Origin: Candidatus Woesearchaeota archaeon | GTDB lineage: Archaea > Nanobdellota > Nanobdellia > Woesearchaeales > UBA583 | Direction: 5' to 3' | Length of the DNA stretch: 64,000 nucleotides | NCBI GenBank assembly: GCA_023898345.1 | Contig: CP060218.1 | Location: 767,777 to 831,776 of the forward strand | Part shown: one piece after another, positions 1-64,000 of the stretch | Layout of the letters: each line of letters starts with the position of its first letter | How positions within the stretch are numbered: position 1 is the stretch's first letter | The notes under the pieces: model-generated | Told to the model about the DNA's origin: nothing | Databases searched by the model: none | What the model saw: only the letters and a program-made list of their open reading frames with translations | Made by a program: the position numbers and the translations under genes

Positions 1-905
1 CTAAAAATTTAATCGAATTATTAAAAATAGATTTAATTCGAAATTATGAAACTAGAGAGGAAAATAGTAATTTATTAAAAGGAAAACTATTAATGTCAAA
101 ACATTTAAGATATAATTTATTTAATAAAGCTAAATTCTATTCTCAGTTTGATGAGTTCACAGAAGATAATTCACTTAACAAAACATTTAAGTTAACTATT
201 GACAAATTACTCAAATTTACTCAAAATTCAAAAAATTTTAAATTACTAACAGAATGTAATTTAATCCTTCAAGATGTTACATTAAATAAGCTTTCAATTA
301 ATGATGTTGAAAAAGTTAAATTTACAAGATTAAATAAACAATATGAGAATATATTCAACTTAGCAAAATTATTATTATTTGAAAATTCCATAGATTTAAA
401 TTCTAAAGACACTAAAACATATTCATTAATGTTTGATATGAATAAATTATTTGAGGAATTTATTTTTGAATTTATAAGAAGAAATTTTCAATTTAGATTT
501 GAAAATATTCAATCAGAAAAACCTCAAAAATATTTATTTATAGATTCGCCTAAATTTATTTTAAAACCAGATATAACTATTAATTGTAATAAAGATAATT
601 GTGAATTAATAATTGATACTAAATACAAAAAAGTTAATGATATAAAATCTGACAAATATGGAGTTTCAAGAGAAGATGTCTATCAAATGTTTGTTTATTC
701 AAAAGTATATAACTGTAAAAATATAATCTTATTATATCCTAAATATGAAAAAGAGATAGAAAACGTAGTGTTTGAATCAGAATTTAATTTCAAACTTCAT
801 ATTAAAACTGTAGATTTACATATAGATTTAATAAAAGACAAAGAGAAATTAAAAAGAGAATTAAATACACTATTAAACATAATCCAAAATGACATTAAAC
901 AATAA
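1..905 (+). CDS. PD-(D/E)xK nuclease, McrC-like C-terminal region (5' partial; frame open to window start)
   Basis: ORF 93..905 has no in-frame stop upstream to position 3; motif PDITIN...ELIIDTKYK resembles the PD-(D/E)xK core of McrC-type subunits; 17-nt overlap with the downstream helicase gene. Confidence 0.4.
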   Translation, partial: KNLIELLKIDLIRNYETREENSNLLKGKLLMSKHLRYNLFNKAKFYSQFDEFTEDNSLNKTFKLTIDKLLKFTQNSKNFKLLTECNLILQDVTLNKLSINDVEKVKFTRLNKQYENIFNLAKLLLFENSIDLNSKDTKTYSLMFDMNKLFEEFIFEFIRRNFQFRFENIQSEKPQKYLFIDSPKFILKPDITINCNKDNCELIIDTKYKKVNDIKSDKYGVSREDVYQMFVYSKVYNCKNIILLYPKYEKEIENVVFESEFNFKLHIKTVDLHIDLIKDKEKLKRELNTLLNIIQNDIKQ

Positions 906-3900
906 CCAAAAAAAAGCAGTTGAAAAGATAAAAGGACCAACTATAGTTCTAGCTGGAGCAGGTACAGGTAAAACTTACACAATAGTAGAAAAAGTAAAGC
1001 ATCTTGTTGAATCAGGTGAATATAAACCTGAAGAAATTTTATGCCTAACCTTTTCAAATGAAGCTGCAAACTCTTTAAAAAATAAAATACAAGAAGGGTT
1101 GAAATCTTTTAAAGTGCCAACTGTTAGAACTTTTCATGGTTTTTGTTTAGATATTCTAAAAGAAGATTCAAACTTACTAAACATAGACAACGGTTTTGAT
1201 ATTCTTCTACCTGATGATGCTAAAGTATTAATGCACAGAGAATTAAACATCTCACCTTATTGGTCTAATAGATATGTATCAACTATATCAAATGCTAAAG
1301 ATTTTGGAATAGAAAAAGTAAAGATAGAAGAATACTTCTTAAAAATAAAGGAACACTTAGCACAAAACTATGATATAAACAATATCGACGAAATAGCAAA
1401 AGAGAAAGAGTTCGACCTAAATACAATTCATCTAGAACCAAATACTAAAGAGATAAGAGCATACAAAAAAGAGATCAAAGAGTTCTTAGAGTTATACAAA
1501 GAGTACGAATCATTTAAAGAGTTTCTTCAAGTCTGGGATGATTTTGAACAATTAAAAAAAGATAAAAACTTTTTAGACTATGGAGATCTAAATCATTTTG
1601 TTTTACATTTATTTAGAAAATTTGGAGCAGATAAGTATACAGATAGATATAAACATGTAATTATAGATGAATTTCAAGATACAAATAAAGTCCAATTTGA
1701 ATTAATAGAACATATTGCAATAGATCACAAAAACATAACAGTAGTAGGAGATCCAAATCAGAGTATTTATGGATTTAGAGGTTCATATAAAGAGAGCTTT
1801 AATCATTTCATGAAAACTTACAATGCAACTGAAAAAGATGAAGTTAAATTAGAAGAGTCCCACAGGTCTACAAATAGAATATTAAATATTGCTCATGATT
1901 TAATTAAAAATAATTATGAGAATCAAGAAGAATGTTTTAAGACATTTAATGCAGAAAAACACGAAGGAAAAAAAGTTAAAATAATTGAGTCTGTTAATAT
2001 GGCAGAAGAAGCAAGAGTAATTGCTGACATAGTTGAAGAAAAATTAAAACAAGGAACTATTGCAAAAGATATATGTATTTTATTTAGAACTCACCGGCAA
2101 GGAGATTACCTAAAAGAGTATTTAAGTTCAAGAAATATTCCTCTAGCTCAAGCAGGAAAGACTAATCTTCTAAACAAAAGAGAGATTAAAACTACTATTT
2201 GCTATCTCTCAATGTTAAACAATCTAGTAACAAGAACTGCAACAGGAGAGCAAGGTTTATGGTCTTTATTTCATTATAAAAACTTTCTTTCAATGGAAGA
2301 CTCATTAAAAATAGGAAGATATCTTAAGAAGAACAAAGACAAATCTATTGATGAAATATTAATGTTTGCAATTAAAGAGTTAGACTTAACTCAAAGTTCA
2401 ATTAAGATAATTAAAAATATTTTAAGTAAGATAAGAGAACTTCACAAGAGATCAAACTTGCCTCTTGAAGAGTTAGTTTTAGAGATATATGAAATTACAG
2501 GATTAAATAGAGCTTTCTCATATCAAAGAACTAATGAGAATGTTGAAGCTTTAATGAATCTTAAGAAATTTTATGATATTGCAAAATCTTTTAGAGAGTT
2601 TCATGGAGATAACTTAAACAACTTTATAGATTATTTAGAAGTATTAAGAGAACTAGGAGTATCAATTGATGCAAGTGAAATTAAAAATGATAATGCTGTA
2701 AGATTTATGACTATTCATGCATCAAAAGGTTTAGAGTTTGAGACTGTAATCGTCTCAAATTTAGCTGAGAAAAGATTTCCAGTATCAAGAACTCAAAATG
2801 AACCTCTAATTCCAAAAGAGTTACTTCCAGACTTAAAACTTTATTTAGAAAAAAAAGGAGAATTAACAGATAAAGAGAAAGAAGATGTAATTAAGAATTA
2901 CGAAAAAGAGATGCTTTTAATTGAGGAAAGAAGGCTCGCTTATGTTGCATTTACAAGAGCAAAAAATGAATTAATATTAACATTTGCAAGAAGTTATGAT
3001 AAAAATCCTGATTCAAATGAAGAGTCTATATTTTTACAAGAGATAGGTTATGATAATTGGAACTCATCTGAAGAGAAAATAGAAAATGAAAATTTAGAAT
3101 ATATTAAAGATGAACAAGAATTAAATACTTCAGTTGCACCAACTTCTCCAAAAGATAAATTATTAGATATTTTAAAGAAACAGATAGTTGAGAGTTTAGA
3201 TAGTGATGATATTAATACTATATTAGATAATATTTCGCAATATAGGACAGTTAAAGAAGAAAAAATAGTTAATCTAAACAAGATGTCAGAAAAAGATTTA
3301 AATAATCTAATTGAGAAGGCTAAGACTAATTTCTCTGGATTAAAATTTGACAAATCTATGATAACACTATCACCATCTGCTTTAATAGATTATAGCGAAT
3401 GTCCAAAAAAATTTGAATTATCAAGAATACTACAAATGCCTCAAAAAAATCAATTTTCTGATGATACTGATGCAGCATCTATTGGTTCATTTGTTCATCA
3501 AGTATTAGAAGATGGAGTAAATAATAAATTCAAATCTGAAAAAGAGTTCTTAGAACACTCTAAAGAGCTAATGAAAAAAGAAGAGTATGAAGGAATGCCT
3601 CAAGATGAAGTTGAGACAATGATTAAAGTATTCTGGCTCAGAAACAAAAATAAATACAATGATAAGTCGCAAACAGAGATTGGTCTATCTATGGAACTTG
3701 ATGGCTTTAAATACTTTGGACTAGCAGATAGAGTAGATGAATTAGAAGATGGAACACTTGAAATTGTAGATTACAAATCTAATAAATCAGCAGTTGATAC
3801 TAAAAAAAGAAATTATCAATTAGGTTACTATGCAATTGCATGTAGAGAATCTATGAAAAGAGAACCATCTAAATTAACTCTTGAAATGTTAAAGTTAGAT

Positions 3901-4113
3901 AAACCTTTAGAAATGTTTGTTGAAGGAAATATTGTAAAAGGTCCAGATGGTAGAACAAAGCCATTTAATCTTGATGAACTAAAAGAAGAATTTAAAATGT
4001 TAGCAAATAAAATTGCAAAAGATTTTGAAAGCGAGTTTAAAGTGAGTGATAATGAGAATGCCTGTAGGTTTTGCGGACTTAAATTTTATTGTCCAAAATA
4101 TAGTGAGGATTGA
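889..4113 (+). CDS. SF1 UvrD/Rep-type helicase fused to C-terminal RecB/Cas4-like PD-(D/E)xK nuclease with Cys cluster
   Basis: Walker A LAGAGTGKT, Walker B VIIDEFQD, C-terminal EIVDYKSNK, QLGYYAIAC and CRFCGLKFYCPKY motifs in the 1074-aa translation. Confidence 0.75.
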   Translation: MTLNNNQKKAVEKIKGPTIVLAGAGTGKTYTIVEKVKHLVESGEYKPEEILCLTFSNEAANSLKNKIQEGLKSFKVPTVRTFHGFCLDILKEDSNLLNIDNGFDILLPDDAKVLMHRELNISPYWSNRYVSTISNAKDFGIEKVKIEEYFLKIKEHLAQNYDINNIDEIAKEKEFDLNTIHLEPNTKEIRAYKKEIKEFLELYKEYESFKEFLQVWDDFEQLKKDKNFLDYGDLNHFVLHLFRKFGADKYTDRYKHVIIDEFQDTNKVQFELIEHIAIDHKNITVVGDPNQSIYGFRGSYKESFNHFMKTYNATEKDEVKLEESHRSTNRILNIAHDLIKNNYENQEECFKTFNAEKHEGKKVKIIESVNMAEEARVIADIVEEKLKQGTIAKDICILFRTHRQGDYLKEYLSSRNIPLAQAGKTNLLNKREIKTTICYLSMLNNLVTRTATGEQGLWSLFHYKNFLSMEDSLKIGRYLKKNKDKSIDEILMFAIKELDLTQSSIKIIKNILSKIRELHKRSNLPLEELVLEIYEITGLNRAFSYQRTNENVEALMNLKKFYDIAKSFREFHGDNLNNFIDYLEVLRELGVSIDASEIKNDNAVRFMTIHASKGLEFETVIVSNLAEKRFPVSRTQNEPLIPKELLPDLKLYLEKKGELTDKEKEDVIKNYEKEMLLIEERRLAYVAFTRAKNELILTFARSYDKNPDSNEESIFLQEIGYDNWNSSEEKIENENLEYIKDEQELNTSVAPTSPKDKLLDILKKQIVESLDSDDINTILDNISQYRTVKEEKIVNLNKMSEKDLNNLIEKAKTNFSGLKFDKSMITLSPSALIDYSECPKKFELSRILQMPQKNQFSDDTDAASIGSFVHQVLEDGVNNKFKSEKEFLEHSKELMKKEEYEGMPQDEVETMIKVFWLRNKNKYNDKSQTEIGLSMELDGFKYFGLADRVDELEDGTLEIVDYKSNKSAVDTKKRNYQLGYYAIACRESMKREPSKLTLEMLKLDKPLEMFVEGNIVKGPDGRTKPFNLDELKEEFKMLANKIAKDFESEFKVSDNENACRFCGLKFYCPKYSED

Positions 4114-4114
4114 A

Positions 4115-4519
4115 ATGGCATTTAAAGAAGAATTACATTTTATTTTTTTGGGAATCTCAACAATATTAACATCATTTTTATTAGATTATTTATTTAATTA
4201 TGCTGAGATTTATTCGAAAATAAATTCAATTATTGCATTAGTATTATTTGGTTTGTTCTTAATTTTTATGACTAAACTAGTTTTGTTTCCAATAACAGCT
4301 TATTTTAATAAATTATTTTTACCTAAAGGATATAAATCAAGAAAATATCTTGATATTAATAATGATTTTAATCTACCAAGCACATCTATTATTACAATAT
4401 TTATTATAGATAATGTTTCAAGTTTATATTCATTAGATTATATTTATTTAGTTATTTTAGTTATTCCTATATTTTTAATAATTCATTATCTAAATGAAAA
4501 TTTCGAGATATATAGTTAA
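4115..4519 (+). CDS. Small integral membrane protein, hypothetical
   Basis: ATG at 4115 directly after helicase stop; multiple hydrophobic helices in translation. Confidence 0.4.
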   Translation: MAFKEELHFIFLGISTILTSFLLDYLFNYAEIYSKINSIIALVLFGLFLIFMTKLVLFPITAYFNKLFLPKGYKSRKYLDINNDFNLPSTSIITIFIIDNVSSLYSLDYIYLVILVIPIFLIIHYLNENFEIYS

Positions 4520-4578
4520 TCATGTTCATATTGATAAATGAACTCTAAAAAAATTATAGATGGTATGTAAAATAAAAT

Positions 4579-4761
4579 TCAAAACTCCAACAAATAAAAA
4601 CCTAAAGCACTTTTACCAATAATTGTGCATTCTAAAAATTTCTTTTTTAGTAAGTTTGGATTTATTCCCTTAGCAGAAACTCTAAAAGTCTCATATTTGT
4701 CATTTAAGAGGAATTTTCCTCTCTTCTCAGATTCAAATTCCATATATTTTGTCGTTTTCAT
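4579..4761 (-). CDS. Hypothetical small protein (60 aa)
   Basis: ORF only; position between membrane protein and integrase. Confidence 0.2.
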   Translation of the reverse strand: MKTTKYMEFESEKRGKFLLNDKYETFRVSAKGINPNLLKKKFLECTIIGKSALGFYLLEF

Positions 4762-4897
4762 AATATTCTAAAATTTGGTTATTTTTAACACTTTGCAAAG
4801 ACTATTAACTTCAATTTAAGCGATTTACACTCAAAATAATGAGAGAAATATTTCAAAACAAGTCTTAGTCTTAAAATGTCAAAAAAGTCTTCAAATA

Positions 4898-5809
4898 TCA
4901 ATGTCTAATCACCTCCAACACTTTTTCATATTCTTTTACTGCAATCTCTTTTTTATTTAAATAATGAGTCATCCCAACATTTTTTGAAGTTGACCTTCCA
5001 GATATGAAGTTTGCTATTTCAATTGCAACTCCTGCTTTAACCATTAAAGTAAATGAATACTTTCTTAGATACTTTAAATGAACTATTTTCTTATTATCTT
5101 GGGTATGATCTACAAATCTATTGAAGTATGTTTTATCAAATTTACCAATATGTTCTTTTAATTCATTATATAATTCTAATGTAAAGAATAGATAATAAGA
5201 TGATTTCTGACCTCTTAAATAGAAATTATTGTAAGTAACTATGCCGTTTTCATGTATTTCTATGTTCTTTTCATCAAAATTTTCAAAGAAATGTTTAACT
5301 TCTGTTGTCCTAGCTGTTGTTTCAATATAGAATCTATATAATAAATAATGTAATCTATCATATTTAGATACTTCTTTTACAGAGTTTTTAATCTCCAAAC
5401 ATGTAGGAATATAAGTATCAATATGAACTTCATTGTGAATTTTAATTCTTCTTCGGATGTTTTCAATTATATCTAAGTCTAATATATCAAACTCTTCTAA
5501 GTAATTCAGCCATACTCTAATTGCAACTCCTCCTTGTCTTTTGTTAATTTTTTCAAGAGCAATAGCATTTTTAATCTCTTCAATGGTATTAACACTAATC
5601 TCTTCAAACAATTTAGTTAGACAATTAAAAACAGATACTGCGTAAGTTCTTGTGAACTTTTTTAAAGTATATACTTTATATTCATTTTTTGTCTTAAAGT
5701 ATATACTTTTTAATTCTATAAAATTTTGATTTTTTGGCGTAAAATTTTCTAAATTTTGAGAAATTTGCTGTTGATTAGAAATTTGTGAGGAGGCGTATTT
5801 GCCCCCTAG
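4898..5809 (-). CDS. Tyrosine recombinase / integrase (N-terminus uncertain)
   Basis: C-terminal HLKYLRKYSFT...GRS...GMTHY resembles the H-x-x-R ... Y catalytic region of tyrosine recombinases; track ORF runs on to 5980 through the tRNA, which is unlikely to be coding; no in-frame ATG after the tRNA, first TTG is much further in. Confidence 0.55.
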   Translation of the reverse strand, partial: LGGKYASSQISNQQQISQNLENFTPKNQNFIELKSIYFKTKNEYKVYTLKKFTRTYAVSVFNCLTKLFEEISVNTIEEIKNAIALEKINKRQGGVAIRVWLNYLEEFDILDLDIIENIRRRIKIHNEVHIDTYIPTCLEIKNSVKEVSKYDRLHYLLYRFYIETTARTTEVKHFFENFDEKNIEIHENGIVTYNNFYLRGQKSSYYLFFTLELYNELKEHIGKFDKTYFNRFVDHTQDNKKIVHLKYLRKYSFTLMVKAGVAIEIANFISGRSTSKNVGMTHYLNKKEIAVKEYEKVLEVIRH

Positions 5810-5812
5810 AGA

Positions 5813-5894
5813 CGCCAAGACTGGGATTTGAACCCAGAATTCCGAAGGAACTACATTAGCAGTGTAGCGCAATACCGAGTTATGCGATCTTGGC
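5813..5894 (-). tRNA. tRNA-Ser (anticodon GCU)
   Basis: Manual fold of minus strand: acceptor GCCAAGA/TCTTGGC, anticodon stem CTACA/TGTAG, loop CTGCTAA, long variable arm TTCC..GGAA, T-arm CTGGG-TTCAAAT-CCCAG, discriminator G. Confidence 0.8.
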
Positions 5895-5923
5895 ATTAGG
5901 TCTCTTTTTTTAGTCGCCGCCGG

Positions 5924-5958
5924 ATTAGCAGTGCTGCGCAATACCGAGTTATGCGACC
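5924..5958 (-). repeat. Partial duplicate of tRNA-Ser 5' half (32/35 identical to 5855-5889)
   Basis: Direct repeat attagcagtg(ct/ta)gcgcaataccgagttatgcga(c/t)c about 30 bp 5' of the tRNA on the same strand. Confidence 0.6.
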
Positions 5959-6041
5959 TCAGCTCGATGAAGATAAACAAGTAAACTTGCTATCAAAAAG
6001 TGATAAGCCAAATCTCTTTTAAAAGATTTTGCTTCTTCCCT

Positions 6042-7946
6042 TTAAGGGAAGGACCCTCCTGCTTTGTACTTTGGAGTTCTTTGAGGGGACGTGAGACGCA
6101 GATCTTCACTCATAGCAGCCCCTTCACGCACTGTCCCTTCCATTTTTTTTGTTTCTATTAGCTCTTTTACACTTTTTTGATCTCCCGTGAAATGGGGATT
6201 ATTAAGCATTTCTAGAAAAAGAAACTCCCAACAAAGCATATTATGAAGTGTGAAATACTCTTTATTGAGCAGTTGTTTTGCGTTTGTTGAAATTTTTTTA
6301 TACAATTTCTCGTCCTTAAGGAGCTCGTACATTCGTTGTGCAACCAGCTCACAGTTGCCTGTTCCTACAATAAAACCTGTTTCCCCATCTTTTACTTGTA
6401 AAGGAAGTCCGCCACTTGCAGACACTACAACTGGTACTCCCTTTGCCAAACTTTCTGTAACTTTAACTTCAAATCCTTCCTTATGAGATAATTGCAATGC
6501 TAGTTTTGCTCCTCGAAGAAGAGTATTAAGAATTCTGTCTGATGGCGGAAGAAGAGAGACTTTGACGTCTTTTTGGAAGGCTTTGTATTTTGTGGAAAGG
6601 AGTGTTTTTGTTTCTGTATAAATTCTCTCTCTGTCGGGATCGTCAATTGAACTGTGCCCTGCAATAACAAGTTGAGGAATAGAACATTTCTCTTTCTTTA
6701 ATTTTTTCCTTAGAAGGGCATAACTTTTAAGAAGATCTGGAATTCCTTTTGAAGGATCAAATCGAGCAACCTGAATAAGATACTCTCTTGTCGTATCTAG
6801 TTCTTCTTCTGCATGTTCTCGCTGTAATTTGTTAAATACACTATAATAATAAGCCATTTGTTCAGAACTAAGGTCTTTGTTCAGCCCATCGTAAGGATCT
6901 GTTGTTGCTGGCATCAGAACTGTTTTGCTTTTTGCAACGTTTGAAGGAATAAATTCAAGCATAGGATGACTAATATAAAGATCGGCTAGTTCAAGGTTTG
7001 AGGAGATAAAATGCCAAGTTTTGTACTGTGGTGAGTTCTCTTTTGTTGCAAGAGTGCTTTCGATTTGAATGTGGGAGCGATAAATCACTTTGCATGTGGG
7101 ATTGATCCCCTTTATCCATGGAATGAGTCCACTTGGTTGTGGATCATCAATAACTACAATGTCTGCCTGATGAATGAGTGGCCCGAACATTTGAGCATTG
7201 TCTTCACTCCACTTCCTGAATTTGCTTATCTCTTCTAAAGTTAATTCGACATTTTTTGGCGCCACATTTTGAAGAATATTGTGAAACTTCTTCTTTGTAA
7301 TTTCAAAAATTTCTTGGTCTGCTTTCTTTGTATGCCAACTAGCATTGATCCCGAACATACGCATTGTTCTGATGAGAGCATGACGCATTAAAGCTACTCC
7401 GCCACCCCGAGGGGTTGAATTAATGAAGACAATCTTCTTTCCTTTGAGAGCCTGAGCATAGCGTTTAACATCTTCAAGTGTTCCTTTATTCTCGTGTTCT
7501 TCCACATATCTTTTATCGACAAGATCTGTTACTTCAACTTCATTATATTTGCCAAGGCGGACAATAATATGGTCGAATTCATCAAATCGCTGCATAAGCT
7601 GCTTTGCTAATTCTTGCGACAGAAGGGAACACTGAGAGATTACCTCTTTTCTTTTTGTTATAAAGGGAATAATATCAAGTTCAAGCCAAATTTTTGTCGC
7701 TAGTTTTTCAAATTTCTTTTTATTCCCTTCAATTTCTAGAGCAACACAGCGAAATTTATTTTTTTTCAAATAACTCTCAATCCAGTCAAAAATGACCTCC
7801 TCAACATTCTTCTTCCCAAAACTTACTTCTTCATTTGCTGCAGGGATTTGTCGTGAAAGAATAGAACAGTATATTTTCGTTTTGTTCACTGCAACTCCGA
7901 TATAGACAGAGGGTTTTGGCTCAGTATGTTCTTTTTGTCCTGCCAT
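6042..7946 (-). CDS. Glycosyltransferase, GT4-like (trehalose synthase/phosphorylase-like)
   Basis: NSTPRGGGVA motif and C-terminal EGFEVKVTESLAKGVPVV region typical of retaining GT-B glycosyltransferases. Confidence 0.5.
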   Translation of the reverse strand: MAGQKEHTEPKPSVYIGVAVNKTKIYCSILSRQIPAANEEVSFGKKNVEEVIFDWIESYLKKNKFRCVALEIEGNKKKFEKLATKIWLELDIIPFITKRKEVISQCSLLSQELAKQLMQRFDEFDHIIVRLGKYNEVEVTDLVDKRYVEEHENKGTLEDVKRYAQALKGKKIVFINSTPRGGGVALMRHALIRTMRMFGINASWHTKKADQEIFEITKKKFHNILQNVAPKNVELTLEEISKFRKWSEDNAQMFGPLIHQADIVVIDDPQPSGLIPWIKGINPTCKVIYRSHIQIESTLATKENSPQYKTWHFISSNLELADLYISHPMLEFIPSNVAKSKTVLMPATTDPYDGLNKDLSSEQMAYYYSVFNKLQREHAEEELDTTREYLIQVARFDPSKGIPDLLKSYALLRKKLKKEKCSIPQLVIAGHSSIDDPDRERIYTETKTLLSTKYKAFQKDVKVSLLPPSDRILNTLLRGAKLALQLSHKEGFEVKVTESLAKGVPVVVSASGGLPLQVKDGETGFIVGTGNCELVAQRMYELLKDEKLYKKISTNAKQLLNKEYFTLHNMLCWEFLFLEMLNNPHFTGDQKSVKELIETKKMEGTVREGAAMSEDLRLTSPQRTPKYKAGGSFP

Positions 7947-8111
7947 TTTTTATCTTAAAGTTACTTGAGTTAATTTTTTTTTTAAATGTTCTTTTTAACC
8001 AAGGGAAAGAAAAATCTCTCCGAATTTTGAAAAACCTCTATAATTCTCAAAGAGTTTTTAGAAACCACACTATCAAAAAAATACTTAAAAGCAATAAAAA
8101 ACACTTTTGAC

Positions 8112-8765
8112 ATGAAGCACGAAGACATCATTGAGAAAACAGTAGAGTTTGTAAAAAGAGAACTCGACGGAGCAGAAGCAGCACACGACTGGTGGCATAT
8201 TTACAGAGTCTGGAACTTGGCAAAACACATAAACAAGACAGAGAGTGCTGATGTCCTAACAGTTGAACTGGGTGCATTACTTCACGACATTGCTGATGCG
8301 AAGTTTCATGAGGGAAATGAAGATATTGGGCCACTCAAAGCAAGAGAATTTCTCAGTTCATTAGAGATTGATGGAAAAATTATTGAGCATATTGAAAACA
8401 TTATTAAGAACATATCTTATCGAAAAAGCCTCGAGGGACAAGACTTCAAATCTTTAGAGCTTGATATTGTACAAGATGCCGACAGACTTGATGCCATAGG
8501 AGCAATGGGTATTGCACGAACATTTACTTACGGAGGAAGCAAAGGCCGCGAATTGTACAACCCAAACATAAAACCGAATCTTTCTATGACAAAAGACGAG
8601 TACAAAAAAAGTACGGCGCCATCACTCAATCATTTCTACGAAAAGCTTCTTTTACTCAAAGACAAGATGAACACAAAAACAGGAAAAAAGATGGCAGAGC
8701 ACAGACACAAAATAATGGAAGAATTTCTTACAGAATTTTACAAAGAATGGGAGGGGGAAGTTTGA
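8112..8765 (+). CDS. HD-domain phosphohydrolase
   Basis: H..WWHIYRV, LLHDIAD and DADRLDAIG motifs. Confidence 0.7.
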   Translation: MKHEDIIEKTVEFVKRELDGAEAAHDWWHIYRVWNLAKHINKTESADVLTVELGALLHDIADAKFHEGNEDIGPLKAREFLSSLEIDGKIIEHIENIIKNISYRKSLEGQDFKSLELDIVQDADRLDAIGAMGIARTFTYGGSKGRELYNPNIKPNLSMTKDEYKKSTAPSLNHFYEKLLLLKDKMNTKTGKKMAEHRHKIMEEFLTEFYKEWEGEV

Positions 8766-8773
8766 GGTGTTCT

Positions 8774-9829
8774 TTATTTCACTTCAATAATCTCACTGCA
8801 CAGCGCCGCCAAATCTTTGTCCACGTGTTGCCCCGTCATAATACATTCATCCTTTACTTTGGCTAAAACAGAGTTCACATTCTTTTTATCTAAAAGTTTT
8901 CGTTCGAGAGCATCTAGTAGTTCATCTGCAACAACGGGAGTACGTTTTCGAAGAGCTGTCTCCAAAAGTTGCATTGCTGCTTTTGCCTCTCGGATGTCCT
9001 GCTCACTCGTCCCTTCTCTGTACGCACCCCGCATTCTGTCGTAACGCGAAGATCCTGTAACTGCAAAATCGAAATTTCCATAAAGAGCATTTTCACTGGA
9101 CCAACGTTTTAAGGCTATGAAAAAGTCACGTTCTGGATACAAGGGGTCTGCTTTGTCGAAGTAGATTAACTTTGGACTTTTCTTTTCAATAAATGATAAG
9201 ATTAGTCGACCAAAGGCATATGATGATTTTCCTCTCCCATTTCCTATAATCGCACTTAAAGACTGTTGTTTGAAAGGGTTCCCTTGCTTTTTGTACACAA
9301 TCTCACTTGTAAGTTGAAACTCTGAACTTAAGATATCCTGCTCCTTTTCATTAGAAGAAAGAAATACGAATTCTGTTCTTGGACTACGTCTACGAAGAAA
9401 AGCTAGGAGCGGAATCTTCTTTATAGTCTGAAGGGAGCAATGGTCAAAAATTACTAATTCGTATGTATCAAGCTGCCGCCAGAAAAAAGAAACATCTAAG
9501 TTTGAAAACTCAACCTGTGGAATAATACTTTGTGAAAGTTTAGTTTCATCAAGAAAGGTGTACAAATCAATACGCATTCTCGGTAAAGAATGAACAAATT
9601 TTTGGTTCAAAGAAATATTTTCTAGAAACTGGTGTAATTTTCTTGCATTTTTCTTTTCAGAAACAAAGGCCGTCCTCAAACCTAAACTCGCTCCCTCAAG
9701 AAGAAGACCAACGCTTAAGGGAGAAAGCTCAGAACTTGTCCTGTCCTGAAAATACCTTGATTTTGCTAGACTTCTTTCAATCATACAAGGCCTTTTTTGT
9801 AGGGCTATATAAAAATATGCGTGTGTCAA
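8774..9829 (-). CDS. Hypothetical protein with CobA/CobO-like P-loop segment
   Basis: IIGNGRGKSSYAFG resembles the GNGKGKTTAAFG loop of corrinoid adenosyltransferase-like proteins; weak. Confidence 0.3.
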   Translation of the reverse strand: MTHAYFYIALQKRPCMIERSLAKSRYFQDRTSSELSPLSVGLLLEGASLGLRTAFVSEKKNARKLHQFLENISLNQKFVHSLPRMRIDLYTFLDETKLSQSIIPQVEFSNLDVSFFWRQLDTYELVIFDHCSLQTIKKIPLLAFLRRRSPRTEFVFLSSNEKEQDILSSEFQLTSEIVYKKQGNPFKQQSLSAIIGNGRGKSSYAFGRLILSFIEKKSPKLIYFDKADPLYPERDFFIALKRWSSENALYGNFDFAVTGSSRYDRMRGAYREGTSEQDIREAKAAMQLLETALRKRTPVVADELLDALERKLLDKKNVNSVLAKVKDECIMTGQHVDKDLAALCSEIIEVK

Positions 9830-10726
9830 TCCCGAAAAACTCCCTTAAACAAATGTTTAAATTCAGAAGAGATAAATCTTATTTTTATGGAACATTCTGA
9901 AGCCCTAGAAATTATAGAAACTTATGATTTAACTCCTGGACAAAGAGAATTTCTTTTTGAAAGGGCTCCTTCTTATGCTGATTCTACTTCGAATTTTCCT
10001 GCTCTTTATTCGCTGATTGCAGAAGCAGTCTCTTTCTTGAAACAACCTCTCCCTGAAAAAATGGGATTAAGTTTGGAAATGCGTCTATCTCCTACGGATG
10101 AGAGAACTTTAAAAGATGTTCTTGGTTACGAAGCACCCAGAATATTTGAACATGACATTCAGTACAGAACAGAGCAAATACGTAACATTTCACGTTTTTC
10201 TTTAGAAAAAAGAATGTCTTTTGATTTGTTAGAATTTTTTACATCTCTTGTCCTTCACAGTAGCCTAGAACCTGAAGACTATCAAAGGCTCCTCGAAACT
10301 GTAAATCCTGAAAAACTCTTAGAAATTTCATCTCGTTTAAAACAGGTAAAAGAACGGATTTTTGATAAAGAAGAATACTTTCTTAACATAATAGGAATAA
10401 AATCTTTTGATCCATTACAGATAAAATTTCTAAAACAAAGAAACTATAATGGAAATCCTTTAGCTTTTTTTAGAGAATATTTTCCTCTTTATCAAGGAAT
10501 GTCTAGATCAGAATTAAAGTCTTTTGACGTTGGTCTATACCAAGCACTGCGTTTACATGGACAAATACACTTGGCCATCCCAAGGAATAAAAAGAAACCT
10601 TCAGAATCAGATATTGCGCGAATTCAACGAATTTTTGAGTCTTATAATAGAAACAAAAGAGAAACTGCCCGTTTTCTTGGTATTACTAGCCAAACAGTTG
10701 CAAAATATATTCGTCCACAAAAATAA
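9821..10726 (+). CDS. Hypothetical protein with C-terminal helix-turn-helix
   Basis: C-terminal RETARFLGITSQTVAKYI resembles a Fis-type HTH; start codon uncertain. Confidence 0.35.
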   Translation: MCQSRKTPLNKCLNSEEINLIFMEHSEALEIIETYDLTPGQREFLFERAPSYADSTSNFPALYSLIAEAVSFLKQPLPEKMGLSLEMRLSPTDERTLKDVLGYEAPRIFEHDIQYRTEQIRNISRFSLEKRMSFDLLEFFTSLVLHSSLEPEDYQRLLETVNPEKLLEISSRLKQVKERIFDKEEYFLNIIGIKSFDPLQIKFLKQRNYNGNPLAFFREYFPLYQGMSRSELKSFDVGLYQALRLHGQIHLAIPRNKKKPSESDIARIQRIFESYNRNKRETARFLGITSQTVAKYIRPQK

Positions 10727-10773
10727 CTCCTTTTTTCTCCTCTCCTTCCACTTTGTTCGTTTGCTAGATAACG

Positions 10774-10805
10774 TTCTCGAAGTTAAAAACTTCTGCGGAA
10801 TACTA
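10774..10805. repeat. Conserved imperfect-palindrome repeat, copy 1 of 4 (GTTCTCGAAGTTAAAAACTTCTG.GGAGCA)
   Basis: Near-identical cores at 10774-10805, 33735-33790 (interrupted), 40544-40576 and 57352-57384. Confidence 0.6.
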
Positions 10806-10874
10806 TATACTAAGAAAGAAGTATAACTCTTTAAAACACTTACTATCTTAAAACTTCCTTCTGAGCTATTTTTC

Positions 10875-11234
10875 TTATTTGTCCTGAAATACTCCCTTAA
10901 CTTCAAGCTGAAAACTTTCAATCTCGCCAGGAACCTTGTCTTTTAGAAAATCCAAATTCTCCAACTCAAAGTGAACGATCTTTCCCGTCTCTGTGCACTC
11001 GAAATGACAATGACTTCTTTTTGTAGAAGAATAAATAGTCTTTCCTTGACAGGTGTACGAATAAATCTGATTCCTTTCTCTCGCATCCTTGAGGAAACGA
11101 TAAATTGTTGCAATACCTATTTTTTTATCGACTTTTGCGACTTTCTCTAACAAGGCTTCAGCATTGAAAAAAGTTTTTGTCTTTCTAATCTCCTCCTCAA
11201 TAACTTCCTTTTGTCTTGTTTGTCTGCTTTTCAT
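10875..11234 (-). CDS. Fur-family metal-responsive regulator (likely Zur)
   Basis: Fur-like DNA-binding N-terminus and HCHFEC/CQGK metal sites; adjacent to zinc uptake genes; ATG at 11234 preferred over track TTG at 11255. Confidence 0.7.
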   Translation of the reverse strand: MKSRQTRQKEVIEEEIRKTKTFFNAEALLEKVAKVDKKIGIATIYRFLKDARERNQIYSYTCQGKTIYSSTKRSHCHFECTETGKIVHFELENLDFLKDKVPGEIESFQLEVKGVFQDK

Positions 11235-11235
11235 C

Positions 11236-11258
11236 TTATTGAGAATCAAAGTCAATTA
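11236..11258. promoter_or_regulatory. Candidate Zur operator TTATTGA-N9-TCAATTA between TATA-like box and regulator start
   Basis: 7-bp inverted repeat spaced by 9 bp; same motif upstream of both zinc operons. Confidence 0.45.
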
Positions 11259-11573
11259 TTTTATAAGACTTGCGAGAAACAGAAACAGAAAAAGCACAGA
11301 AAATACAAATTTTTAAATCGAGTTCCATTTTTCCCAAAAATGAAAACACATTCTGATTTTTTTCCTCAAAAACAAACGTATAGAATACTTACAAAAACCT
11401 TATCTCTTTACGAACTCTCAACCCTAAATCCAGCAAAATACAATTCTCTAACACTCAGACTTCTAGGAACACTAAACCCTGACTGGAAACAAGTTGAAAA
11501 CAAACTATTAGAAAAATTTTTAGAAAGCTATTTGGAAATTCCTGTCTCCTCATGCACAAATAAGAGAAAAAAT

Positions 11574-11714
11574 AAGTAAAGAAATCGCTAAAATATGCCT
11601 ATCCCAATCGGAGCAGAGCTCCGGGGCATTACGGCAATTTTCAAGACGCGATTTCTAACTCCCAGCTGGGTGGTCGCAGCAGAGCTGCGGGGTATAAATA
11701 CCCAGCTAAGGAAT
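11574..11714 (+). repeat. 141-bp intergenic repeat, copy 1 (about 98% identical to 31333-31472)
   Basis: Manual alignment: two substitutions and one 1-bp indel; contains palindrome CCCAGCTGGG and internal direct repeat GCAGAGCT(C/G)CGGGG. Confidence 0.7.
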
Positions 11715-11836
11715 CATTGGAACAAGAGCCCAGAGTACAGCCTTACTATCTCCTCTCCCTCAAAACAAATCCTTGAACTCTCACAAAGAAGAAGATATAG
11801 ATTTTGAAAGAATTTTTCTAATAATTGTCCTGAGAG

Positions 11837-11870
11837 TTATTGATAATAAGACTCAATAATATTTATAAAA
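11837..11870 (+). promoter_or_regulatory. Candidate Zur operator (TTATTGA-N9-TCAATAA) plus TATA box TTTATAAAA for the first CobW-type gene
   Basis: 34-bp block identical to 14208-14241; TATA about 25 bp upstream of ATG 11892, implying a leaderless transcript. Confidence 0.5.
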
Positions 11871-11891
11871 TTCCTTCAGTTGCACTTGAAC

Positions 11892-13175
11892 ATGGAAAAC
11901 AAACTCCCCGTTACACTCTTAAGTGGCTTTTTAGGCTCAGGAAAAACAACACTCCTCAATCACATTCTCCACAACAGAGGAAATCTAAAAGTTGCCGTCA
12001 TTGTAAACGACATGTCAGAAGTAAACATCGATGCAAACTTGATTAAAAATGGCGACGCCAAACTTTCGCGGACAGAGGAAAAACTCGTCCAAATGGAAAA
12101 TGGTTGTATCTGTTGTACACTGCGAGAAGACCTTCTAGTAGAAATAAAAAAACTTGCTGAAGAAAAAAAATTTGATTATCTTGTTATCGAAAGTACTGGC
12201 ATAGCAGAACCCCTTCCCGTAGCAGAGACCTTCACCTTTGCCAACGAAAAAGGAAACTCCCTCTCCGACTTTGCGCGCCTCGACACCATTGTAACCGTCG
12301 TTGATGCCTTTAATTTCTTCAATGATTTTTATTCAAAAGAATCTCTCAATGAAAGAGGAGAAAGTTTAGGAGAAGAAGACGAAAGAACCATTGTGAATCT
12401 GCTTGTCGATCAAATTGAATTTTCAAACGTAATCATTCTCAATAAGATTGAAAAGTTACAAGAAGAAGAAAAAAAGAAAATTAAAGCAATTATCAGAAAT
12501 CTCAACAGAGACGCCAAAATACTCGAGACCTCCTACTCAAAAGTAGATTTGAAAGAAATCATACATACAAAGCTCTTTGATTTTGAAAAAGCAGCTCAGG
12601 CTCCTGGATGGCTAAAAGAATTACGAGGAGAACACACTCCAGAAACAGAAGAATACGGAATTTCTTCCTTTGTGTACAGAGCGCGAAAACCTTTTCACCC
12701 AGAAAGATTAAAGGCCCTTTTTTCTGCTAAACTTTTTTCAGGAATTATCAGAGCGAAAGGATATTTCTGGATTGCTACAAGAAACAACATTGCTTTAACT
12801 TTGGCGGTTGCCGGAAAAATTCTAGAGTACAGCGTTGCAGGTTTCTGGTATGGGACAATGCCAAAAAAAGAAATTCAAAAAGACAAGGAACTTTGGGACT
12901 ATCTAAAAACAGTCTGGGAAGAACCATTTGGCGACAGACGACAAGAACTTGTGTTCATTGGAACTGACTATAATAAAGAAGAAATTATGAAAGAACTCGA
13001 CAAAGCACTTTTAACAGACGAAGAAATGAAAGTATCTCCTCAAGAATGGAACACCACCTTTACAGACCCCTTTCCAAAATGGGACATCCCAGAAGAAAGT
13101 GAAGAAGAAGCAGAGAAAAGATTTCAAGAAGAATTGGAAGCTATTCAAGAAGAAAAAGAAAAAATCTTAGGATAA
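11892..13175 (+). CDS. CobW/COG0523-family GTPase, putative zinc metallochaperone
   Basis: [10 protein letters not shown]-loop, CICCTL motif, CobW-like C-terminal domain; ATG 11892 preferred over track TTG 11880. Confidence 0.8.
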
Positions 13176-13177
13176 AA

Positions 13178-14191
13178 ATGTCTTCTTCACCTTTTCCAGA
13201 TACAAGAATCCCTCTTATAATTGTAACAGGATTCCTAGGTTCAGGAAAAACAAGCTTTGTCAACCACATTCTAGCATCACTTACAAACAAAAAAGTTGTC
13301 GTTATAGAAAATGAATTTGCAGAATTAGGTATTGATTCTCGTATTATCAAAAAAAGTAAAGACTCAAAAATTTTTGAACTAAACAATGGCTGTATTTGCT
13401 GTTCTATGAATGGAGAATTGGAAGGCGTTTTTGCCGAGATAGTAAAAAACAAAGAACACTGGGATTATGTCATCATAGAGACGACAGGCGTTGCAGACCC
13501 TTCTCCCATAATCAGCAATTTCTTTTCAAATCCTTTGCTCTGTGAAGAATTTAGACTAGACTGCATGTACACACTTGTCGACTGCAAAAACTTTTTCAAA
13601 CAAATCCAACGAGAATACGAAACAAAAAAACAAATTGCCTTTGCGAACAAAATACTCCTTAACAAAATAGACCTTGTTGAAGAAGAGGAAAAAGAAAAAA
13701 TAAAAAAAGAAATCTCAAAACTCAATCCAGATTCACAGATAAGCGAAACAACACACGCCAAAATTCCACTTCAACACATTTTTGAAGAATCTGCCTTCGA
13801 TATTTCAGATCTTAAAAAGATAAAGAATTCTTTCCAATCCTTTAGTTTTTCTCCCTCTCTTGCACCCTCAGTTCTGACAAAGCCAGTACAAAGTCACGAC
13901 ATACAGTCATTTGGCATTTCCAGTGAAGGCGAAATACTTCTCCCAGAATTTGACTTTTTCATAAGAACACTCATAGAGCTCAAAAGAAATGACTTGTACA
14001 GAACAAAAGGCATCGTCAATCTCAAAGGAGCAAATCAGCCCCTTATTTTTCAAGGAATTCATGATGCCATAGAATGGTTTCCCGGTCCACCATGGGGAGA
14101 AGATGAAAAGAGAGAAACAAAAATGATTTTTATTGGAAAAAATTTGGATAAGCAGGACATTGAAACTGCATTTAAGAAAATTCTTCACTAA
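13178..14191 (+). CDS. CobW/COG0523-family GTPase, second paralog
   Basis: [10 protein letters not shown]-loop and GCICCSM motif. Confidence 0.8.
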   Translation: MSSSPFPDTRIPLIIVTGFLGSGKTSFVNHILASLTNKKVVVIENEFAELGIDSRIIKKSKDSKIFELNNGCICCSMNGELEGVFAEIVKNKEHWDYVIIETTGVADPSPIISNFFSNPLLCEEFRLDCMYTLVDCKNFFKQIQREYETKKQIAFANKILLNKIDLVEEEEKEKIKKEISKLNPDSQISETTHAKIPLQHIFEESAFDISDLKKIKNSFQSFSFSPSLAPSVLTKPVQSHDIQSFGISSEGEILLPEFDFFIRTLIELKRNDLYRTKGIVNLKGANQPLIFQGIHDAIEWFPGPPWGEDEKRETKMIFIGKNLDKQDIETAFKKILH

Positions 14192-14206
14192 AAGTTTTAT
14201 CTCCTG

Positions 14207-14240
14207 CTATTGATAATAAGACTCAATAATATTTATAAAA
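14207..14240 (+). promoter_or_regulatory. Candidate Zur operator (cTATTGA-N9-TCAATAA) plus TATA box for the znuABC operon
   Basis: Identical to the motif at 11838-11871; ATG at 14261. Confidence 0.5.
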
Positions 14241-14260
14241 TAAAATACAAATCTTAGAAT

Positions 14261-15235
14261 ATGAAAAAAAGTCTCGTTTTCATTATGCTCCTTATCGGAG
14301 TTCTTCTTGCATCATGTAGCAGTACAAACACAAGCCAACAAAGTACAAAGCTAGCTGATGAAAACTCTCTCTCTGAAAAACCGACAATCGTAACAACCTT
14401 TTATCCCGTCGAAGAAATTTCCAAAGCTATTCTTGGCGACACAGCAAATGTCGAAGTTCTTGTCGGCTCTGGCGTCGAACCGCATTCGTACGAACCAACT
14501 CCGACACAAATCATAGAACTTTCCAAAGCAGATTCCTTTGTCACCATGGACGGAATGTTTGAACACATTGAAGAAGCAATTATAGAAGCAAACCCAAGTA
14601 TCAAAGTAATTCCGGCAACTCAAAATCTCCCTCTTTTGAAAAATGAAGAAGAGGATGAACACGATCACGAAGATGAAGAACATGACGAGCACGAAGAAGA
14701 AGAGCACGAGCATGATCACGGGGAATACGACCCGCATGTTTGGCTTTCTATTGAGAACATGAAAACGATGACACAAGACGTTCTCGACCAACTTATTGTT
14801 TTGTACCCCGAACACAAGGACATGTACGAAGCAAACGCCAAAGCCTACGAAGAACAACTCGACGAACTTGAAACCCAATACACACAAACACTCAGCAATT
14901 GTTCACAAAACATCATCATCGTCAATCACAAAGCCTTTGCCTACCTTGGACACGAATACGGATTTGAACAAATTTCCGTTGCAGGATTCACGCCAGAATC
15001 AGAACCAAGTCCAAAAGCAATACAAAATGTCGTAGACGAAGCAAAAGAACACTCCCTCAAATATGTATTTTCAGAAGGACAAATAGACCCAAAAACAGCA
15101 CAAACAATTGCCGATGATATAGGAGGAGAAGTACTTGAACTTTACCCTATCAAAATGAACGAAAACCAAAACTACTTTTCCATCATGAGAACAAACTTAG
15201 AAAAACTAGCAATAGGACTAGAATGTTCAAATTAG
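14261..15235 (+). CDS. znuA: Zinc ABC transporter substrate-binding lipoprotein (ZnuA-like) with His/Asp/Glu-rich loop
   Basis: Signal/lipobox-like LLASCSS, acidic His-rich loop EEEDEHDHEDEEHDEHEEEEHEHDH, cluster I substrate-binding fold. Confidence 0.8.
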   Translation: MKKSLVFIMLLIGVLLASCSSTNTSQQSTKLADENSLSEKPTIVTTFYPVEEISKAILGDTANVEVLVGSGVEPHSYEPTPTQIIELSKADSFVTMDGMFEHIEEAIIEANPSIKVIPATQNLPLLKNEEEDEHDHEDEEHDEHEEEEHEHDHGEYDPHVWLSIENMKTMTQDVLDQLIVLYPEHKDMYEANAKAYEEQLDELETQYTQTLSNCSQNIIIVNHKAFAYLGHEYGFEQISVAGFTPESEPSPKAIQNVVDEAKEHSLKYVFSEGQIDPKTAQTIADDIGGEVLELYPIKMNENQNYFSIMRTNLEKLAIGLECSN

Positions 15236-15268
15236 TTTTTTAAATAGAAAAGGAAAAGGAAATCTAAG

Positions 15269-15967
15269 ATGCAAGAACCAATAATTGAAATTAAAGATTT
15301 AACATATTCTTATCACCAAGAACAAAACATACTCGAAAACATCTCTCTTTCCATACACAAAGGTGACTTAGTTGCCATTATCGGTCACAACGGCTCCGGA
15401 AAATCAACACTCGTCAAACTTATAGCAGGCTTGCTCGAACAAAAAACAGAAAGCATAACACTACGAGGAAAACTCTCCTACATTCCACAAAAAGTCAGTT
15501 CAGACAACAACTTCCCCGCCAAAGTAAAGGAAATCCTTGACCTCGAATGCTGTGATTGCAAACTACGTGACGAAGTCCTCAAAAATTTAGGAATAGACGA
15601 GTTTGTCGAAAAACAATTCAAAGTTCTCTCTGGCGGCCAACAACAAAGAGTCCTTATTGCACTTGCACTCCTTTCAAATCCAGACATCCTCATTCTCGAC
15701 GAACCGACAGTTGGCGTGGATACAAAAACCCAAGAAGACTTTTACAAATTGCTCAAAAAACTCCACAAAGAAAGAGAACTCACTATCCTCTTTGTCACAC
15801 ACGACACAGGAATGATCTCTGATTACTTCACAAAAATAATTTGCCTAGACAATAAAAAAGCGCACATGGACGAAGCAAAAAACACAGACAAAGTTCTCCA
15901 CTCTGGTTACGGAGAGCACTTCCACGAAGTCCATCATCACCACCACAAAACAAAGGAGAGCAACTAA
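15269..15967 (+). CDS. znuC: Zinc ABC transporter ATPase (ZnuC-like) with His-rich C-terminal tail
   Basis: Walker A GHNGSGKST, signature LSGGQQQR, Walker B ILILDEP, tail HFHEVHHHHHK. Confidence 0.8.
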   Translation: MQEPIIEIKDLTYSYHQEQNILENISLSIHKGDLVAIIGHNGSGKSTLVKLIAGLLEQKTESITLRGKLSYIPQKVSSDNNFPAKVKEILDLECCDCKLRDEVLKNLGIDEFVEKQFKVLSGGQQQRVLIALALLSNPDILILDEPTVGVDTKTQEDFYKLLKKLHKERELTILFVTHDTGMISDYFTKIICLDNKKAHMDEAKNTDKVLHSGYGEHFHEVHHHHHKTKESN

Positions 15968-15968
15968 G

Positions 15969-16766
15969 ATGTTTGAAATACTAAGTTACGAGTTTATGCA
16001 AAGAGCACTTTTGGGAGGAATAATTATTAGTACAGCAAGTGCGCTCATAGGAGTTTTTCTTGTCCTCAAACGACTTTCACTTTTGGGAGATTCACTCGCA
16101 CACGCTTCCTTTGGCGGCATTGCACTCGGCTTTGTCACAGGCTGGAACCCCCTTCTCACAGCACTCGCCTTTGTCACGCTAGCATCACTTGGCATCGACA
16201 GACTTGTGAACAAACTTAAAGTGTACGGAGAAAGTGCAATTGCTCTCATGCTCTCCTTTGGAATGGCACTCGCACTCCTACTCATAGGAATTGCAAAGAA
16301 AATGGACTACAATATCTTCTCCTATCTTTTTGGTTCTATCCTCACGATAAACTCCTTTGACATTGCACTCGCAGCGACAGTCTTAGCTCTCATTCTCATC
16401 TTTTACTTTTTCAACTACAAAATTCTCCTTTATTCAGCCTTCAATCAAGACATAGCGCTCGTACGAAACAAAAGAACAAAACTCATTGACAAACTCTTCA
16501 TCATGCTCAGTGCAGTAACCATAGTCATTTCCATAAGAGCCGTCGGAATCCTTCTTATCTCAGCACTTCTTGTCATTCCAGCACTCATTGGACTGCGCCT
16601 TTCAAAGTCTTTCAAATCCACAATTTTCATCGCCATACTCAGCTCTATCTGTGGCGTTCTTTTGGGAATCTTTCTTGCCTACTACTTTGATCTGCCTGCT
16701 GGAGGAACCATTGTCATGAGTCTGCTCTTTCTCTTTGTCCTGAGCCTTTTCTTTGGGAGAAAGTAA
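15969..16766 (+). CDS. znuB: Zinc/manganese ABC transporter permease (ZnuB-like)
   Basis: Polytopic membrane protein immediately downstream of the ATPase; 1-nt gap. Confidence 0.75.
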   Translation: MFEILSYEFMQRALLGGIIISTASALIGVFLVLKRLSLLGDSLAHASFGGIALGFVTGWNPLLTALAFVTLASLGIDRLVNKLKVYGESAIALMLSFGMALALLLIGIAKKMDYNIFSYLFGSILTINSFDIALAATVLALILIFYFFNYKILLYSAFNQDIALVRNKRTKLIDKLFIMLSAVTIVISIRAVGILLISALLVIPALIGLRLSKSFKSTIFIAILSSICGVLLGIFLAYYFDLPAGGTIVMSLLFLFVLSLFFGRK

Positions 16767-16804
16767 GAACATAGACATTTAAATTCACAAACACGACAAA
16801 GCTT

Positions 16805-18001
16805 ATGGGAGTGTACGAAGCTGAAGACGACAGCAAACTTCTTCTGAACTGCGCAAAGGAATATCTTACTAAAACAAACAAAGAAGAGCAACTCGACATT
16901 CTTGAGATTGGCGTCGGCTCAGGATTTGTACTTTCAGAACTAGCAAAAGAATTTCCACTGCACAAGTATTTTGGATCAGATATTAACAAGGACGCGCTGC
17001 AAAGTACAAAGCAGCTTTTTCAAAAGAACAAACAGAAAGTCACACTTAAACAATCAAATCTCTTTGAGAAATGGAAAAAAAACAAGTTTGACCTTATTCT
17101 TTTCAACACGCCATATCTTCCCCTTGAAGATGAAGAGAACTTTGAAGAGTTAAGCATGGAAGACAAAGCACTGTACGGAGGCAAAGAAGGAAATGAAGTG
17201 ACTCTTGACTTTCTCAAAGCCTTACCTTCACACCTCAAAGAAAAAGGAAAAACACTCATCATTACTTCAAGTCTAGCAAAACCCGAGCGCATAGAACAAA
17301 GAGCAAAAGAACTTCTCCTTGAAACAAAAATAATCAAAACAAGCCCATCATTTTTTGAAGAAATACTCTGCATAGACATCAAAAAAACATACCTTCTAGA
17401 AAAGCTCAGTAAAGAAAAAATAACAGAAATAGACTATTTTTCAAAAGGAAAAAAATCACAAGTGTACAAAGGAAAATTCCACAAAAAAGACATCATCATA
17501 AAATTAGGAAAAGAAGACGATTTGCAAGTGGAAAAAATCTTTCTCAAAAAACTTGAACATACAAAGTTCACGCCAAAACTCATAGGAAAACAATATTCCG
17601 GTGCAATTCTCATGAGCTACGTCAAAGGAGAAAATATTGAGCAATTTCTAAAAAACAACACAAACAAAAAAGAAATCTCTCAGATTCTTAATTCCTGCCT
17701 TGCACACTGCTACACTTTGGACTCACTCAAGATAACAAAAAAAGAAATGACAAACCCATACAAACACATCATCATCGACGACAAAGCAAATGTAACATTC
17801 ATCGACTTTGAGCGCGCCTTGTACAACGACAATCCCAAAAACACGCGCCAGTTCTTGCAGTACCTTTGTCGGCAAAGTAAGAATTTACAAAAAAAAGGAA
17901 TCGTTCTCGACACAGACAAGATACGAGAACAAGCAAAAGCACACAAAGAAAAACCACAAAAAATCAGACTCCAAACATTTCTTGAAAATAAAATCACCTG
18001 A
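16805..18001 (+). CDS. Fusion protein: N-terminal HemK/Mtq2-like SAM methyltransferase and C-terminal Bud32/RIO-like small kinase domain
   Basis: GVYEAEDDS and FNTPYLP (NPPY-like) motifs N-terminally; kinase-like IIIKLG, HIIIDDKAN and IDFERA C-terminally. Confidence 0.5.
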   Translation: MGVYEAEDDSKLLLNCAKEYLTKTNKEEQLDILEIGVGSGFVLSELAKEFPLHKYFGSDINKDALQSTKQLFQKNKQKVTLKQSNLFEKWKKNKFDLILFNTPYLPLEDEENFEELSMEDKALYGGKEGNEVTLDFLKALPSHLKEKGKTLIITSSLAKPERIEQRAKELLLETKIIKTSPSFFEEILCIDIKKTYLLEKLSKEKITEIDYFSKGKKSQVYKGKFHKKDIIIKLGKEDDLQVEKIFLKKLEHTKFTPKLIGKQYSGAILMSYVKGENIEQFLKNNTNKKEISQILNSCLAHCYTLDSLKITKKEMTNPYKHIIIDDKANVTFIDFERALYNDNPKNTRQFLQYLCRQSKNLQKKGIVLDTDKIREQAKAHKEKPQKIRLQTFLENKIT

Positions 18002-18169
18002 AGAAAAACAAAGAAAGAATAGTCAGAGCAATTGCAATTCCCTTTTTCATATCAAAATGTTCCTTGTATATGAAAATCGACAAAATAATGGGAACCAATA
18101 AAGAAAAAGAATTAATGGTATATACAACTGCCAAATTTCCTTTAAGTGCAAGTGTAAAAAAATAAAACA

Positions 18170-18847
18170 TCAGAAAATAGAAAACACCATTAAGCATTCC
18201 AATGAGTTTAACATCTTTTTCGGAGTGAACTTTTTTTCTCCCATTTTTTTGAAAGTAAACAAAGAAAAACAAAGACCAAAAAGAGGAGTTAAGAAAATAT
18301 ACAAATAAAAATTCAGGTTGTCTTCCATAATAATCTTTCCTGTTGAAGAAGCAATAGTTGCTAAAAGCATCCCCAAAAATAAGAGAAAAAGGCCTTTCTT
18401 CAAATTACTCTGACGACTACTTTCTTTCTTGTTAATCAAAAGAAGAGGAACAAAAATTCCCAAAACAATTCCAAATATCTCACTAGAACTAAGGCTTTCC
18501 TTAAAGAAAAAAAGACTCACGACAGTAACTAAAAGAGGGCCAAAGGTTTTGTAGAGAGGAAAATAGAGCGTGGTGTGAATGCAACGCAAACTTTCAATTC
18601 TGGTCAGTGTTGCCAAAAAGTAGAGAAAAGCATTCAGAAAGGCTAAGAAAAAAATAAAGAGAAAAGAAGAGAACCCAAAATCTAAATGAAGGAAGAAAAA
18701 AATTCCTGCCAGAAAAGCACCTGAAAGATACGTGTAAAAGCTAACTTGTGAGGAGTCATGATTTTTCTCTGCCGAGACTTTGAGAAAAAAAGAATACAAG
18801 CCTGAAAACACAAAGGACAACAAAGCGAAGAAGAACCACGATTCCAT
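18170..18847 (-). CDS. Polytopic membrane protein, hypothetical (possibly continuous with ORF 17994..18272)
   Basis: Hydrophobic helices throughout; adjacent overlapping ORF suggests a frameshift or alternative frame. Confidence 0.35.
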   Translation of the reverse strand: MESWFFFALLSFVFSGLYSFFLKVSAEKNHDSSQVSFYTYLSGAFLAGIFFFLHLDFGFSSFLFIFFLAFLNAFLYFLATLTRIESLRCIHTTLYFPLYKTFGPLLVTVVSLFFFKESLSSSEIFGIVLGIFVPLLLINKKESSRQSNLKKGLFLLFLGMLLATIASSTGKIIMEDNLNFYLYIFLTPLFGLCFSLFTFKKMGEKKFTPKKMLNSLECLMVFSIF

Positions 18848-18951
18848 AAACTAAAGGAGTTGAGAAACTAGGTTTAAGAAACTTTGTGATGTGCGAAAAA
18901 ACAAAAGTCGTACACAACAATATTTATATAATCCAAAAGAAAACAAAAGCC

Positions 18952-20094
18952 ATGGACTACAAACAACAAAGCATAGCCCTTCACAAGCAGTACAAAGGAA
19001 AACTAAACATTTGCAGCAAAGTTCCCATCGACAATAAGTTCGACCTTTCAGTAGCATACAGCCCGGGAGTTGCAGGACCTTGCCTTGAAATACAAGCACA
19101 CCCTGAACAAGCAAAAGAACTTCTCTCTGCAAAAAGCACCGTCGCCGTCATAACAGATGGAACAGCTGTACTTGGACTTGGAGATATTGGACCCGAAGCT
19201 GGTCTTCCCGTAATGGAAGGAAAATGTGCACTCTTCAAACGCTTTGGAAATGTTGATGCCTTTCCCATTGCCATAAACAGTAAGGACACAGAAGAAATCA
19301 TTCAAACAATAAAGTTAATTGCTCCAAGTTTTGGCGGAATTAATTTAGAAGATATTGCAGCACCACGTTGTTTTGAAATTGAAGAACGACTCAAAAAAGA
19401 ATTAGACATCCCGATTTTTCATGACGACCAGCACGGAACAGCAATAGTAACTTTAGCAGGACTCATCAACGCAATCAAAGTCACAGAAAAAAGTACAGAC
19501 GCAAAAGTTGTTATCAACGGAGCAGGGGCCGCCGGAATAGCAATTGCAAAACTTCTTCATCTTTACGGATTTGACAACATGATTCTTTGTGACAGTAAAG
19601 GAATAATTAGCAAGCACAGAGAAGATCTCAACGAAGCAAAAAAGGAAGCACTCACTTTTTCAAACGAATATCACATGCAAGGATCTGTACACGACGCGCT
19701 CAAAGGAGCAGACATTTTCGTTGGCGTCTCAAAAGGTAATCTCCTCAAAGTAGAAGACATACAAAGCATGAACAGAAATCCAATTATTATGGCAATGGCA
19801 AACCCAGATCCAGAAATTACGCCAGATGAAGCAAAGAAAGGAGGAGCAGCAATTGTCGCAACTGGCCGCTCGGATTACCCAAACCAGATTAACAATGTCT
19901 TAGTTTTCCCCGGAATTTTCAAAGGAGCATTTGAAAGTAACGCAAAAGAAATTTCTGATGAAATGAAACTCGCAGCTGCCAAAGGACTCGCAAGCCTCGT
20001 ACAAAACCCAAGTGCTGACAAAATCATTCCCGATCCCTTTGACGCTGGCATTGCTGAAGCTATCGCAAAGGCTGTGAAAGATGCTGTGAAGTAG
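18952..20094 (+). CDS. NAD(P)-dependent malic enzyme (short form)
   Basis: VAVITDGTAVLGLGDIGPEAGLPVMEGKCALFK and GAGAAGIAIAKLL dinucleotide fold; ATG 18952 preferred. Confidence 0.8.
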   Translation: MDYKQQSIALHKQYKGKLNICSKVPIDNKFDLSVAYSPGVAGPCLEIQAHPEQAKELLSAKSTVAVITDGTAVLGLGDIGPEAGLPVMEGKCALFKRFGNVDAFPIAINSKDTEEIIQTIKLIAPSFGGINLEDIAAPRCFEIEERLKKELDIPIFHDDQHGTAIVTLAGLINAIKVTEKSTDAKVVINGAGAAGIAIAKLLHLYGFDNMILCDSKGIISKHREDLNEAKKEALTFSNEYHMQGSVHDALKGADIFVGVSKGNLLKVEDIQSMNRNPIIMAMANPDPEITPDEAKKGGAAIVATGRSDYPNQINNVLVFPGIFKGAFESNAKEISDEMKLAAAKGLASLVQNPSADKIIPDPFDAGIAEAIAKAVKDAVK

Positions 20095-20105
20095 ATCAAA
20101 AGAAA

Positions 20106-21284
20106 ATGTCTGCAAGTATTGATCCCATTCTTCCTCTTCTTATTACCATTTCACTTTCCATAGTTTTTATTAGTCTTCTCTTAAAAAAATTCAAACAACC
20201 TCTGGTTATTGCCTATATTATTGCAGGTCTTCTCATAGGTCCTTATGGACTTGGACTCCTAACAGATATTAGCACTATCACTCATCTTGGAAACATAGGG
20301 GTTGTTCTTCTTCTTTTTTTTATTGGAATGGAAGTAAACTTAAAGAAACTGCTTTCAAACTGGAAAGTTGCTCTTATTGGAACACTTTTTCAAATCTGTT
20401 TGAGTGTTTTCTTTGTTTATCTTTTTTCTCTTTGGACAAACTGGGAATTGAAAAGAATTCTTTTTCTCGGCTTTGCTATAAGTCTTAGCAGTACAGCTGT
20501 CGTTCTCAAAATTCTGGAGGAATACTCTGAACTCGGTTCAAAAACAGGACAAAATGTTTTGAGTATCTTACTTGTTCAAGATATTGCAATTGTGCCGATG
20601 CTTCTTATTCTTTCTTTTCTAGGTGGAGAAAAAATAAGTTATACTGATATCATAATCGAATGTATTGGTGCAGTCATCATTATTCTTTTTGTCATTTGGC
20701 TAATTAAAAAAGAAAATATTAAACTTCCCTTTTCTGCAACTATCAAAAAAGATCATGATTTGCAAATATTTTGGGCTTTACTTCTTTGCTTTGGGTTTGC
20801 CCTTATAACTGGCCTTTTTGGTCTTTCAACTGCATTGGGAGCATTTATTGCAGGAATTGTTTTAGGAAGTGCTAAGGAAACTAAATGGGTTATACAAAAT
20901 CTCCATCCTTTTTATATCTTGTTAGTTGCACTCTTTTTTCTCTCGGTTGGAATGCTTTTAGATCTGACGTTCATCCTAGAAAATTATGTAGTCATTTCAA
21001 CTCTCGTTGTTGGTGTTTTTTTGACAAACACTCTTATTAATGCAATAATTCTTAAAGTTCTTAAAAATTCCTGGAAAGAAAGTTTTTATGGTGGTGCTTT
21101 GCTCTCCGAGATTGGGGAATTCAGCTTTGTCCTTAGTGCAGTTGCTTCAAGTCTTGGTATTATTTCAACTTTTGGGTACAACTTAACAATCTCGGTTATT
21201 GCTCTTACTCTTTTATTCAGCCCTCTTTGGATTGCCATGTTTAGAAAGATTCTCTTAATTCACACGCGAAAAAATGAAAATTAA
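20106..21284 (+). CDS. Cation:proton antiporter (CPA/Kef-type)
   Basis: About 12 TM helices, typical CPA2 N-terminal region IAYIIAGLLIGPYGLG. Confidence 0.7.
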   Translation: MSASIDPILPLLITISLSIVFISLLLKKFKQPLVIAYIIAGLLIGPYGLGLLTDISTITHLGNIGVVLLLFFIGMEVNLKKLLSNWKVALIGTLFQICLSVFFVYLFSLWTNWELKRILFLGFAISLSSTAVVLKILEEYSELGSKTGQNVLSILLVQDIAIVPMLLILSFLGGEKISYTDIIIECIGAVIIILFVIWLIKKENIKLPFSATIKKDHDLQIFWALLLCFGFALITGLFGLSTALGAFIAGIVLGSAKETKWVIQNLHPFYILLVALFFLSVGMLLDLTFILENYVVISTLVVGVFLTNTLINAIILKVLKNSWKESFYGGALLSEIGEFSFVLSAVASSLGIISTFGYNLTISVIALTLLFSPLWIAMFRKILLIHTRKNEN

Positions 21285-21831
21285 AAAAAAACTCAGAGGA
21301 AAACGTATTCATTTACAAATAATGGATGCATCTATAGAAAACGCAGAAAAAAAATTTTTAGAAGTTGATAGGAATAGGGCACATCTTCAACCTTGGCTAG
21401 AATGGGTAGATGAAACAAAAAGAATTGAAGATTCACTGCGCCATCTGTTTGCTTGTGAAAGTGAAAGAAAAAAAGGGAAAAAAATAGAATATGGAATATA
21501 TTTAAAAAAAAAATATATTGGAAATATTGGAGTTTTTGACATTAGTAAAAAACATAAATCTGCTGAAATTGGATATTGGCTTTCAAAAGATTTTATAGGC
21601 AATGGATACATGAAAGAAGCTGTTGAACTTGTTGAGAACTATTTCTTTGAAAGCTCTTTTCTACATCGTTTACAGATAAAATGTGATGAAAAAAATCTGG
21701 CTTCTGCTGCCGTTGCCCGAGCTTGTGGGTATCAACTTGAAGGAATTTTACGAGGAGAGAGTTGGAACCCTTATAGCCAAAGCTTCAGGAATACTTGTGT
21801 TTTTTCAAAATTAGTATCTGACCACAAGTGA
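21274..21831 (+). CDS. GNAT-family N-acetyltransferase
   Basis: RimL-like architecture, IGYWLSKDFIGNGYMKEA motif region. Confidence 0.55.
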   Translation: MKIKKKLRGKRIHLQIMDASIENAEKKFLEVDRNRAHLQPWLEWVDETKRIEDSLRHLFACESERKKGKKIEYGIYLKKKYIGNIGVFDISKKHKSAEIGYWLSKDFIGNGYMKEAVELVENYFFESSFLHRLQIKCDEKNLASAAVARACGYQLEGILRGESWNPYSQSFRNTCVFSKLVSDHK

Positions 21832-21844
21832 AAAATCTCACTTT

Positions 21845-23779
21845 CTACTCTTTTTTCCCTTCAAGTTCAGCTTTCATCTCTTCCATTTCATCACGCAGAC
21901 GAATCGCTTCCTCAAACTTCAACTCTTCCGCAGCGCGTTTCATTCTCGCTTCAAGTTCAGCAACTCTTTTCTCCACATCCTCGCGCGCCAAATGTTTAGT
22001 TCCCTTAATCGAACGCTTTTGTTCAGAAACAGACTTCAAAACAGTTCGCGGTACAATGCCATGCTTTTCGTTAAAGACCATCTGCGCCCTGCGTCTGAAC
22101 TTTGTTTTTTCCATTGCCATTCTCATGGAATGCGTAACTTTGTCGGCGTACATAATAACATGCCCTTTTGCATTTCTTGCTGCTCTTCCGATTGTTTGGA
22201 TAAGAGAACGTTCGTTTCTGAGGTAGCCTTCTTTGTCGGCGTCCAAAATGCACACCAAAGAAACTTCTGGAATGTCTAGTCCTTCTCTCAAAAGATTAAT
22301 CCCCACAAGAATATCATATTCATGAGCACGAAGCTGACGGATAAGCTCAATTCTGTCGAGCGACTCTATGTCGGAGTGCATATATCGAACACGAAGACCT
22401 TCCTTTGCAAGAAATTGCGTAAGACTCTCTGCCATTTTTTTTGTAAGGACAGTGAGTAAAACTCTCTCTCCTTCTGCAATTCTCTTCTTACTTTCAGCAA
22501 TCAAATCCTTAATTTGTCCTTCAATTTTGCGAACTTCAACTTCTGGATCAAGCAAACCCGTCGGACGAATAATTTGTTCAACAAGCTGTCCAGAACTCCC
22601 AATCTCATAATCTCCCGGAGTTGCAGAAACAAAAATAGTGTGCTGAAAATACTTTTCAAATTCTTCAAATTTCAAAGGCCGATTGTCAAAAGCAGAAGGA
22701 AGCCGAAAACCATAGCGAATCAAATTATCTTTTCGGGAGAAGTCTCCTTTGTACATGGCATGCGCCTGCGGAATAGTCTGGTGTGACTCGTCAATAACGA
22801 GAAGAAAGTCTTTGGGAAAATAATCCAAAAGACAGTACGGAGGCTCGCCTTCCTTTCTCCTATCAAAATGACGAGAGTAATTTTCAATGCCAGTACAATA
22901 ACCAACTTCCTTAATCATTTCAAGATCGTACTTTACTCTTTTTCGCAAACGCTCAGATTCAAGAAGAGGAAGCTCTTGCAAACGCTCCTTAAGTTCAGCT
23001 TCTATATCCGCAAAAGCAGCGTCATGGCGACTTTCATCAAAAACAAATTGTTTAGCAGGATAAAAAATAAAAGAATCCAAACTTGCTATTTTCTCACCAG
23101 TTACAGAATCAATCTCCGACAAAGCTTCAACTTCGTCCCCAAAAAACTCCACACGAATTATTTGATTGTCGTATCCCGGAATCACATCAATAGTGTCTCC
23201 TCTTACCCGAAAACGTCCAGACTCCAAAAAAGAATCATTGCGTTCATAGAGCATTTTCACGAGCATCATCATAAAAGCAGTTCTCCCAATATTCTGCCCG
23301 ACAGACAAAGCAGCACTAAGCGCCTTAAAATCATGGGGATTACCAGCACCGTAAATACAAGAAATAGAAGCAACAACTATCACATCATTTCTTGAAAGTA
23401 AAGAAGAAACAGCTCGCAAACGCATCTTTTCAATTTCAGCATTTACCTGAGCTTCCTTCTCAATGTAGGTGTCTGTTGTCGGCAAGTAACTTTCAGGTTG
23501 GTAATAATCATAGTAAGAAATAAAATATTCTACGCGATTTTCAGGAAAAAATTCTTTGAGCTCTGCATACAACTGAGCCGCCAAAGTTTTATTGTGAGCC
23601 AGAACAAGTGTAGGCCTTTGAACTTTCTCAATAACATTAGCGACGACAAAGGTTTTTCCCGAACCCGTAATACCAAGCAAAGTCTGTCGAGGATGCAAGG
23701 AGAAGCCTTCAAAGAGTTTCTTAATCGCTTCTGGCTGTCCCCCTGCTGCTTTGTAGCGCGCATGAAGTTTGAAATCCAT
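21845..23779 (-). CDS. uvrB: Excinuclease ABC subunit B
   Basis: GITGSGKTF Walker A, helicase motifs, C-terminal UVR domain EELKFEEAIRLRDEM. Confidence 0.9.
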   Translation of the reverse strand: MDFKLHARYKAAGGQPEAIKKLFEGFSLHPRQTLLGITGSGKTFVVANVIEKVQRPTLVLAHNKTLAAQLYAELKEFFPENRVEYFISYYDYYQPESYLPTTDTYIEKEAQVNAEIEKMRLRAVSSLLSRNDVIVVASISCIYGAGNPHDFKALSAALSVGQNIGRTAFMMMLVKMLYERNDSFLESGRFRVRGDTIDVIPGYDNQIIRVEFFGDEVEALSEIDSVTGEKIASLDSFIFYPAKQFVFDESRHDAAFADIEAELKERLQELPLLESERLRKRVKYDLEMIKEVGYCTGIENYSRHFDRRKEGEPPYCLLDYFPKDFLLVIDESHQTIPQAHAMYKGDFSRKDNLIRYGFRLPSAFDNRPLKFEEFEKYFQHTIFVSATPGDYEIGSSGQLVEQIIRPTGLLDPEVEVRKIEGQIKDLIAESKKRIAEGERVLLTVLTKKMAESLTQFLAKEGLRVRYMHSDIESLDRIELIRQLRAHEYDILVGINLLREGLDIPEVSLVCILDADKEGYLRNERSLIQTIGRAARNAKGHVIMYADKVTHSMRMAMEKTKFRRRAQMVFNEKHGIVPRTVLKSVSEQKRSIKGTKHLAREDVEKRVAELEARMKRAAEELKFEEAIRLRDEMEEMKAELEGKKE

Positions 23780-23833
23780 AAAGAAACAAAGGAAGTAAGC
23801 TTTTTAAAGTCATCTCTATAACCAAAAAAGTAG

Positions 23834-23908
23834 GAGCTAGTAGCTCAGCTTGGTTAGAGCGACGGACTCTTAATCCGTAGGCCGCGAGTTCGAATCTCGT
23901 CTAGCTCA
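23834..23908 (+). tRNA. tRNA-Lys (anticodon CUU)
   Basis: Manual fold: acceptor GAGCTAG/CTAGCTC, D-arm GCTC..GAGC, anticodon stem ACGGA/TCCGT with loop CTCTTAA, T-arm GCGAG-TTCGAAT-CTCGT. Confidence 0.85.
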
Positions 23909-23928
23909 TTAAAAAATTCTCCTTATGC

Positions 23929-24561
23929 TTATTCAACCTTCTCAAAGATTTTCTGTAAAAAAGCTCCAAATTTTCCTTTAGGTTTTTCGGTCTCTTTTTT
24001 CTCTATTTTAGGAGCAACGGGAAGCTCTTCTTCTTTGTCCTCCTCATCTTCACTGTCATAATGTTCTTCAATAACAGGTTCAGAACGCAGATTCCCTGTT
24101 TTCGGATCAATGTTTGGAATGATGTCATTTCCTACACTTCTTGTTTTCCTCGGAGTAAATCTTTCAAGTTCTCCTTCGTCTTCGTCATAATACTCGTTTT
24201 TTGTAGTACTTTTTTGTGGTGTAGCAGAAATAGTCTCAAAGGTAATAGGAATTATTTTCTCTCTTTGTCCTTTTGGGCATACCTTATGAATTTCTAGCAT
24301 CTCTGGCGTTGGTGGACTCATACAAATAACTTGGATGGAACAAGAGGAAATATCAAAACCGCTGTGCATAATCTGAAAATTTTCTGAAATAATATAATCG
24401 ACATAGGTTTTCAATTTGTGTGTAAAAAGCTTATATCGTTCTGAAGGGTCAGTAATGCTCCCTGAATCAAGAATTTTAAAAATCAAAATTTGCCCATCCT
24501 CAGACTCGCTGATAACATCAATTTTGCTTGTATGTTCGAGTGTCATACTACCCTTAAGCAA
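23929..24561 (-). CDS. Hypothetical protein with acidic C-terminal tail
   Basis: ORF only; no recognisable motif. Confidence 0.35.
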   Translation of the reverse strand: MLKGSMTLEHTSKIDVISESEDGQILIFKILDSGSITDPSERYKLFTHKLKTYVDYIISENFQIMHSGFDISSCSIQVICMSPPTPEMLEIHKVCPKGQREKIIPITFETISATPQKSTTKNEYYDEDEGELERFTPRKTRSVGNDIIPNIDPKTGNLRSEPVIEEHYDSEDEEDKEEELPVAPKIEKKETEKPKGKFGAFLQKIFEKVE

Positions 24562-24594
24562 AGCTGATTTTATAAAGTTTCTGCCTCTTTTTTC

Positions 24595-25530
24595 TTACTT
24601 CTTTGCGGCTGCTTTGCGCAAGCGATTCATGACTGCTTCCCCAAAACCTTTTTCTTCTATCTCTTGAACAAAAATAATTTTGTGTCCTTTGGCATCAGCG
24701 CTTCTAAAATCTGCAAAAAGAGAATGGGCCATTTCTTCTGCATTGGAATATACTAAAACAAGGGGACTTTCTTTTTGTTTTTTTGCTAGAAGTTCTCTTA
24801 TGTCTTTCTCTTCTTTGAAAAGGATAACTTTGGCTTTTGGTGAGTAATGTTTATACTTCATTCCTGGCGATTTATATTCTTCGAGTTTAGTTGTCTTTGT
24901 CGTGATGCTGCCAATACTCTTTTCAATCTCCTCTTTTGTTATTTTCCCCGGACGTAAAAGGGTTGGTGGCTCTGTTGTCATGTCTATTACTGTTGACTCT
25001 ATTCCTATGGGCACTTGACCTCCGTCTAAAATACAGGAAATTTTTCCCCTTAAATCTTCTCTGACGTGCTCTGCCTTTGTCGGGCTGGGTCTGCCTGAAA
25101 GATTTGCTGATGGCGCCACAATTGGAACATTTGCTTCTCTTAGTAAGGCAAGTGCACAAGGATGAGATGGCATACGCAGGGCAACATAGGGCAGATTTGC
25201 ACTGACTATTGCGGGAACAACTTCTTTTTTTTCAAAAATAATGGTCAGAGGTCCTGGCCAAAATGTTTTCATTAATATTTTGCTTTTCTCAGAAATATAA
25301 GTTACCAATTCTTGGATTTGCTCTTCTTTAGCAATATGTACTATAAGGGGATTATCTTGGGGTCTTTTCTTTACTTGAAAAATTTTCATAACTGCTTCTG
25401 GATCCAAAGCATTGGCTCCTAGCCCGTACACGGTCTCTGTTGGAAAAGCAACTAGGTTTCCTTGTACGAGTAACTTTGCTGCCTGTTTCAGAGAGCCTCT
25501 TTCAGAACAAGAAAAGATTGATGTTTTCAT
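24595..25530 (-). CDS. L-threonylcarbamoyladenylate synthase (Sua5/YrdC family)
   Basis: YrdC-like N-domain FPTETVYGLGANA plus Sua5 C-terminal domain. Confidence 0.8.
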   Translation of the reverse strand: MKTSIFSCSERGSLKQAAKLLVQGNLVAFPTETVYGLGANALDPEAVMKIFQVKKRPQDNPLIVHIAKEEQIQELVTYISEKSKILMKTFWPGPLTIIFEKKEVVPAIVSANLPYVALRMPSHPCALALLREANVPIVAPSANLSGRPSPTKAEHVREDLRGKISCILDGGQVPIGIESTVIDMTTEPPTLLRPGKITKEEIEKSIGSITTKTTKLEEYKSPGMKYKHYSPKAKVILFKEEKDIRELLAKKQKESPLVLVYSNAEEMAHSLFADFRSADAKGHKIIFVQEIEEKGFGEAVMNRLRKAAAKK

Positions 25531-25536
25531 AAAAAA

Positions 25537-27621
25537 TTATTCATCAGGAACACAAAGCCAATGATATGTGTATGTATCTGTTGAAGGCGTTCCCGTTTCA
25601 CAATTTCCTCCTCCATGACCAACTGCTTCTGATTTAATCATTGCTTTAAAGTATCTTCCTTGACTATAATATCCTGTTCCAGGAGCTGGTTCTGCAGTAT
25701 ACCCAGCCTTACAATTATATGTCGTATCAAGAGAAGGAGAAACACAAGTTAGTGACTTTGGCTGTGCTTCTTTCTCCTCAGCAGTACAAGTATAGCCACA
25801 AGCACAGCAGCCCCAAAGTTGTTTATAATCTTTTGAATAAGTTACACCATAATTACACTTTGACCTTCCATCTTCACAACCCGCACTAGTGTCGCAATAT
25901 CCTGCAACCTCAGTTGTGGCTTCCCCACACGTATCTTTGTAGTAAAGATTATTGTTGGAGCAAATCTTATCAGAAGTTTTTGTACATTCCTCTGGATCGG
26001 GTTCTAGAATTGGTATGCCGCTATCATCACCGACACCAACACATCCCTCCGGTACAGGTTTACCAGCACAAGCGGTCCCCGTCATATCAAGTTCCCACTC
26101 ATTTTCTCCAACATCTTTTATACAAAGAGACTCATCCAACTCCCCATAAGGTTCCATACACTCTTCCCAATAAGAATCGTCTTCAGTACTCGCAGAACAT
26201 TCATCTGGGACATCCTCTATTGCTAAACAGTAAGAATTGTCTACAAATCTACCTGAAGTTGTAGTTGCACTTTTATTTATACAATAAGGAGTATAATCAG
26301 GAGCAGCACACATCCAGTAAAAGTCAGGGTCATCCTCAATTGCAGAACTGCCACAAACACTCTCGACGGAAGGCTTGGAGCTAGGATTACAAAATTTATC
26401 TTCTCCTAAACGCCCCGTTCCTTTTTCTAAGCAGGCAACTGACTTCCCATCCTCAGCGCAACCCCATTGAAAATCTTGGTGTTCAGTACAAAAACCTTTT
26501 GAAAGAGTTTCACAAAAAGTGTCAGAAACTATCTTGTTATTTTCATCAAGACAAAAATAAGAGGGTGTATTCCCAGAATTAGAATAAGCACACACCCATC
26601 TTACAGAAGTATGACACGCTCCAGCAGCATTAGAACTTTTACGATCCCCATAGACATCAATACATTTTTGTCTATCAATCTCAGATTGTGTCTTCTTATC
26701 AACACATTTGTATGTCGTTGAAAGAGTTCCTCCATTACAGAATTGATTTTTCTTCCATTCGAATGTGATTTCTTCTCCTGCAGAGAAGTCTGTAAAATGA
26801 AGAACATAAGCGCTTGCAATGTTATTTACTTTGTCAACAGTTGTTTCAAGAGAAACCCATTCCCCGTTTTCATAGTATTTTATAACGAGATTATCTTCAT
26901 CAACAACTTCAGCATCAGAATATTTGAAAGATAGCTTTGCTCCGGGAGCCGCAAATTGAGTTCCATCCGGACCAAAGTCATAAACTTCTCCTACAAACAA
27001 AAAATCTCCACCATTTGGAGCTGGTGAACGAGTCACACTTAAGGAAGCAGAAGTCTGACCATTCGGAAAGGTAATTTCTGTTCCTGCTGGAATTTCCAAA
27101 CTAGCATCTGCATGCTCTACAATTTGGACATTCTCAGAATTGGACACAACTGCTCGTGAGGTGTAATCTAAAACTTCAGGACTTAAATATGCCCCTTGCC
27201 CTGCAAATTGATTAAATGTGTCCGTACAACTAATGTTAACTGCGCCATCATCTAATTTGAGAATTTGACAATTATAGCCACCATCAGCCCCTTCACCATT
27301 TTGTAAAATAATTTCATTCGAACTGACTTCACAATCAAATCTTCGACACCCTAAAACTTCTTCTCCCTGTCGCAGACAAAGCTCTTCTTTGTCGTTATTG
27401 TAAATTTCATACTCTGCATTAATTTTTGAAATTTCTAGATTGTAGCTTTGCAAATTTGCAGAGATATCGCAAGTATAGGTAACAAGCTCTTCCATTGCTG
27501 CGAATGCGGCATTCAAATCTTTTTTCTCAAAATCAACTGAAGCATTCTGAAAAGTAAGAATGACGACAACGAGAATCAACAAGATTGCAACAAGACCTGT
27601 AACATTTGATGTTATATTCAT
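25537..27621 (-). CDS. Cysteine-rich secreted/surface protein with N-terminal signal anchor
   Basis: N-terminal hydrophobic segment then a long Cys-rich ectodomain with many paired Cys. Confidence 0.45.
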   Translation of the reverse strand: MNITSNVTGLVAILLILVVVILTFQNASVDFEKKDLNAAFAAMEELVTYTCDISANLQSYNLEISKINAEYEIYNNDKEELCLRQGEEVLGCRRFDCEVSSNEIILQNGEGADGGYNCQILKLDDGAVNISCTDTFNQFAGQGAYLSPEVLDYTSRAVVSNSENVQIVEHADASLEIPAGTEITFPNGQTSASLSVTRSPAPNGGDFLFVGEVYDFGPDGTQFAAPGAKLSFKYSDAEVVDEDNLVIKYYENGEWVSLETTVDKVNNIASAYVLHFTDFSAGEEITFEWKKNQFCNGGTLSTTYKCVDKKTQSEIDRQKCIDVYGDRKSSNAAGACHTSVRWVCAYSNSGNTPSYFCLDENNKIVSDTFCETLSKGFCTEHQDFQWGCAEDGKSVACLEKGTGRLGEDKFCNPSSKPSVESVCGSSAIEDDPDFYWMCAAPDYTPYCINKSATTTSGRFVDNSYCLAIEDVPDECSASTEDDSYWEECMEPYGELDESLCIKDVGENEWELDMTGTACAGKPVPEGCVGVGDDSGIPILEPDPEECTKTSDKICSNNNLYYKDTCGEATTEVAGYCDTSAGCEDGRSKCNYGVTYSKDYKQLWGCCACGYTCTAEEKEAQPKSLTCVSPSLDTTYNCKAGYTAEPAPGTGYYSQGRYFKAMIKSEAVGHGGGNCETGTPSTDTYTYHWLCVPDE

Positions 27622-27644
27622 GTTTTCGTTTGCAAAATAAGAAC

Positions 27645-29072
27645 TTAAAAACTTTTGTCACCACCCCTGTTGCTTTTTCGATTTCTTTTTCTTTGGAGCT
27701 CAAGCCTTATCTTGTAAAATTTCTCAGCCTTTTCCCAATTCTGAATTTTTGAATATAATCGAAAGAGTTCACTCAAGACTTCTTCTTGCTCTTCGTCTTT
27801 TTCAAATATTTTTTCATATTCTGAAATGGCCTTTTTCACTTCTTGTTTTTCTTTGTACATACGGGCAAGTTCCAAATGAGCGGGAATGAACTCAGGATTT
27901 TCTTCAAGGGCTTTTTCTAAATTTTCAAAAGAGGCTGTTATTCTATCTAACTGTTTTAAAATAGTAGCTTTGAGAACGAAGTATTTTGCTTCGTGAGGTG
28001 AAATCTCAAGTGCTGAATTCGTACAGGTAAGAGCTGATTCTAGATCCCCTATTTTCTTTAGAAGAATGGCTTTTTGGTAAAAAACATATGAATTCTTTGG
28101 ATCTAATTCTTGGGCTTTTGAAAAATATTCTAAACTCTCGAAAGTCTTTCCTAACTCTTGAGCAAGCATTCCTGCATAACAAAATGTCATAGCGTCATTT
28201 TTTCCAAGTTCAATTGCCTTTTTTATATCCCAAAGGGCAACTTCAAAAAGTTCTAATTTTCTTCTTTCTCTTGCTCTGTCATAATAGGCATCGGAAAATT
28301 CTGGGTCTAGAAGAATGGCTTTGCTAAAACTACGGACAGCTTCGGTGTGTTTTCCAACTTTCTTATATATTTTTCCAATATAATAATGTTTGCGACTGAG
28401 AACCTTTTTGTCTTGACTGTCTCCTTCTGCTTCTAATTTTTCTTTGTACTGCTGAATTTTATGAAGTGCATTTTTTTCTTCTTTTTCTATTAGTCTTTCT
28501 TCAAATGCTCTTCTTTTTTTTTGTCTTCTTTCTAGTTCTTCTGAATTCACTATTGGTTCTTTCTTTGTAAATAAGGTTCTTGTTGAAATTTTCTCGATGT
28601 TTTCTTTTTCAGCAAGAGAATTAAACTCATGCAGAGTTTTCAGTACGGGAGAATTTTCAGTCTCTTCCTTTACTTCTTCCTTTTTTCTTTCAAATAAAAC
28701 GCGTTTTTTTTCTCCGTCTTTTTCTTCAGATTTACTTAAACTTTCAAGAAGGGTTTTTATTCTTTCAACTTCTTTTTCATATTGTTTTCTTTTGCTTTTA
28801 TTTTGTAAATCTTCCTTGTAAATATGAAGTGCGTCTTCAAGATCTTTCTTTGCTTCTTCTTTCTCTCCTAGTCCTTTGTACGCTAGAGCACGTTTGTAAT
28901 AGATTTCTAAATTATTCTTATCACTTTCAAGGGCTTTATTATATTGTTCAATGGCTCTTGTGTAGTCTCCAATGTAAAGATAGGCATTTGCCTTTGAAAG
29001 ATAAAGGGAACTTAGATTTTCTTTTTTTGTAAGGTTCTTTTCTCGCAACCAAGTAAAAAGAGAAAATGCCAT
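27645..29072 (-). CDS. TPR-repeat protein
   Basis: Repeated TPR-like helical hairpin patterns (AxxYYxxAxxY...G). Confidence 0.6.
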   Translation of the reverse strand: MAFSLFTWLREKNLTKKENLSSLYLSKANAYLYIGDYTRAIEQYNKALESDKNNLEIYYKRALAYKGLGEKEEAKKDLEDALHIYKEDLQNKSKRKQYEKEVERIKTLLESLSKSEEKDGEKKRVLFERKKEEVKEETENSPVLKTLHEFNSLAEKENIEKISTRTLFTKKEPIVNSEELERRQKKRRAFEERLIEKEEKNALHKIQQYKEKLEAEGDSQDKKVLSRKHYYIGKIYKKVGKHTEAVRSFSKAILLDPEFSDAYYDRARERRKLELFEVALWDIKKAIELGKNDAMTFCYAGMLAQELGKTFESLEYFSKAQELDPKNSYVFYQKAILLKKIGDLESALTCTNSALEISPHEAKYFVLKATILKQLDRITASFENLEKALEENPEFIPAHLELARMYKEKQEVKKAISEYEKIFEKDEEQEEVLSELFRLYSKIQNWEKAEKFYKIRLELQRKRNRKSNRGGDKSF

Positions 29073-29073
29073 T

Positions 29074-29889
29074 TTAGGAAAGTGGACTTTTTATTTTTTT
29101 GAGCTGTTCACTACTCACTTTTGTGTAGATTTGTGTTGTCGAAAGATCTGCATGCCCTAATAATTCTTGAATTTTACGTATATCAACTCCTGCTTCCAGA
29201 AGATGCGTTGCAAAAGAGTGTCGCAGTGTGTGAACATGAGCTTCTTTTTGTAGTCCTGCCTTTGTCTTTGCTTTTTGCATGGCGTATTGTACAGACCTTG
29301 GGGTCAGTGGTTCTCCCTTTTTGTTCGTAAATATGAAAGCTGCTGGATCTTTGCCTGCTGCACATTTACTTAAATCGTCTTTGAGAGTATCGGAAAGAAT
29401 TGTTAATCTATCTTTTCCTCCTTTTCCATTACGTACCCAAACAATACCTTCGTTTACATCAAGATCTCTTACTCGAAGATGGATGGCTTCACTGAGTCGT
29501 AACCCGGAGGAATAATAAAGTTTGAGGATGGTTCTTTGTCGAATGTTTGATATGGCTGAGAAAAGTTTGTCGAGCTCTTCTTTGTTCAGAACAACTGGAG
29601 TTGAACGCTTCACCTTGGGGGTTTTAATCTCAAAAGAATTTCCTAGCAGTTCATTATATGTAAAAAGAAGGGCTGCCTTAATCAAACCTAATGTTCGTGG
29701 CGAAAGCTGTTCTTCGGAAATTTTTTCAGCTAGAAATGCTTTGATGTCGTCTTGGGTAATCTGTTTTGGATCTTTTTGTATGAAATCTAAGAAGTGTTTA
29801 TTGTACAAAGAATACATTTTGAGTGTTTGTTTTGAAAATCCTCGGAGCTTGAGTTCCGTTTCTATTGTCTTGAGGATATTTCCTTCCAT
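29074..29889 (-). CDS. Tyrosine recombinase XerA/XerC/XerD-like
   Basis: R..HTLRHSFATHLLEAGVDIRKIQELLGHADLSTTQIYTKV catalytic region. Confidence 0.8.
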   Translation of the reverse strand: MEGNILKTIETELKLRGFSKQTLKMYSLYNKHFLDFIQKDPKQITQDDIKAFLAEKISEEQLSPRTLGLIKAALLFTYNELLGNSFEIKTPKVKRSTPVVLNKEELDKLFSAISNIRQRTILKLYYSSGLRLSEAIHLRVRDLDVNEGIVWVRNGKGGKDRLTILSDTLKDDLSKCAAGKDPAAFIFTNKKGEPLTPRSVQYAMQKAKTKAGLQKEAHVHTLRHSFATHLLEAGVDIRKIQELLGHADLSTTQIYTKVSSEQLKKIKSPLS

Positions 29890-29974
29890 GAAATTCCTGT
29901 TTTCTTTTTCATACTTAAAATATAGGAGTACCTGAACAGTTGTTATTCAGTTTTCAACTTTTTTTCTTTTTTTT

Positions 29975-31174
29975 CTATTTTCCGCTGACAATTTCAACAA
30001 TGTCGCCAAAACTTAGTATGTGATCTTTTCCAACCATCATTTTTGTTCTCACGTTAATTGCTTTGATGAAATTCTTTCCAAAATCTGTATGTAAACGATA
30101 AGCAAAATCGAGAGCTGTTGCTTTTTCTTCCATTAAAAAACAATCTGGCAAAACATTTCCTTTACTGTCTTCAAGTTTTGAAACACCGCCCGGAAAAATA
30201 GGTTTCATTTTGAGCAAGTCAAAAACAGCCGCATTCAAAGTTTCCTGTACGCCTGTCGTTCTCATTTCTTGCAGTGCTTTGGAAATGATTTCCAATCCTT
30301 TTTTTTGATTCTCATTGAGATTTTCATTAAGAATTTCAAAGTTTCCTTCACCGGGTATGTAGCGAAGTATTTGCTTTTCTTGTGCTTTTCTCAAGTTGAA
30401 CTCGTATTCTGCCATAACGGGAATAATTTTGTGCTGAGGAAATTCTTCTTTAAGTATGTTAAGCTTTTTTTCCCAGAGTTTGTTTTCTTGGAGAACATCA
30501 CATTTGTTTGCGGCTATTATCATGGGTTTGGAAAGTTCGCGAAGCTTTCTTGCTAAAGAAAAGAGTTCTTTGGAGATGGTGGTTTTGTCAATGCCTAGCT
30601 CCGACAAAGCTTGAAGTATGTGTCGTTCTTTGATGTTCAGTCCTGAGAGAACATTTACGAGAGCATGTTCTATCTTCATATCTTGCATTCGTATTTTTTT
30701 GTCGATGTTTGGCCAGTTTCTTTCTATAATATTGTAAAACCAGTGGTCAAGTTCTGCTTCCAGAAAGAGAATGTCTTCCGCGGGATTGTAACTATTTATT
30801 TCTACGGGTTCTCCTTTTTCATTTGTTCCTCCGCTGAGATCAATAATATGAATTAGAGCATCTGCTTGTCTTAAATCGTCTAGAAATTTGTTTCCTAACC
30901 CTTTGCCTTCATGAGCTCCTGGAACAAGCCCTGCAACGTCAATAATTTGAACGGGAACAAAACGAAACTCTCCTGCTACATATCCTTCTCGGGGATTTGA
31001 GTGTTTCTCAAAGTCTGTTGCTGGATCTTTTATTTTCACGTATCCTATTGCTTCGTTGGCGTCAATTGTTGTGAAGGGAAAATTTCCTGATTCGGCGTCT
31101 GCTAGTGTTAGAGAACGAAAAAAAGCAGATTTTCCCACATTTGGTTTTCCTACAATTCCTATGATCATGAACAA
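29975..31174 (-). CDS. YchF/Obg-family GTPase with C-terminal TGS domain
   Basis: GIVGKPNVGKS P-loop, GLGNKFL, NKCD, C-terminal TGS-like segment. Confidence 0.7.
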   Translation of the reverse strand: MFMIIGIVGKPNVGKSAFFRSLTLADAESGNFPFTTIDANEAIGYVKIKDPATDFEKHSNPREGYVAGEFRFVPVQIIDVAGLVPGAHEGKGLGNKFLDDLRQADALIHIIDLSGGTNEKGEPVEINSYNPAEDILFLEAELDHWFYNIIERNWPNIDKKIRMQDMKIEHALVNVLSGLNIKERHILQALSELGIDKTTISKELFSLARKLRELSKPMIIAANKCDVLQENKLWEKKLNILKEEFPQHKIIPVMAEYEFNLRKAQEKQILRYIPGEGNFEILNENLNENQKKGLEIISKALQEMRTTGVQETLNAAVFDLLKMKPIFPGGVSKLEDSKGNVLPDCFLMEEKATALDFAYRLHTDFGKNFIKAINVRTKMMVGKDHILSFGDIVEIVSGK

Positions 31175-31332
31175 GAAGATACATGAGAACTTTTAATATT
31201 TTTGTGCAGGAATGGTCTTAGAAAGTTATTGAGAATGGTCGAAAAACCTCAATTTTTGATTTGGTTTTTGATCTTCTCAAAAGATAAGCTCGTAAAACCT
31301 GCAAATTTGAGGACTCGTTGCTCTTGTCTCAC

Positions 31333-31472
31333 AAGTAAAGAAATCGCTAAAATATGCCTATCCCAATCGGAGCAGAGCTCCGGGGCATTACGGCAATTTT
31401 CAAGACGCGATTTCTAACTCCCAGCTGGGTAGTCGCAGCAGAGCTGCTGGGTATAATACCCAGCTAAGGAAT
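31333..31472 (+). repeat. 140-bp intergenic repeat, copy 2 (matches 11574-11714)
   Basis: See copy 1; same orientation, about 20 kb apart. Confidence 0.7.
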
Positions 31473-31497
31473 TATGTAGGTTTTTTGTAGCTCTCCA

Positions 31498-33483
31498 TCA
31501 TTCTCGGACTTGCCGAAGAACAACGACGCCGTAGGGAGCTATGCTTGAAAGTTCTACTTCTCTGTCTAAAAGCTCAAAACTTGTACTTGCGTTATTCTCA
31601 AAAACAGCAGGGTAACTTACCAATCCAAAACCCGCATAGCCAAATTCATCAGAATTAAGCACTAGTTCGTACTTATTCTTGTCTGTAAGTCCGACTTTGT
31701 AGTTGTAGTGCCGCCAGCTCGACAAATTAAGAACAATTACATACTTTGAATCATCAGAACTTCTCTCTATCACAAAAACCTTATTTTTCTCATCAACACT
31801 CAAAACCTTTCTCTTATCAACATGAAGCGGCCAAAATGCTTTGTCGTCCATTATCTCATTAACGCGCTTTTTGTACTGAAGAAGATTACGACTCGCCTCA
31901 TTGTATGTCAGATGCCAGTGTACAGAGCTGTCATGTTCAAAGGTTCCGCTTTGCATAAGAAAAGTTTGAAGAAGATCCAAAATTCTCCCTTCTTGGGTAA
32001 AAGCAATAAGCGCTTCCATGACTTTTATTTTTCCTAAAGCATGAATATGATTGTGTGGCTGTTTGCATGTCATAGCGTCATACGCATACGAACCCGTCGC
32101 TCGCATTTCCATAAGTCCGGCCGCCGCATCATGATTGTGAAAATCGCTGACTGTCGAATTAGATTGTCCCCACTCTTTTTCAGAAATAATGTCTCTAATT
32201 TTCCAAGGGCTAATTTCGTTTGCTGCCTTTGGCATGTAATCCGCATGAAAAAAGTAGGTGAGACGAGACTCATTGTATGCCGTTGCGCCCAAAGAACGAT
32301 CACTGCTCTCAAGAGGCGTCACCAAAAGTTTGGCATTGTCCTCATAAAAATAATGAGCTTCAAAATGAAGAAGTGCTGCTGGATTGTACGCATAAAGCGA
32401 CGACGTTAACTCCCGAAGAAAAACTCTCCCATTTTGCCTTTCTTCTCCCTCTCCTGTATCACCATAACGCAAAATGCCATCGACATTGTCAATACGAAAG
32501 CCGTCAATTCTGTACTGCTTGAGAAAATGCAGACAACTGGAAATAAAAAACTCGCGCACAAAGGTATTGTCAAAATCAAGTCGTTTCGTTCCCCAAGAAG
32601 TCTCATCTTTTAGATAAAGATCTGTCCCGTTATCCTTCTTCCAAACTTGAAGGCCATTCTCTTTGCAATCTTGTCCAAAAATAGAATAATCTTTGAAGGG
32701 CAAATGTCCGAGCACAAAGTCCCCAATAACAGCAATTCCTCTTTCATGAAATGCATCTACCATGCGAGCGAACTCGTCTGGCGTTCCCCAATTCTTCTGA
32801 ATGGCAAATTGAAAGGGAACAAGATAACGGAATTTCCAATTTTCCCCATCGATACTTTGAGCAAAAGGAAGAAATTGAACTGTGTTAAAACCAAGCTCTT
32901 TTATACTATCAATAACGCCGGACTCACTAATAAATTTATAATAATTTTTTGGATGAACATCCTTGCCGCAACGACTTTGTTTGTCGCTGTAATGGGTAAT
33001 TAGTCCGGGAAGGTCTGTTTGGAGAATTTTTGTCGAGCGAGTAAAGGTGTTGATTGTGTTTTGCTGCTGCCTGTACGAGGAAGGATCTTGAAAATCCCAG
33101 AAGACACTGTTGCCCATGTCGTCAAAATATGACGCTGCCGGATCTTGAAGAATGCGTTTTCCTTCTAAATCGACAACAAGAAGTTTGTACGCCGCCTTGT
33201 GTTTGACGATGTTTGTCAAAGTAAGAGTTGCAAAAATGTTATGTTCGTCGGAGCTGAATTTGTACTCTCCTAGTTTGTTCAAATCCTGTTCCCAATTGTT
33301 AAAATCCCCGATAAGATAAACATAAGCTTTACTATCTTTCAAAAGAGAGAACTGGACACTCTTTGCACTCCCATCTTCATTTCTTTCAAGCACTTGTGGT
33401 CCAAAACGACTTTTCCAGCTCCCCATGTCCTTTGTCGGCGTCTGCTCATGATAGCATTTCTCCCACTGGTACTTTTCGTCCAT
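31498..33483 (-). CDS. Alpha-amylase family glycoside hydrolase (GH13-like)
   Basis: DGFRIDNVDG and VIGDFVLGH motifs resembling GH13 catalytic regions. Confidence 0.5.
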   Translation of the reverse strand: MDEKYQWEKCYHEQTPTKDMGSWKSRFGPQVLERNEDGSAKSVQFSLLKDSKAYVYLIGDFNNWEQDLNKLGEYKFSSDEHNIFATLTLTNIVKHKAAYKLLVVDLEGKRILQDPAASYFDDMGNSVFWDFQDPSSYRQQQNTINTFTRSTKILQTDLPGLITHYSDKQSRCGKDVHPKNYYKFISESGVIDSIKELGFNTVQFLPFAQSIDGENWKFRYLVPFQFAIQKNWGTPDEFARMVDAFHERGIAVIGDFVLGHLPFKDYSIFGQDCKENGLQVWKKDNGTDLYLKDETSWGTKRLDFDNTFVREFFISSCLHFLKQYRIDGFRIDNVDGILRYGDTGEGEERQNGRVFLRELTSSLYAYNPAALLHFEAHYFYEDNAKLLVTPLESSDRSLGATAYNESRLTYFFHADYMPKAANEISPWKIRDIISEKEWGQSNSTVSDFHNHDAAAGLMEMRATGSYAYDAMTCKQPHNHIHALGKIKVMEALIAFTQEGRILDLLQTFLMQSGTFEHDSSVHWHLTYNEASRNLLQYKKRVNEIMDDKAFWPLHVDKRKVLSVDEKNKVFVIERSSDDSKYVIVLNLSSWRHYNYKVGLTDKNKYELVLNSDEFGYAGFGLVSYPAVFENNASTSFELLDREVELSSIAPYGVVVLRQVRE

Positions 33484-33691
33484 TACTTCTTGTAAGAGTT
33501 TCGCTTTATAGTTTTTATTTTTTCGACACAGTGAAAAAATTCTGTTTTGAGGTTGAAGGAAAATTTTGTTCGGCGCCGCTTTCAGTGATAGAAGACTTCA
33601 AAAAAAACAGATACTTGCCCTAAACATTTTTTAGCTCCTCTTTTGAAAAAGTAAAAGATACTAGAATGAATATAGTTTTCCACAAAAATAA

Positions 33692-34912
33692 TTATTTTTG
33701 TCTCTCTTCCAGTTTCTTTGTTCGTTTGCTATAGGGTGTTCTCGGAGTATAATACCCAGCTAAGGAATTAAAAACTTCTGCGGAGCACCATAGAATAAAA
33801 AACAAAACCCCTCCCATGATATAAAACCCGAGTTTGTATGAAGTGTTCATAAAAAAACCGATACTAAAAACAAGAGAAAAATTAAATACCATCGAAATTT
33901 GTCCTTTAATAGAAAGAATAGTCGCTTTGTACCTCTTATCAGCAATATAATGCTTTAGTAAATATCCATCGACAAATGTTCTTCTTCCCATTTCATATGC
34001 TCCAACAAGAATAAGAACAAAAGCTACTACATAAAAGGAATTTGAAAAAGCAATAATAAAAAATGATAACGGAAAAAAAACTGTGTCGAAAAGAAGAATT
34101 TTTTTGATAGGTAAACTTTTTTCAAATCTTCCCAGATTTTTCCCCATAAAAAACTGAAGAAAAGCGGACAAACCCAAAACCACACCAAGTGCTACAATTG
34201 GAAAGCCAAGTGTTTCTAAATATGGAAATATAAAATTTGTTTTTGCAATAGAAAAACCTGTAATTGCTCCTGTAAACGTTGCTAAAGGCAAAAATAACGT
34301 TCCTTTAACTTCCTTGAATACTTGTAACAAAGAGATATGCTTTACTGATTTTTCAGGAAGTGTTGGATTCACAAGAGACAAAGCAAAAAGAAAACCAATA
34401 CTATCAAAACCTAACCCAATTAGGAGGGGAGTTTCTAAGCTAAGCTTTGTCGTATACGGAATAAGAGTAATAAGAACTGCACTAACAAGTGAAGCATAAG
34501 CAGTTATTTTGGTACTGATACTCATAAACTCATCTTCTTTTTTCAAACTTACAAGTGTTTCATGAAGAAATGCAGCTCTTGTGCCAGACTGGGCGGCAAA
34601 GGATAAGGAGGTAAAAATTGCTCCTAAAACAAAAAAAAGTAAAGAAGCACCATAGAGAAAACTCACTACTGCTAAAATCATAAATAGTTTAGCTAAAACT
34701 AGCATTTTTTTATGTCCAATTTTATCTGAGATGTATCCACTTGGAATTTCAAAAAGAAACTCTGCCAAATATCCCATTCCAGACCAAAAGCCGATTTGAA
34801 CAGCATTTGCGTTTGGTAAAGTTAAAAAATATAGAGAAAGAATTGGAAGATAATACCTTCTCTGTGTAAGCTGAAGAATAAATAATTTCCAGATATTATG
34901 CTGTAATTCCAT
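33692..34912 (-). CDS. MFS-type transporter (C-terminal about 30 aa likely read-through of an intergenic repeat)
   Basis: About 12 TM helices; 3' end overlaps the repeat block at 33735-33790. Confidence 0.6.
   Translation of the reverse strand: MELQHNIWKLFILQLTQRRYYLPILSLYFLTLPNANAVQIGFWSGMGYLAEFLFEIPSGYISDKIGHKKMLVLAKLFMILAVVSFLYGASLLFFVLGAIFTSLSFAAQSGTRAAFLHETLVSLKKEDEFMSISTKITAYASLVSAVLITLIPYTTKLSLETPLLIGLGFDSIGFLFALSLVNPTLPEKSVKHISLLQVFKEVKGTLFLPLATFTGAITGFSIAKTNFIFPYLETLGFPIVALGVVLGLSAFLQFFMGKNLGRFEKSLPIKKILLFDTVFFPLSFFIIAFSNSFYVVAFVLILVGAYEMGRRTFVDGYLLKHYIADKRYKATILSIKGQISMVFNFSLVFSIGFFMNTSYKLGFYIMGGVLFFILWCSAEVFNSLAGYYTPRTPYSKRTKKLEERQK
33735..33790. repeat. Composite repeat: hairpin-family element interrupted by a 22-bp fragment (33747-33768) of the 140-bp repeat
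   Basis: gttctcggag + gtataatacccagctaaggaat + taaaaacttctgcggagcac. Confidence 0.55.
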
Positions 34913-34985
34913 TTTTCTTTTTTCTATAGTTCTAAAACAAGTTTTGGTTTTGAAGAGCTAGCCTTGCATACAGCTGACCCTTAAA

Positions 34986-35453
34986 CTAAAGTAATACATA
35001 CTTTTGGCTTTCTTCGAGAACTTCGCTTATTTGAAGAAATCTCTTAACAACTCCATCAATTGTCTGAATTTTTGGTTCAAACTCCTCCAATTCAGAAAGT
35101 TTAACCCATTTGTATTCAGAATATTCTTCATTTATTTCAATTTCACCTTCTTCAAAAATTCCATAATAATGTGGTAAAACCATGGAGGTCCCATTTTTTT
35201 TAACATAAAATTCATTCGTAACAAAATCAAAGAATACTTTAATTCTACACTTAGTTCCTAATTCTTCTCTTTTTTCTCTTCTTACTCCATTTTCTAAAGA
35301 AGCATCAGAGGTTTCCATCTTCCCTCCCGGAAATGAGAATATCCCATCAAAATCGGCTTCGCCTTTTCTTTTACATAAAAGAATTTTGGTTTTATCTTTT
35401 GAAAAAATAACTAGTTTTTGGCAATATTGAAATAATGTCTCGTCTTCTCCCAT
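34986..35453 (-). CDS. NUDIX hydrolase
   Basis: Nudix box GGKMETSDASLENGVRREKREELG. Confidence 0.75.
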   Translation of the reverse strand: MGEDETLFQYCQKLVIFSKDKTKILLCKRKGEADFDGIFSFPGGKMETSDASLENGVRREKREELGTKCRIKVFFDFVTNEFYVKKNGTSMVLPHYYGIFEEGEIEINEEYSEYKWVKLSELEEFEPKIQTIDGVVKRFLQISEVLEESQKYVLL

Positions 35454-35587
35454 AAGAAACCTTTTTCAAAGAATATTATAAAAATTTCGAAAGACTTCTT
35501 CGTGAAAAAAATCTGGAAATCCAAAAATTACTTTTGCAGTGCACAATATCTTTGTTTCCCAAAGAGTGTTCTTTTTTTCGTAGCTCC

Positions 35588-36217
35588 TCATTGTTCTTTC
35601 TTTTCTTTTTCCTTTTTTTCGTCTTTGAAAAAGAAATCGTGCTTTCTTGCTTCTTCCATAACATCTTCATATAATTCTTTTATTATTGGATTAAGTATTC
35701 TTGGTCTTTTATTGGCATCTATTTTTGTATATGTAATTTTATGTTCTTTCCAATCTCTTCCTTGAGAGAGAAGATTTTGCACCATAGGCTGGAGTTTGTC
35801 GATGGAATAGACTATTTTACTTTCCTCACTTTTTCTTTCTTCGTATTCTTTTGTTAGTTTTTCTACTCGTTCTCGAATCGTTGGCGGAAGTTTTTCTAAA
35901 AGTTTTATGAGTGCTTTTTTCTCTCTCTCCTCTTTTGTCTTAAGTGCTTCTTTGTCAAAGATAAAAGTATCTCCGGCATAGAGTTCTGCAAGGTCATGAA
36001 TAATTGCAAACTCCAACATTTTTGCATAATCAAGTTCTTCTGAAAATTCTTCTTTGAGGAGAATGAGGTACATTGCAAGGTGCCAGCTGTGTTCGGCGTC
36101 GTTTTCGTAGCGATTAGAATGAGGAAGATAAATTTTACGTTCAATAGACTTAAAGGCATCAATTTCTTTGAGAAAATCAAGTATTTCTTTTCTTCTTTCT
36201 TTCTTCATCTTCTTCAT
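35588..36217 (-). CDS. HD-domain phosphohydrolase (YfbR-like)
   Basis: HSWHLAMY and IIHDLAELYAGD motifs. Confidence 0.7.
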   Translation of the reverse strand: MKKMKKERRKEILDFLKEIDAFKSIERKIYLPHSNRYENDAEHSWHLAMYLILLKEEFSEELDYAKMLEFAIIHDLAELYAGDTFIFDKEALKTKEEREKKALIKLLEKLPPTIRERVEKLTKEYEERKSEESKIVYSIDKLQPMVQNLLSQGRDWKEHKITYTKIDANKRPRILNPIIKELYEDVMEEARKHDFFFKDEKKEKEKKEQ

Positions 36218-36291
36218 TTAAAACTTGTAAAAACATTTAAACTTTTACAAAAAGCAGAATTAGTTTCTTGGGTAAATCGGACAAAACTTCT

Positions 36292-36843
36292 TTATCCTGC
36301 GGGATGATATGGCCCTGCCACAGTCTCAAAATTTCTTTTTTCCCATTCTTCTCTTAAACAGGATCTAAATTCTTTTGAAATAGTAATCCCATCTTTATGG
36401 AAGGCCATTCTGATTTGAGGTGATTCTGGAAGCACATTAAAAGAAGATTTTCCCCAGTAACGGTAGGTTTCTCCCTCAGGACTTCTGTCAAAATTCCCTA
36501 GCTCTTTCAGTGCAGGAGAAGAGGGCCCACCAAAGATGAATGTGTCAGTTAGTCTCACCGTTTTCTCTGGAGTTTCCTGCGTTAAGGTAAGAACTGATTC
36601 CCCTGCATCCCAAGGAAATGTTACTCTTACACTGTAATTCCCACATTTTGAAGAACAGAGAATATAAGGAGCCCCATTCTTTGTTCTTTCTTCAAAACAA
36701 GTGTTCTTTGTTGATACAAGCTCTCCCAAGAGAGAAGCTACTTCTGCAACATATTGAGATTGAATTTCTGTTTGCTCTGCTGCTAGAGATATACCCGAAC
36801 TTAAACTTAGAACTCCAATTAGGGATACAAGTTGTTTTTTCAT
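36292..36843 (-). CDS. Secreted hypothetical protein
   Basis: N-terminal signal peptide-like segment MKKQLVSLIGVLSLSSGISLA. Confidence 0.4.
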   Translation of the reverse strand: MKKQLVSLIGVLSLSSGISLAAEQTEIQSQYVAEVASLLGELVSTKNTCFEERTKNGAPYILCSSKCGNYSVRVTFPWDAGESVLTLTQETPEKTVRLTDTFIFGGPSSPALKELGNFDRSPEGETYRYWGKSSFNVLPESPQIRMAFHKDGITISKEFRSCLREEWEKRNFETVAGPYHPAG

Positions 36844-36946
36844 TTCTCATTAGTAACAAGTCTACAAATATAAACCTTTATCTTGTGCTCTGGCAACGAA
36901 AACAGAGAAAGTTTAAAAAAATTCCTCAAGCACTACTTATCTGAAC

Positions 36947-38191
36947 ATGGTATTTGAGGTACTCAAAGGAACAAAAGACTATGAACCTGCACTGCAAATT
37001 GTAGTGAATGAAGTTGTTAGCACTCTTGCAAAAAACTTTGAGCGACATGGTTTTCGTCCCTTTGAAACACCAACTATTGAATATTTTGAAACACTGACAA
37101 ACAAGTACGACGAAGACAGCGAGATTGTACAGGAAATCTTCAAAGTCATGGATAGAGGTGGAAGAACTTTGGGCCTACGCTACGATTTGACGGTCCCGCT
37201 GTGTAGATACATTGCTCAAAAAAAGCAACTCAAACTTCCTTTCCGTCGCTACCATGTAGCTAAAGTTTTTCGGGATGGACCTACAAAACCGGGTCGTTCA
37301 CGAGAATTTATGCAGTGTGATGCTGACGTTGTTGGCATAGAAGGTGTTGAAGTTGAAGCAGAACTTCTTTCTATGTTTTATGAAGGATACAAGAAACTTG
37401 GGATCAATGCAATTCTTGAGTTGAACTCAAATAAAATTCTTAGGGGGGTCTTTCTTCAATTTGGTTTTGAGGAAAACGATTTGCAGTCACTCATCCTCAG
37501 CACTGACAAACTGAAAAAAATTGGTATGGACAAGGTTCTTGCTGAGATGAAATCTCAACATTATGATGAAGAAAGGGCAAAAAAAGCTCTCCAACTCCTC
37601 TGTGAAAATGACATAAAAGAACTGAGAGAAAAAGCTCAAAATCCTCTTCTTGTACAAGGAGTGGAAGAACTTTCTTCTCTTCTCGCTTTGCTGGATGTTT
37701 TGCAAGTTCAGTACAGAGTCAATCTTAGTATGTCAAGAGGACTAAACATTTATACCGGAAATATCTGGGAAGCCTATGATAAGGATGAGCACATTAGTTC
37801 TTCCATTGGCTCTGGTGGTCGCTATGACAACGCTATTGGAAACTTCATTGGCGACGGACGTAGCTTTCCTGCCGTCGGTGTAAGTTATGGTATTGTCCCC
37901 GTTCTTGAATGTCTCAAAGAGAAAGAGCACAGAGAGGGAGTAACGGACATTCTTGTCATTCCTCTTGACGAAAGTTTAGTTCTTCAAGCACTTTCTCTTG
38001 CAAAACTGTTGAGAGAAGAAGAGCAGAATACCGAAGTTTTTTATGGATTTAAACTTAAAAAAGCATTTGATTATGCAGACTATTTGGGTATAAAACAGCT
38101 AGCAATTTTAGGAAAAAAAGATATCGAGGGTGGAGTTTACACTCTAAGAAATCTTCAAAGCAAAGAAGAAAGAAAAATAAGTTTTAGTTAA
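36947..38191 (+). CDS. hisS: Histidyl-tRNA synthetase
   Basis: Class II motifs FRRYHVAKVFRDGP..GRSREFMQCD and GSGGRYDN. Confidence 0.75.
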   Translation: MVFEVLKGTKDYEPALQIVVNEVVSTLAKNFERHGFRPFETPTIEYFETLTNKYDEDSEIVQEIFKVMDRGGRTLGLRYDLTVPLCRYIAQKKQLKLPFRRYHVAKVFRDGPTKPGRSREFMQCDADVVGIEGVEVEAELLSMFYEGYKKLGINAILELNSNKILRGVFLQFGFEENDLQSLILSTDKLKKIGMDKVLAEMKSQHYDEERAKKALQLLCENDIKELREKAQNPLLVQGVEELSSLLALLDVLQVQYRVNLSMSRGLNIYTGNIWEAYDKDEHISSSIGSGGRYDNAIGNFIGDGRSFPAVGVSYGIVPVLECLKEKEHREGVTDILVIPLDESLVLQALSLAKLLREEEQNTEVFYGFKLKKAFDYADYLGIKQLAILGKKDIEGGVYTLRNLQSKEERKISFS

Positions 38192-38886
38192 CTTTTTCTT
38201 GGCTAAGAAAAATGATGAGTTTTTGTAAAGTACACGATGCTCTCGAAAATTGATGTCCCTAGAGCAGTAAAAAGAGTCAAGTAAGCAAAGAAGATAAAGA
38301 AAAGCATTACTTGCTCCATCCCGGAAGCAGAACTATTATGGATAAACTGCAAATAAAAAACAGAGGCTGCCACAAAGGACCCCGAGGAAAGAAATGTGTA
38401 ATATCTCGCATTTGAATGTTTTTTCATATGTCAGGATCTAGAATGATAATATATTAACTTTTGTAATTCCTCAAAAGAAGTATTGAGCAAATTTTTTCTA
38501 AAAACTCTTAATAAATGGAAAAAAATTCAAAAAAATTCAAAAAAGATTAAATTTTTTCCACAAAAATCAGCCTCAAAAGTCCTAACACACCAGAGCCAAA
38601 CTTTTTTTCTAGCTTGTGCTCTTGCTTACTCTCTCCAAAAGTAAAAATTGTTTAACCTTCTTCTTTCTTAAAGACATCCTTCCAAAACTCTGTTTTGAAC
38701 GATAGATTTTTTAGACAAGGCATCTCTGTTCTCTTATGGTTGAAATACTATTCAATGAAAAACTTGGGAATTACACATTCAAAAAAGAGATTGATAATGT
38801 TCCTTCTGTCAAACGAGTGCCTATAAAATTCAAGGCCGAGGACAGTACAGCCCGCTTCAGAAAAGAAGACTTACGAAAAGAACTCC

Positions 38887-40509
38887 TTACTGCAAAGAAG
38901 CAACCTTTCGAAGATAAGCCTTAAATTCTTCCATTACTTTTGTTCGGCCATATTCAACAAATTTCACAGAACCTGCTCTTTCGTGTCCGCCACCTTCTGC
39001 TCTTGTATAAGGATGTTCTCTCATAATTTGTCCTGCAAATTCCGGAATAGAGATCCGAGAAATTCCGTCGCTCACGCGAACTGTCAGAAAGGTCGAACCA
39101 GAGGTTGCTGTAACAATTGGCTTGTCAAGTCCTTGTTCAAAAATCTTGTGAATATGATTTGTTGTTTTTCCAACAGCAGGATATTCCCCCCTATTTGTCC
39201 CTTTTTCTCCATCAAAGTGAATAAGATAAAAAGGACCAAAATCTTCTTTTTCAGCATAATATTGTGCAACTTCTTCAACTTGTTTGTAACGCTTTTCGAG
39301 CTCAGGAGCAAGGAGTTGGACAATTCTTTCTTGTGCAGCCTTATTTTTTCCAAAAAGATCGTCAATAAATTCTCTCGATTCCTGAAATCGCAAGTAATGA
39401 GATTGCATATCGACAATTTCCCCTAACTTTGCCATGTAGTCCTGTGTATAACCTTCCGCCTCTGCTTGTACTATGTACTGATCTTTCTCTGTACCATCAC
39501 AGTGATCGAGAATAGCAGCCATCGCAGGAATAAGAACGGAGTTTGTGTGTTTGTCGTGAATGAAGTTTGCAAGTTCAAAGCCAAGCATTCCTGTACAAAC
39601 ATTCGAGTCAAACCCTTCAAGATAAGGATTGATGTGGGCTTCAATATATTTGTCAACTTCAACTTTTCCATCTTTAACCTCTCCTGGATAATGATGATCA
39701 ACAACAACAATTTTAGCGTCATACAAAAGCATCTGCTGCATTGCTAGAATATCTTCTTGTGTCGAACCATTGTCTGTAATGATAATGAGTGGGGGCTTAT
39801 ACCCGTTTTTTACTTTGTCGCGAAGCCAGTAGCATAAATCTTTGACTGCATCTTCGTATTCATAGAATGGAGCTTTTGAGGGCGCACGTCTGTATAATTG
39901 ATACTGAGACAAAAGATCGTTTCCGGTTATTTCATCCATAAAGGACAGTATTGCTCTCTCTATCGTAATTGCTGAAGAATACCCATCACAGTCGGCATTG
40001 TGTCTCAAAAGAATGGGGCGCCCTTCAAGAACTGCCTCTCTAATGATACTTGCAACCTGTACAAATCTCGGCTTAAGTTTTTCTAAAACTTCAGATTGGA
40101 TGGAAAAAGATGTTGAGACTGGCTTTACTTTGTCGAGCTGCTGTTTATCTATTGCTTTTTGGAACTTTGCACTGTCTTTGCTACTTAATTTTTCCATAGA
40201 ATATGCTTCTCCTTCTATGCTGTCCTTTCGCTCTCGAACTTCAAAGCCAACTTTGACGTCGTCTTCCAACTCAATCTCTGGATATGCTCGTGCTCCTGGC
40301 CTTAGGAAAGCTTTTAGCGTAAAATTCGCCGTCCCGTCATTAAGGACCATGAGTGTTGGCCCTGATGTTTGCTTGATCGTTTTTACTCGTGCTTGAAGTT
40401 CGAATTTCTTTCCAACATCCTCAGAAGTAATTTCTCGAAATGTTTTTGTCATTATTCTTTTGAGTGAGGGCCCGTTTATAAGATTACTGTCTATTCTAGT
40501 TGTCCACAA
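38887..40509 (-). CDS. Archaeal RecJ/GAN-like DHH-family nuclease with N-terminal OB fold
   Basis: DHH motifs RHNADCDGYSS, ITDNG, VVDHH and DHHA1 GGGHERAG. Confidence 0.75.
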   Translation of the reverse strand: MWTTRIDSNLINGPSLKRIMTKTFREITSEDVGKKFELQARVKTIKQTSGPTLMVLNDGTANFTLKAFLRPGARAYPEIELEDDVKVGFEVRERKDSIEGEAYSMEKLSSKDSAKFQKAIDKQQLDKVKPVSTSFSIQSEVLEKLKPRFVQVASIIREAVLEGRPILLRHNADCDGYSSAITIERAILSFMDEITGNDLLSQYQLYRRAPSKAPFYEYEDAVKDLCYWLRDKVKNGYKPPLIIITDNGSTQEDILAMQQMLLYDAKIVVVDHHYPGEVKDGKVEVDKYIEAHINPYLEGFDSNVCTGMLGFELANFIHDKHTNSVLIPAMAAILDHCDGTEKDQYIVQAEAEGYTQDYMAKLGEIVDMQSHYLRFQESREFIDDLFGKNKAAQERIVQLLAPELEKRYKQVEEVAQYYAEKEDFGPFYLIHFDGEKGTNRGEYPAVGKTTNHIHKIFEQGLDKPIVTATSGSTFLTVRVSDGISRISIPEFAGQIMREHPYTRAEGGGHERAGSVKFVEYGRTKVMEEFKAYLRKVASLQ

Positions 40510-40543
40510 GACTCATTCTTTTTGTCTCTTCCCTCTCACTATA

Positions 40544-40576
40544 GTGTTCTCGAAGTTAAAAACTTCTGAGGAGCAT
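40544..40576. repeat. Hairpin-family repeat, copy 3
   Basis: gtgttctcgaagttaaaaacttctgaggagcat in the divergent intergenic region. Confidence 0.6.
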
Positions 40577-40644
40577 GATAAGAAATAACCTGACTATGCA
40601 ACCTAGAAGAATTCTTATAAAGAGACAAGAATTGCTTATGCTTT

Positions 40645-41127
40645 ATGACTGTTGAAAGAACGTTTGTCATGATTAAGCCCGATGGTGTACAGCGAGCCTT
40701 AGTTGGTGAGTTGATTTCTCGTTTTGAAAGAACTGGCCTTAAGCTAGTAGCAATGAAATTTGTCCACGTTGATGCGGATTTTTCTAAAAAGCATTATGCT
40801 GAACATGTTAGTAAGCCTTTTTACAAGGGTTTAGAAGACCTCTTAGTCTCAGGGCCTGTTGTCGCAATGGTTTTTGAAGGTGCAAAAGCAATCTCACTTG
40901 TGCGAAAACTCGTAGGTGCAACAGAACCTGCATCCTCGGCACCAGGAACAATTAGAGGGGACTATGCACATATGAGTTATGGAAGAGCAGACGCCAAAGG
41001 AGTGGGAGTCCCTAACCTTATTCACGCGTCAGACAGTACTGAAAATGCTCAGAAAGAAATCCACCTCTGGTTCTCTGAAAGTGAACTCTTTGATAACTAC
41101 GAAACAGTTCATCAAAAATTTATGTAG
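40645..41127 (+). CDS. ndk: Nucleoside diphosphate kinase
   Basis: [22 protein letters not shown] active-site region. Confidence 0.9.
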
Positions 41128-41184
41128 TTTTTTTCTTAAAAGCTTCTTCCCCTTCTTTTTGAAAGAGAGATGTTTCCATACATC

Positions 41185-41586
41185 TTAAGTTATAATAATT
41201 TCAAACTCACTACTGTAATAGTTGGCTGTCTTGATAATTACTGGGTATGCGGTTACATTGTGCAAGGAGGCAGTGCACCCATTAAGAGAAATATAATATG
41301 TTCCAAGTGTCGACAAATTTTCGGGACTGGAAAGACATTCAATATGATCAATTGTTATCGATTCAACAAGCACATTAACATTAAGAGAATTTTTCAAAGT
41401 AAGAACATTATTCTTTATACTTTCAACTTCAAGTTTTCCTCGGGCATTCTCGCGATTAGTTTCTTTCAGAACTGTCCCTTCAAAATCAGAATACTGCATT
41501 TTGAGAAGAAGGAAGGAAAAAGAAACTATCAGAAGAAGAAGGAGCATTCCTACGACAGGTAAAACTCCCTTACGTGTAACTTCCAT
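41185..41586 (-). CDS. Membrane-anchored protein, possibly archaeal type IV pilin-like
   Basis: N-terminal RKG followed by a hydrophobic stretch resembles a class III signal peptide; weak. Confidence 0.3.
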   Translation of the reverse strand: MEVTRKGVLPVVGMLLLLLIVSFSFLLLKMQYSDFEGTVLKETNRENARGKLEVESIKNNVLTLKNSLNVNVLVESITIDHIECLSSPENLSTLGTYYISLNGCTASLHNVTAYPVIIKTANYYSSEFEIIIT

Positions 41587-41678
41587 TTTGTTGTTTGGAT
41601 CTTTTTTGCTTTAAGTTGTTTTTTCTCTACCTCACAGTCCCAACAAAAACACATAAGAGTAAGTCTTTCAAAAAAACT

Positions 41679-44261
41679 ATGTTAAAAATAGAGAAGATAA
41701 GCCCCAGCGTCAAACTTATTTCGGCTCTCGACCCAAACCTCCAAGTCTTTGACATCATCATGCATACAAAGTGTGGAAGTACATACAATTCCTACATCAT
41801 CGACGGAGGAGACGAACTTGCCCTCATTGACAGCGCCAAAGAACAGTACATTGATGAATACTTCAAAGAACTCGAGGCAATGTGCGACATAAGAAAAATA
41901 AAATATCTTATCGCGAATCACACAGAGCCAGATCACAGCGGAGAAATGGAAAAACTGCTCTCCTACATGCCATGGCTCACCATTGTCGGCACAGCAACAG
42001 CAATCTCCTTCCTCAAAGACATCACAAACAAAGACTTTACAAGTATAGAAGTAAAAGAAAACACCAGTTTGAAAGTCGGCAACAAAACACTTTCTTTTTT
42101 CATTGTCCCCTACCTTCATTGGCCAGATTCCATGTTCACATATCTTGAAGAGGAAAATCTTCTTTTTACTTGCGACGTGTTCGGAGCTCACTACCACACA
42201 ACGCAAGTCTACGACGACAAAGTAGAAAGCCAAGCTGACTATGACGAAGCATTTCGTTACTACTACGATTGTATTTTTGCTCCTTTCAAATCCTATGTTC
42301 TCAAAGCATTAAAACAACTGCACAACAAGAGTTTTGCTCTTCTTTGTCCTTCGCACGGCCCCATCATTCGCAAAAACAAAGATCTTGTACGTTCCCTCTA
42401 TTACGAGTGGTCTGTTGAAGAAGAACTTGATTTGAACTCCTGCGCCATTGTGTACACCTCCGCTTACGGTTACACAAAAGAAATGGCAGTTCTGCTTTCT
42501 GAGGAAATGCAAAAAAAAGGTTTTCGTACAAGTCTCTTTGATTTAGTTAGTGATTCCATGGAAGAGGCCATTCAAAAAACCCATAGTTCTGGCGCGCTTC
42601 TTGTAGGAAGCCCAACCATAAATTGCGATCTTGTGGAACCCATTCAAGAATTTTTACAAAAACTAAGTCCTTACAAGTGCGCGACAAAGTTAACGGGAGC
42701 CTTTGGAAGTTATGGCTGGAGTGGAGAAGCTGTTTCCATCATGGAAGCAAGACTTGCACAACTGAAAAGCGAAGTGTATCGTCCGGGCATTAAAATAAAA
42801 TTCAATCCAAACTCTCCCGATAAAGAAGCACTTGTACGAACTTATGGCGAACGCTTTGCAGAAAAACTTCATTCTTTTAACAAGCTTGCAAAAAAAGCAC
42901 AATGGACACAGTTCACTGTTGGGAAATGGCGCTGCTTAGTTTGTTCAGAAATTTTTGAGGGAGACCAACCTCCCCAAGTTTGTCCTGCCTGTGGAGCTCC
43001 ACAAGATCAGTTCATAAAAATTGAAAGTACGCAACACCAGTTTATCTCGGAGAAAGAAGAACACTTAGTTATCATCGGGGCTGGAATTGCAGGAATAAGT
43101 GCAGCACAAGGTGCCAGAAAAACAAATCCAAAAGCTCACATCACCATTATTAGTGAAGAAGAGGAAGAACCATATTACAGAATTTTACTTTCCAAAAAAA
43201 TTGGGGAGGCACTTGACGCACCACTGCAAAAAAAAGAATGGTTTGAAAAAAATAATATCTCTCTAATCCTAGGAAGAAAAGCAGAAAAAATAGATATAAA
43301 CACAAAAATAATAACACTCAACGACAAAGAAGAGCTTCCTTACACAAAGCTAATTTTGGCGATGGGCGCAGGAGCAAATTGCATTTTGCCACAGGGAAAA
43401 AATATCGACAATGTTTTTACTCTGCGAAATAAAAAAGATTTTGACAGTATTAATAAAGCACTAACAGAGAACACAGACAAACATGCTGTTGTTATCGGAG
43501 GGGGAATCCTCGGAGTCGAAATGGCACTTGGTCTTAAAAAACAAAATTATTCTGTCTGTATTGTCGAACTAGCGCCAAGACTTATGACTAGACAACTTGA
43601 TGAAACTGCTTCTCAACTTTTAGAAAAAAATCTCCGTGAACAACAAATTGAAATATTCACATCAGAGAAAATAAAACTCTTTCATACAGATGCGCAAAAC
43701 AAGCTTTGTTCTGTAGAACTGGAAAGTGGAAAGGTTCTGACGTGTTCGCTTGCAATAGAATCTTTGGGAGTTTGTCCGAACACTTTGCTTGCGATCGATG
43801 CCGGCATCACAGTACAAAGAGGAATTGTCGTTGATGAAAGAATGCAGACAAGTAAAGAAGATATTTTTGCATGCGGTGACATTGCCCAAATAAACGGAGT
43901 TTGTGTTGGATTGTGGGGCGTAGCACTTGAACAAGGCAAAGTTGCAGGGGCTTGCGCAATGGGCGATGAGAACGCTTTTTACCACCAAAAAATACTTGCA
44001 ACAACGGTTAACATTAATGGCTACCATATTTTTTCTCTTGGCGATCTGGGACAAAAATATCCTTCCTTAGAATACCAAACTCTTTCTCTAAGCGATCCGC
44101 AAAAAAAAGTTTATCGAAAGTTTTACTTCAGGGAGGACCAGTTTGTCGGCGGCATTCTTATGGGCGAGACATCCAAAGCGACGCAGCTACACATTGCACT
44201 CGAACGTAGCTCCACTATGCAAAGCTTTCTGGACGCGCATTTTCTGAACGAGAGCGAGTGA
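41679..44261 (+). CDS. Flavodiiron protein fused to rubredoxin and NAD(P)H:rubredoxin oxidoreductase domains (class F-like)
   Basis: Metallo-beta-lactamase-like HxExDH region, flavodoxin-like middle, rubredoxin CxxC...CPACG, FAD/NAD folds IIGAGIAG and VVIGGGILG; ATG 41679 preferred. Confidence 0.75.
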   Translation: MLKIEKISPSVKLISALDPNLQVFDIIMHTKCGSTYNSYIIDGGDELALIDSAKEQYIDEYFKELEAMCDIRKIKYLIANHTEPDHSGEMEKLLSYMPWLTIVGTATAISFLKDITNKDFTSIEVKENTSLKVGNKTLSFFIVPYLHWPDSMFTYLEEENLLFTCDVFGAHYHTTQVYDDKVESQADYDEAFRYYYDCIFAPFKSYVLKALKQLHNKSFALLCPSHGPIIRKNKDLVRSLYYEWSVEEELDLNSCAIVYTSAYGYTKEMAVLLSEEMQKKGFRTSLFDLVSDSMEEAIQKTHSSGALLVGSPTINCDLVEPIQEFLQKLSPYKCATKLTGAFGSYGWSGEAVSIMEARLAQLKSEVYRPGIKIKFNPNSPDKEALVRTYGERFAEKLHSFNKLAKKAQWTQFTVGKWRCLVCSEIFEGDQPPQVCPACGAPQDQFIKIESTQHQFISEKEEHLVIIGAGIAGISAAQGARKTNPKAHITIISEEEEEPYYRILLSKKIGEALDAPLQKKEWFEKNNISLILGRKAEKIDINTKIITLNDKEELPYTKLILAMGAGANCILPQGKNIDNVFTLRNKKDFDSINKALTENTDKHAVVIGGGILGVEMALGLKKQNYSVCIVELAPRLMTRQLDETASQLLEKNLREQQIEIFTSEKIKLFHTDAQNKLCSVELESGKVLTCSLAIESLGVCPNTLLAIDAGITVQRGIVVDERMQTSKEDIFACGDIAQINGVCVGLWGVALEQGKVAGACAMGDENAFYHQKILATTVNINGYHIFSLGDLGQKYPSLEYQTLSLSDPQKKVYRKFYFREDQFVGGILMGETSKATQLHIALERSSTMQSFLDAHFLNESE

Positions 44262-44369
44262 GCTTTCTTCAATGAAATACCAGACCAAGAAAGCTTTGAA
44301 AAAATTATAGCTTAATCTTTATAGATTTAAACCTAAACTATATAAAATATTCGGGCCCACAAAAAGAAA

Positions 44370-47300
44370 GTGAAAAAAATCTTACTTTTCTTAATCACAA
44401 CCCTCTGTACATTAACAAGCATTTTTGGAATCAGCACCCTTACAAGTTGCCAAACAATAAATGAATCAGGAGAATACATTCTTGAAAATACAAGCACCTA
44501 TTTTTCAGGAGAAGACAAGCCTTGTTTTACTATTAACTCCAATAACATTTCTTTAGACTGTAATGGAGAAACAATCTTAGGAAGTAACCTTAACTCAGGA
44601 ATTCTCATTAATGCTGTACAAAATATTACGATTAACAGTTGTAAAATTTCAAACTTCACGAAAGGACTTACACTCCAAAATTCAAATTATTCCACCATTA
44701 ATCGTGTAGAGAGCTCTAACACAGATACAGGAATTTTCATCATAAATTCAAACGAAATACTCATTTCTCGTTCCACCATAAAAAAAACAAACACCTCTCT
44801 TCAGATAGACAACACCACATCACTACTCATTCTTGATTTTTTTACTCAAGAAATAAAGAAGGGATTAGCTATCTCAAACTCAATTTCTCCCTTGATAGAG
44901 AATTTTGTCGTTCTAGAAGCCGACAAAGGAGCAACAATAACAAATACTAAAAATCTTTCACTCAAGTTCTTTATTGCTGAGAAAACAGGAACTGGACTGT
45001 ATGTCGAAAATGTAACTCTCTCAAATTTCTCTTCTGTATTTTTCGAAAATATTTCAAACATTGCATTCATAGTAAATAAATCCTCTAAAAATCTTCTCAA
45101 TTACAGTATCAGTTATGCAGCAAATAATGGTTTTTTATTCCAGAATTCAAACAACAACACTATTACAAATATTTCATTTTTAGAAACTTCTAATCTTAGC
45201 TGGACAGTTTATTTTTCAAATTCGGCAGATAATATTTTTTTTGCAAACGATTTACAAACAAAAAATAAAATTATTCGTACTAATAATGAATCTCAAAATA
45301 TTTGGACTTATTCAGTAAACGGGACATCTTATGGAAACTATTGGGACGATTTTCTTTGTTTCTCTTATGAAAATGAGAGCAATGCAAAAGCATGTACAAA
45401 TCCCTCTGTTTATTTAATCTCAACTTCAGAACAAGACATTGCCCCACAAACTAAACAAAATAAAAAGAATGCGTTTTTACTTACTGAATACAGTCGGCAT
45501 CCTTTGAACTACAATAAAAGCCTCGAAAGTATTTTTGATTCTATAACTTACCAAAATTCAGCTTCTTTGGCTTATAATACATGGAATAGTTTAAGTGGAA
45601 ATTTAAGTGGAGAAATAAAGCAGAATCTTACTTTAGATAATGGCAAGTTTACCATTCTAAATACTTCTGAAAAAATCCAAAAGGGACTATACTACAATGC
45701 ATCAGAAGAATTTCTGTCATACAAAATAGAAATCTCAAATCTTAACTTTACTAAAAATTTTGAAAATGAAAATAAAGCAAAAATAAATATTATTGGAACT
45801 CCAATAATGCTGCTTGGTAAACAATATGCCATCTTACAATTTAAGAATCAAAGTTCTTTTTTCAATTCCCTTACAATTGGAGAAGCCAAAGGAAAAATTT
45901 TCATTACAGAAAACTCAATTCAAACTCTAAACCTTAAAAACTCCCAAGTAAATATAAGCCTGATTACGGTATCAGAAAAAAATAAAGTACTTGCAAAAAT
46001 TAATGAGCAGTATATTTTTTTCAACCTCTATGAAACTTTAGAAATCGACAATTATTATTTCACACTAGCATCACTCCGTTTAGCTGAAACCGAGAATGAA
46101 AAAACAGTGGCAGAGTTTATTATTTCAGACAAAATCATAGAATTAAACGATTCTCAATACGTTAAAGTAAATGGTTACGAACTTAATGAAACAAATTTTG
46201 AAACTAATTATATTGTTACTTCAAATTTTTCAGAGGAACTTTCCCAAATTGATATAAAATATTATGTAAAAAATGAAACCTTCCTCTCTGAAAATCAAAG
46301 CTTAGAAGACATTGTTTTTTCCTCCTTTGCAATTAGCTATGAAGGAATAAACCCTCTAACATACTCGACTTTAGACATAACAACAACAAATTCCACAATC
46401 AATTTTAATGGGACATTCAAAAATAATATACAAATCCCAAATGAAATCACCTTAATAACAAACAGTTCAGAAAACTCTCCTCTCTATTTAGGAACAAGTT
46501 CAAAACGAGTATATCATCAAGGATCAGATTTAATAAATATACCTCTCCTATTTCAAGAAAATTCATTAAGGGGTATAGAATATCTTGGAGGCACCACTAT
46601 TGGATTTAATATCACAACACTACCAACAGACATTCCAGAAAACCTCATCCTATTTAGACTCTACGATCAAGACGAATTTTATCTGTACAAAATAAATTCC
46701 ATTAACACTACAAACAAAACGATAAATTTTAGTGAAATTTTGACTTCCCGCTCAACAACATTAAACATAGGTGAACTTGAAAATCAACTCATCCCTAACC
46801 TCAGTCCTGGAACAATTTTCAATAACTCTGACACATTCTTTCTTAATCTTTCAAATTTAGGAAATCCAGATTTGCCACTCACTAATTTTTTCTATGTGAA
46901 TTTTCTTGAATCTGAAACTGAAAACTTTAATTCAACAACAAAAACAGCCTTTCTTAACTTTAGTTATGACTTAAATAAGATTAGCCTAGATGAAAACTCC
47001 CCGAAACCAGATGACTTTTTTCTCTCTTTTTTAAGAGCAGAAAATTCTTCTGAGAATATTACTTGTTATATTGAAAATCCAAATCTTTTCCTCTTTCAGA
47101 AAAAATTTAACAACGGAACAGAATATGAATCTTACATTGATAACTACGGCACAGAGATTTTTATTAACTCATTAAAAAAAGATACTGTAAGACTTAACAT
47201 CCCAGAAAAAGAAGTTCAAGCAGTAGTGACCCTGTATTTTGGGGAAGAAAACACAACACAAGTAAAAGAAATCTTTCCTACTCCTAATACTTCGCTACTC

Positions 47301-49607
47301 AGTTCAAACAAAGTAAATACTTCTTGGTATCTCCTGTGTAAAGAAAATTGTACTCTTGATTCCTTCGCCATCTTTGTAATAGAAGAAAATCTCACCAATA
47401 CTCCTCGAAACTTAAATATTTTTTATTCTGCAAATCAACTTTCACCAAAGCTCCTAGAAATTTCTTTTGATACCTCCTATCTTCAGGGTTATCATTACAT
47501 TATTGCCAACCTTAATTTAAGCAATGGAAGTCAAGAAGTATTTACAGAATATTATTTTAATACTTATGAATATAATCTCACAAGTCTAAAAAACAAGATT
47601 CTTTCAGACGAAAATTTACTTCTAAATGTCTCTTTTGTTTATGAGCCAGTTAAAGAGATTTTCAATCCAGATAATAGAACATATTTTCTTTTATCATACT
47701 ATAACCTAACAACTCAAAATTATGAACATGTTAAATTTGGAAGTTATGAAATTCCCATAAGCAAATCCGGGGTTTATAATTTCACCCTTTTAGGATATCC
47801 TGATTCCTATCCAAAGCTAGGAAACTATTCTCTTTCCCTATTTACAAAAGATGCAAACCAAAAAGAAAAGCTTCAGTTTTCTGTGTATGAAAGAGCACCA
47901 AAAATAACTTCCATATCATTAGCAAATAATTCAGTAATCTCCTCTTCAAATCGAGGAGTCAAACTCATCCTCGGTTTTGATTCAAAAGTTTACAATCTCA
48001 GTTATCAAAATCTTGTTACGGGAAAAAACTATACTTTCTATAGCGAGAACCCCACTGAAATATGGAATATTAGTTTACTGTCAAACATAGGGGTGAATGT
48101 TCTAAATTTAACATTTGCGAATAAATATGGCCTCAAAAATTCCACCGTCCTAAATTACACACTAGTTTTAAATTTAAATGGAAGCAGTAATGATTCAGAT
48201 GGAGATGGAATTAATAACTCCGACGACAAAGTTTTTGGGAATAACTCAAACATTTATACAAATATAGAAAACCTTTCCTTACGAATAAACAATAGTGAAA
48301 ATATCAGCAAGATATTTAATTCTTCTTTAAACATAAGCCTATTTCGAGAAAATAGAAAAATTATAGAATTTGAAAAGAATTTTGCTAATGCTACAATAAA
48401 TTTAACAGAACTTGTAATAAGAGACACCAGAGAAGATAATCACTCCAGACTACTCATTTCAGGAATTGAACTCGAAGATAAAACAAAAAATCTCTATTTC
48501 GATTTACTAGGCGATACTGGCAAATTTGCATCTCTTTGCATAAAAGATGAAGACATTGAAGACTTCTCCGAAATGTCAATAAACTGTACCGGTTCAAATG
48601 AACTATATATTGCAGAAATCCCTTCGATAGTTGGAAACTATACCATTTCATACATAAATGCTTCAAATTCAACTGTTGAAATAACTGGTTTGTCTCACAG
48701 TGCTGTCAGCCAAGTTTGTACTGAGAACTGGACATATTCGGTTTGGTCTCCTTGCACAAACACTGTTCAAACACGAACAGCCACAGATTCAAACGCATGT
48801 GGTACAACAAACTCGCGAGAAAACTTAACACAAAGCTGTTCAGAAAGCAGTTCTGGAGGAGGAGGTACAAGCAGTTCTTCAAGTTCTCAAAAAAAAGAAA
48901 CTCCAGAGGATTCTAGTCAAAATGTAGAAAAAAATATGTTAAATCTCCCACCTAAATTTCAAGAACACTTTCAACTTTTAGTAAATGAAAATTCAAATCT
49001 TAATAAGAACTTAACAGGAATCAAAAAAATAACAATAAAAGAGAAGTCCTCAAATAAAACTATTCTCGAATTTGAGTTTAATTTTTCTTCAAGATTTCTT
49101 AATCTAAGCACAATAGAAATCCAGAAAGGAAAGCAAAGAGACAAAAACTACATAATAATTAAGGGCATAGAGTTATTCGGAGAAACAAAGATTCTTCACT
49201 TAAAAAGAAACAAAAACTCCTCTTTTGTTTGCATAAAAGATGAAGAGATTTCCTCCATATCAGAAATTTCTGAACAATGTGATGAAAAAAGTGAGTATTT
49301 TCTTCCCTGTGATTCTAGAGAATATGGAGGATATATGTGTAGAATAGAGACAGAAGAGTTTGTCATCTCAGGTTTACGACATAGTGCTGTACTTGAGAAA
49401 GAAAACCCAATAATAACCACAGAAGAAAAGGCAATTCAAGAAAAACAAATAGAAGTAAACAAAACAGTAACAGATCTTACTCCTGAAGTTGATAAAGTAG
49501 AGGATAAATCTCGAAAAATGCAATTAATCTTGTATTTAATTGGGGGAAGTATTCTGACTATTGGATTACTTGTAGTAATAATTTTACTCATCGTTAGAAA
49601 AAAATAA
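44370..49607 (+). CDS. Giant surface protein (1745 aa): signal peptide, parallel beta-helix-like repeats, C-terminal TM anchor
   Basis: N-terminal signal, repeated N.T/S-rich beta-helix-like segments, internal duplicated domain, C-terminal hydrophobic helix then RKK. Confidence 0.6.
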   Translation: MKKILLFLITTLCTLTSIFGISTLTSCQTINESGEYILENTSTYFSGEDKPCFTINSNNISLDCNGETILGSNLNSGILINAVQNITINSCKISNFTKGLTLQNSNYSTINRVESSNTDTGIFIINSNEILISRSTIKKTNTSLQIDNTTSLLILDFFTQEIKKGLAISNSISPLIENFVVLEADKGATITNTKNLSLKFFIAEKTGTGLYVENVTLSNFSSVFFENISNIAFIVNKSSKNLLNYSISYAANNGFLFQNSNNNTITNISFLETSNLSWTVYFSNSADNIFFANDLQTKNKIIRTNNESQNIWTYSVNGTSYGNYWDDFLCFSYENESNAKACTNPSVYLISTSEQDIAPQTKQNKKNAFLLTEYSRHPLNYNKSLESIFDSITYQNSASLAYNTWNSLSGNLSGEIKQNLTLDNGKFTILNTSEKIQKGLYYNASEEFLSYKIEISNLNFTKNFENENKAKINIIGTPIMLLGKQYAILQFKNQSSFFNSLTIGEAKGKIFITENSIQTLNLKNSQVNISLITVSEKNKVLAKINEQYIFFNLYETLEIDNYYFTLASLRLAETENEKTVAEFIISDKIIELNDSQYVKVNGYELNETNFETNYIVTSNFSEELSQIDIKYYVKNETFLSENQSLEDIVFSSFAISYEGINPLTYSTLDITTTNSTINFNGTFKNNIQIPNEITLITNSSENSPLYLGTSSKRVYHQGSDLINIPLLFQENSLRGIEYLGGTTIGFNITTLPTDIPENLILFRLYDQDEFYLYKINSINTTNKTINFSEILTSRSTTLNIGELENQLIPNLSPGTIFNNSDTFFLNLSNLGNPDLPLTNFFYVNFLESETENFNSTTKTAFLNFSYDLNKISLDENSPKPDDFFLSFLRAENSSENITCYIENPNLFLFQKKFNNGTEYESYIDNYGTEIFINSLKKDTVRLNIPEKEVQAVVTLYFGEENTTQVKEIFPTPNTSLLSSNKVNTSWYLLCKENCTLDSFAIFVIEENLTNTPRNLNIFYSANQLSPKLLEISFDTSYLQGYHYIIANLNLSNGSQEVFTEYYFNTYEYNLTSLKNKILSDENLLLNVSFVYEPVKEIFNPDNRTYFLLSYYNLTTQNYEHVKFGSYEIPISKSGVYNFTLLGYPDSYPKLGNYSLSLFTKDANQKEKLQFSVYERAPKITSISLANNSVISSSNRGVKLILGFDSKVYNLSYQNLVTGKNYTFYSENPTEIWNISLLSNIGVNVLNLTFANKYGLKNSTVLNYTLVLNLNGSSNDSDGDGINNSDDKVFGNNSNIYTNIENLSLRINNSENISKIFNSSLNISLFRENRKIIEFEKNFANATINLTELVIRDTREDNHSRLLISGIELEDKTKNLYFDLLGDTGKFASLCIKDEDIEDFSEMSINCTGSNELYIAEIPSIVGNYTISYINASNSTVEITGLSHSAVSQVCTENWTYSVWSPCTNTVQTRTATDSNACGTTNSRENLTQSCSESSSGGGGTSSSSSSQKKETPEDSSQNVEKNMLNLPPKFQEHFQLLVNENSNLNKNLTGIKKITIKEKSSNKTILEFEFNFSSRFLNLSTIEIQKGKQRDKNYIIIKGIELFGETKILHLKRNKNSSFVCIKDEEISSISEISEQCDEKSEYFLPCDSREYGGYMCRIETEEFVISGLRHSAVLEKENPIITTEEKAIQEKQIEVNKTVTDLTPEVDKVEDKSRKMQLILYLIGGSILTIGLLVVIILLIVRKK

Positions 49608-49699
49608 CACTCCCCTCAGCTTCTTCTAAATATAAACAAAGGACAAAGGACGGGAGTGACAACATAATTTTAATAAACACTTTTTGTCTGAACTTTCCA

Positions 49700-51994
49700 A
49701 TGGCAACGAAATTCTCTATACTGGGCAATGAAAACTCTGTGTTGTACTACAACTTAAACAAACAGTTTTGCGACATAAGTAAAGTTATTGTGACAAAGGA
49801 AATTCTTCTTGCATCTTTTGAAACAGACACAGTTCGTAACTTGTTTGAGCAACTTAAGGAAACAAAGGATGAAGAATACCTCACGCTTGTACAAGAAGCA
49901 GAAAAAGAAGAACTCTTTGACCAAATGATAAAATCTGAACTCACAAATGCAATCAACGAGAAATTACAAGAGATCTCAGATGTGTACATTGATGTCAAAC
50001 TGAATAATTACAGTTTCATGAACTCTGTCTCGAACAACAAACTGCATCTGACGCTGCGCTGTGAATCTTTCTCTCTCACGCGCTATAATGTTGAAAAAAG
50101 TACTCTTGGTTCAAATATTCGAAAATTACTCCACCTTTATCTTCTGAATAGTGCAAATATTTTCCGCAAAAAATTCATCGACAATATTCAACTAGAAGTA
50201 TATACTGCAATCGACATCCACAAGTGTGTGCTTCTCAAAAAAGAACAAGAATCTCTTCTTCTTAAAGCAGCCTTTGGATATCCTTATCAAGAACCTTTTG
50301 AACATACTGTTGGTGATGAGTTTTATTTTTCAAAAGGTGAAAAATTTACATTTTTTAAAAATAATCAAACACATGCGAATGTTCGTGAGCACAGTTACAT
50401 TACGAATCGTGAAATCCACAGTGCTGAAAAGATTCTCTCTAATCCAGAACTTATTGCAATAAATGAAAAAACTAAAAATATTAGTGATGCTCTTATTGAA
50501 TTAATTATCACAGAAAAAGGAGGCATAAAGATAAATCATATCTCTCCCATGCTTGATCAGTTGTATACAAATTCTGAAAATGGGATTTTGTTTCACAAGG
50601 GAACAAACACGTATACAAAGGTTGCACTTCTGAGTATCAGAGATAAATTAACGGAAGAGACAACAAATCCAAAATATCTCTTTGTGCGAAATAATGAAGA
50701 AACTGAAGAATTGCTTGAGAATTTGCATCTTCTTCAGTATGTTGACGGACTTATTTTTACAAATAACTTTTATGTTCCTCTTTTAGATATTATCGGGCGT
50801 GCAAAAAACATGGACATTTTGTACTATAAGGATGCCTTGAAAAGAAGTTTAGAAGTTGAAATTGATTGGGATAAACTTATCATCCATCAAAAAAACGAAG
50901 AGGCTCAAGCAAATCCTTTTGGGGCAATTTTACAAAAAGAAAAGGAATCTAAAGATGAATTGCTCAATAAACTCAAATCTTTTGACTTGAGTACGCCACC
51001 TCAAGCACAAAGGGAAAGGGCAAATATCGAAAAACTTGCTGAAGGCCTCATTTCTTCTCCGCAATCTAGTACTGCCTCTGCAAACAAAGGAAATGAAGCG
51101 CTCTTCTCAATGGCCAGTCCGAAAAAAGGAGAAAAAGTTTCAGCTTTGGGCATGCTCGCAGCAGCCGCACTTCAAAGAAAACCAGCAGATGAAGAAACCC
51201 CTGCGCTTCAGCAAAAACAGGAAGAAAGTCAGCAAAAACTCCAGTTTTCTGATTTTTCTGAAACTGAAAAGAAAGAAGAATTTTTACAAACTGCACCCAA
51301 GGAAGAGCCTTTTGAAGAAGCAGACCCTTATGATTTTTTTGATGTACCAAAAGATAATCGAACTACCCTTCAAAGTCTCAGTCCACCTGAAGACGAAGAT
51401 GATGAAAGTGAACTTTATGACGAAGTGGAAACTTCTGAACCCGCTCAAAAAATTGATCGTTTTGAAGGAGGAGCTTTGGAGTTACAGCGATATGAACACG
51501 TGCTTGCAACGGAACTTCTAACTACTCTTGAATATGAAAATAAACACTATATTGTGAAGGAAAAAGAAAAACTTCTCGCAAAGAAAGGAAAGCTCTATAT
51601 TATTTGTGATGAGGAACCTGAAGAAAATAATCCTCTACACACGTATATTCTCCCCTTACATTTTGCAGGAAACATTCCCGCCAGAAAGAACCATATTTTT
51701 CTTCTCAAGGATAGCGAAGATTTTTTTCACCTTGATGAAACTGAAATAGATACAAATTATATGCTCAATCTTAATGGTATTCGTGAAGAAAGTAAGGAAC
51801 ACTTTTTACGAGCATGTATTGAAAAGATGGGAACTCTCTCCCTCATTGCCTCACGCTCTGACCTTGCACTCGTTGAAAAAAATATTAATGCCATCACGAG
51901 ACTTTATCTTAAAGACCTTGAAACACAAGAGGAAATAGAAGAAATAAAAGAAGACCTACTAGCCTTTGAAAAGCGCTTCCTTATGAGAGAGTAA
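49700..51994 (+). CDS. Hypothetical protein (764 aa) with acidic low-complexity region
   Basis: ORF only. Confidence 0.4.
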   Translation: MATKFSILGNENSVLYYNLNKQFCDISKVIVTKEILLASFETDTVRNLFEQLKETKDEEYLTLVQEAEKEELFDQMIKSELTNAINEKLQEISDVYIDVKLNNYSFMNSVSNNKLHLTLRCESFSLTRYNVEKSTLGSNIRKLLHLYLLNSANIFRKKFIDNIQLEVYTAIDIHKCVLLKKEQESLLLKAAFGYPYQEPFEHTVGDEFYFSKGEKFTFFKNNQTHANVREHSYITNREIHSAEKILSNPELIAINEKTKNISDALIELIITEKGGIKINHISPMLDQLYTNSENGILFHKGTNTYTKVALLSIRDKLTEETTNPKYLFVRNNEETEELLENLHLLQYVDGLIFTNNFYVPLLDIIGRAKNMDILYYKDALKRSLEVEIDWDKLIIHQKNEEAQANPFGAILQKEKESKDELLNKLKSFDLSTPPQAQRERANIEKLAEGLISSPQSSTASANKGNEALFSMASPKKGEKVSALGMLAAAALQRKPADEETPALQQKQEESQQKLQFSDFSETEKKEEFLQTAPKEEPFEEADPYDFFDVPKDNRTTLQSLSPPEDEDDESELYDEVETSEPAQKIDRFEGGALELQRYEHVLATELLTTLEYENKHYIVKEKEKLLAKKGKLYIICDEEPEENNPLHTYILPLHFAGNIPARKNHIFLLKDSEDFFHLDETEIDTNYMLNLNGIREESKEHFLRACIEKMGTLSLIASRSDLALVEKNINAITRLYLKDLETQEEIEEIKEDLLAFEKRFLMRE

Positions 51995-52000
51995 AGAAAA

Positions 52001-52843
52001 ATGCCCACTGAAATATCTTATACCGGAAGTACAGGGGAAGAAAACCAAGTTCTTTTTTGTAGAGGAAAGGACAGTCTTGCCTCTCTAAGACATATTGAAA
52101 AGACAGGAGAGAGAGTTGCAAACTCGGCCCAAGTTCTTGCTCTCCTCTACAAGGGCATTTCTGCTCTTGAAACGTATCAAGTGCAAACTCTTTCTCCGCC
52201 ACAAATTACTCTGACCACTTGTGATGCACTCGTAATCAAGAGAGAGGGCCAAGAAAGATACAAGCTTTATCTCCAACTAGAAAGTCAACTTTTACTGGAC
52301 AGATTAAAACGAGTTTCTCCCACATCATGGAAACAAGGTGCACCCCTCAGTCCCGGAGACTTTGAATCCTTTACAGCTTCCTCTTTCGAACTCAACAGTG
52401 ACGGGCCGTTTTTTCTCCCTCCTCTCTTGAACCTCCTTACTAGGAACTTGTCTCTGGAACCTCTGCCAAATCTTATCTCTGCCATTTGTAAATACAGGCA
52501 AAAACAAGGTTTTTCTGCGCAAATGCTTTCTCTTCTTCCACCTACAGATACTTGTATTGAAGAAGAGGCGCCACTTCTTTTCCCCATCTCTCTTCTTTTC
52601 ACAAGGAGATCTTTCACATTCTTTGGCGGCACTGGACAAAACTTTTCCAATTTAGTGTATGCCCCTACTCTTTACATGCCACATTCCTTAACGTTCGTAG
52701 GAGTGAACCCTCACGAAACTGCTCAAACTTTACTTCAAGCCCGATTCTCTGAACCAAAACAAGGAGTGAAAACATTGGAAGAATATCTCGGAGTGGAGCC
52801 TAGTGGAGAACGGGGAAAACCACCTGTACTTTATTCTTCTTGA
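52001..52843 (+). CDS. Hypothetical protein (280 aa)
   Basis: ORF only; 6-nt gap after upstream gene. Confidence 0.35.
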   Translation: MPTEISYTGSTGEENQVLFCRGKDSLASLRHIEKTGERVANSAQVLALLYKGISALETYQVQTLSPPQITLTTCDALVIKREGQERYKLYLQLESQLLLDRLKRVSPTSWKQGAPLSPGDFESFTASSFELNSDGPFFLPPLLNLLTRNLSLEPLPNLISAICKYRQKQGFSAQMLSLLPPTDTCIEEEAPLLFPISLLFTRRSFTFFGGTGQNFSNLVYAPTLYMPHSLTFVGVNPHETAQTLLQARFSEPKQGVKTLEEYLGVEPSGERGKPPVLYSS

Positions 52844-52898
52844 GCTCTTGAGAAAAGCGCAAAAATTTATAACTAAAATCACTTTTTCTCTAAAACAA

Positions 52899-52972
52899 GC
52901 GCCTATAGTTTAGCTTGGATAGAACGGTCGGTTGCGGTCCGGCTGGCAGGGGTTCAAATCCTCTTGGGCGCG
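52899..52972 (+). tRNA. tRNA-Arg (anticodon GCG)
   Basis: Manual fold: acceptor GCGCCTA/TGGGCGC, D-arm GTTT..GAAC, anticodon stem GTCGG/CCGGC with loop TTGCGGT, T-arm AGGGG-TTCAAAT-CCTCT. Confidence 0.8.
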
Positions 52973-53057
52973 TCGGAAAATCTTTCTTTTCTCTCCACAA
53001 TGTTTGTTACTTTTCTGTAATTAAATAGATTTATACTAAAAATAGGAAAAAAAAGTT

Positions 53058-56000
53058 ATGCAAGAAAAAAATGTAAAACCTCAAAAGCAAAAAATAAAGA
53101 ATACTGTTCTCTCACTCTTTCTCCTTCTCTTTACAAACTGCCTCTTTTTGAGTACGGATGTTTTTTCCACCCATCTCAAAAATGATCTTCCTTATACGAT
53201 TGAGATTTTGGATTTGGGCCAATCTTCAACTTCTCCAATAGAAAAAATCAAACTTACTCAAAATGCTTCTACACTCCTCACATCAGGAAATGCATATCTT
53301 GTACTGCAAACTAGTACAGATAAATCTTCCTTTTGGATGCAAATCCCAAGCGAACTTTCAAGTTCTGCCATAAAAACAACTTACCTCAGACCTTACGAAC
53401 AAGGAAGTCCAAAACTCCTCTCTTCGGTTTGTCAGGCAGAGGCAACACTACAAGAAACGATAAGTACTCTCTCTTCTGATAGTATTATTACGTATACAGC
53501 TTATGCTAATTTTGAAACAAATACAGAACTTGAACAAAGATTAGCTCAATTACAAACAAACTACAAAACTGCGATTGAGAACAATATGTACATGAAAGTC
53601 TTTGCGTATTTAGAGATTACAATAAAAGATGCTGAGAGTGGCCATGAACTGAATAAACGATATCTTCTTCCAACAAAAAGTACGACAGATGGAACTTACT
53701 TCTACAATGCTCAAGTTGAAAATAGCCCGACAAATCTCTATGGAACGTTTGCCCAATTTCAAGATCTTAGCACTTCCACTCACTTTGCTTTTTTCAAGAA
53801 TATTTCTTTAATGAACAATGCGAGAATTCCTTATCAATTACTTAAGGAAGAAAGTTCTCCAAAAACGTTTTCGTTTTCTCTTGCTGAACTCAATCCGTCT
53901 CTCCTTTGGAAAAATAATTCTGTCTACGACCTTACTTTACACCTTATCCCCATAGATGGAAAGTGTGACTTTAATGAAAATGGGATCCTTGAAGAGAATA
54001 GTGAATTCATGGTAACAAGTCTTACTACTGCCACAATTTATCCTTTAAGTAATTCCGATCCTTCCCCCTATAGAAAAATAAAAGTTCTAGGAGAAGGAAA
54101 CATAGCATCCTCCCTTATTGCAAAAAGTCATGAGTGTGGTGATACTCTTTGTACAACATTTCTCTCAACAACTGGAGCTGGTAAAGAGGGGGAATCGTAC
54201 ATTTTAACTGGCATTACTCCTTTTGAATGGACAGCACCGGCAAACAAGGCTCTTTCCTTTACGGCACCAAACAGAAGAGTTTTCTTTTCAGGTCCTTTTA
54301 ATATGAAACTTACATATAATGACGCCAGTGGACAAAGCTACTATCTCCAAAATCTCACTCCTCGTTATCTTACTCCCCAAACTGTACAAAGAATAATTGA
54401 TAGTAAAAAAGACGAACAAAAATATATGAATCTTTTTTTAGGAAAGCAGGCATCAGCGTTTTCTAATTTTGATCTTTTCTTAGACACTTGTTCAGCGCAC
54501 ATCATGGATGAAAGTTTTGATCCAACTACTCATATTCTTACCATAGACGTTCTTAGTAGTCTTGAAGCTTTGAAGAACCCTTGGAATTTCAAGGATATAG
54601 CAGGCTATGAAGATTTTTCAGAATATTACGACATGAAAATTCTTTCTTTCCTAAAGATCTCTAATCCTAGTACGGGTGAGCTAACGTATCTTGCGGCTCA
54701 GGACACCAGCAGCCAGGACTATGCGTATTCACAAGGCGGAGTTGCCGGTACAGACAAGCAATTGGAAACCCTGTTCGGATCGGAATTTCTTCTTCTTAAG
54801 AATAAAATTGCATCATCAGTAGGAACTTACAAGGTTACTAAGGTTAGTGATATGACAACAAGCATTCAGTTTGATCTTTCACCTCTTTATGAGGCTGCGT
54901 TTCTTCCTGAACTGGAGACCCCCCAAATTGAAATTTATGCAATTCCTGTAGATGGAAAATGTGACTTTGATGAGAACGGCCTCCTTGAAGGAACTGAATC
55001 AAAATTAAGTTCTTGGACCATAGAATCTTCTCTGCCTCTTGGCGGCGTACTTGGAACTGAACAAACGCCTATTGAAGTAAAGAAACTTCCTAGAGGGTAT
55101 TCACTGTGGACCACTACGGTAAATGAAGAGACTGCCCAAGAATTAGTCTTTAACAATAAAAAAAATGAAAAAAGACGTTTTGTTCTTCTGTCGAACGGGT
55201 CTCTCTATTTTAAGGATAGGAATGATGAACTCCACTTCATTGCGTTCTCTTCCTTTGTCCCTGTTGAAGCAAATATTTCCATTAACTATAAAGAACTAGT
55301 TGCTGACGGAAGTGAGGAGTTTCTCACGGATCCTAGTATAAATCCCGAAACAAAAGCACCTCTTTACCTAAAAGAAGATACCATATTGAAAATGAATCTT
55401 GTCACTCAGTTTAGAAATAAAGAAGACGCTTTGGAAAAAGTTAACAAGACTCTTACTCTTATGAACTTCTTGGATATTGAAAAAAATCTTACGTACATTG
55501 AAAGCACAAATAGAACACGAGTACTTATTTCAGTAAAAAATGTTCCTCTTTCTTATAGAGAAAATTTAACGATATATGTTGTTCTTCCAAAAGAGGATTT
55601 GCCAAGTTTAGAAAAACTTACTTTGCTTACTAACTCTAAACACTTTTTTGTAAAAGATAAAGACCCTATTATTGGATGGCAGTTTAATTTTAGTGATGAA
55701 AATGAATCGGTCGGATTTGAACTCGAAGGGAATGCCAGTACGGGCACAGTTATTGTGACACAAGACCCTGTTATTTACAATGAAGGAAACCTCCTCATTA
55801 ACTACAGACAAGAACAGTGTAATCCTGATGAAGCTTATCTTTTTGATATCAATGACCTCATTGACTCTCCTGTAAACAGACCGCAAAGTTCGGATCTCTA
55901 CCATATTTGTGTTGGACATACTTCGCACTATTTAACAAATCAAACGCTTAGTTCAGTTCTCAATCTCTTTAATATGACTACGGCTGCGACAGCAAATCTT

Positions 56001-56849
56001 TCTATAACTGGATTTTTTCCGAGTTTCACAATCAACCTTTCAGATCAAACTGACCCTTTTACAACATGGAGTTTTTCCATTGGCAGTCTTAATCCGGGTG
56101 GGTATTCTTGCCTTGGTTCGCTTGAAAACACTGCTAACTCTCTCTTTGGCGATTGTGAGTATACGGAAAATAGAGTGTGGATAAAGCTCAATACGGATGA
56201 TAAATCTCCTCAAACAACAATCAGCATTTCTTCACCGGGCGGCATTATTGAGGCAACACTTAATGCTAGCGATCTCCCAAATCCTGGTGCTTCTGGTGTT
56301 AAGGGAATTTATTATTGCGTGGACGAGCTTGGAGTCTGTAATCCTGATAACATTAGTTCTTTTTCAGCAGGAGAAAATATCACGTTTTCTCTGACGTGTT
56401 CAGGAATTAGCGGCTGCACAAAATATGTTCGTTTCTTTGCAGAAGATAATAAGGGAAATAAGGAAGCTCTTCAAACTGAGACTGTCACAATTTTGGACAA
56501 GGGCTCGAAATGTGAGGCAGATTGTACTGCAAAACCTACACCAAATCGATACCTCAAAGAATGTAATGGCGTTAGTGGATGCAGCTATTATCCTTTTGCT
56601 CCAAATGGTGTTCCGGACGCTGGAGTGTACGTTGCAAATGCCTGCCATTTCCTAACTAAAGGAAGTTATGCTTCATACAATGCTAGCCATGATATTTTGT
56701 GCCCGAATGGACCGGTTATTGCAAAACGTCTTACGAATGAAACTGTTGATACGAAAGAGAGCACTTGTGAACACATCGTTAAAGATAGTTATTTGGTTCT
56801 TGTCAATGGAGAAAAAGTTGAGATGAGTATTCTTGTCTGCCTTTCTTAA
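53058..56849 (+). CDS. Large secreted protein (1263 aa) with internal duplicated domain and Cys-rich C-terminus
   Basis: Signal peptide; repeat IP(I/V)DGKCDF(N/D)ENG(I/L)LE occurs twice. Confidence 0.55.
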   Translation: MQEKNVKPQKQKIKNTVLSLFLLLFTNCLFLSTDVFSTHLKNDLPYTIEILDLGQSSTSPIEKIKLTQNASTLLTSGNAYLVLQTSTDKSSFWMQIPSELSSSAIKTTYLRPYEQGSPKLLSSVCQAEATLQETISTLSSDSIITYTAYANFETNTELEQRLAQLQTNYKTAIENNMYMKVFAYLEITIKDAESGHELNKRYLLPTKSTTDGTYFYNAQVENSPTNLYGTFAQFQDLSTSTHFAFFKNISLMNNARIPYQLLKEESSPKTFSFSLAELNPSLLWKNNSVYDLTLHLIPIDGKCDFNENGILEENSEFMVTSLTTATIYPLSNSDPSPYRKIKVLGEGNIASSLIAKSHECGDTLCTTFLSTTGAGKEGESYILTGITPFEWTAPANKALSFTAPNRRVFFSGPFNMKLTYNDASGQSYYLQNLTPRYLTPQTVQRIIDSKKDEQKYMNLFLGKQASAFSNFDLFLDTCSAHIMDESFDPTTHILTIDVLSSLEALKNPWNFKDIAGYEDFSEYYDMKILSFLKISNPSTGELTYLAAQDTSSQDYAYSQGGVAGTDKQLETLFGSEFLLLKNKIASSVGTYKVTKVSDMTTSIQFDLSPLYEAAFLPELETPQIEIYAIPVDGKCDFDENGLLEGTESKLSSWTIESSLPLGGVLGTEQTPIEVKKLPRGYSLWTTTVNEETAQELVFNNKKNEKRRFVLLSNGSLYFKDRNDELHFIAFSSFVPVEANISINYKELVADGSEEFLTDPSINPETKAPLYLKEDTILKMNLVTQFRNKEDALEKVNKTLTLMNFLDIEKNLTYIESTNRTRVLISVKNVPLSYRENLTIYVVLPKEDLPSLEKLTLLTNSKHFFVKDKDPIIGWQFNFSDENESVGFELEGNASTGTVIVTQDPVIYNEGNLLINYRQEQCNPDEAYLFDINDLIDSPVNRPQSSDLYHICVGHTSHYLTNQTLSSVLNLFNMTTAATANLSITGFFPSFTINLSDQTDPFTTWSFSIGSLNPGGYSCLGSLENTANSLFGDCEYTENRVWIKLNTDDKSPQTTISISSPGGIIEATLNASDLPNPGASGVKGIYYCVDELGVCNPDNISSFSAGENITFSLTCSGISGCTKYVRFFAEDNKGNKEALQTETVTILDKGSKCEADCTAKPTPNRYLKECNGVSGCSYYPFAPNGVPDAGVYVANACHFLTKGSYASYNASHDILCPNGPVIAKRLTNETVDTKESTCEHIVKDSYLVLVNGEKVEMSILVCLS

Positions 56850-56851
56850 AA

Positions 56852-57343
56852 ATGGAAAAAAAAGCTGAAATTCATACTGTCTTCATCTTTATCCTTTCAA
56901 TTATCATGATTCTTTTCATTGGATATCTTGTAACAAAATTTACGCTTACGTTTGTTGAAGATAAAGAAATGAGAGAAAACTCATTAATCTATACACATTT
57001 ACGAGCGGACATAGAAAAAGTTGCTAGTAATTACGGCTCTGAAAAATTTGCTGAGTATAAGGTCTCAAGCAAAGCTCAATATCTGTGTGTTGCTAGTCAA
57101 TCATTCTGTTCACCAGAGGGGACATTGTTACCTGAAAGTACTCTTGAAAAAATTCAAGTTTTATATGAAACTGGATCTAATGTTGTGTTGCTTGATAACA
57201 GTGCAATTCTGACCCACAATAAAATAGAAAATATTAATGCGGATCCTGCTTGCTTTTGTGTAAAAATTAGTAAGGGGATAATCAAGTTGTTTATTGAGAA
57301 TAGGAATAATAAGGTCTTTGTCACGCCATTGGATGATGAATAA
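56852..57343 (+). CDS. Small membrane-anchored protein
   Basis: Single N-terminal TM helix; starts 3 nt after the upstream gene. Confidence 0.4.
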   Translation: MEKKAEIHTVFIFILSIIMILFIGYLVTKFTLTFVEDKEMRENSLIYTHLRADIEKVASNYGSEKFAEYKVSSKAQYLCVASQSFCSPEGTLLPESTLEKIQVLYETGSNVVLLDNSAILTHNKIENINADPACFCVKISKGIIKLFIENRNNKVFVTPLDDE

Positions 57344-57351
57344 GAAAACAA

Positions 57352-57384
57352 GTGTTCTCGAAGTTGAAAACTTCTGCTGAGCAC
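57352..57384. repeat. Hairpin-family repeat, copy 4
   Basis: gtgttctcgaagttgaaaacttctgctgagcac between convergent genes. Confidence 0.6.
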
Positions 57385-57424
57385 TTATAGTATACGAATA
57401 CTCCTAAAACAATAAAAACTTATT

Positions 57425-57441
57425 AAAAAAAAAAAAAAAAA
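57425..57441 (-). terminator. Oligo-T tract (T17 on minus strand) immediately after the S8e stop codon
   Basis: 17 consecutive A on plus strand abutting stop codon at 57442-57444; archaeal termination commonly uses oligo-dT. Confidence 0.5.
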
Positions 57442-57816
57442 TTACTGGACGAAAACTCCGGACAGGTCTCCGCTTTGACCTGGACGGGAAGTTATTCTAA
57501 CATCTCCTTGAGCAGTCTTAACAATACATCCTTTTGTGATAATGTTACGTCTTGTGTAGTTTACATTTGCAGGATTTTGTGCTACTCCTTGAATTTCAAG
57601 ACTAAGGGTTGCCCCGCCTTTATTCACAAGTACTTTCTCTTTACTCAGGAGAGAACGTTTGATGTTACCTCCTCTTACTCTTTTTACTCTCACACGACTT
57701 TTACCGATGTGAGTCAAAGCAGGGTCTGCGCCCAGATCTGAAAGCCTTTTCTTACGGAAGGTAAGGTACTTCCTACCAGATGTTTTTTTTACGGATCTAA
57801 ATTGTGATTTTGCCAT
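57442..57816 (-). CDS. rps8e: Ribosomal protein S8e
   Basis: Characteristic S8e sequence including RRNIITKG and TSRPGQ. Confidence 0.9.
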   Translation of the reverse strand: MAKSQFRSVKKTSGRKYLTFRKKRLSDLGADPALTHIGKSRVRVKRVRGGNIKRSLLSKEKVLVNKGGATLSLEIQGVAQNPANVNYTRRNIITKGCIVKTAQGDVRITSRPGQSGDLSGVFVQ

Positions 57817-57822
57817 TTTTTA

Positions 57823-58401
57823 CTACCTCATTCTTCCTCCATTTGCACGAATACTTGGTCTTGCTTTCTCAGCACCAAATCCTTTGTTCTGAAGTCCTCT
57901 AGATTTTCGACCTGCTGAAGTCAATCCTCGCATAACTCTCTTTGTGTGCTTGTTGCTGCAGTACCTATGCAATTCTTTGTCCGTCATAATTTGAGGATGG
58001 TACACATCAAGAAGAAGAACTTCGTACCAGTAAGAGTATTCATCTTGTCCAACCCAGTAGGAACCAAGAACTTCCATATTTGGATATCGTTTTTGGGCCC
58101 GCTCTTCACAAATCCATTGGTAGTTCTTTGACTGCGCAATTCTTGTTGAAAGATTTCCTCCTGAACGACCTTTCATAATACGAGGGTTGTTTTTTCCACC
58201 TCTTTTAACTCTCACTCGTGTAACAATAACCCCTTGCTTTGCTTTGTACCCTAAAGCATGCGCTCTGTCCGGCCTTGTTGGGTATTCAACACGCTCAATG
58301 GAAAGCCCACGTCTCCATTCGATAAGTCTTTGCCTGTACTCTTCCCCAAGTGTTTCTCTTGGTTTTTTCCAAGCTTCTTTGACATATTTAAGATATCCCA
58401 T
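57823..58401 (-). CDS. rpl15e: Ribosomal protein L15e
   Basis: Characteristic L15e sequence GYKAKQGVIVTRVRVKRGG. Confidence 0.9.
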   Translation of the reverse strand: MGYLKYVKEAWKKPRETLGEEYRQRLIEWRRGLSIERVEYPTRPDRAHALGYKAKQGVIVTRVRVKRGGKNNPRIMKGRSGGNLSTRIAQSKNYQWICEERAQKRYPNMEVLGSYWVGQDEYSYWYEVLLLDVYHPQIMTDKELHRYCSNKHTKRVMRGLTSAGRKSRGLQNKGFGAEKARPSIRANGGRMR

Positions 58402-58942
58402 TTTTTATTTTAACTTCATCCTTTCGGACAAACAATAAGAAGTACAAGATCTAAACTCGCATCAACACGGGTATCATCGCCAGTTTTGAATTGTATTCTT
58501 TGGAAAAGAAACAAATGGAAGTTTATAAATTTCACGCCTTACGACCAAAACAAAGCCCAGAAGAAAAAACTACAAAAATAGGGCACCTAGGTCTCTTTCA
58601 GAAATTTCGGCACTTTGACATGTCATTATTAAAATGTTTAAAGTATCGTTCGAAAGAAATCCGTGCTGTCTTTAGGCTGAGGATGAATTGAATGATAATT
58701 TGTACAACAATCTTGGTATACTCATTTGAAACTCCGTAGAATCCCCTTCTTTTAAGCTGAGAAGTTTGAAGTTTTCTAGCACTTCAATCAATTTTAAAAG
58801 TACAGAGGATTTACAAAAGACTTATCCTTCATAAATATTTTCTAGATTAACCCTGAGACTTGCCAAGGTAAGACCAAAACTGTAACTTTTGAAACTCTTA
58901 GGCAGTCCGTGGACATACCACAATCGAGCAATGTAACTGTTA

Positions 58943-59065
58943 CTTACGAGCAGCGAAAGCCATTGTTCGTGTTCGAGTTAGAAGGACCATTGTTCAAGTT
59001 CAGAGCAAAGGCACCCGCGTTTGCACCATTGTTCCAATTGCCCCCGGACAGGAAAACACCCTTTG
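58943..59065 (-). repeat. DGR template repeat (TR)
   Basis: 123-bp match to 59971-60093; 17 of 19 differences are at TR adenines on the minus strand; TR reads KGVFLSGGNWNNGANAGAFALNLNNGPSNSNTNNGFRCS-stop. Confidence 0.8.
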
Positions 59066-59106
59066 GCTTTTGTATTTGTTTTGATCAGGAATTCCACTTC
59101 CTTTTC

Positions 59107-59481
59107 TTAATATAAATTTGAGGTATACTTCTTTAGTAATCCTCCCAATAACTTACCGAGTAGTTCTGATTTCTCAAGCATTAATAGATATTGATTAAAT
59201 GGCAGAAAATGCAAATCCTTTGCTATCCTAAGAAGAAGTTTAAATTTGTCAAAAAGATAACTTATTTTCCGTAACTGAGAACTCTTATCTTTTTGGTTTA
59301 GTCTTGTAAATTTATCGAGTATGATTAACATTTCTAAAGCTGTTTCATCAATACTCTGCCTCAATGTAAATTTTTCACTCTTAGGGAACCTTGCAAGCGA
59401 AGGATACAAGTTTAGATAAAGATTGTACACTTCATGATAAAGTAAAAAACCATCATCTTTCTTACCACAATTATTTTCCAT
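59107..59481 (-). CDS. Avd-like accessory protein (four-helix-bundle type)
   Basis: 124 aa, size and position between VR and TR; LYP..FPK..LRQ pattern resembles Avd family; similarity judged by eye. Confidence 0.5.
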   Translation of the reverse strand: MENNCGKKDDGFLLYHEVYNLYLNLYPSLARFPKSEKFTLRQSIDETALEMLIILDKFTRLNQKDKSSQLRKISYLFDKFKLLLRIAKDLHFLPFNQYLLMLEKSELLGKLLGGLLKKYTSNLY

Positions 59482-59836
59482 TTTTGTTGTCAGGTTGTTC
59501 CAATTTTCTTATTAGGCCATTCATGTATTTTATACTGTCCTCAAGAGTATTTGAATAATTTTCTTTGAGTATGTTCAAGTCTTTCAAAGTCGATAATTCA
59601 ATTTGAAGTTGTGATAGCAAAATCCTCACCTTGTTGTATATTTGTAACTTTCCTTTCAGAGACCAGTAATTATATCCTGCATTTAAATCGGGGAAAATCT
59701 CTATAACATGAGAGTAAGCTTTTTCGATTAATACTTTATGCCCCGTACTATTTACTCTCAAAGCATCCAATTCTTGAATTATCTTCAAGAAGTTTGGAAA
59801 ATATTCTCGATATATTGGCAAATCAAAAGCATTCAT
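59471..59836 (-). CDS. Hypothetical DGR-associated accessory protein (121 aa)
   Basis: Overlaps the Avd-like ORF by 11 nt, lies between target gene and TR. Confidence 0.35.
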   Translation of the reverse strand: MNAFDLPIYREYFPNFLKIIQELDALRVNSTGHKVLIEKAYSHVIEIFPDLNAGYNYWSLKGKLQIYNKVRILLSQLQIELSTLKDLNILKENYSNTLEDSIKYMNGLIRKLEQPDNKNGK

Positions 59837-59856
59837 TTTTCAGTATAAATTTTTGC

Positions 59857-59903
59857 GAACATGCTTCGCATGTTCTCATCCCTGGGGCGGCATTTAGCCG
59901 CCC
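59857..59903 (-). promoter_or_regulatory. Two perfect hairpins just 3' of the VR (GAACATGC-TTC-GCATGTTC and GGGCGGC-ATTTA-GCCGCCC)
   Basis: Stems read directly from sequence at 59857-59875 and 59885-59903; a GC-only stem stands out in this AT-rich DNA. Confidence 0.4.
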
Positions 59904-59962
59904 GCCAGAACTCCAGAGTACTAGAGTGCCTGAACTCTAAGTTACCATCATTCGTACAATGC

Positions 59963-61303
59963 TCATCGTGCAAAGGAGCAGCGAAAGCCATAGTCCGTGC
60001 TCGAGTGAGAAGGACCATTGTCCAAGCGCAGAGCAAAGGCCCCCGCGCGCGCACCAGAGTCCCAAGCGCCCCCGGACAGGAAAACACCCTTTGACGCACA
60101 ATATCCAGTACAAAAATCGGGATACTCATTCACATTATTATACGCACCCAAAATGTCGTAACCATCGTAATATCTCCCCATTCCTTGATTCGCATTCCAT
60201 CCATTTGAAGGAAGCTTCAAAGTGGGAACAAGACTTGCAACCTTGCCTGTGCCGTCATTGCTATGGTAACTCATCCATTGCTGGTCTCCTCCATGATATC
60301 TGTATGGTGAACCAAGACTCTCATTTGCATAGACCCAAGCGTCAACCCATTCCCAGACATTGCCTGCAAAGTCCCAGAGTACTTCTCCGTTTGACAAGTT
60401 CAAAGTTCTTCTTTGTCCTGCACATGCCCTTCCACTTGTTGTGTCATCACCAGCTACAAAGTTGTTATACGAACCATCACAAGAACTCAGACTATCTCCT
60501 GTCCCAGAGTAGCCATTTCCGTCGTCAGTGTCAGCAGCAAGTCTGCTTGAGGGACTGTTGTCGTTGTGCCCAGAGTACAAGAAACCAGTGCCAACGACAG
60601 AGGAGTTCCAGTTGCTTGCGACAAACTCAACATTGTGTGCAATCGTCAGCCTCTCTTCTTCCGTCATCAAATGAAAGCCAGAACCCAAACTCTCACACTC
60701 TACCTTTGCTGCGTTCCACGTAATCGAAGCCCAAGGTAAACTAGCAGCTTGCGATGTCGCAACACCCCCAACATTCTTTGCTTCGTACTTCATCACACAA
60801 AAATTGTGTGTGCCGAGTTCAGCATTTCCGGGAACGACAACATAGCCGTCCGGACATGGGTTCTCGTACACGTAAGAATTCACATACTCCGTCTTTGAAT
60901 AAATCCTGCCATCCGTCACAACGACAATCTCATTCTTCCCTTCGTTGGCGCAGTCACTCATAGGCAAGACATTCAAAGAATTGTTTGTCAAACCAGAAAC
61001 AAAGCAATCATTTCCGTTAATAGAAACGCTTTGGATTTTAGCATTTCCCTTCACAAAAAGAGTTCCGCCAGACAGACCTTCAACAGAGAAAGAGCCAGAA
61101 GAACTTTGTGTGTCGACATGTGAAAGTGTAGAACTAGAAAAAGATTGGTACCAGGTTTGAAATCCGAGTGCCGCCAGAATAGCAACGACAATCAGCAAGA
61201 CACTAGCGACAACAGGAGAAATAGCTTTTTTCGAAGAGAGACACGAAGAAGACATCCTAAAATTAGACGAGACAAGTTTTGGGGAAAGCTTAGTTCTGTT
61301 CAT
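59963..61303 (-). CDS. DGR target protein: N-terminal TM anchor, C-terminal C-type-lectin/FGE-like variable domain
   Basis: ATG at 61303; TM segment VVASVLLIVVAILAALG; C-terminus ...NVWEWVDAW...GGAWDSGARAGAFALRLDNGPSHSSTDYGFRCSFAR; VR is the last 41 codons. Confidence 0.8.
   Translation of the reverse strand: MNRTKLSPKLVSSNFRMSSSCLSSKKAISPVVASVLLIVVAILAALGFQTWYQSFSSSTLSHVDTQSSSGSFSVEGLSGGTLFVKGNAKIQSVSINGNDCFVSGLTNNSLNVLPMSDCANEGKNEIVVVTDGRIYSKTEYVNSYVYENPCPDGYVVVPGNAELGTHNFCVMKYEAKNVGGVATSQAASLPWASITWNAAKVECESLGSGFHLMTEEERLTIAHNVEFVASNWNSSVVGTGFLYSGHNDNSPSSRLAADTDDGNGYSGTGDSLSSCDGSYNNFVAGDDTTSGRACAGQRRTLNLSNGEVLWDFAGNVWEWVDAWVYANESLGSPYRYHGGDQQWMSYHSNDGTGKVASLVPTLKLPSNGWNANQGMGRYYDGYDILGAYNNVNEYPDFCTGYCASKGVFLSGGAWDSGARAGAFALRLDNGPSHSSTDYGFRCSFAR
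59971..60093 (-). repeat. DGR variable repeat (VR) at the 3' end of the target gene
   Basis: Aligned to TR by hand; all 11 AAY codons of TR are substituted in VR. Confidence 0.8.
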
Positions 61304-61307
61304 TTTT

Positions 61308-64000: not shown

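Follow-up and report, generated by a model that had tools for sequence, protein, structure and literature searches.

The transposases of the IS200/IS605 family act on folded single strands, and classical MITEs are characterised by terminal inverted repeats and by target-site duplications made by DDE transposases. PATEs (palindrome-associated transposable elements) are known from Haloquadratum walsbyi and other haloarchaea (Dyall-Smith et al. 2011, PMC3119063), and their definition includes core deletions that run from hairpin to hairpin, as well as 'terminal-only' versions that result from deletion between the palindromes (PMC3119063). In IS608 of Helicobacter pylori, an AAAG guide recognises TTAC (PMC5027513).

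Two near-identical repeats, A and B, occur in the 64-kb stretch of DNA that was analysed (the window), and they are very probably non-autonomous PATEs of the IS200/IS605 family in minus-strand orientation, each copy consisting of a left-end (LE) hairpin domain fused to a right-end (RE) domain, with loss of the transposase gene. At 137 and 136 nt the copies are too short for a transposase, and apart from the split host ORF described below they gave no Pfam, protein-database or tblastn matches. All structural features by which PATEs were defined (PMC3119063) and that can be tested in the window were found in these copies. As in PATEs, their length leaves no room for a transposase, terminal inverted repeats and target duplications are absent, and similar palindromes, related to those of IS605-type transposons, lie close to both termini; an apparent origin by core deletion, 'terminal-only' forms (here the decayed copy C and a related locus, L043) and strain-specific insertions complete the likeness. 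The window copies differ from described PATEs in their sequence family, in their host, which is a small-genome archaeon from engineered or groundwater-type metagenomes and not a haloarchaeon, in their derivation from a tnpA-only (IS200-type) element and not from IS1341/tnpB types, and in two extra covarying stems around the core hairpin of the RE. The kind of element is already known; what is worth keeping is a clean empty site, a covarying three-stem RE, and a core hairpin that is common to tnpA-only and tnpB-only elements.

The original prediction had listed a MITE-like element among its options. This stands in so far as the copies appear to be short, non-autonomous transposable elements, which like classical MITEs are multi-copy and would be mobilised in trans; the classical MITE itself was rejected, as the window copies show neither inverted repeats nor target duplication.

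Pairwise alignment of 11474-11814 with 31233-31572 confirmed the reported near-identity of 11574-11714 and 31333-31472, which differ only by two substitutions (G/A and G/T) and by an indel of a single nucleotide within TATA(A)ATACCC. Identity starts at AAGTAAAG (11574/31333) and runs to AAGGAAT (11714/31472), the flanks show no relatedness outside the shared segment, and a repeat search of the window returned the pair as family D3. The element limits given in Table 1 are those favoured by the empty site, with an ambiguity of 1-2 nt, and on the favoured reading of these alignments the outermost bases of the shared segment would represent target and flank rather than element. The ends, TCCTTAGCTGGG... 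and ...GCGATTTCTTTAC, form no terminal inverted repeat, since the 3' end, when reverse-complemented (GTAAAGAAATCGC), bears no relation to the 5' end. Similar subterminal imperfect palindromes are nevertheless present at both ends on one strand: each copy has two directly repeated instances of the hairpin pattern CCCCG[C/G]AGCTCTGCT[G/C]CG, the RE hairpin having a 3-nt ATT bulge. The internal direct repeat noticed earlier corresponds to a 17-mer, GCAGAGCT[C/G]C[G/T]GGG[C/T]AT, which is also present twice per copy (five matches, reached in 0 of 100 shuffles), and the perfect palindrome CCCAGCTGGG was found at 11661-11670, where it is created by the stem that encloses the LE hairpin. Both strands of the element fold into two hairpin domains, with z values of -4.4 and -6.2 relative to shuffled sequence. 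Besides A and B, the two copies noticed at first, the window contains a decayed copy (C) and a 20-nt remnant (D), so that it holds four traces of the element.

Table 1. Positions and sequence features of the putative PATE copies and of their immediate setting in the window.
Feature	Position	Strand	Sequence or remarks
Copy A, complete 137-nt putative PATE	11576..11712	-	Reads TCCTTAGC...CTTTAC; limits +/-1-2 nt; based on alignment with B and on the empty site
RE domain of A, ~83 nt	11576..11658	-	Covariance model R1: 88.6 bits, E 2.9e-25; DNA fold z -5.4
RE of A, outer stem P1			AGAAATCGC/GCGATTTCT; based on pair counts
RE of A, stem P2			AAAATTGCC/GGCA(T)ATTTT; based on pair counts
RE of A, core imperfect hairpin	11603-11625	plus strand shown	CCC-CGGAGC-TCT-GCTCCG-ATT-GGG
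RE of A, terminal bases			TTAC
LE domain of A	11659..11712	-	Homologue of the LE that precedes tnpA in relatives; folds
LE hairpin of A	11675-11689	plus strand shown	CGCAGC-TCT-GCTGCG; enclosed by stem AGCTGGGT/ACCCAGCT
Target tetranucleotide of A	11713..11716	-	TGAT; 5' of LE; kept in the empty site
Copy B, complete 136-nt putative PATE	31335..31470	-	R1: 88.6 bits; preceded by TAAT at 31471-31474
Setting of copy B			Flanked by the stop of glgB and by the start of the gene for the Obg-like GTPase
Copy C, decayed 74-nt derivative	62597..62670	+	R1: 26.4 bits, E 2e-5; preceded by TAAT
Fragment D, 20-nt LE remnant	33747..33766	-	20/20 exact, 0 expected by chance; preceded by TAAT
Hypothetical 114-aa ORF split by A, 5' part	11340..11579	+	3' remnant 11715-11807; intact in L059

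The limits of copy A could be examined in contigs that encode an identical fur-family protein, including GCA_002505525.1 (L059) and an ENA contig (L064). In both of these site A is empty, reading CCAATGAT/TTGTTTT, as compared to CCAATGAT, the element (TCCTTAGC...CTTTAC) and TTATTTT in the filled site; in longer context, the empty ...CTTGTTCCAATGAT/TTGTTTTTTC... corresponds to the filled ...CTTGTTCCAATGAT(TCCTTAGCTGGG...GCGATTTCTTTAC)TTATTTTTTC.... There is no target duplication, just 137 nt are missing from the empty site, and in the strain that lacks A the flanking genes are found in the same order. Comparison of the translations revealed that a hypothetical 114-aa ORF, an orphan with one member in the protein database, is intact in L059 and split by copy A. 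Therefore, the intergenic location claimed for the repeats does not strictly apply to copy A, and the 70-aa ORF that runs through A is a chimera of element and host-ORF tail because the insertion split the 114-aa frame. Copy B is present in all strains examined. Since GCA_002505525.1 has copy B (its contig ends inside the LE of B) as well as fragment D, and lacks A, copy A is a strain-specific and comparatively recent insertion.

Strain comparison also bears on the behaviour of the repeats in assemblies. In GCA_020430405.1 (L002), the sequence beyond the right end of A differs, with the change beginning exactly at the element boundary, and the flank found there is not present in the window; judged from the sequences, this switch points to recombination that would have involved at least one further copy. 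At 4160-4180 of L002, a second CTTTACTT follows the right end (...CTTTACTT/CTTTACTTATCC), which may represent either a preferred target or what is left of the end of another copy. Numerous short-read contigs end within the element, as is expected of a repeat, several of them within copy B, and at least eight independent short-read assemblies of the organism break at these points because the repeat is present there. For the host the copies are selfish DNA, which has split a small ORF, provides substrates for rearrangement and breaks short-read assemblies; for annotation, the element explains these breaks and marks strain-level variation through copy A.

The original halves of the repeat could be assigned through relatives that carry transposase genes. 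These were collected by a one-genome-per-species scan with a 20-mer of the first hairpin and by a scan of JGI metagenomes with a 27-mer, and these core-hairpin scans yielded 42 loci. In 15 of them tblastn placed the RE domain directly 3' of tnpA, and the same ends surround a Y1 tnpA (Pfam Y1_Tnp) in relatives from Thermoplasmatota, Cloacimonadota and metagenomes, for example at 748-1233 of L014 (E 2.5e-30 to Y1_Tnp). On the minus strand, the first half of the window repeat is the sequence that comes right after the tnpA stop codon in many relatives, and the second hairpin found upstream of tnpA in relatives, GGGTTTAATACCCCGGAGCTCTGCTCCGG, is homologous to the second half in the window, GGGTATTTATACCCCGCAGCTCTGCTGCG. 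Because both halves match the ends that flank tnpA in relatives, the window copies are read as LE plus RE without the gene. Homologues on plasmids carry the annotation 'IS200/IS605 family transposase', and short forms that consist of LE and RE only were also encountered elsewhere (L022, L023, L028, L029, L034, and L047). At 3180-3300 of L029, a short LE-RE element is followed head to tail by a full-length tnpA copy (junction GTTTAC/TTCTACATGGG), an arrangement that represents either insertion beside a resident right end or a tandem dimer. L043 shows a single, fused hairpin in place of separate LE and RE hairpins.

The core hairpin ATGCCCCGGAGCTCTGCTCCGAWTGGGAG also closes tnpB-carrying elements in metagenome-assembled genomes (MAGs) of Woesearchaeota and Nanoarchaeota, such as L017, which matches OrfB_IS605 and Cas12f1-like_TNB. 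These tnpB-linked loci match model positions 30-59 only, so that they have the ~30-nt terminal hairpin in common with the window element and lack P1 and P2. Across archaeal and bacterial phyla, a core of 27-33 nt is almost invariant, in part owing to its role as search key, and it is common to tnpA-only and tnpB-only elements; its occurrence in both types of element in two domains of life therefore indicates horizontal spread.

Some searches delimit the present distribution of the element. By tblastn, neither tnpA nor tnpB was detected in the window or in the fetched contigs of the organism, so the window copies may be immobile at present. A 24-mer specific for the RE of the window subfamily had no matches in the metagenome collection, an autonomous element with the subfamily's own P1 and P2 was not found in the genome and metagenome scans, the core 27-mer had no matches in viral contigs, and the whole element had no blastn match among plasmids. 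Three spirochaete matches (L012, L013, and L026) were rejected: they are perfect CCCCGGAGC...GCTCCGGGG hairpins without the rest of the domain, followed by a T-run in L012, and are likely chance matches or terminators. A contig of 701 nt that bears the label Bdellovibrionales bacterium HKST-UBA10 (L020, JAGRAE010000291.1) contains the element with the region upstream of cobW and hardly differs from the archaeal L002 locus; its place in a bacterial MAG is probably due to mis-binning.

The RE folds as three stacked stems, i.e., P1, P2, and the core hairpin. A covariance model (R1) was built from the right ends of relatives and window, and is dominated by tnpA-linked right ends. Pairs were counted in an alignment of 22 distinct right ends, in which 99.5% of the cells are paired and compensatory changes on both sides occur in 11 of the 18 pairs of P1 and P2; this alignment is model-fitted, and the changes derive from about four subfamilies and thus from few independent events. 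Slid alignments were paired for 29-43%, and none of 500 shuffles attained the score; folding of the top strand as DNA gave a z of -5.4. The covarying stems include GAATCGCC/GGCGATTC and GAATCACC/GGTGATTC next to the AGAAATCGC/GCGATTTCT of the window, and a short form of the RE has the single stem GCATCGCC/GGCGATGC. The LE hairpins display compensatory variants as well (GGAGC/GCTCC, GCAGC/GCTGC, GGAGT/ACTCC, and GAAGT/ACTTC). The RE of this family is a clear case of a transposon end in which a single-strand fold is kept through compensatory changes.

With IS608 and ISDra2, the mechanistic models of the family (PMC5027513), the window copies share subterminal imperfect hairpins on one strand, insertion 3' of a specific tetranucleotide, and a precise empty site without duplication. 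The window copies differ from these elements in the absence of tnpA and tnpB and in a T-N-A-T target instead of TTAC or TTGAT. In the window, the tetranucleotide before the LE is TGAT for A and TAAT for B, C, and D, with a register of +/-1-2 nt. In relatives, TTAT precedes the LE in 20 out of 20 left ends, within TTTATT[C/T], with nothing in common among them farther upstream. TTTAC is the terminus of all right ends, and TT comes next in 30 of 32 relatives; this near-invariant T or TT after the cut, which sets the family apart from IS608 and ISDra2, has to be an additional preference of target or enzyme. The cleavage positions derive from a single empty site, where an alternative shifted by two bases, with an element that ends in TTTACTT and ATGATTC as target, is disfavoured by only one mismatch; boundaries shifted by 1 nt are equally compatible.

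Putative guide sequences lie next to the hairpins. The four nucleotides 5' of the RE hairpin foot, AATG, are complementary to TTAC position by position (4/4), just as the AAAG of IS608 lies 5' of its hairpin foot and complements its cleavage site, and at the homologous LE position relatives have AATA, complementary to TTAT (4/4). The G versus A difference between the putative RE and LE guides is mirrored by the C versus T difference between the cleavage sites. For the putative left guide of the window subfamily, TATA, just two of the four positions fit TGAT or TAAT. By the rule known from IS608, AATG and AATA would recognise TTAC and TTAT, respectively. The hairpin and the right cleavage site are ~30 nt apart, as compared to ~10 nt in IS608, and this gap would be bridged by P1 and P2, which in the simplest reading hold the distant TTAC beside the hairpin foot on the top strand.

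By analogy to IS608 and ISDra2, transposition of the window copies would require a Y1 (HuH) TnpA supplied in trans, which would bind both hairpins on the single-stranded top strand, cleave on the left just behind the target tetranucleotide and on the right just behind TTAC, and release a single-stranded circle that would be pasted 3' of a new T-N-A-T, preferentially in the lagging-strand template. GC skew is negative across the window, and the top strands of A, B, and D lie on the G-rich strand. With the G-rich strand as lagging-strand template, this is the orientation that IS200/IS605 elements favour, a weak consistency given the few copies and the archaeal host. The small-genome archaeon has evidently met IS200-type transposition, and the boundary rule (TNAT/...TTAC/, slashes marking the cuts) combined with the covariance model can be used for annotating the element family elsewhere.

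Several other explanations were weighed against this assignment as PATEs. The strong folds on either strand (z -4.4 and -6.2), the covariation of P1 and P2 and a TATA-like TATTTATA in the LE loop would also suit a family of small structured RNA genes, as originally suggested, in which the element or its RE is transcribed into a regulatory or guide RNA, be it a domesticated end or an omega-RNA-like partner for a TnpB encoded elsewhere; the core hairpin is indeed the last one before the right boundary of tnpB elements, where omega RNAs end. Such a family is improbable, however, as insertion sequences with a transposase gene elsewhere terminate at their 3' side in the same sequence: in 15 loci the domain flanks tnpA on the 3' side, and elements with tnpA only have no need of a guide RNA. 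Structure and covariance-model searches, which the original prediction had proposed as a check, revealed no Rfam family, yet strong folds and covarying right-end stems, and the recognition of single-stranded DNA already accounts for the conserved structure. With Rfam 15, three tRNAs only were found in the window at gathering scores, and around copy A the search up to E 10 gave a sole chance match to snoR110 (H/ACA-like), at 21 bits versus a cut-off of 44 and outside the core. H/ACA, C/D, and 5S RNA, considered in view of the archaeal host, were rejected, since no placement of ANA or K-turn motifs fits and Rfam gives no support. Copy C is, moreover, in decay, and the absence of A from a sister strain is ill-fitting for an essential RNA gene. 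As to the omega RNA of TnpB and the right-end RNAs of IS605- and IS1341-type elements, the likeness consists of the terminal hairpin ATGCCCCGGAGCTCTGCTCCGAWTGGGAG at the very end of tnpB elements. The window copies have no tnpB and no upstream scaffold inside a tnpB 3' coding region, and their closest relatives are tnpA-only elements; omega RNA was rejected because the window lacks tnpB and the ~30-nt terminal hairpin, without P1 and P2, is all that is common to the tnpB-linked loci. It likewise has little probability that the RE is transcribed in addition to its role as a transposon end, which would make the PATE copies stand-alone sources of structured RNA (perhaps a regulator antisense to tnpA, or a guide of the omega type that reads into the flank); if true, A and B would act in trans in transposon maintenance or host gene control.

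The location of A between a fur-family repressor gene and the cobW/znuABC cluster, and of B at 167 nt upstream of the GTPase gene, might be taken to indicate a cis-regulatory module, i.e., a leader or operator common to two operons. A regulatory module had been among the options of the original prediction and found no support: the neighbouring genes of A and B are functionally unrelated, a sister strain keeps the same operon without the element, a separate repeated box with promoter serves cobW at 11838-11871 (and recurs at 14208), and relatives occur in unrelated contexts in several phyla, all of which renders this reading highly improbable. Even less credence can be given to A and B as the attL and attR repeats of a 20-kb island made by the tyrosine recombinase that is encoded at 29074-29889. 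A and B are direct repeats at 19.8 kb from each other with this integrase-family gene between them, but the interval encodes housekeeping functions (two cobW genes, znuABC, malic enzyme, a Na/H exchanger, uvrB, tRNA-Lys, and sua5) and has an even GC content, and therefore the copies are not island ends; besides, the empty site loses 137 nt only, and the same sequence is found at unrelated loci and elsewhere beside tnpA. A small protein gene is just as hard to credit, although an ATG-initiated frame with an internal GAELRGI repeat runs through both copies (from 11595 and 31354) and of the two substitutions one is silent at the protein level. Contrary to what had been stated, this sole ORF is not broken by the indel, which changes its tail: the frame has 38 aa in B, and in A it reaches 70 aa with a tail that is a leftover of the split host ORF. 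The conclusion that the repeats are probably non-coding was borne out all the same, because the ATG is replaced by GTG in L002 and absent (ATCTGC) in other subfamilies, and among 5.8 billion proteins the translated element had no homologue except the split-host-ORF remnant, nor any Pfam match. A conserved coding frame, which would have spoken against a non-coding element, was not seen, since 1-nt indels between subfamilies shift the frame and keep the base pairing.

Copy C (R1 match at 62591-62671, plus strand) consists of LE and RE hairpins that are fused through deletion of the core, an architecture it shares with L043, and it has acquired several substitutions, including a change of the terminal TTAC to TTCC. 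Its end patterns have three mismatches in the LE and two in the RE, and it no longer folds (z +0.5). Fragment D is identical to the opening 20 nt of copy B's LE and is present in all strains examined. It may be what remains of a formerly complete copy: loss of the segment that separates the TAC in ...TATTATAC from the terminal ...TTTAC would leave precisely this sequence. The fragment interrupts one copy of another repeated module, of which uninterrupted paralogues are located at 10770, 40543, and 57351. This second repeat family, with members of up to ~100 nt at 10704-10820, 33669-33805, 40543-40575, and 57351-57383, contains CAGAAGTTTTTAACTTCGAGAACAC on the minus strand, a partly palindromic sequence similar to a BRE/TATA promoter; a member other than the interrupted one directly precedes the gene for a Hef-associated nuclease.

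The gene content of the window looks archaeal, and includes an Obg-like GTPase of the YGR210 type, the Hef-associated nuclease, an archaeal-type integrase, and a TreT-like enzyme. An exact 34-nt repeat, TATTGATAATAAGACTCAATAATATTTATAAAAT, is found at 11838-11871 and 14208-14241, upstream of cobW and of znuA, respectively. The fur-family repressor gene (10875-11255, minus strand) adjoins this repeat, which probably represents a Zur/Fur-type operator with the promoter of a zinc regulon, and one Logan contig both starts and ends in it. Part of tRNA-Ser (5811-5895) is repeated over 36 nt at 5924-5959, at 69 nt from the gene and adjoining the archaeal-type integrase gene (4898-5980, minus strand), a pattern that is typical of the attachment site of an integrated element. 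Finally, two 145-nt repeats (58921-59065 and 59949-60093) are 80% identical, and on the plus strand nearly all their mismatches are a T in the first versus any base in the second, and are thus adenine-specific on the minus strand. The adjoining ORF (59963-62533, minus strand) has an N-terminal reverse-transcriptase domain that matches group II intron, retron, and Drt models, and together these features look like a diversity-generating retroelement with a template and variable repeat pattern. Within this ORF, a 13-nt unit, TCTGAACCCTGTC, is repeated perfectly in tandem ~15 times (61307-61496), and the ORF may therefore be two genes or partly spurious.

Follow-up and report, generated by a model that had tools for sequence, protein, structure and literature searches.

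The methyltransferase known as Mtq2, HemK2, N6AMT1 or KMT9 acts together with Trm112 on the release factors eRF1 and aRF1, where it N5-methylates the glutamine of the GGQ motif. Trm112 is a small zinc protein that Mtq2 requires in eukaryotes and in some archaea, and the NPPY pocket of these methyltransferases is the pocket for the substrate amide or amine. In another setting, the O9a O-antigen chain terminator WbdD of E. coli carries an N-terminal methyltransferase and a C-terminal kinase-fold domain on one chain; its kinase phosphorylates a sugar and its methyltransferase then methylates that phosphate. Phosphorylation of RNA at the 2' position by ArkI-type kinases was discovered in 2022 and has been interpreted chiefly as stabilising the tRNA of thermophiles. 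The characterised ArkI enzymes act on U47 of tRNA, and experimentally validated members of the family come from S. tokodaii, M. fervens, N. viennensis, N. profundicola, Leptolyngbya and A. aeolicus. Our literature search found nothing on ArkI in DPANN archaea, and no description of a fusion between Mtq2 and ArkI was found in the searchable literature.

A 64-kb stretch of the genome of a tiny, uncultivated member of the Woesearchaeota (the window) contains an ORF in which members of these two families are joined (Table 1). The ORF runs from an ATG start to a stop codon and begins 38 bp past a znuB-like gene. A preliminary description had read it as an Mtq2/HemK-like methyltransferase fused to a Bud32/RIO-like minimal kinase within 398 amino acids. 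Methyltransferase models above their curated cutoffs in the N-terminal half and kinase-fold matches in the C-terminal half agree with the presence of two such domains in one ORF. The same 398-aa sequence is present in NCBI under MCA9487001.1, MCB9370436.1 and USN43514.1, where the public annotation for Woesearchaeota/Nanoarchaeota reads only "methyltransferase", and copies without a single difference were present on at least eight contigs from separate assemblies and samples, with the same neighbours in all of them. An origin by sequencing or assembly frameshift, for which the preliminary description had asked for a check, was rejected on these grounds. The exact ORF on independently assembled contigs, together with approximately 88 full-length homologues (380-420 aa, 30-46% identity) that span both halves, indicates neither a frameshift nor a chimera, and the fusion ORF is real. 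Modelled at full length with AlphaFold, the protein gave a mean pLDDT of 92.8 and a pTM of 0.85, with the domains following each other without a linker. The other genes nearby in the window (a Zn-uptake operon, EamA, malic enzyme and others) gave no clue to the function of the fusion protein.

Table 1. Domains and motifs of the methyltransferase-kinase ORF, with nucleotide positions in the window (conservation of kinase residues refers to 81 DPANN sequences)
Feature	Position	Strand	Basis or conservation
Whole ORF, Mtq2/HemK2-type methyltransferase + ArkI-type kinase	16805..18001	+	398 codons plus stop
N-terminal domain, aa 1-195, class I SAM-dependent methyltransferase, HemK2/MTQ2 family	16805..17389	+	TIGR00537, PF05175, Foldseek
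Motif I, SAM-binding loop ILEIGVGSG, aa 32-40	16898..16924	+	G36, G38, S39, G40 invariant (n=32 members)
Motif IV FNTPYLP, aa 100-106, N-x-P-Y variant of NPPY pocket	17102..17122	+	Family alignment
C-terminal domain, aa 196-398, minimal ePK-like kinase, ArkI/AQ578/COG2112 family	17390..17998	+	Profile vs PDB, Foldseek
Glycine-loop region FSKGKKSQ, aa 212-219; G215 = ArkI G33	17438..17461	+	G in 80/81
Beta-3 strand IIIKL, ATP-anchoring K233 = ArkI K51	17492..17506	+	K in 78/81
AlphaC Glu E243	17531-17533	+	E in 81/81
Catalytic loop ITKKEMTNPYKHI, aa 310-322	17732..17770	+	K312, E314, K320, H321 each 81/81
Metal-binding loop IDFER, aa 333-337, ArkI-type DFE not DFG	17801..17815	+	D334, E336 81/81
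Subdomain IX segment PKNTRQ, aa 344-349; N346 = ArkI N160	17834..17851	+	N 81/81
Segment KAHKEK, aa 378-383, counterpart of ArkI YKR RNA-binding motif	17936..17953	+	H380-K381-E382 here

The N-terminal domain is a SAM methyltransferase of the HemK2/MTQ2 family, as had been proposed. It scored 114.5 bits against TIGR00537 (HemK2/MTQ2; curated cutoff 87), a model that 30 of 32 aligned family members reached at E<=1e-24, and 48 bits against PF05175 (MTS). The closest folds in a Foldseek search were human HemK2/N6AMT1 and E. cuniculi Mtq2 (target TM 0.87 and 0.90, respectively), which share the same Rossmann methyltransferase core at 22-28% identity; RNA methyltransferases reached at most 0.66, and RsmC, TrmM and METTL5 were among the weaker matches. 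The window protein has motif I, and its motif IV takes the N-x-P-Y form. Within motif IV, F100, N101, P103, Y104 and P106 are invariant and family members carry T, P or A at position 102. Two differences from Mtq2/HemK2 are evident, namely that most fused members, the window protein included, have NTPY rather than NPPY, and that a kinase domain is covalently attached. No Trm112-like ORF was detected by a crude regular-expression scan of the 64-kb window and approximately 90 related loci, each a small fraction of its genome, a coverage and sensitivity too low for the result to stand for absence. If the genome encodes a second, standalone Mtq2, the substrate of the fused methyltransferase may differ.

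For the C-terminal domain, the minimal kinase fold of the preliminary description was borne out by profile and structure searches, while its placement near Bud32 and RIO gave way to the ArkI/AQ578/COG2112 family, to which the domain belongs. In profile searches against the PDB the best match, over the full domain and with an E value of 3e-28, was to 8yv4/8yv5 from G. acetivorans, called "RNA kinase Ark1" in the PDB title given by its depositors. TkArkI (7vnx, T. kodakarensis TK2051) followed with an E value of 1.7e-14 over TkArkI residues 22-201, and the next kinase families appeared only at E>=2e-4, with RIO2 at 2e-3. A model of the C-terminal domain alone had a pLDDT of 95.2, and the first four Foldseek ranks were all ArkI proteins (8yv5, 7vnx and 8yv4; target TM 0.68-0.76). 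PRPK/Bud32 and RIO1 were the folds next after ArkI, with E values near 1e-7 that are about 1000-fold weaker, and human PRPK stood at rank 5 with 10-12% identity. We rejected membership in Bud32/piD261, the KEOPS kinase, on a score of 15 bits (E=0.016) against a cutoff of 372 for the family model NF011461. Membership in RIO was likewise rejected, with no match of the window protein to the RIO1 Pfam model PF01163 and with the RIO2 value set against ArkI values of 1e-14 to 1e-28; weak PF01163 matches were seen in 4 of 25 relatives (best E=2e-5). Bud32/PRPK and RIO resemble the window kinase in having an atypical protein-kinase-like fold of minimal size with no activation segment and, as is predicted for the window kinase, in working on the translation apparatus. 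The difference is that the window protein does not match their sequence models and carries ArkI-type motifs instead.

The residues of the kinase active site were compared across 81 DPANN sequences that included both fused and unfused kinases. The glycine of the Gly-loop, the beta-3 lysine, the alphaC glutamate and the DFE triplet were invariant or nearly so, whether the kinase was fused or not. Features in common with ArkI are the minimal kinase size (about 200 aa), the protein-kinase-like fold, the Gly-loop, the beta-3 Lys and the alphaC Glu, as well as the K-H pair of the catalytic loop, the DFE metal-binding triplet, the subdomain IX Asn and, at the level of the family, a Y-K motif near the C-terminus, although the window kinase shares only 22-27% identity with the solved structures. 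The DFE triplet has been described for TkArkI, in which mutation of K137, D149, N160 and K201 lowered or abolished activity (PMC9095486). The counterparts of all four residues are conserved in the DPANN family. The catalytic loop, which is one residue longer in the window protein, keeps K320 and H321 at the positions of ArkI K137 and H138, whereas K312 and E314 replace H130 and Q132. The HGQ triplet of ArkI is therefore absent; the window protein has K312-K-E314, and K-x-E is present in every one of the 81 DPANN sequences. Because G. acetivorans Ark1 also carries the K..E variant, the HGQ triplet marks the Thermococcus type and not everything deposited as Ark1. Glu314 puts a carboxylate back where protein kinases have their catalytic Asp, so that specificity could differ from that of ArkI.

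The window protein departs from ArkI at positions related to RNA. The position of ArkI T162 is T or S in 74 of the 81 sequences and R348 of the window protein is the sole arginine, while Y200 is replaced by H380 and E382 stands at the position of R202. Across the family, the counterpart of the YKR motif has Y in 73/81 and K or R in 71/81, with H-K-E in the window protein. As a proxy for the availability of an ArkI substrate, tRNAs were scored for U47. Neither class-I tRNA of the window, a tRNA-Lys with C47 and a tRNA-Arg with a short variable loop, carries U47, and U47 was found in one of only four scorable class-I tRNAs from the window and approximately 90 loci, a sample far too small to weigh. 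Two further differences from ArkI concern context, in that the known ArkI proteins stand alone and the host of the window protein, whose kinase activity is predicted from homology, belongs to a mesophile-type DPANN lineage and not to a thermophile.

In Woesearchaeota/Nanoarchaeota the fusion is no one-off but the form in which this kinase subfamily predominantly occurs. The ArkI-related clade in these lineages comprised 421 cluster representatives (E<=1e-30), and 93 of the best 150 cluster representatives (50% identity) were of the fused type. Among 80 species-representative genomes, the fusion was present in 31, methyltransferase and kinase genes that overlapped or were adjacent in 12, a pair separated by one gene in 7, and a kinase without a methyltransferase in range in 30, so that the distribution check suggested by the preliminary description found the fusion to recur in relatives. 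The adjacent forms overlapped by 3-60 nt or lay at most 116 bp apart with the methyltransferase upstream in every case, and gene order and strand were constant across the linked loci. In a tree of the kinases, fused forms occupied the deepest branches and one large clade, and the standalone kinase was found in one DPANN subclade, Geoglobus and Thermococcus. At 14 of the 80 loci an MGMT domain (O6-alkylguanine transferase, PF01035) was encoded in the same gene string, and some members carry it. The genes between methyltransferase and kinase in the one-gene-apart loci encode a membrane protein and various secreted or unknown proteins with no relationship among them, and a conserved third partner was rejected. 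In 18 loci the methyltransferase was preceded by a 155-aa gene on the same strand, with no Pfam match and only a weak PDB match, and the standalone kinases were flanked by a 606-aa secreted or membrane protein and by BatA/VWA/DUF58/MoxR genes. Neither the 155-aa gene nor these flanking genes account for function.

The preliminary description did not recognise the arrangement as standard, and the literature searched bears this out. The domain architecture is new, although both constituent families were already known and WbdD is an earlier example of a methyltransferase fused to a kinase. The two proteins place their domains in the same order on one chain, and a Foldseek alignment extended over both domains (about 400 columns). 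However, identity was 12-13%, TM was about 0.4, and the rmsd of 9-10 Å indicates that the domains are arranged differently. The methyltransferase of WbdD is of another subfamily, without an NxPY amine/amide pocket, the window protein has no coiled-coil ruler, and the biology of WbdD, polysaccharide capping, is unrelated. WbdD is thus an analogous architecture from another family.

With confidence a little better than even, we favour a bifunctional polypeptide that unites two enzymes, each catalytically competent and each modifying the translation apparatus, namely an aRF1-type methyltransferase and an RNA kinase. By family membership, the first domain would most likely methylate N5 of the glutamine in the GGQ motif of aRF1, the archaeal release factor, and by homology to ArkI the second would most likely phosphorylate a ribose 2'-OH in RNA at the expense of ATP. 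The two linker-free domains are predicted to pack as a single rigid unit. In sister genomes, both proteins are encoded by overlapping genes that are probably translationally coupled, which suggests in turn that the two proteins probably act as a complex. The fusion may then be the hard-wired form of a methyltransferase-kinase partnership in Woesearchaeota/Nanoarchaeota, and it hints at two activities working together. We infer both substrates, as well as the physical and functional coupling of the domains. Against this reading of the linkage, we looked for Mtq2 next to Geoglobus Ark1 and Thermococcus ArkI and found it absent from both places, so the characterised ArkI proteins offer no precedent from which to interpret it.

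Other readings place the two activities on one molecule. An unlikely alternative is a dual RNA-modification enzyme, whose ArkI-like domain would bind and phosphorylate a tRNA or other structured RNA and whose NxPY methyltransferase, no longer a release-factor enzyme, would methylate an exocyclic amine (m2G or m6A type) of that same RNA. NPPY-type methyltransferases do include RNA m2G and m6A enzymes, in line with the weaker RsmC, TrmM and METTL5 matches; fusion or operon linkage usually signals a common pathway or substrate, MGMT adds a third nucleic-acid-binding domain to the gene string, and in WbdD the kinase and methyltransferase work sequentially on one substrate. Yet the N-terminal domain, by fold and by its TIGR00537 score, is far nearer to Mtq2/HemK2 than to any RNA methyltransferase, and the methyltransferase lacks THUMP, PUA or similar accessory domains for RNA binding. 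It is also unlikely that the two modules, Mtq2-like and ArkI-like, with MGMT as a third in some lineages, constitute a dedicated machine for one tRNA-shaped substrate, which could take two versions. The kinase might dock a tRNA while the NxPY methyltransferase adds a novel amine methylation beside the 2'-phosphate, giving a compound tRNA modification specific to DPANN archaea, or the ArkI-like domain might recognise aRF1, which mimics tRNA, and present its GGQ loop to the methyltransferase in place of Trm112.

A Bud32/RIO-like protein kinase (or ATPase) that would phosphorylate or regulate a protein target such as aRF1, a ribosomal protein or its own methyltransferase partner is rather unlikely. 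The rank of PRPK/Bud32 and RIO1 just behind ArkI among the folds, the weak RIO1 matches of four relatives, Glu314 in the place of the catalytic Asp where ArkI has Gln, and the protein substrate expected of the partner methyltransferase all fit it, but the profile values separate ArkI widely from RIO2 and Bud32, the ArkI-specific DFE, N160-type subdomain IX and C-terminal Y-K motif are conserved at family level, and the nearest solved relative, with the same K..E variant, was deposited as an RNA kinase. We consider it improbable that the kinase-like domain serves mainly as a structural activator of the methyltransferase in place of Trm112, its catalysis secondary or lost. Such near-complete conservation of every catalytic residue (n=81) would be unexpected in a scaffold, and the kinase occurs without an adjacent methyltransferase in 30 of the 80 genomes and in other archaeal orders; on the other side are the rigid two-domain body suggested by the high pTM and the missing linker, the overlap of the genes in split forms, and the lack of a Trm112-like ORF in a simple motif scan that covered a small part of each genome. 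Very improbable is an artefact, whether neighbouring genes joined by a frameshift or a fusion without meaning that arose from genome compaction. DPANN genomes are compact and related genomes do have split, overlapping gene pairs, but the identical ORF on independent contigs, the frequency of fused forms among species and cluster representatives, their position at the deepest branches and in a large clade of the kinase tree, and an order and strand that never vary all argue against it.

No established view is overturned by the finding of this fusion. The kinase domain of these Woesearchaeota/Nanoarchaeota proteins is invisible to Pfam and NCBIfam, which is why they have been annotated merely as methyltransferases, and in most of the clade it is fused to or translationally coupled with an Mtq2-type methyltransferase. 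As a "Rosetta stone", the fusion suggests a functional link between two translation-related modification systems that previously had no known connection. It raises the questions of which factor takes over from Trm112 when genomes are reduced and of whether mesophilic DPANN archaea phosphorylate RNA internally. If the modules did form a machine for a single substrate, RNA phosphorylation would be mechanistically coupled to release-factor or tRNA methylation, and ArkI-type RNA phosphorylation would reach a huge clade of mesophilic, uncultivated archaea.

The fusion gene is preceded on the same strand, after a gap of 38 bp, by the znuB-like last gene of a zinc-uptake operon, an arrangement also seen in other assemblies of the window organism (L091-L094). 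The exact window protein is public in three records from Candidatus Woesearchaeota / Nanoarchaeota archaeon (MCA9487001.1, MCB9370436.1 and USN43514.1), all named only "methyltransferase". At least eight contigs, including one of 1.54 Mb, encode this protein with the same neighbours; they come from different assemblies and different sequencing runs, which rules out a frameshift or a chimeric assembly. The fusion in one ORF reported in the preliminary description is thus genuine, and its maintenance in evolution is established. The AlphaFold model of the whole protein had a pLDDT of 92.8 and a pTM of 0.85, and both folds and families are now identified.

Pfam assigned residues 24-156 to small-methyltransferase families (PF05175, 48 bits, and others), and the NCBIfam model TIGR00537, "HemK2/MTQ2 family protein methyltransferase", matched residues 3-192 with 114.5 bits, above its curated cutoff of 87, as well as 30 of 32 aligned relatives at E<=1e-24. 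The structures closest to the whole-protein model were human HemK2/N6AMT1/KMT9 (target TM 0.87, 28% identity) and E. cuniculi Mtq2 (target TM 0.90). Motif I (ILEIGVGSG) is conserved, and in motif IV (FNTPYLP) N101, P103 and Y104 are invariant across the family, while the second position is T, P or A. The domain has every HemK2/MTQ2 feature that was open to checking, and the earlier call of an Mtq2/HemK-like methyltransferase stands; from family membership, its target would be the GGQ glutamine of aRF1.

The C-terminal half was recognised by no Pfam or NCBIfam model, the best matches being PK_Tyr_Ser-Thr (E=0.015) and Bud32 (E=0.016; 15 bits, where the model's cutoff is 372). When a profile built from 25 C-domains was compared with solved proteins, it matched 8yv4/8yv5, entitled "G. 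acetivorans RNA kinase Ark1" (E=3e-28), and TkArkI of T. kodakarensis (7vnx, E=1.7e-14) over the whole domain, with canonical protein kinases and RIO2 next at E values of at least 2e-4. The domain modelled alone (pLDDT 95.2) had its four best Foldseek matches in 8yv5, 7vnx and 8yv4, followed by human PRPK (Bud32) and RIO1 at E values about 1000-fold weaker. The kinase fold proposed in the preliminary description was thus upheld, whereas assignment to Bud32 or RIO gave way to ArkI. ArkI, the AQ578/COG2112 kinase, puts a 2'-phosphate on tRNA U47 (Ohira et al. 2022, PMC9095486), and Up47 was later found in mesophiles too (PMC10159004). With tRNA U47 as the precedent, homology suggests that this kinase would phosphorylate an RNA 2'-OH.

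The active site was examined in an alignment of 81 DPANN sequences, using the residue numbering of PMC9095486 checked on a 95%-identical Thermococcus sequence. The αC Glu and the counterparts of ArkI K137, H138, D149, E151 (DFE triplet) and N160 were each present in all 81, the Gly-loop G in 80 and the β3 Lys in 78; the T162 position held T/S in 74, Y200 was Y in 73 and K201 was K/R in 71. The window kinase shares with ArkI its similarity, fold, DFE triplet and catalytic Lys, but lacks the HGQ triplet of TkArkI, as does G. acetivorans Ark1 as deposited: H130 is replaced by K and Q132 by E in all 81 sequences, and both replacements are common to the Geoglobus protein. The window protein itself departs from the family at three ArkI-aligned positions (R348, H380 and E382). 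At the sequence level, conservation of both active sites is established.

With the whole protein as query, about 88 homologues spanning its full length were retrieved (380-420 aa, 30-46% identity), those with names coming from Nanoarchaeota/Woesearchaeota MAGs. The C-domain profile also retrieved numerous proteins of 190-210 aa in which the kinase stands alone, again from these lineages. Searched exhaustively with a profile, 1.84 billion cluster representatives contained 1642 matches at E<=1e-3 (421 at E<=1e-30); the best 150 consisted of 93 of fused type, 44 that were standalone, 6 that were standalone but extended at the C-terminus, and 7 fragments. Among GTDB species representatives, a scan found 80 loci, all DPANN-like, which we classed with a separate HMM for each domain. 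The two domains were fused in 31; in 12 the methyltransferase gene lay directly upstream on the same strand (gap -60 to +116 nt, stop and start codons mostly overlapping), and these split versions look translationally coupled. One unrelated gene intervened in seven loci, and 30 had no methyltransferase within the available sequence. Several bins carry off-lineage titles ('uncultured Methanosarcinales', 'Bdellovibrionales bacterium', 'Alphaproteobacteria bacterium'; L008, L009, L011, L015, L018, L021, L066 and others) and are probably mislabelled or contaminated.

In a neighbour-joining kinase tree, built without support values, the window protein sat in a large all-fused clade, the deepest DPANN branches were fused forms, most "alone" genes grouped in a single derived clade, and the DPANN clade had the Archaeoglobi Ark1 type as its sister. 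Since no Mtq2 gene adjoined Geoglobus Ark1 or one Thermococcus ArkI, the two neighbourhoods examined, the linkage is confined to this DPANN lineage and ancient within it.

An O6-alkylguanine-DNA alkyltransferase (MGMT) domain followed the kinase in 14 of the 80 loci (PF01035, E=1e-18 to 3e-28; PCHR active-site motif in most), fused to its C-terminus in eight and as a separate same-strand gene in six; here too the kinase is repeatedly linked to a protein acting on nucleic acids.

Other conserved neighbours were observed. Standalone kinase genes ("alone" loci among L019-L086, plus L001-L005) share a setting with a BatA/VWA - DUF58 - MoxR AAA cluster downstream on the opposite strand and, in 23 loci, a divergent upstream gene whose ~606-aa product is secreted or membrane-anchored and has no Pfam match. 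In 18 loci the methyltransferase or fusion gene is immediately preceded, on the same strand, by a conserved gene of ~155 aa, which belongs to no Pfam family and had only a weak PDB match (E=7e-5, 'CAP repeat').

Features of the window and of related loci (L0xx)
Sequence	Coordinates	Strand	Feature
Window	889-4113		AddA-like UvrD helicase/PD-(D/E)XK nuclease gene
Window	5811-5895		tRNA-Ser(GCT)
Window	11880-16766	as fusion gene	Two tandem CobW/ZigA-type GTPase genes, then ZnuA, ZnuC, ZnuB
Window	16805..18001	+	Fusion ORF, 398 codons, ATG to TAA, uninterrupted
Window	25537-27621	-	Very large ORF, 694 aa, no Pfam match
Window	41595-44261	+	888-aa ORF: flavodiiron-type metallo-beta-lactamase (ODP), flavodoxin, rubredoxin-like and NAD(P)H:rubredoxin-reductase-type flavoprotein
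Window	44370-49607	+	Very large ORF, 1745 aa, no Pfam match
Window	49700-51994	+	Very large ORF, 764 aa, no Pfam match
Window	52899-52972		tRNA-Arg(GCG)
Window	53058-56849	+	Very large ORF, 1263 aa, no Pfam match
Window	59963-62533	-	856-aa ORF: reverse transcriptase (RVT_1, E=2e-23) confined to first ~280 residues; no Pfam match in other ~575 aa
L032	1291-1779	as methyltransferase	~155-aa upstream gene
L023	1204-1689	as methyltransferase	~155-aa upstream gene
L065	5012-5482	as methyltransferase	~155-aa upstream gene
L026	67-1371		Mtq2-like methyltransferase with ~230-aa extremely K/R/E-rich C-terminal tail; kinase a separate downstream gene
L003-L005	1-1742		Topoisomerase VI subunit B gene split by intein with LAGLIDADG endonuclease; marine DPANN lineage
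L034, L049, L052, L069, L080			Kinase+MGMT fusion
L046, L061, L065			Methyltransferase-kinase-MGMT triple fusion
L026, L033, L037, L050, L077, L082		as kinase	Separate MGMT gene just downstream of kinase

Elsewhere in the window, positions 1-6000 may be an island, because G+C is markedly low there (0.24-0.28), an AddA-like gene is present and the stretch ends near tRNA-Ser(GCT). G+C is also low at 44-48 kb (0.30-0.32 against ~0.37-0.39 nearby). The variable loop of tRNA-Arg(GCG) is unusually short, at 3-4 nt, and therefore lacks position 47, as does that of a related tRNA-Arg(GCG) in L055. The 888-aa ORF would place an entire O2/NO-reducing electron chain on one polypeptide, and the reverse-transcriptase ORF could be of the group II intron or defence type.

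On balance, we think it probable that the simplest meaning of the fusion holds, namely that two enzymes would act as one complex on the translation machinery. Action of both domains on a single RNA, the methyltransferase then being an amine RNA methylase, appears unlikely, as the folds of the RNA methyltransferases METTL5, TrmM and RsmC are clearly further from the model than HemK2 and Mtq2. A Glu at the catalytic-Asp position lends some plausibility to a Bud32/RIO-like protein kinase, but we regard this as distinctly unlikely given the Bud32 and RIO comparisons. That the C-domain is a scaffold replacing Trm112, the small zinc protein needed by Mtq2 in eukaryotes and some archaea, seems very unlikely: its catalytic residues are invariant in fused and unfused members alike, which argues for an active enzyme. 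A fusion without functional meaning, or an artefact, is extremely improbable in view of the identical protein recovered from independent assemblies and runs.

A methyltransferase-kinase fusion has a precedent in WbdD of E. coli, but at 12-13% identity and with a different arrangement this is an architectural analogue only. Both domains belong to known families or are close variants of them. The accessible literature yielded no account of an Mtq2-ArkI fusion, in keeping with the earlier remark that the architecture was not recognised as a standard one, and the kinase domain is wholly missing from public annotation; we therefore rate the domain architecture and gene linkage as new, and not as a new class of system. 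The finding provides a useful lead for archaeal tRNA modification and translation termination.

Follow-up and report, generated by a model that had tools for sequence, protein, structure and literature searches.

We analysed a 64-kb window, by which we mean the whole stretch of DNA under study, with a mean GC content of 35.8%. It carries genes for the ribosomal proteins S8e and L15e and for an archaeal-type GTPase, which place it on an archaeal chromosome, and its MFS transporter (33692..34912, minus strand, 406 aa) is 100% identical to an annotated protein of a Candidatus Woesearchaeota archaeon. The source is a Woesearchaeota (DPANN) archaeon with a reduced genome. We found two families of short repeats here, one built around a conserved hairpin (the hairpin family) and one of about 140 bp, with seven elements in the 64 kb. 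This number is in line with a density of 105 MITEs per Mb, the value given in a 2024 census for a woesearchaeal genome that ranks among the archaea with the highest MITE density (PMC11602168). An Rfam 15 scan of the window at gathering thresholds returned three tRNAs and nothing else, and permissive Rfam scans over the hairpin and 140-bp elements gave nothing better than E = 2. NCBIfam provided no names for small ORFs in the neighbourhood.

The two families meet where the MFS gene ends. There, at 33735-33790, 20 nt (33748-33767) interrupt the conserved hairpin GTGTTCTCGAAGTTAAAAACTTCTGCGGAGCAC. The same hairpin is uninterrupted at 10770, 40543 and 57351, and its core GTTCTCGAAGTTAAAAACTTCTG is found at 10773, 40546 and 57354, always on the plus strand and with at most one mismatch (no occurrence in 100 shuffles). 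A gapped pattern search recovered both hairpin arms at 33738-33787 with extra sequence in between. In the family alignment, the mosaic copy has exactly 20 additional columns (TATAATACCCAGCTAAGGAA) between ...CTCGGAG and TTAAAAAC.... The left arm of the terminal hairpin, GGTGTTCTCGGAG (33735..33747, plus strand), differs from the canonical GAAG by one A>G change, and the hairpin loop and right arm, TTAAAAACTTCTGCGGAGCACCA (33768..33790, plus strand), make up the right terminal inverted repeat of the element. The first-pass annotation had described the hairpin as split by 22 bp of the 140-bp repeat. This description is borne out: the 22-mer TATAATACCCAGCTAAGGAATT is identical at 33748-33769 and at 31452-31473, the 3' end of one 140-bp copy (copy B), and recurs with two mismatches on the minus strand at 62594-62615 (no occurrence in shuffles). 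The maximal identity is 24 nt long (33747-33770 = 31451-31474). Because the uninterrupted hairpin also has the G at the left end of this stretch and the TTA at its right end, one and three junction bases are ambiguous on the two sides, and the net gain is 20 nt. The right junction of the mosaic, ...GGAAT/TA/AAAAC, matches the loop GAAGT/TA/AAAAC (slashes mark junctions here and below). At the left junction one T is missing and the A>G change is adjacent, which is not a clean TA insertion.

A profile search of the window detected exactly four copies of the hairpin family, all on the plus strand (10702-10809, 33668-33795, 40491-40583 and 57351-57385). Copy c1 (10708..10805, TA flanks at 10706-07 and 10806-07) lies in the 3' end of the ORF 9821..10726. 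Copy c2, the mosaic (33673..33790; nhmmer E 3e-26), is 118 nt long, that is, 98 nt plus the 20-nt insert, and has TA at 33671-33672 and 33791-33792. Copy c3 (40497..40578) is situated between divergent genes and is devoid of the CTTTGTTCGTTTG block. Copy c4 (57352..57387) consists of a solo hairpin and the right end only, 8 nt past the stop codon of the ORF 56852..57343. Full-length copies share three blocks, TA/TAGTCGTCCACAAAAAT, ...CTTTGTTCGTTTGCTATA and GTGTTCTCGAAGTTAAAAACTTCTGCGGAGCAC.A/TA, and the family begins and ends with 5'-TAGTCGTCCACAAAAGT...ACTTCTGCGGAGCACAA-3'. When the left end is compared with the reverse-complemented right end, four of the five full copies have 13-15 matches over 20 positions, all in one register (shuffle p <= 0.0035; for c2, 13/20 and p = 0.0035), and the same shuffle test was not significant for c3. 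These matches identify the ends as imperfect terminal inverted repeats, and the "hairpin" as an internal inverted copy of the end that abuts the right end. TA is found directly outside both ends of every copy, except for the left flank of c3 (TC), and in the target-duplication test these TA flanks are inseparable from the outermost bases of the inverted repeat. The middle of the element is variable, with 53 additional nt in the copy L003 and one block fewer in c3. Copies range from 82 to 160 nt and have stop codons in most frames and no conserved ORF, and are thus without coding capacity. The predicted stability of the hairpin is modest (z -1 to -2.3), and the gene contexts of the copies vary (convergent, divergent, upstream and intragenic). 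Judged by these sequence features, the hairpin family is best described as a MITE-like element of ~100 bp.

Outside the window, a gapped-pattern scan of 185,579 species genomes, which did not retrieve the genome of the window itself, gave matches only in the metagenome-assembled genome (MAG) CAYLKB01, which is labelled Methanosarcinales and has 27.5% GC. Three contigs of this MAG contain four hairpin copies, all intact, two of which are at contig or locus ends. Dispersed copies therefore number four in the 64 kb and four in the CAYLKB01 contigs. The uninterrupted hairpin, present in three window copies and in the four CAYLKB01 copies, is by this comparison the apparent ancestral state. Hairpin-family copies are mutually 68-79% identical, and the identity within the genome (68-73%) is no higher than that to the CAYLKB01 copies (71-76%), indicating that the family is old. 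No transposase was found in the 64-kb window, and thus no cognate for the hairpin family there. None of the three queries (hairpin, 140-bp core and the end piece described below) had a match in scans of viral contigs.

The donor family has three copies in the window. Copies A (11574..11716, plus strand) and B (31333..31474, plus strand) are 98% identical to each other, B being the closest match to the inserted fragment, and both fold as two strong stem-loops (z -6.0 as DNA). The 140-bp repeat consists of two adjacent palindromic units. Unit 1 (31333-31414 in B) is a stem-loop closed by AGAAATCGC...GCGATTTCT. Unit 2 (31415-31474 in B) is a palindromic sequence of 60 nt with TA on both sides. 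Its ends, TAACTCC-CAGCTGGGTA and TACCCAGCTAAGGAATTA (reverse complement TAATTCCTTAGCTGGGTA), surround a small GCAGCAGAGCTGC hairpin and form inverted repeats of ~18 nt with 16 matching positions and one gap (shuffle p < 0.0002). Unit 2 thus has the inverted termini, the small size and the flanking TA of a MITE. Just two full copies of it were found, each joined to unit 1. The 20 nt in the hairpin of c2 correspond to the right inverted end of this unit and are located at the TA of the hairpin loop.

Copy C (62548..62674, minus strand) is found upstream of the reverse transcriptase (RT) gene of a diversity-generating retroelement (DGR) and comprises the unit-1 stem-loop with a nested end piece. 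The unit-1 stem is intact (AAAGAAATCGTT...AACGATTCTTT), and a 27-nt end piece, TTTATATAATGCCAAGCTAAGGAATTA (62593-62619), is placed in its apical part before CATTA..AATTTTCAA, at a point where A and B read GGGG/CATTACGGCAATTTTCAA. Given this arrangement, copy C is more than a "short version" of the 140-bp repeat. The 19-23-nt end piece therefore occurs in four contexts, namely the ends of A and B, the inside of the C stem-loop and the loop of the hairpin element, and in each of them TA brackets the unit TAAT[AG]CC[CA]AGCTAAGGAAT (the right flank in A being CA). A scan of JGI metagenomes for the end piece gave three matches, all in an unrelated conserved coding region with dissimilar flanks; we considered them as related sites and rejected them as chance matches. 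The proposal that the two families are modular, made on first reading, is supported for the 140-bp repeat by its two adjacent palindromic units and by the four contexts of the end piece, and for the hairpin family by its variable middle (including the 53-nt addition in L003) and the solo-hairpin copy. The 98% identity of A and B and the 24/24 match of the fragment to B indicate that the nested event is recent relative to the hairpin insertion. Seven contigs of the same species from different samples all contain the identical mosaic, and none has an empty site, which indicates that the insertion is fixed. An empty MFS site would read ...TTTATTCTA/GTATC... or ...CTA/TTCATTCTA....

The MFS protein ends in residues encoded by the repeat. 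Its 32 C-terminal codons (WCSAEVFNSLAGYYTPRTPYSKRTKKLEERQK, residues 375-406) and the stop codon (33692..33790, minus strand) lie in the element. The first-pass annotation assigned the C-terminal 30 codons to the block 33735-33790. The repeat origin of the tail holds, and the extent has to be corrected: the block covers ~18 tail codons, and the remainder of the 32, with the stop, is encoded further left in the element. We compared the protein with 16 orthologs (42-71% identity, 385-410 aa). They align as far as the invariant Leu374, whose codon (33791-33793) is directly at the right edge of the element, and then diverge. Most of them are 385-393 aa long and end ~13 residues beyond ...IL; two are longer (406 and 410 aa) and have unrelated tails. 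Orthologs with the same C-terminal extension would have spoken against a repeat-derived tail, and none of the 16 shares it. A search of the concatenated element-encoded peptides against 5.8 billion proteins retrieved only the MFS protein's own cluster. In one member of this cluster, P0110 (367 aa), the gene is followed by other DNA, and its scaffold is probably chimeric.

On the other side of the element, 33620..33670 (minus strand) probably represents the former 3' end of the MFS gene, now displaced, and in-silico excision of the element gives ...(FIL)VSFTFSKEELKNV and a stop codon in frame. Removal of the element and one TA yields an in-frame protein of 390 aa ending in ...GGVLFFILFILVSFTFSKEELKNV (also written ...FFILFILVSFTFSKEELKNV). 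The site is also flanked by a 9-bp repeat (left TAGAATGAA, 33662-33670; right TAGAATAAA, 33791-33799), and removal of the element with one copy of this repeat yields 387 aa, again in frame, ending in ...FFILVSFTFSKEELKNV. Both products have a length like that of the orthologs. The 9-bp repeat is found at c2 only, and repeats of similar quality exist in 7.9% of random window pairs, so that it is suggestive only. Scored with an ortholog HMM, the 390-aa form has 581.1 bits, the 387-aa form 580.5 bits and the current protein 578.6 bits; these differences amount to only ~2 bits because the tails are poorly conserved. The displaced segment is T-rich and then A-rich, so all three frames look tail-like and residue similarity alone cannot choose the frame. 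Deletion of the 20 nt alone leads to a 387-aa protein ending in WCSAEVFNSENTL. As 20 is not a multiple of 3, the insertion shifts the frame inside the element and extends the tail from 13 to 32 residues (387 to 406 aa).

A second gene in the window has its end in the hairpin element. The ORF 9821..10726 is a member of a genuine family: its 248 homologs align through the invariant Tyr of ...TVAKY and then run 5-60 or more residues further. The Tyr codon TAT consists of the flanking TA and the first base of c1, and c1 then supplies the last five codons and the stop (IRPQK-stop). TA-excision of c1 restores ...AKYTKKEV followed by a stop codon. The homolog comparisons and the in-frame restoration at both genes support, on sequence grounds, an insertion of the elements into pre-existing genes. 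The mobility of the hairpin family, also suggested by the first-pass annotation, is supported by these two copies, which are located at gene ends that differ from the tails of orthologs or homologs, as well as by the significant inverted termini, the TA flanks and the presence of the family in an archaeal MAG of unrelated GC content.

The DGR next to copy C has a standard composition. Its RT gene starts at 62533 (minus strand), and it further comprises a target protein with a C-terminal variable region (VR, 59949-60093), a bAvd gene (59107..59481) and a template region (TR, 58921-59065). All but one of the mismatches between TR and VR are at TR adenines. We considered the 140-bp family as a DGR accessory or RT-linked element. 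The upstream regions of four RT homologs (56-75% identity) show no similarity to the 140-family element, and one of the four loci has the same RT-target-Avd order. In addition, the RT gene has its own TATA-like box, CTTTTTAAAG, a motif also found ahead of the tRNA-Lys gene. The four RT loci without the element and this box led us to reject the link to the DGR.

Taking together the observed anatomy of the site, the family to which each piece belongs, the point where ortholog similarity stops and the reading frames regained by excision, it is probable that two unrelated families of miniature, non-coding, transposon-like repeats were stacked here in two steps. In an old step, a ~100-bp hairpin-family element would have entered the MFS gene at a TA within its final codons. 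The native tail of 13-16 residues would thereby have been severed, with translation running on into the element. In a recent step, ~20 nt from the right terminus of the 60-bp palindromic unit 2 would have been placed at the TA of the hairpin loop, re-framing the element-encoded tail from 13 to 32 residues. We infer transposition as the mechanism, this order of events and TA as the target duplication. The untidy left junction of the 20-nt piece calls for one more assumption: unit 2 lost its left part, or the event was abortive. Most likely, unit 2 would have inserted at the loop TA and then suffered an internal deletion, or only one of its ends would have been inserted in an abortive event.

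The 20-nt step might alternatively have been a templated patch, in which a broken hairpin or stalled replication was mended by repair or a template switch that copied 20 nt from a 140-family copy. Microhomology would have been provided by the G on the left and by TTA, or GGAATTA~GAAGTTA, on the right, after which the polymerase returned to its own template. This route agrees with junction bases (G; TTA) common to donor and recipient, with the position of the insertion exactly on the stem/loop border, with the absence of any loss of hairpin bases beyond the ambiguous ones, and with the use of one donor end only. We consider it rather unlikely, as the end piece is also nested in copy C, likewise bracketed by TA, and a mobile unit is a simpler explanation than two independent repairs sharing one donor boundary. 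To our knowledge, no such patch-repair pathway has been documented for DPANN archaea, which also counts against it. In either case the 20 nt would derive from the 140-bp family, by transposition and then deletion or by such a patch. A different question is whether the hairpin is a transposon-like element at all. It might instead belong to the host and be conserved there, for instance as a small RNA, a binding site for a protein, or a hairpin that stabilises or terminates RNA. Its overlap with gene ends would then be incidental and the MFS tail lineage-specific. The 33-nt hairpin is near-invariant, even across two genomes, while the remainder is 68-79% identical; several copies are in or just past gene 3' ends, and the loop, read on the minus strand, contains a T5 tract, which is an archaeal termination signal. 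Against this, the orientation and position relative to genes are inconsistent, inverted termini and TA flanks are features of transposons, no Rfam match was found in the scans above, and the hairpin stability is modest. The CAYLKB01 contigs break off at the element, which is how assemblies behave where a repeat is dispersed. A host element is therefore improbable to our mind.

Two further readings concern the 140-bp repeat. The 19-23-nt piece could be a selected functional cassette, for example an archaeal core promoter spanning TATA box and start site, or a protein-binding site, making the 140-bp repeat a promoter-bearing element. Ahead of the RT gene, copy C indeed contains TTTATATA, which resembles the consensus of archaeal TATA boxes; the tRNA promoters of the window have similar boxes ~28-30 nt upstream, and copies A and C face downstream genes. 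This is hard to reconcile with the piece in B and in the mosaic, which faces a gene 3' end or the antisense strand, or with the RT gene's own box, located ~28 nt ahead of its start codon. The 24/24 identity reflects copying rather than convergence, and related sites are absent from the scanned JGI metagenomes, so we regard a selected cassette as very improbable. The remaining reading is a 5'-truncated retro-copy, for which the DGR RT would have reverse-transcribed a 140-bp RNA from its 3' end and the short cDNA would have been integrated at the hairpin. The fragment is exactly the 3' end of the donor, the RT gene is in the window with copy C ~60 nt upstream in the same orientation, and the 140-bp element folds strongly. 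The RT nevertheless belongs to a standard DGR with Avd, TR, VR and adenine-specific mismatches, the four homologous RT loci have nothing element-like upstream, and the TA bracketing and inverted ends of unit 2 indicate DNA transposition. We know of no DGR RT that mobilises other RNAs, which weighs against the retro-copy as well, and its chance of being correct appears minimal.

Stacking of the two transposon-like families in two steps hence remains our preferred reading, and the site is a neat though unremarkable example of small selfish repeats that stack and alter a protein C-terminus. The nested pair rewrote the C-terminus of a transporter twice. Current understanding is unchallenged by it. 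The site demonstrates that tiny non-coding repeats remodel protein ends, as two genes in a 64-kb window finish in repeat-encoded residues. For annotation, the last 32 residues of the MFS protein, and of its database cluster, are repeat-derived and unfit for homology or structure inference. The two uncatalogued mini-repeat families and the nested example also add to a sparse archaeal record. A bolder and improbable idea is that the TA-bracketed 19-23-nt piece moves or is copied on its own and that hairpin loops are preferred landing sites for another family. If true, this would mean BIME-like mosaics in a DPANN archaeon with repeatedly re-framed gene tails, and an unusually small mobile or copied unit with repeat-on-repeat targeting, undescribed in archaea.

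The hairpin family can be compared with several known systems. It is similar to the MITEs derived from IS630/Tc1-mariner elements and to the Neisseria Correia repeat-enclosed elements (CREE) in being ~100 bp long and non-coding with terminal inverted repeats and TA flanks. It also shares with them many dispersed copies, subfamilies with internal deletions and insertion near or into gene ends. The Correia repeat begins with 5'-TATAGTGGATTAACAAAAA (PMC5039591). This start resembles TATAGTCGTCCACAAAAAT here (tatagtggattaacaaaaa), but the resemblance is confined to one end and may be due to chance. Unlike CREE, the family is found in a DPANN archaeon, has no cognate transposase in the window and has its right end doubled into a hairpin. 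The Rickettsia palindromic elements (RPEs) and further intragenic MITEs place a palindromic repeat in an open ORF, so that a part of the protein is encoded by the repeat (PMC10969869). RPEs are in-frame internal insertions, whereas the element described here replaces the extreme C-terminus and supplies the stop codon. The enterobacterial REP/BIME mosaics are built of short palindromic units in varied orders, and IS elements (e.g. IS1397) target REP hairpins. Here too, palindromic units form mosaics and the loop of a palindrome has received a second element. In contrast to REP/BIME, no RAYT/TnpA_REP-type gene is seen and the units are longer and AT-richer and have inverted termini, and the piece in the loop is a 20-nt fragment instead of a whole IS. 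The haloarchaeal PATEs, derived from IS200/IS605, are likewise archaeal and non-coding with hairpins near both ends. PATEs have neither inverted termini nor target duplications, and their insertion point is 3' of a fixed tetra- or pentanucleotide, whereas the hairpin family has significant termini. Given these termini, and with no TnpA or TnpB in the window, we rejected the assignment of the hairpin family to the PATEs. A PATE-style excision at ATAG motifs, carried out by hand, gives a 378-aa protein ending in ...ILYSF, which is below all aligned full-length orthologs. The hairpin family behaves like a TA-flanked MITE, and REP/BIME offers a parallel for the mosaic structure.

The hairpin family, a MITE-like repeat of about 100 bp with TA flanks, also reaches into coding sequence. 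We found that its copy c1 (10708–10805, forward strand) has inserted into an invariant tyrosine codon, at its TA, in the open reading frame at 9821–10726 (site 10706–10726), and that it supplies the last five residues and the stop codon of this frame, whose product has an HTH-like C-terminus. Excising copy c1 restores the ending ...AKYTKKEV*. All four copies in the window (spanning 10702–57385) lie on the forward strand, an arrangement with a chance of 1 in 8, and the cumulative GC skew falls monotonically over the whole window alongside them. Two copies of opposite orientation are found on contig L001 of the MAG CAYLKB01, and another contig of this MAG, L002, terminates inside a hairpin-family repeat, as is typical of assemblies at dispersed repeats. 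CAYLKB01 is labelled 'uncultured Methanosarcinales archaeon', yet its contigs (L001–L003) have 27.5% GC and a DPANN-like gene content; the Methanosarcinales label looks doubtful.

Further observations concern relatives of the MFS transporter, whose tail is encoded by a hairpin-family copy. Once same-species sequences are set aside, its nearest orthologs are found at two loci (L012 and L013) that show no synteny with the window. Because the contigs that bear these orthologs also carry markers of bacteria (ribosomal protein S16, TrmD, Mur ligase and POTRA), the transporter family is common to DPANN archaea and, probably, CPR bacteria. One cluster member, P0110 (367 aa; L022, 2585–3226), diverges past residue 357 into unrelated downstream DNA; it probably represents a chimera in a metagenome scaffold and not a variant of the strain.

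Positions 10875–16766 hold an apparent zinc-uptake cluster, made up of a Fur-family regulator, a pair of CobW-type GTPase paralogs and a ZnuABC-like transporter; copy A of the 140-bp repeat sits between a small ORF (11211–11579) and the first cobW gene. At the start of the window, positions 1–6000 have a much lower GC content (24–28% against about 37%), encode McrBC and a UvrD-helicase/PD-(D/E)XK nuclease, and adjoin a tRNA-Ser repeat (5811–5959) in which a 36-nt segment of the tRNA (5855–5890) recurs at 5924–5959 with 92% identity. This region, together with the tRNA-Ser repeat, may be an integrated island or a defence locus.

The reverse strand at 58921–62533 is a complete diversity-generating retroelement. 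It comprises a reverse transcriptase (RT; start at 62533), a target protein with the VR (59949–60093) at its C-terminus, small ORFs including bAvd (59107–59481), and the TR (58921–59065). Every TR/VR mismatch but one falls at a TR adenine, and the same gene order is found at the homologous locus L017. The interval between the RT and target genes holds a perfect 13-bp tandem repeat, TCTGAACCCTGTC, in 13.6 copies (61307–61483). Since three units make 39 nt, one frame stays open across the repeat and mechanically joins the RT and the target into a single ORF of 856 aa. RT homologs are 346–372 aa long.

Follow-up and report, generated by a model that had tools for sequence, protein, structure and literature searches.

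The open reading frame at positions 44,370 to 49,607 of the window, by which we mean the whole 64,000-nucleotide stretch of archaeal DNA that was analysed, encodes a giant protein that we regard, with moderate confidence, as a membrane-tethered, S-layer-associated glycan-binding spike or adhesin and not as the lattice protein itself. The original prediction of an S-layer or adhesin-like cell-surface protein holds up and is now supported by homology as well as by composition. Against S-layer membership stands the lack of an anchor domain of the S_layer_C or 9FSA type, the only hallmark by which that family is defined in sequence. As read from the sequence, the order outward from the membrane is stalk, knot, linker and second stalk, followed by a spacer, an S-layer-body module and a beta-helix tip. 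The features are as follows, with positions on the window and residues (aa) of the encoded protein:

44338..44349 (+), TATA-box-like A/T-rich element CTATATAAAATA, about 27 nt upstream of the GTG, read off the sequence
44370..49607 (+), complete open reading frame, GTG start, 1745 aa plus stop codon
44370..44444 (+), signal sequence, aa 1-25, MKK and then a hydrophobic stretch of 18 residues (Kyte-Doolittle >1.6)
44448..45389 (+), right-handed parallel beta-helix forming the head, aa 27-340, with some 10 coils of 22 residues each, from Pfam and periodicity
45462..47264 (+), all-beta module, aa 365-965 (about 600 aa), a homolog of the central body in a family of ~820-aa S-layer-type proteins
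47265..48179 (+), beta-rich lineage-specific spacer, aa 966-1270, with a full-length counterpart in the ortholog P0016 only
48192..48227 (+), Asp-rich loop DSDGDGINNSDD, preceding the stalk domain, read off the sequence
48234..48716 (+), stalk domain copy 1, aa 1289-1449, a beta domain (alignments A1 and A3)
48717..48839 (+), Cys/Trp knot, aa 1450-1490, CTENW..W..C....Q.R...D.N.CGT......Q.C (alignment A5)
48840..48932 (+), Ser/Gly-rich flexible linker, aa 1491-1521, read off the sequence, with Gly/Ser runs at the same place in homologs
48933..49397 (+), stalk domain copy 2, aa 1522-1676, all 4 cysteines kept (C1621, C1637, C1647, C1657)
49524..49604 (+), transmembrane (TM) helix, aa 1719-1742, and cytoplasmic RKK tail, aa 1743-1745, with hydropathy up to 2.94 and the stop codon directly after RKK

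The protein is deposited in GenBank as USN43539.1 ('hypothetical protein H6500_04040', Candidatus Woesearchaeota archaeon), and several MAGs and Logan assemblies hold identical or near-identical copies, the strain variants differing by 2-4 residues. GTG was taken as the start because the next in-frame Met lies hundreds of residues downstream, and there is no second long open reading frame at 44370-49607. The TATA-box-like element suggests a leaderless or near-leaderless archaeal transcript; a promoter and terminator scan at the gene, run with bacterial models that are not applicable to an archaeon, returned nothing. The GC content of the gene is 0.30-0.32 as against 0.36-0.40 in its neighbourhood, and richness in Asn, Ile and Lys accounts for part of this low value.

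The link to the S-layer is made by the module at aa 365-965. A profile HMM of the ~820-aa family, built from 27 members without the giant protein or P0016, matches this region at E=1.8e-76 (246 bits) over HMM positions 89-714 of 843, and an exhaustive HMMER search gave 42 library matches to the module, 27 of them at E<=1e-10, with identities of 23-29%. It was this exhaustive search that found the S-layer relatives, a word-indexed homology search having returned 3 proteins only. Pfam S_layer_C (PF05124) is present in 21 of the 27 family members, and the ~820-aa profile matches PDB 9FSA in two pieces, at profile positions 37-70 and 730-815 (E=8.3e-5). The structure 9FSA represents the S-layer anchor/dimerisation domain of Methanococcus voltae (M. 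voltae), formed by aa 24-75 plus 484-576 (PMC11410804). PF05124 has no match in the giant protein, scanned whole or in segments, and the 9FSA-matching segments have no counterpart there. Since these segments flank the shared region, the module sits where the lattice body would, and by positional analogy with the M. voltae S-layer protein it may be lattice-forming; homology to the M. voltae S-layer body itself was not detected (no PF05123 match, and nothing significant in PDB and Foldseek searches).

Structure prediction, which had been proposed as a check, returned all-beta folds of extracellular type, and not a cytoplasmic fold, for the parts modelled, namely the module and the stalk. The AF2 model of the module has pLDDT values mostly of 80-95 over aa 374-960, and a Foldseek comparison of the 944-aa model with PDB yielded TM<=0.1, with only generic FN3/Ig arrays matched at partial length. 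P0018 carries two modules in tandem without the S_layer_C-matching terminal segments, the full HMM covering only positions 87-711, and such an arrangement marks the ~600-aa module as a portable unit. Searches with the module alignment found 3 loci in genome contigs and 1 in metagenome contigs, all of the ~820-aa type; in the 64-kb window there is no canonical ~820-aa S-layer gene.

The beta-helix-like repeats that had been attributed to the protein are real for aa ~27-340, about 17% of the chain or its N-terminal sixth, whereas the remainder is non-repetitive and multi-domain. A search with domain models, also proposed at the outset, matched Pfam Beta_helix (PF13229, 37.4 bits, cut-off 25.9) and NosD (PF05048, 28.8 bits, cut-off 23.6) on aa 1-410, in addition to the S-layer-body homology obtained with the family HMM. 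Both Pfam matches arise only when aa 1-410 are scanned alone; the whole protein gives no match in Pfam and NCBIfam scans, which appears to be an effect of scanning a full-length, compositionally biased chain and not true absence. Hydrophobic autocorrelation has its maxima at 22 and 44 residues within aa 56-310 only and lacks them in aa 365-1284, and between aa 100 and 280 anchor motifs recur every 22 residues or so. The head is closed by Cys-containing caps (N-cap C27, C52, C64 and C91; C-cap C330 and C342), of which the N-cap motif 'C..I...G.Y.L' is common to P0002, P0003 and P0016, and in P0016 the NosD model scores E=3e-15. Sequence searches of PDB, whether with the full chain or with just the head, found nothing meaningful and no close solved relative of the head.

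Both ends of the chain agree with the signal peptide and the C-terminal TM anchor with basic tail of the original prediction, which hydropathy places at aa 1-25 and at aa 1719-1742 followed by RKK. A comparable N-terminus is seen in the ortholog P0016, again leading into the 'CQTI..G.Y' cap, and the C-terminal ending is shared by P0016, P0002, P0004, P0005, P0007, P0008 and others, some with longer cytoplasmic tails. The protein is thus predicted, from these two ends, to be a type-I membrane protein on the cell surface of the Woesearchaeota archaeon, which belongs to the very small, symbiotic-type DPANN/Nanoarchaeota. Other modes of attachment were considered and rejected: the candidate lipobox 'LTSC' (aa 24-27) was ruled out because the Cys-led motif is internal in P0002 (at about residue 665) and repeated in P0003, so that its Cys is the beta-helix N-cap, and PGF-CTERM/archaeosortase processing was dismissed with no PGF/PEF-like motif before aa 1719 and no NCBIfam match. 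No conserved sorting motif precedes the C-terminal TM helix in the homologs that share the C-terminal region.

The abundance of N-x-S/T sequons noted earlier amounts to 92 occurrences, compared with 42.0 +/- 5.2 expected and a maximum of 59 in 1000 shuffles of the protein's own sequence. The reversed motif S/T-x-N occurs only 46 times, and therefore the excess, about two-fold, is directional and not a mere result of the 12.3% Asn content. None of the other open reading frames of the window has a comparable excess. The protein is probably heavily glycosylated, to judge from these counts, and each of its extracellular domains has an even number of cysteines. At 30 of the 92 sequon Asn positions P0016 has Asp or Glu, and this apparent swap between acidic residues and sequons makes the pair a good case in which to study the adaptation of archaeal surfaces to different habitats.

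Near the C-terminus, the internal duplication claimed earlier was recovered by BLASTP, with aa 1300-1446 aligning to aa 1532-1674 at 30% identity (E=3e-10); the A3 HMM matches both stalk copies (E=4e-81 and 6e-60), but these values are circular and no independent evidence, since the A3 alignment includes both copies. The motifs CIKDE[ED]I and GL[SR]HS are invariant in the stalk domain (alignments A1 and A3), copy 1 keeps 2 of the 4 family cysteines, and its AF2 model is all-beta with a pLDDT of 87.7 and a pTM of 0.81. No relative of the stalk domain was found in Pfam, PDB or BFVD, the best Foldseek E-values against PDB and BFVD being 0.027-0.044. The knot between the two copies belongs to a 6-Cys module, here in a 4-Cys form, Cys2 and Cys4 being jointly lost in the giant protein, P0016 and P0002. 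It has no Pfam match (14 knot sequences, E<=10) and no PDB match by knot profile. A thrombospondin type-1 repeat (TSR) was tried for the knot and rejected, with no match to TSP_1 or a solved TSR; the hints in this direction were non-significant (spondin, E=0.16; Unc5A by Foldseek, E=0.027, TM 0.14). The Asp-rich loop ahead of the stalk resembles the calcium-binding motif D-x-D-x-D-G and may bind calcium, and Asp-rich repeats likewise precede the stalk domain in P0004, P0008, P0011 and P0016.

This C-terminal assembly recurs under quite different proteins. The segment aa 1283-1490 is 39% identical to P0002 (E=5e-35), in which stalk, knot and TM helix lie under an S8 peptidase and a beta-helix; P0004 and P0005, of about 360 aa, consist of little beyond the cassette plus a short N-terminal stretch; P0007, P0008 and P0010 carry the stalk domain beneath other N-terminal regions, and P0012-P0015 have only the Cys/Trp knot in common with it. 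We infer from these contexts that the stalk-knot-TM cassette would be a previously undescribed, generic display device of Nanoarchaeota proteins. The spacer that separates the cassette from the module has, besides P0016, two short and weak partial matches, P0046 and P0056, and its AF2 model (aa 966-1270) is of low confidence, there being two informative sequences only.

Taken together, a working scheme can be proposed for a spike or adhesin of this kind. The signal sequence would export the chain, and the C-terminal helix with RKK would hold it in the membrane; the stalk cassette could then bridge the space between membrane and S-layer, while the S-layer-body module would lie in or against the lattice of a canonical S-layer protein. 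The glycosylated beta-helix head would point outward, where it may bind, and possibly cleave, glycans on a partner cell or substrate. A more specific version, which we offer only as a tentative possibility, is that of a 'plug-in' subunit, whose body module co-assembles with the canonical ~820-aa S-layer protein, replaces a normal subunit and rivets the lattice to the membrane with a glycosylated receptor-binding head outside. If this version is true, genome-reduced DPANN archaea would have a modular way to add host-attachment devices to the S-layer, and the stalk and Cys/Trp knot would constitute a new membrane-proximal domain family and a general surface-display cassette of Nanoarchaeota.

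It is unlikely, in our view, that the protein is instead the principal S-layer protein, with the body forming the lattice, its own TM helix replacing the split anchor and the beta-helix decorating every subunit. The body module is indeed common to it and to S-layer-type proteins, the gene is highly conserved among strains (2-4 substitutions), and a C-terminal TM anchor together with heavy N-glycosylation is described for many archaeal S-layer proteins (bioRxiv 10.1101/2024.05.28.596244; PMC5744192). The absence of a canonical S-layer gene from the window points the same way but means little, as 64 kb is about 4% of the genome. Set against this, the architecture is very rare: P0016 is the one full-length ortholog, with the whole architecture kept at 39.8% identity, and a library of 1.84 billion representatives holds 2 clusters of it versus about 40 of the ~820-aa type, a rarity more in keeping with an accessory than with an essential wall protein. 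The cassette also occurs in clear non-lattice proteins (among them P0002 with its S8 protease, and P0004 and P0005 of ~360 aa), and a GC content of 0.30-0.32, below that of the neighbourhood, is unlike that of a core, highly expressed gene.

The beta-helix/CASH fold is common to pectate lyases and many glycosidases, and the protein could on that ground be mainly a tethered enzyme, a beta-helix lyase or glycosidase acting on the host glycan coat or on S-layer glycans, with the rest of the chain as a long arm. The head does match PF13229 and PF05048, the relative P0002 bears a genuine hydrolase (the S8 peptidase) on the same scaffold, and the same idea was proposed for the pectin-lyase-like proteins of Nanobdella (bioRxiv 10.1101/2023.10.27.564410). 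We nevertheless consider a mainly enzymatic role quite improbable, given that only the generic Beta_helix and NosD models match and no catalytic family model does, and that sequence searches found no solved enzymatic relative. Moreover, beta-helix surface proteins often have no role beyond structure or adhesion. An enzymatic role of this sort overlaps with the spike or adhesin reading without excluding it.

The genomic context was also considered, since a diversity-generating retroelement (DGR) with a clear TR/VR pair lies close to the gene. In a repeat search of 24-64 kb of the window, the sequences at 58921-59065 and 59949-60093 were the sole such pair found, and the VR at 59949-60093 lies 10.3 kb downstream, in agreement with the distance of 10 kb stated earlier. 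A DGR-associated or hypervariable surface receptor coupled to this retroelement is nonetheless exceedingly improbable. The gene contains no TR-like repeat, and seven unrelated open reading frames (two of them ribosomal-protein-sized) and a tRNA gene lie in between; its strain variants differ at just 2-4 positions without an A-directed pattern, from which it follows that the protein is not a diversified target, and in the neighbourhood of P0016 (10 kb fetched on each side) the called genes gave no RT-family Pfam match. The nearness of the DGR is thus one of proximity only, the data weighing strongly against a functional link. The immediate neighbours, a flavodiiron-rubredoxin-NADH oxidoreductase fusion and NDK upstream, and a 764-aa cytoplasmic protein without known family, a 280-aa open reading frame and a tRNA-Arg downstream, suggest by their annotations no functional tie to an envelope protein, and P0016 has wholly different neighbours; no operon-level inference can be drawn.

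Among the closest known systems are the S-layer proteins of the Methanococcales/Thermococcales type and their ~820-aa DPANN relatives (PF05124; M. voltae Q50833, 9FSA), to whose central body the module at aa 365-965 is homologous and which, like the giant protein, are secreted, all-beta envelope proteins. The giant protein differs in lacking both terminal segments that form the S_layer_C/9FSA anchor-dimerisation domain; what it has in their place is the beta-helix head, the spacer of 300 aa, the double stalk and the TM helix. It is also rich in Asn and sequons, whereas most of the ~820-aa proteins are acidic (18-25% Asp+Glu, with a few exceptions) and poor in sequons. With the CASH/NosD beta-helix domains of archaeal and bacterial surface proteins (PF13229, PF05048) the head shares 22-residue coils and scores above threshold in both models, but the assignment is to a generic fold only, and neither NosFY/NosZ partners nor a catalytic signature is present. 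The SlaB protein of Sulfolobales, which holds the SlaA lattice, follows the same logic of a C-terminal TM helix and an elongated extracellular stalk from membrane to lattice, but the two resemble each other in neither sequence nor fold; models of SlaB and of coiled coils give no match, and the stalk of the giant protein is made of beta domains.

Within DPANN archaea, the SPEARE proteins of Nanohaloarchaeota, of 5,000-9,400 aa, combine a Sec signal with a long Ig/FN3-rich ectodomain and have a proposed role in host interaction (PMC10266531). Both they and the giant protein are membrane-anchored DPANN proteins; SPEARE proteins are defined by a VirB4/TraG-like ATPase domain and a length of >5,000 aa (PMC10266531), whereas the present protein is 5 times smaller and has no ATPase domain. 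The downstream 764-aa open reading frame has no ATPase family match, no secretion ATPase is adjacent, and no shared domains were detected.

Little is known of the means by which DPANN archaea attach to their hosts and exploit them, and none of their S-layer proteins has been determined by experiment (bioRxiv 10.1101/2023.10.27.564410). Two of the blocks described here, the portable ~600-aa body module and the stalk-knot-TM cassette, were unannotated and have no Pfam, NCBIfam or PDB counterpart, and both could improve the annotation of many 'hypothetical' surface proteins in Nanoarchaeota genomes. In Nanobdella aerobiophila, a DPANN archaeon grown in culture, pectin-lyase-fold proteins of 908-1320 aa with 36-52 sequons were reported, as were S-layer-like proteins with a C-terminal TM helix, and host contact and anchoring were proposed for them (bioRxiv 10.1101/2023.10.27.564410). 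The giant protein can be likened to these by description: the Nanobdella proteins are likewise large (0.9-1.3 kaa) and secreted, combine a parallel beta-helix with beta-sandwich domains, carry sequons by the tens and in some cases end in a C-terminal TM helix. In Nanobdella, however, separate genes encode the beta-helix proteins and the S-layer-like proteins with TM anchors, whereas here head, body and anchor lie on one chain. In our view the protein offers a concrete, testable architecture: one chain joins a head of glycan-binding type, a body module of S-layer type and a membrane anchor, three parts that usually sit on different proteins.

The giant gene (44370-49607, plus strand) is an uninterrupted reading frame of 1745 codons with a GTG start, and so many sense codons without a break at about 31% G+C make a chance ORF impossible. 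Its product is identical to GenBank USN43539.1, annotated 'hypothetical protein H6500_04040' in a Candidatus Woesearchaeota MAG, and the neighbouring HisRS and NDK, as well as the two ORFs downstream, carry consecutive accessions in the same GenBank record. By its gene content, which includes a Hef-associated nuclease and housekeeping genes of archaeal type, the window is archaeal. Near-identical copies of the giant, differing in only 2-4 residues, occur in other MAGs and Logan assemblies.

The original prediction of an exported, anchored and sequon-rich protein was borne out. At the N-terminus MKK is followed by an 18-residue hydrophobic stretch, the signal peptide, and the C-terminal TM anchor (aa 1719-1742) is followed by the basic tail RKK and the stop; the protein has no other hydrophobic segments. 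The N-x-S/T sequons number 92, compared with 42.0 ± 5.2 (maximum 59) across 1000 shuffles, and since the reversed motif S/T-x-N occurs only 46 times, the enrichment is directional and not a by-product of the 12.3% Asn content. None of the other ORFs of the window has a comparable excess. Sequon density per 100 residues is 5-8 from the head through the first copy of the stalk domain, 2.7 in the second copy and 1.5 near the membrane, a gradient consistent with a head-outward, stalk-to-membrane orientation, and the even cysteine number in each domain of the mature protein, with C899 as the sole exception, fits an extracellular location. The predicted beta-helix repeats are genuine but confined to aa ~27-340: when the first 410 residues were scanned alone, the Pfam models Beta_helix and NosD both exceeded their gathering scores, with 37.4 and 28.8 bits, and a 22/44-residue period of hydrophobic residues is found only in this part. 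The full-length protein gave no match in Pfam and NCBIfam.

While a word-indexed homology search returned few relatives, exhaustive HMMER with aa 341-1284 recovered 42. Secreted, mostly acidic proteins of ~820 aa align to giant aa ~375-965, and an HMM of this family, built from 27 members with the giant and its ortholog left out, matched giant aa 365-965 with E=1.8e-76, covering only HMM positions 89-714 of 843. Pfam S_layer_C (PF05124) is matched in 21 of the 27 members. PDB 9FSA also aligned with the family profile, the match being split between profile positions 37-70 and 730-815 (E=8.3e-5); it is a structure of the 'anchor' dimerisation domain of the Methanococcus voltae S-layer protein, engineered from residues 24-75 and 484-576 (PMC11410804). 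Given that these matches lie at both ends of the profile, the termini of the ~820-aa proteins together form the anchor domain, and the intervening ~600 residues, the part that the giant shares, correspond in position to the M. voltae lattice body. A survey preprint places Nanoarchaeota and class I methanogen S-layer proteins in one orthologous class (10.1101/2024.05.28.596244), which is consistent with this homology. AlphaFold2 with the family alignment gave an all-beta multi-domain body for aa 374-960 (block pLDDT mostly 80-95); for aa 960-1284, with only two informative sequences, pLDDT was below 60.

P0018, a 1424-aa relative from Logan, carries two tandem copies of the module, at aa 22-617 and 632-1214, which the family HMM matches with E about 1e-155 apiece, but has no terminal segments that match S_layer_C, and thereby shows the S-layer body module to be a portable, mobile building block. 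The ~820-aa S-layer-type genes turned up in one 'Candidatus Nanoarchaeia' MAG (L004) and in two MAGs among the GTDB genome records (L003, L005) that bear the title 'uncultured Methanosarcinales archaeon'. For the latter two this means either mislabelling or contamination of the bins, or a family that extends beyond DPANN.

The last ~470 residues of the giant form a cassette that is also present in other Nanoarchaeota proteins and contains the predicted C-terminal duplication, recovered here as aa 1300-1446 against 1532-1674 (30% identity, E=3e-10).

Parts of the C-terminal stalk-knot-TM cassette
Asp-rich loop, D-x-D-x-D-G-like
Beta (stalk) domain, ~160 residues, with invariant CIKDE[ED]I and GL[SR]HS
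Cys/Trp knot, 41 residues, C..W.C..W..C....Q.R.C.D.N.CG…Q.C (alignment A5)
Gly/Ser linker
Second copy of the beta domain, in the giant, its ortholog P0016 and the relative P0002
TM helix and basic tail

P0002 places an S8 peptidase and a beta-helix atop the same cassette, P0004 and P0005 consist of the cassette plus a short N-terminal stretch and little else, and the member P0011 is annotated Candidatus Nanoarchaeia. An AF2 model of aa 1270-1500 is all-beta (pLDDT 87.7, pTM 0.81) and had no significant Foldseek match in PDB and BFVD; neither the stalk domain nor the knot matched Pfam, NCBIfam or PDB sequences. In the giant, P0016 and P0002 alike, Cys3 and Cys4 of the first stalk copy are both absent, as are Cys2 and Cys4 of the knot, coupled losses that would be expected if each pair makes a disulfide.

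The full-length ortholog P0016 (1824 aa; locus L002, 10001-15475) is 39.8% identical to the giant over 1637 aligned positions and follows it part for part: a signal sequence and NosD beta-helix come first, then the middle region and the Asp-rich loop, and finally the knot between two stalk domains and the TM helix, to which P0016 adds a cytoplasmic tail of ~130 aa. The two genes lie in unrelated genomic neighbourhoods. Asp and Glu make up 20% of P0016 and 11% of the giant; P0016 has 34 sequons where 29 are expected, thus no excess, and the giant has 92. In 30 of these 92 the position of the sequon Asn is occupied in P0016 by an acidic residue, Asp or Glu, while 21 sequons are common to both proteins, which suggests that acidic residues and sequons are two interchangeable means of ectodomain hydrophilicity.

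Sequence and homology establish the signals for export and membrane anchoring, the order of the modules, the S-layer-body homology of the core, reuse of the cassette under different heads and the directional sequon excess, and the predicted S-layer- or adhesin-like cell-surface reading is supported by the signals, the sequon excess and the body homology. We propose that the cassette would act as a stalk bridging the membrane and the S-layer, that the body module may associate with the S-layer lattice, and that the beta-helix head, of a carbohydrate-binding/sugar-hydrolase fold class, would face outward and bind, possibly cleave, glycans of partner cells. The main rival, that the giant anchors itself and serves as the S-layer protein of this organism, would agree with the lack of a canonical S-layer gene copy within the 64-kb window, but we consider it less likely: the architecture is rare (2 clusters vs about 40 of the ~820-aa type) and the cassette is also found on clearly non-lattice proteins, both of which tilt towards an accessory role for the giant.

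The ORF directly upstream of the giant gene (41595-44261, plus strand) joins three modules in a single chain of 888 aa: a flavodiiron module (ODP/metallo-beta-lactamase and flavodoxin), a rubredoxin-like domain and a module of the NAD(P)H:rubredoxin-oxidoreductase type. The product looks like a self-contained O2/NO-detoxifying enzyme. A candidate second surface protein, 3.5 kb downstream, is encoded at 53058-56849 (plus strand; 1263 aa, GenBank USN43542.1, hypothetical). It begins with a signal anchor, is rich in Cys in its C-terminal third and has an internally duplicated stretch, 'IP[IV]DGKCDF[ND]ENG[IL]LE', at 53946-53994 and 54942-54990; it matched nothing in Pfam and NCBIfam. Positions 1-6000 of the window, a possible island with a 1074-aa ORF (889-4113) and tRNA-Ser (5811-5895), have a G+C of 0.24-0.28 against 0.35-0.40 elsewhere; G+C is likewise low in the giant gene (0.30-0.32).

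The DGR retroelement noted 10 kb from the giant is real and lies downstream, and no tie between it and the giant gene was found. Its layout (58921-62533, minus strand) is unusual. An 856-aa ORF (59963-62533, minus strand) contains RVT_1 (aa 64-278) and, at its C-terminal end, the variable repeat (VR, 59949-60093); it is probably the RT gene running on into the target gene with no stop between them. The template repeat (TR) is the copy at 58921-59065, with two ~120-aa ORFs (59471-59836 and 59107-59481) between the repeats. In the ~110-nt core, read on the minus strand, all mismatches are A in TR and non-A in VR. Within the 856-aa ORF, the stretch that separates the RT domain from the VR-bearing part contains a perfect tandem array of the 13-nt unit TCTGAACCCTGTC (61307-61483, about 14 copies).

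Among known systems, the Methanococcales-type S-layer family is closest by sequence, via its DPANN ~820-aa members; as the giant is without the S_layer_C/anchor domain that defines this family, it is not filed as a member. SPEARE-type giants are unrelated, the protein being five times smaller and without an ATPase domain. Sulfolobales SlaB is comparable in function. The giant is a variant of an already known kind of DPANN surface protein; what is new is the chimeric chain joining a beta-helix head, an S-layer body module and an anchor cassette, together with the recognition of two modules that carried no annotation.
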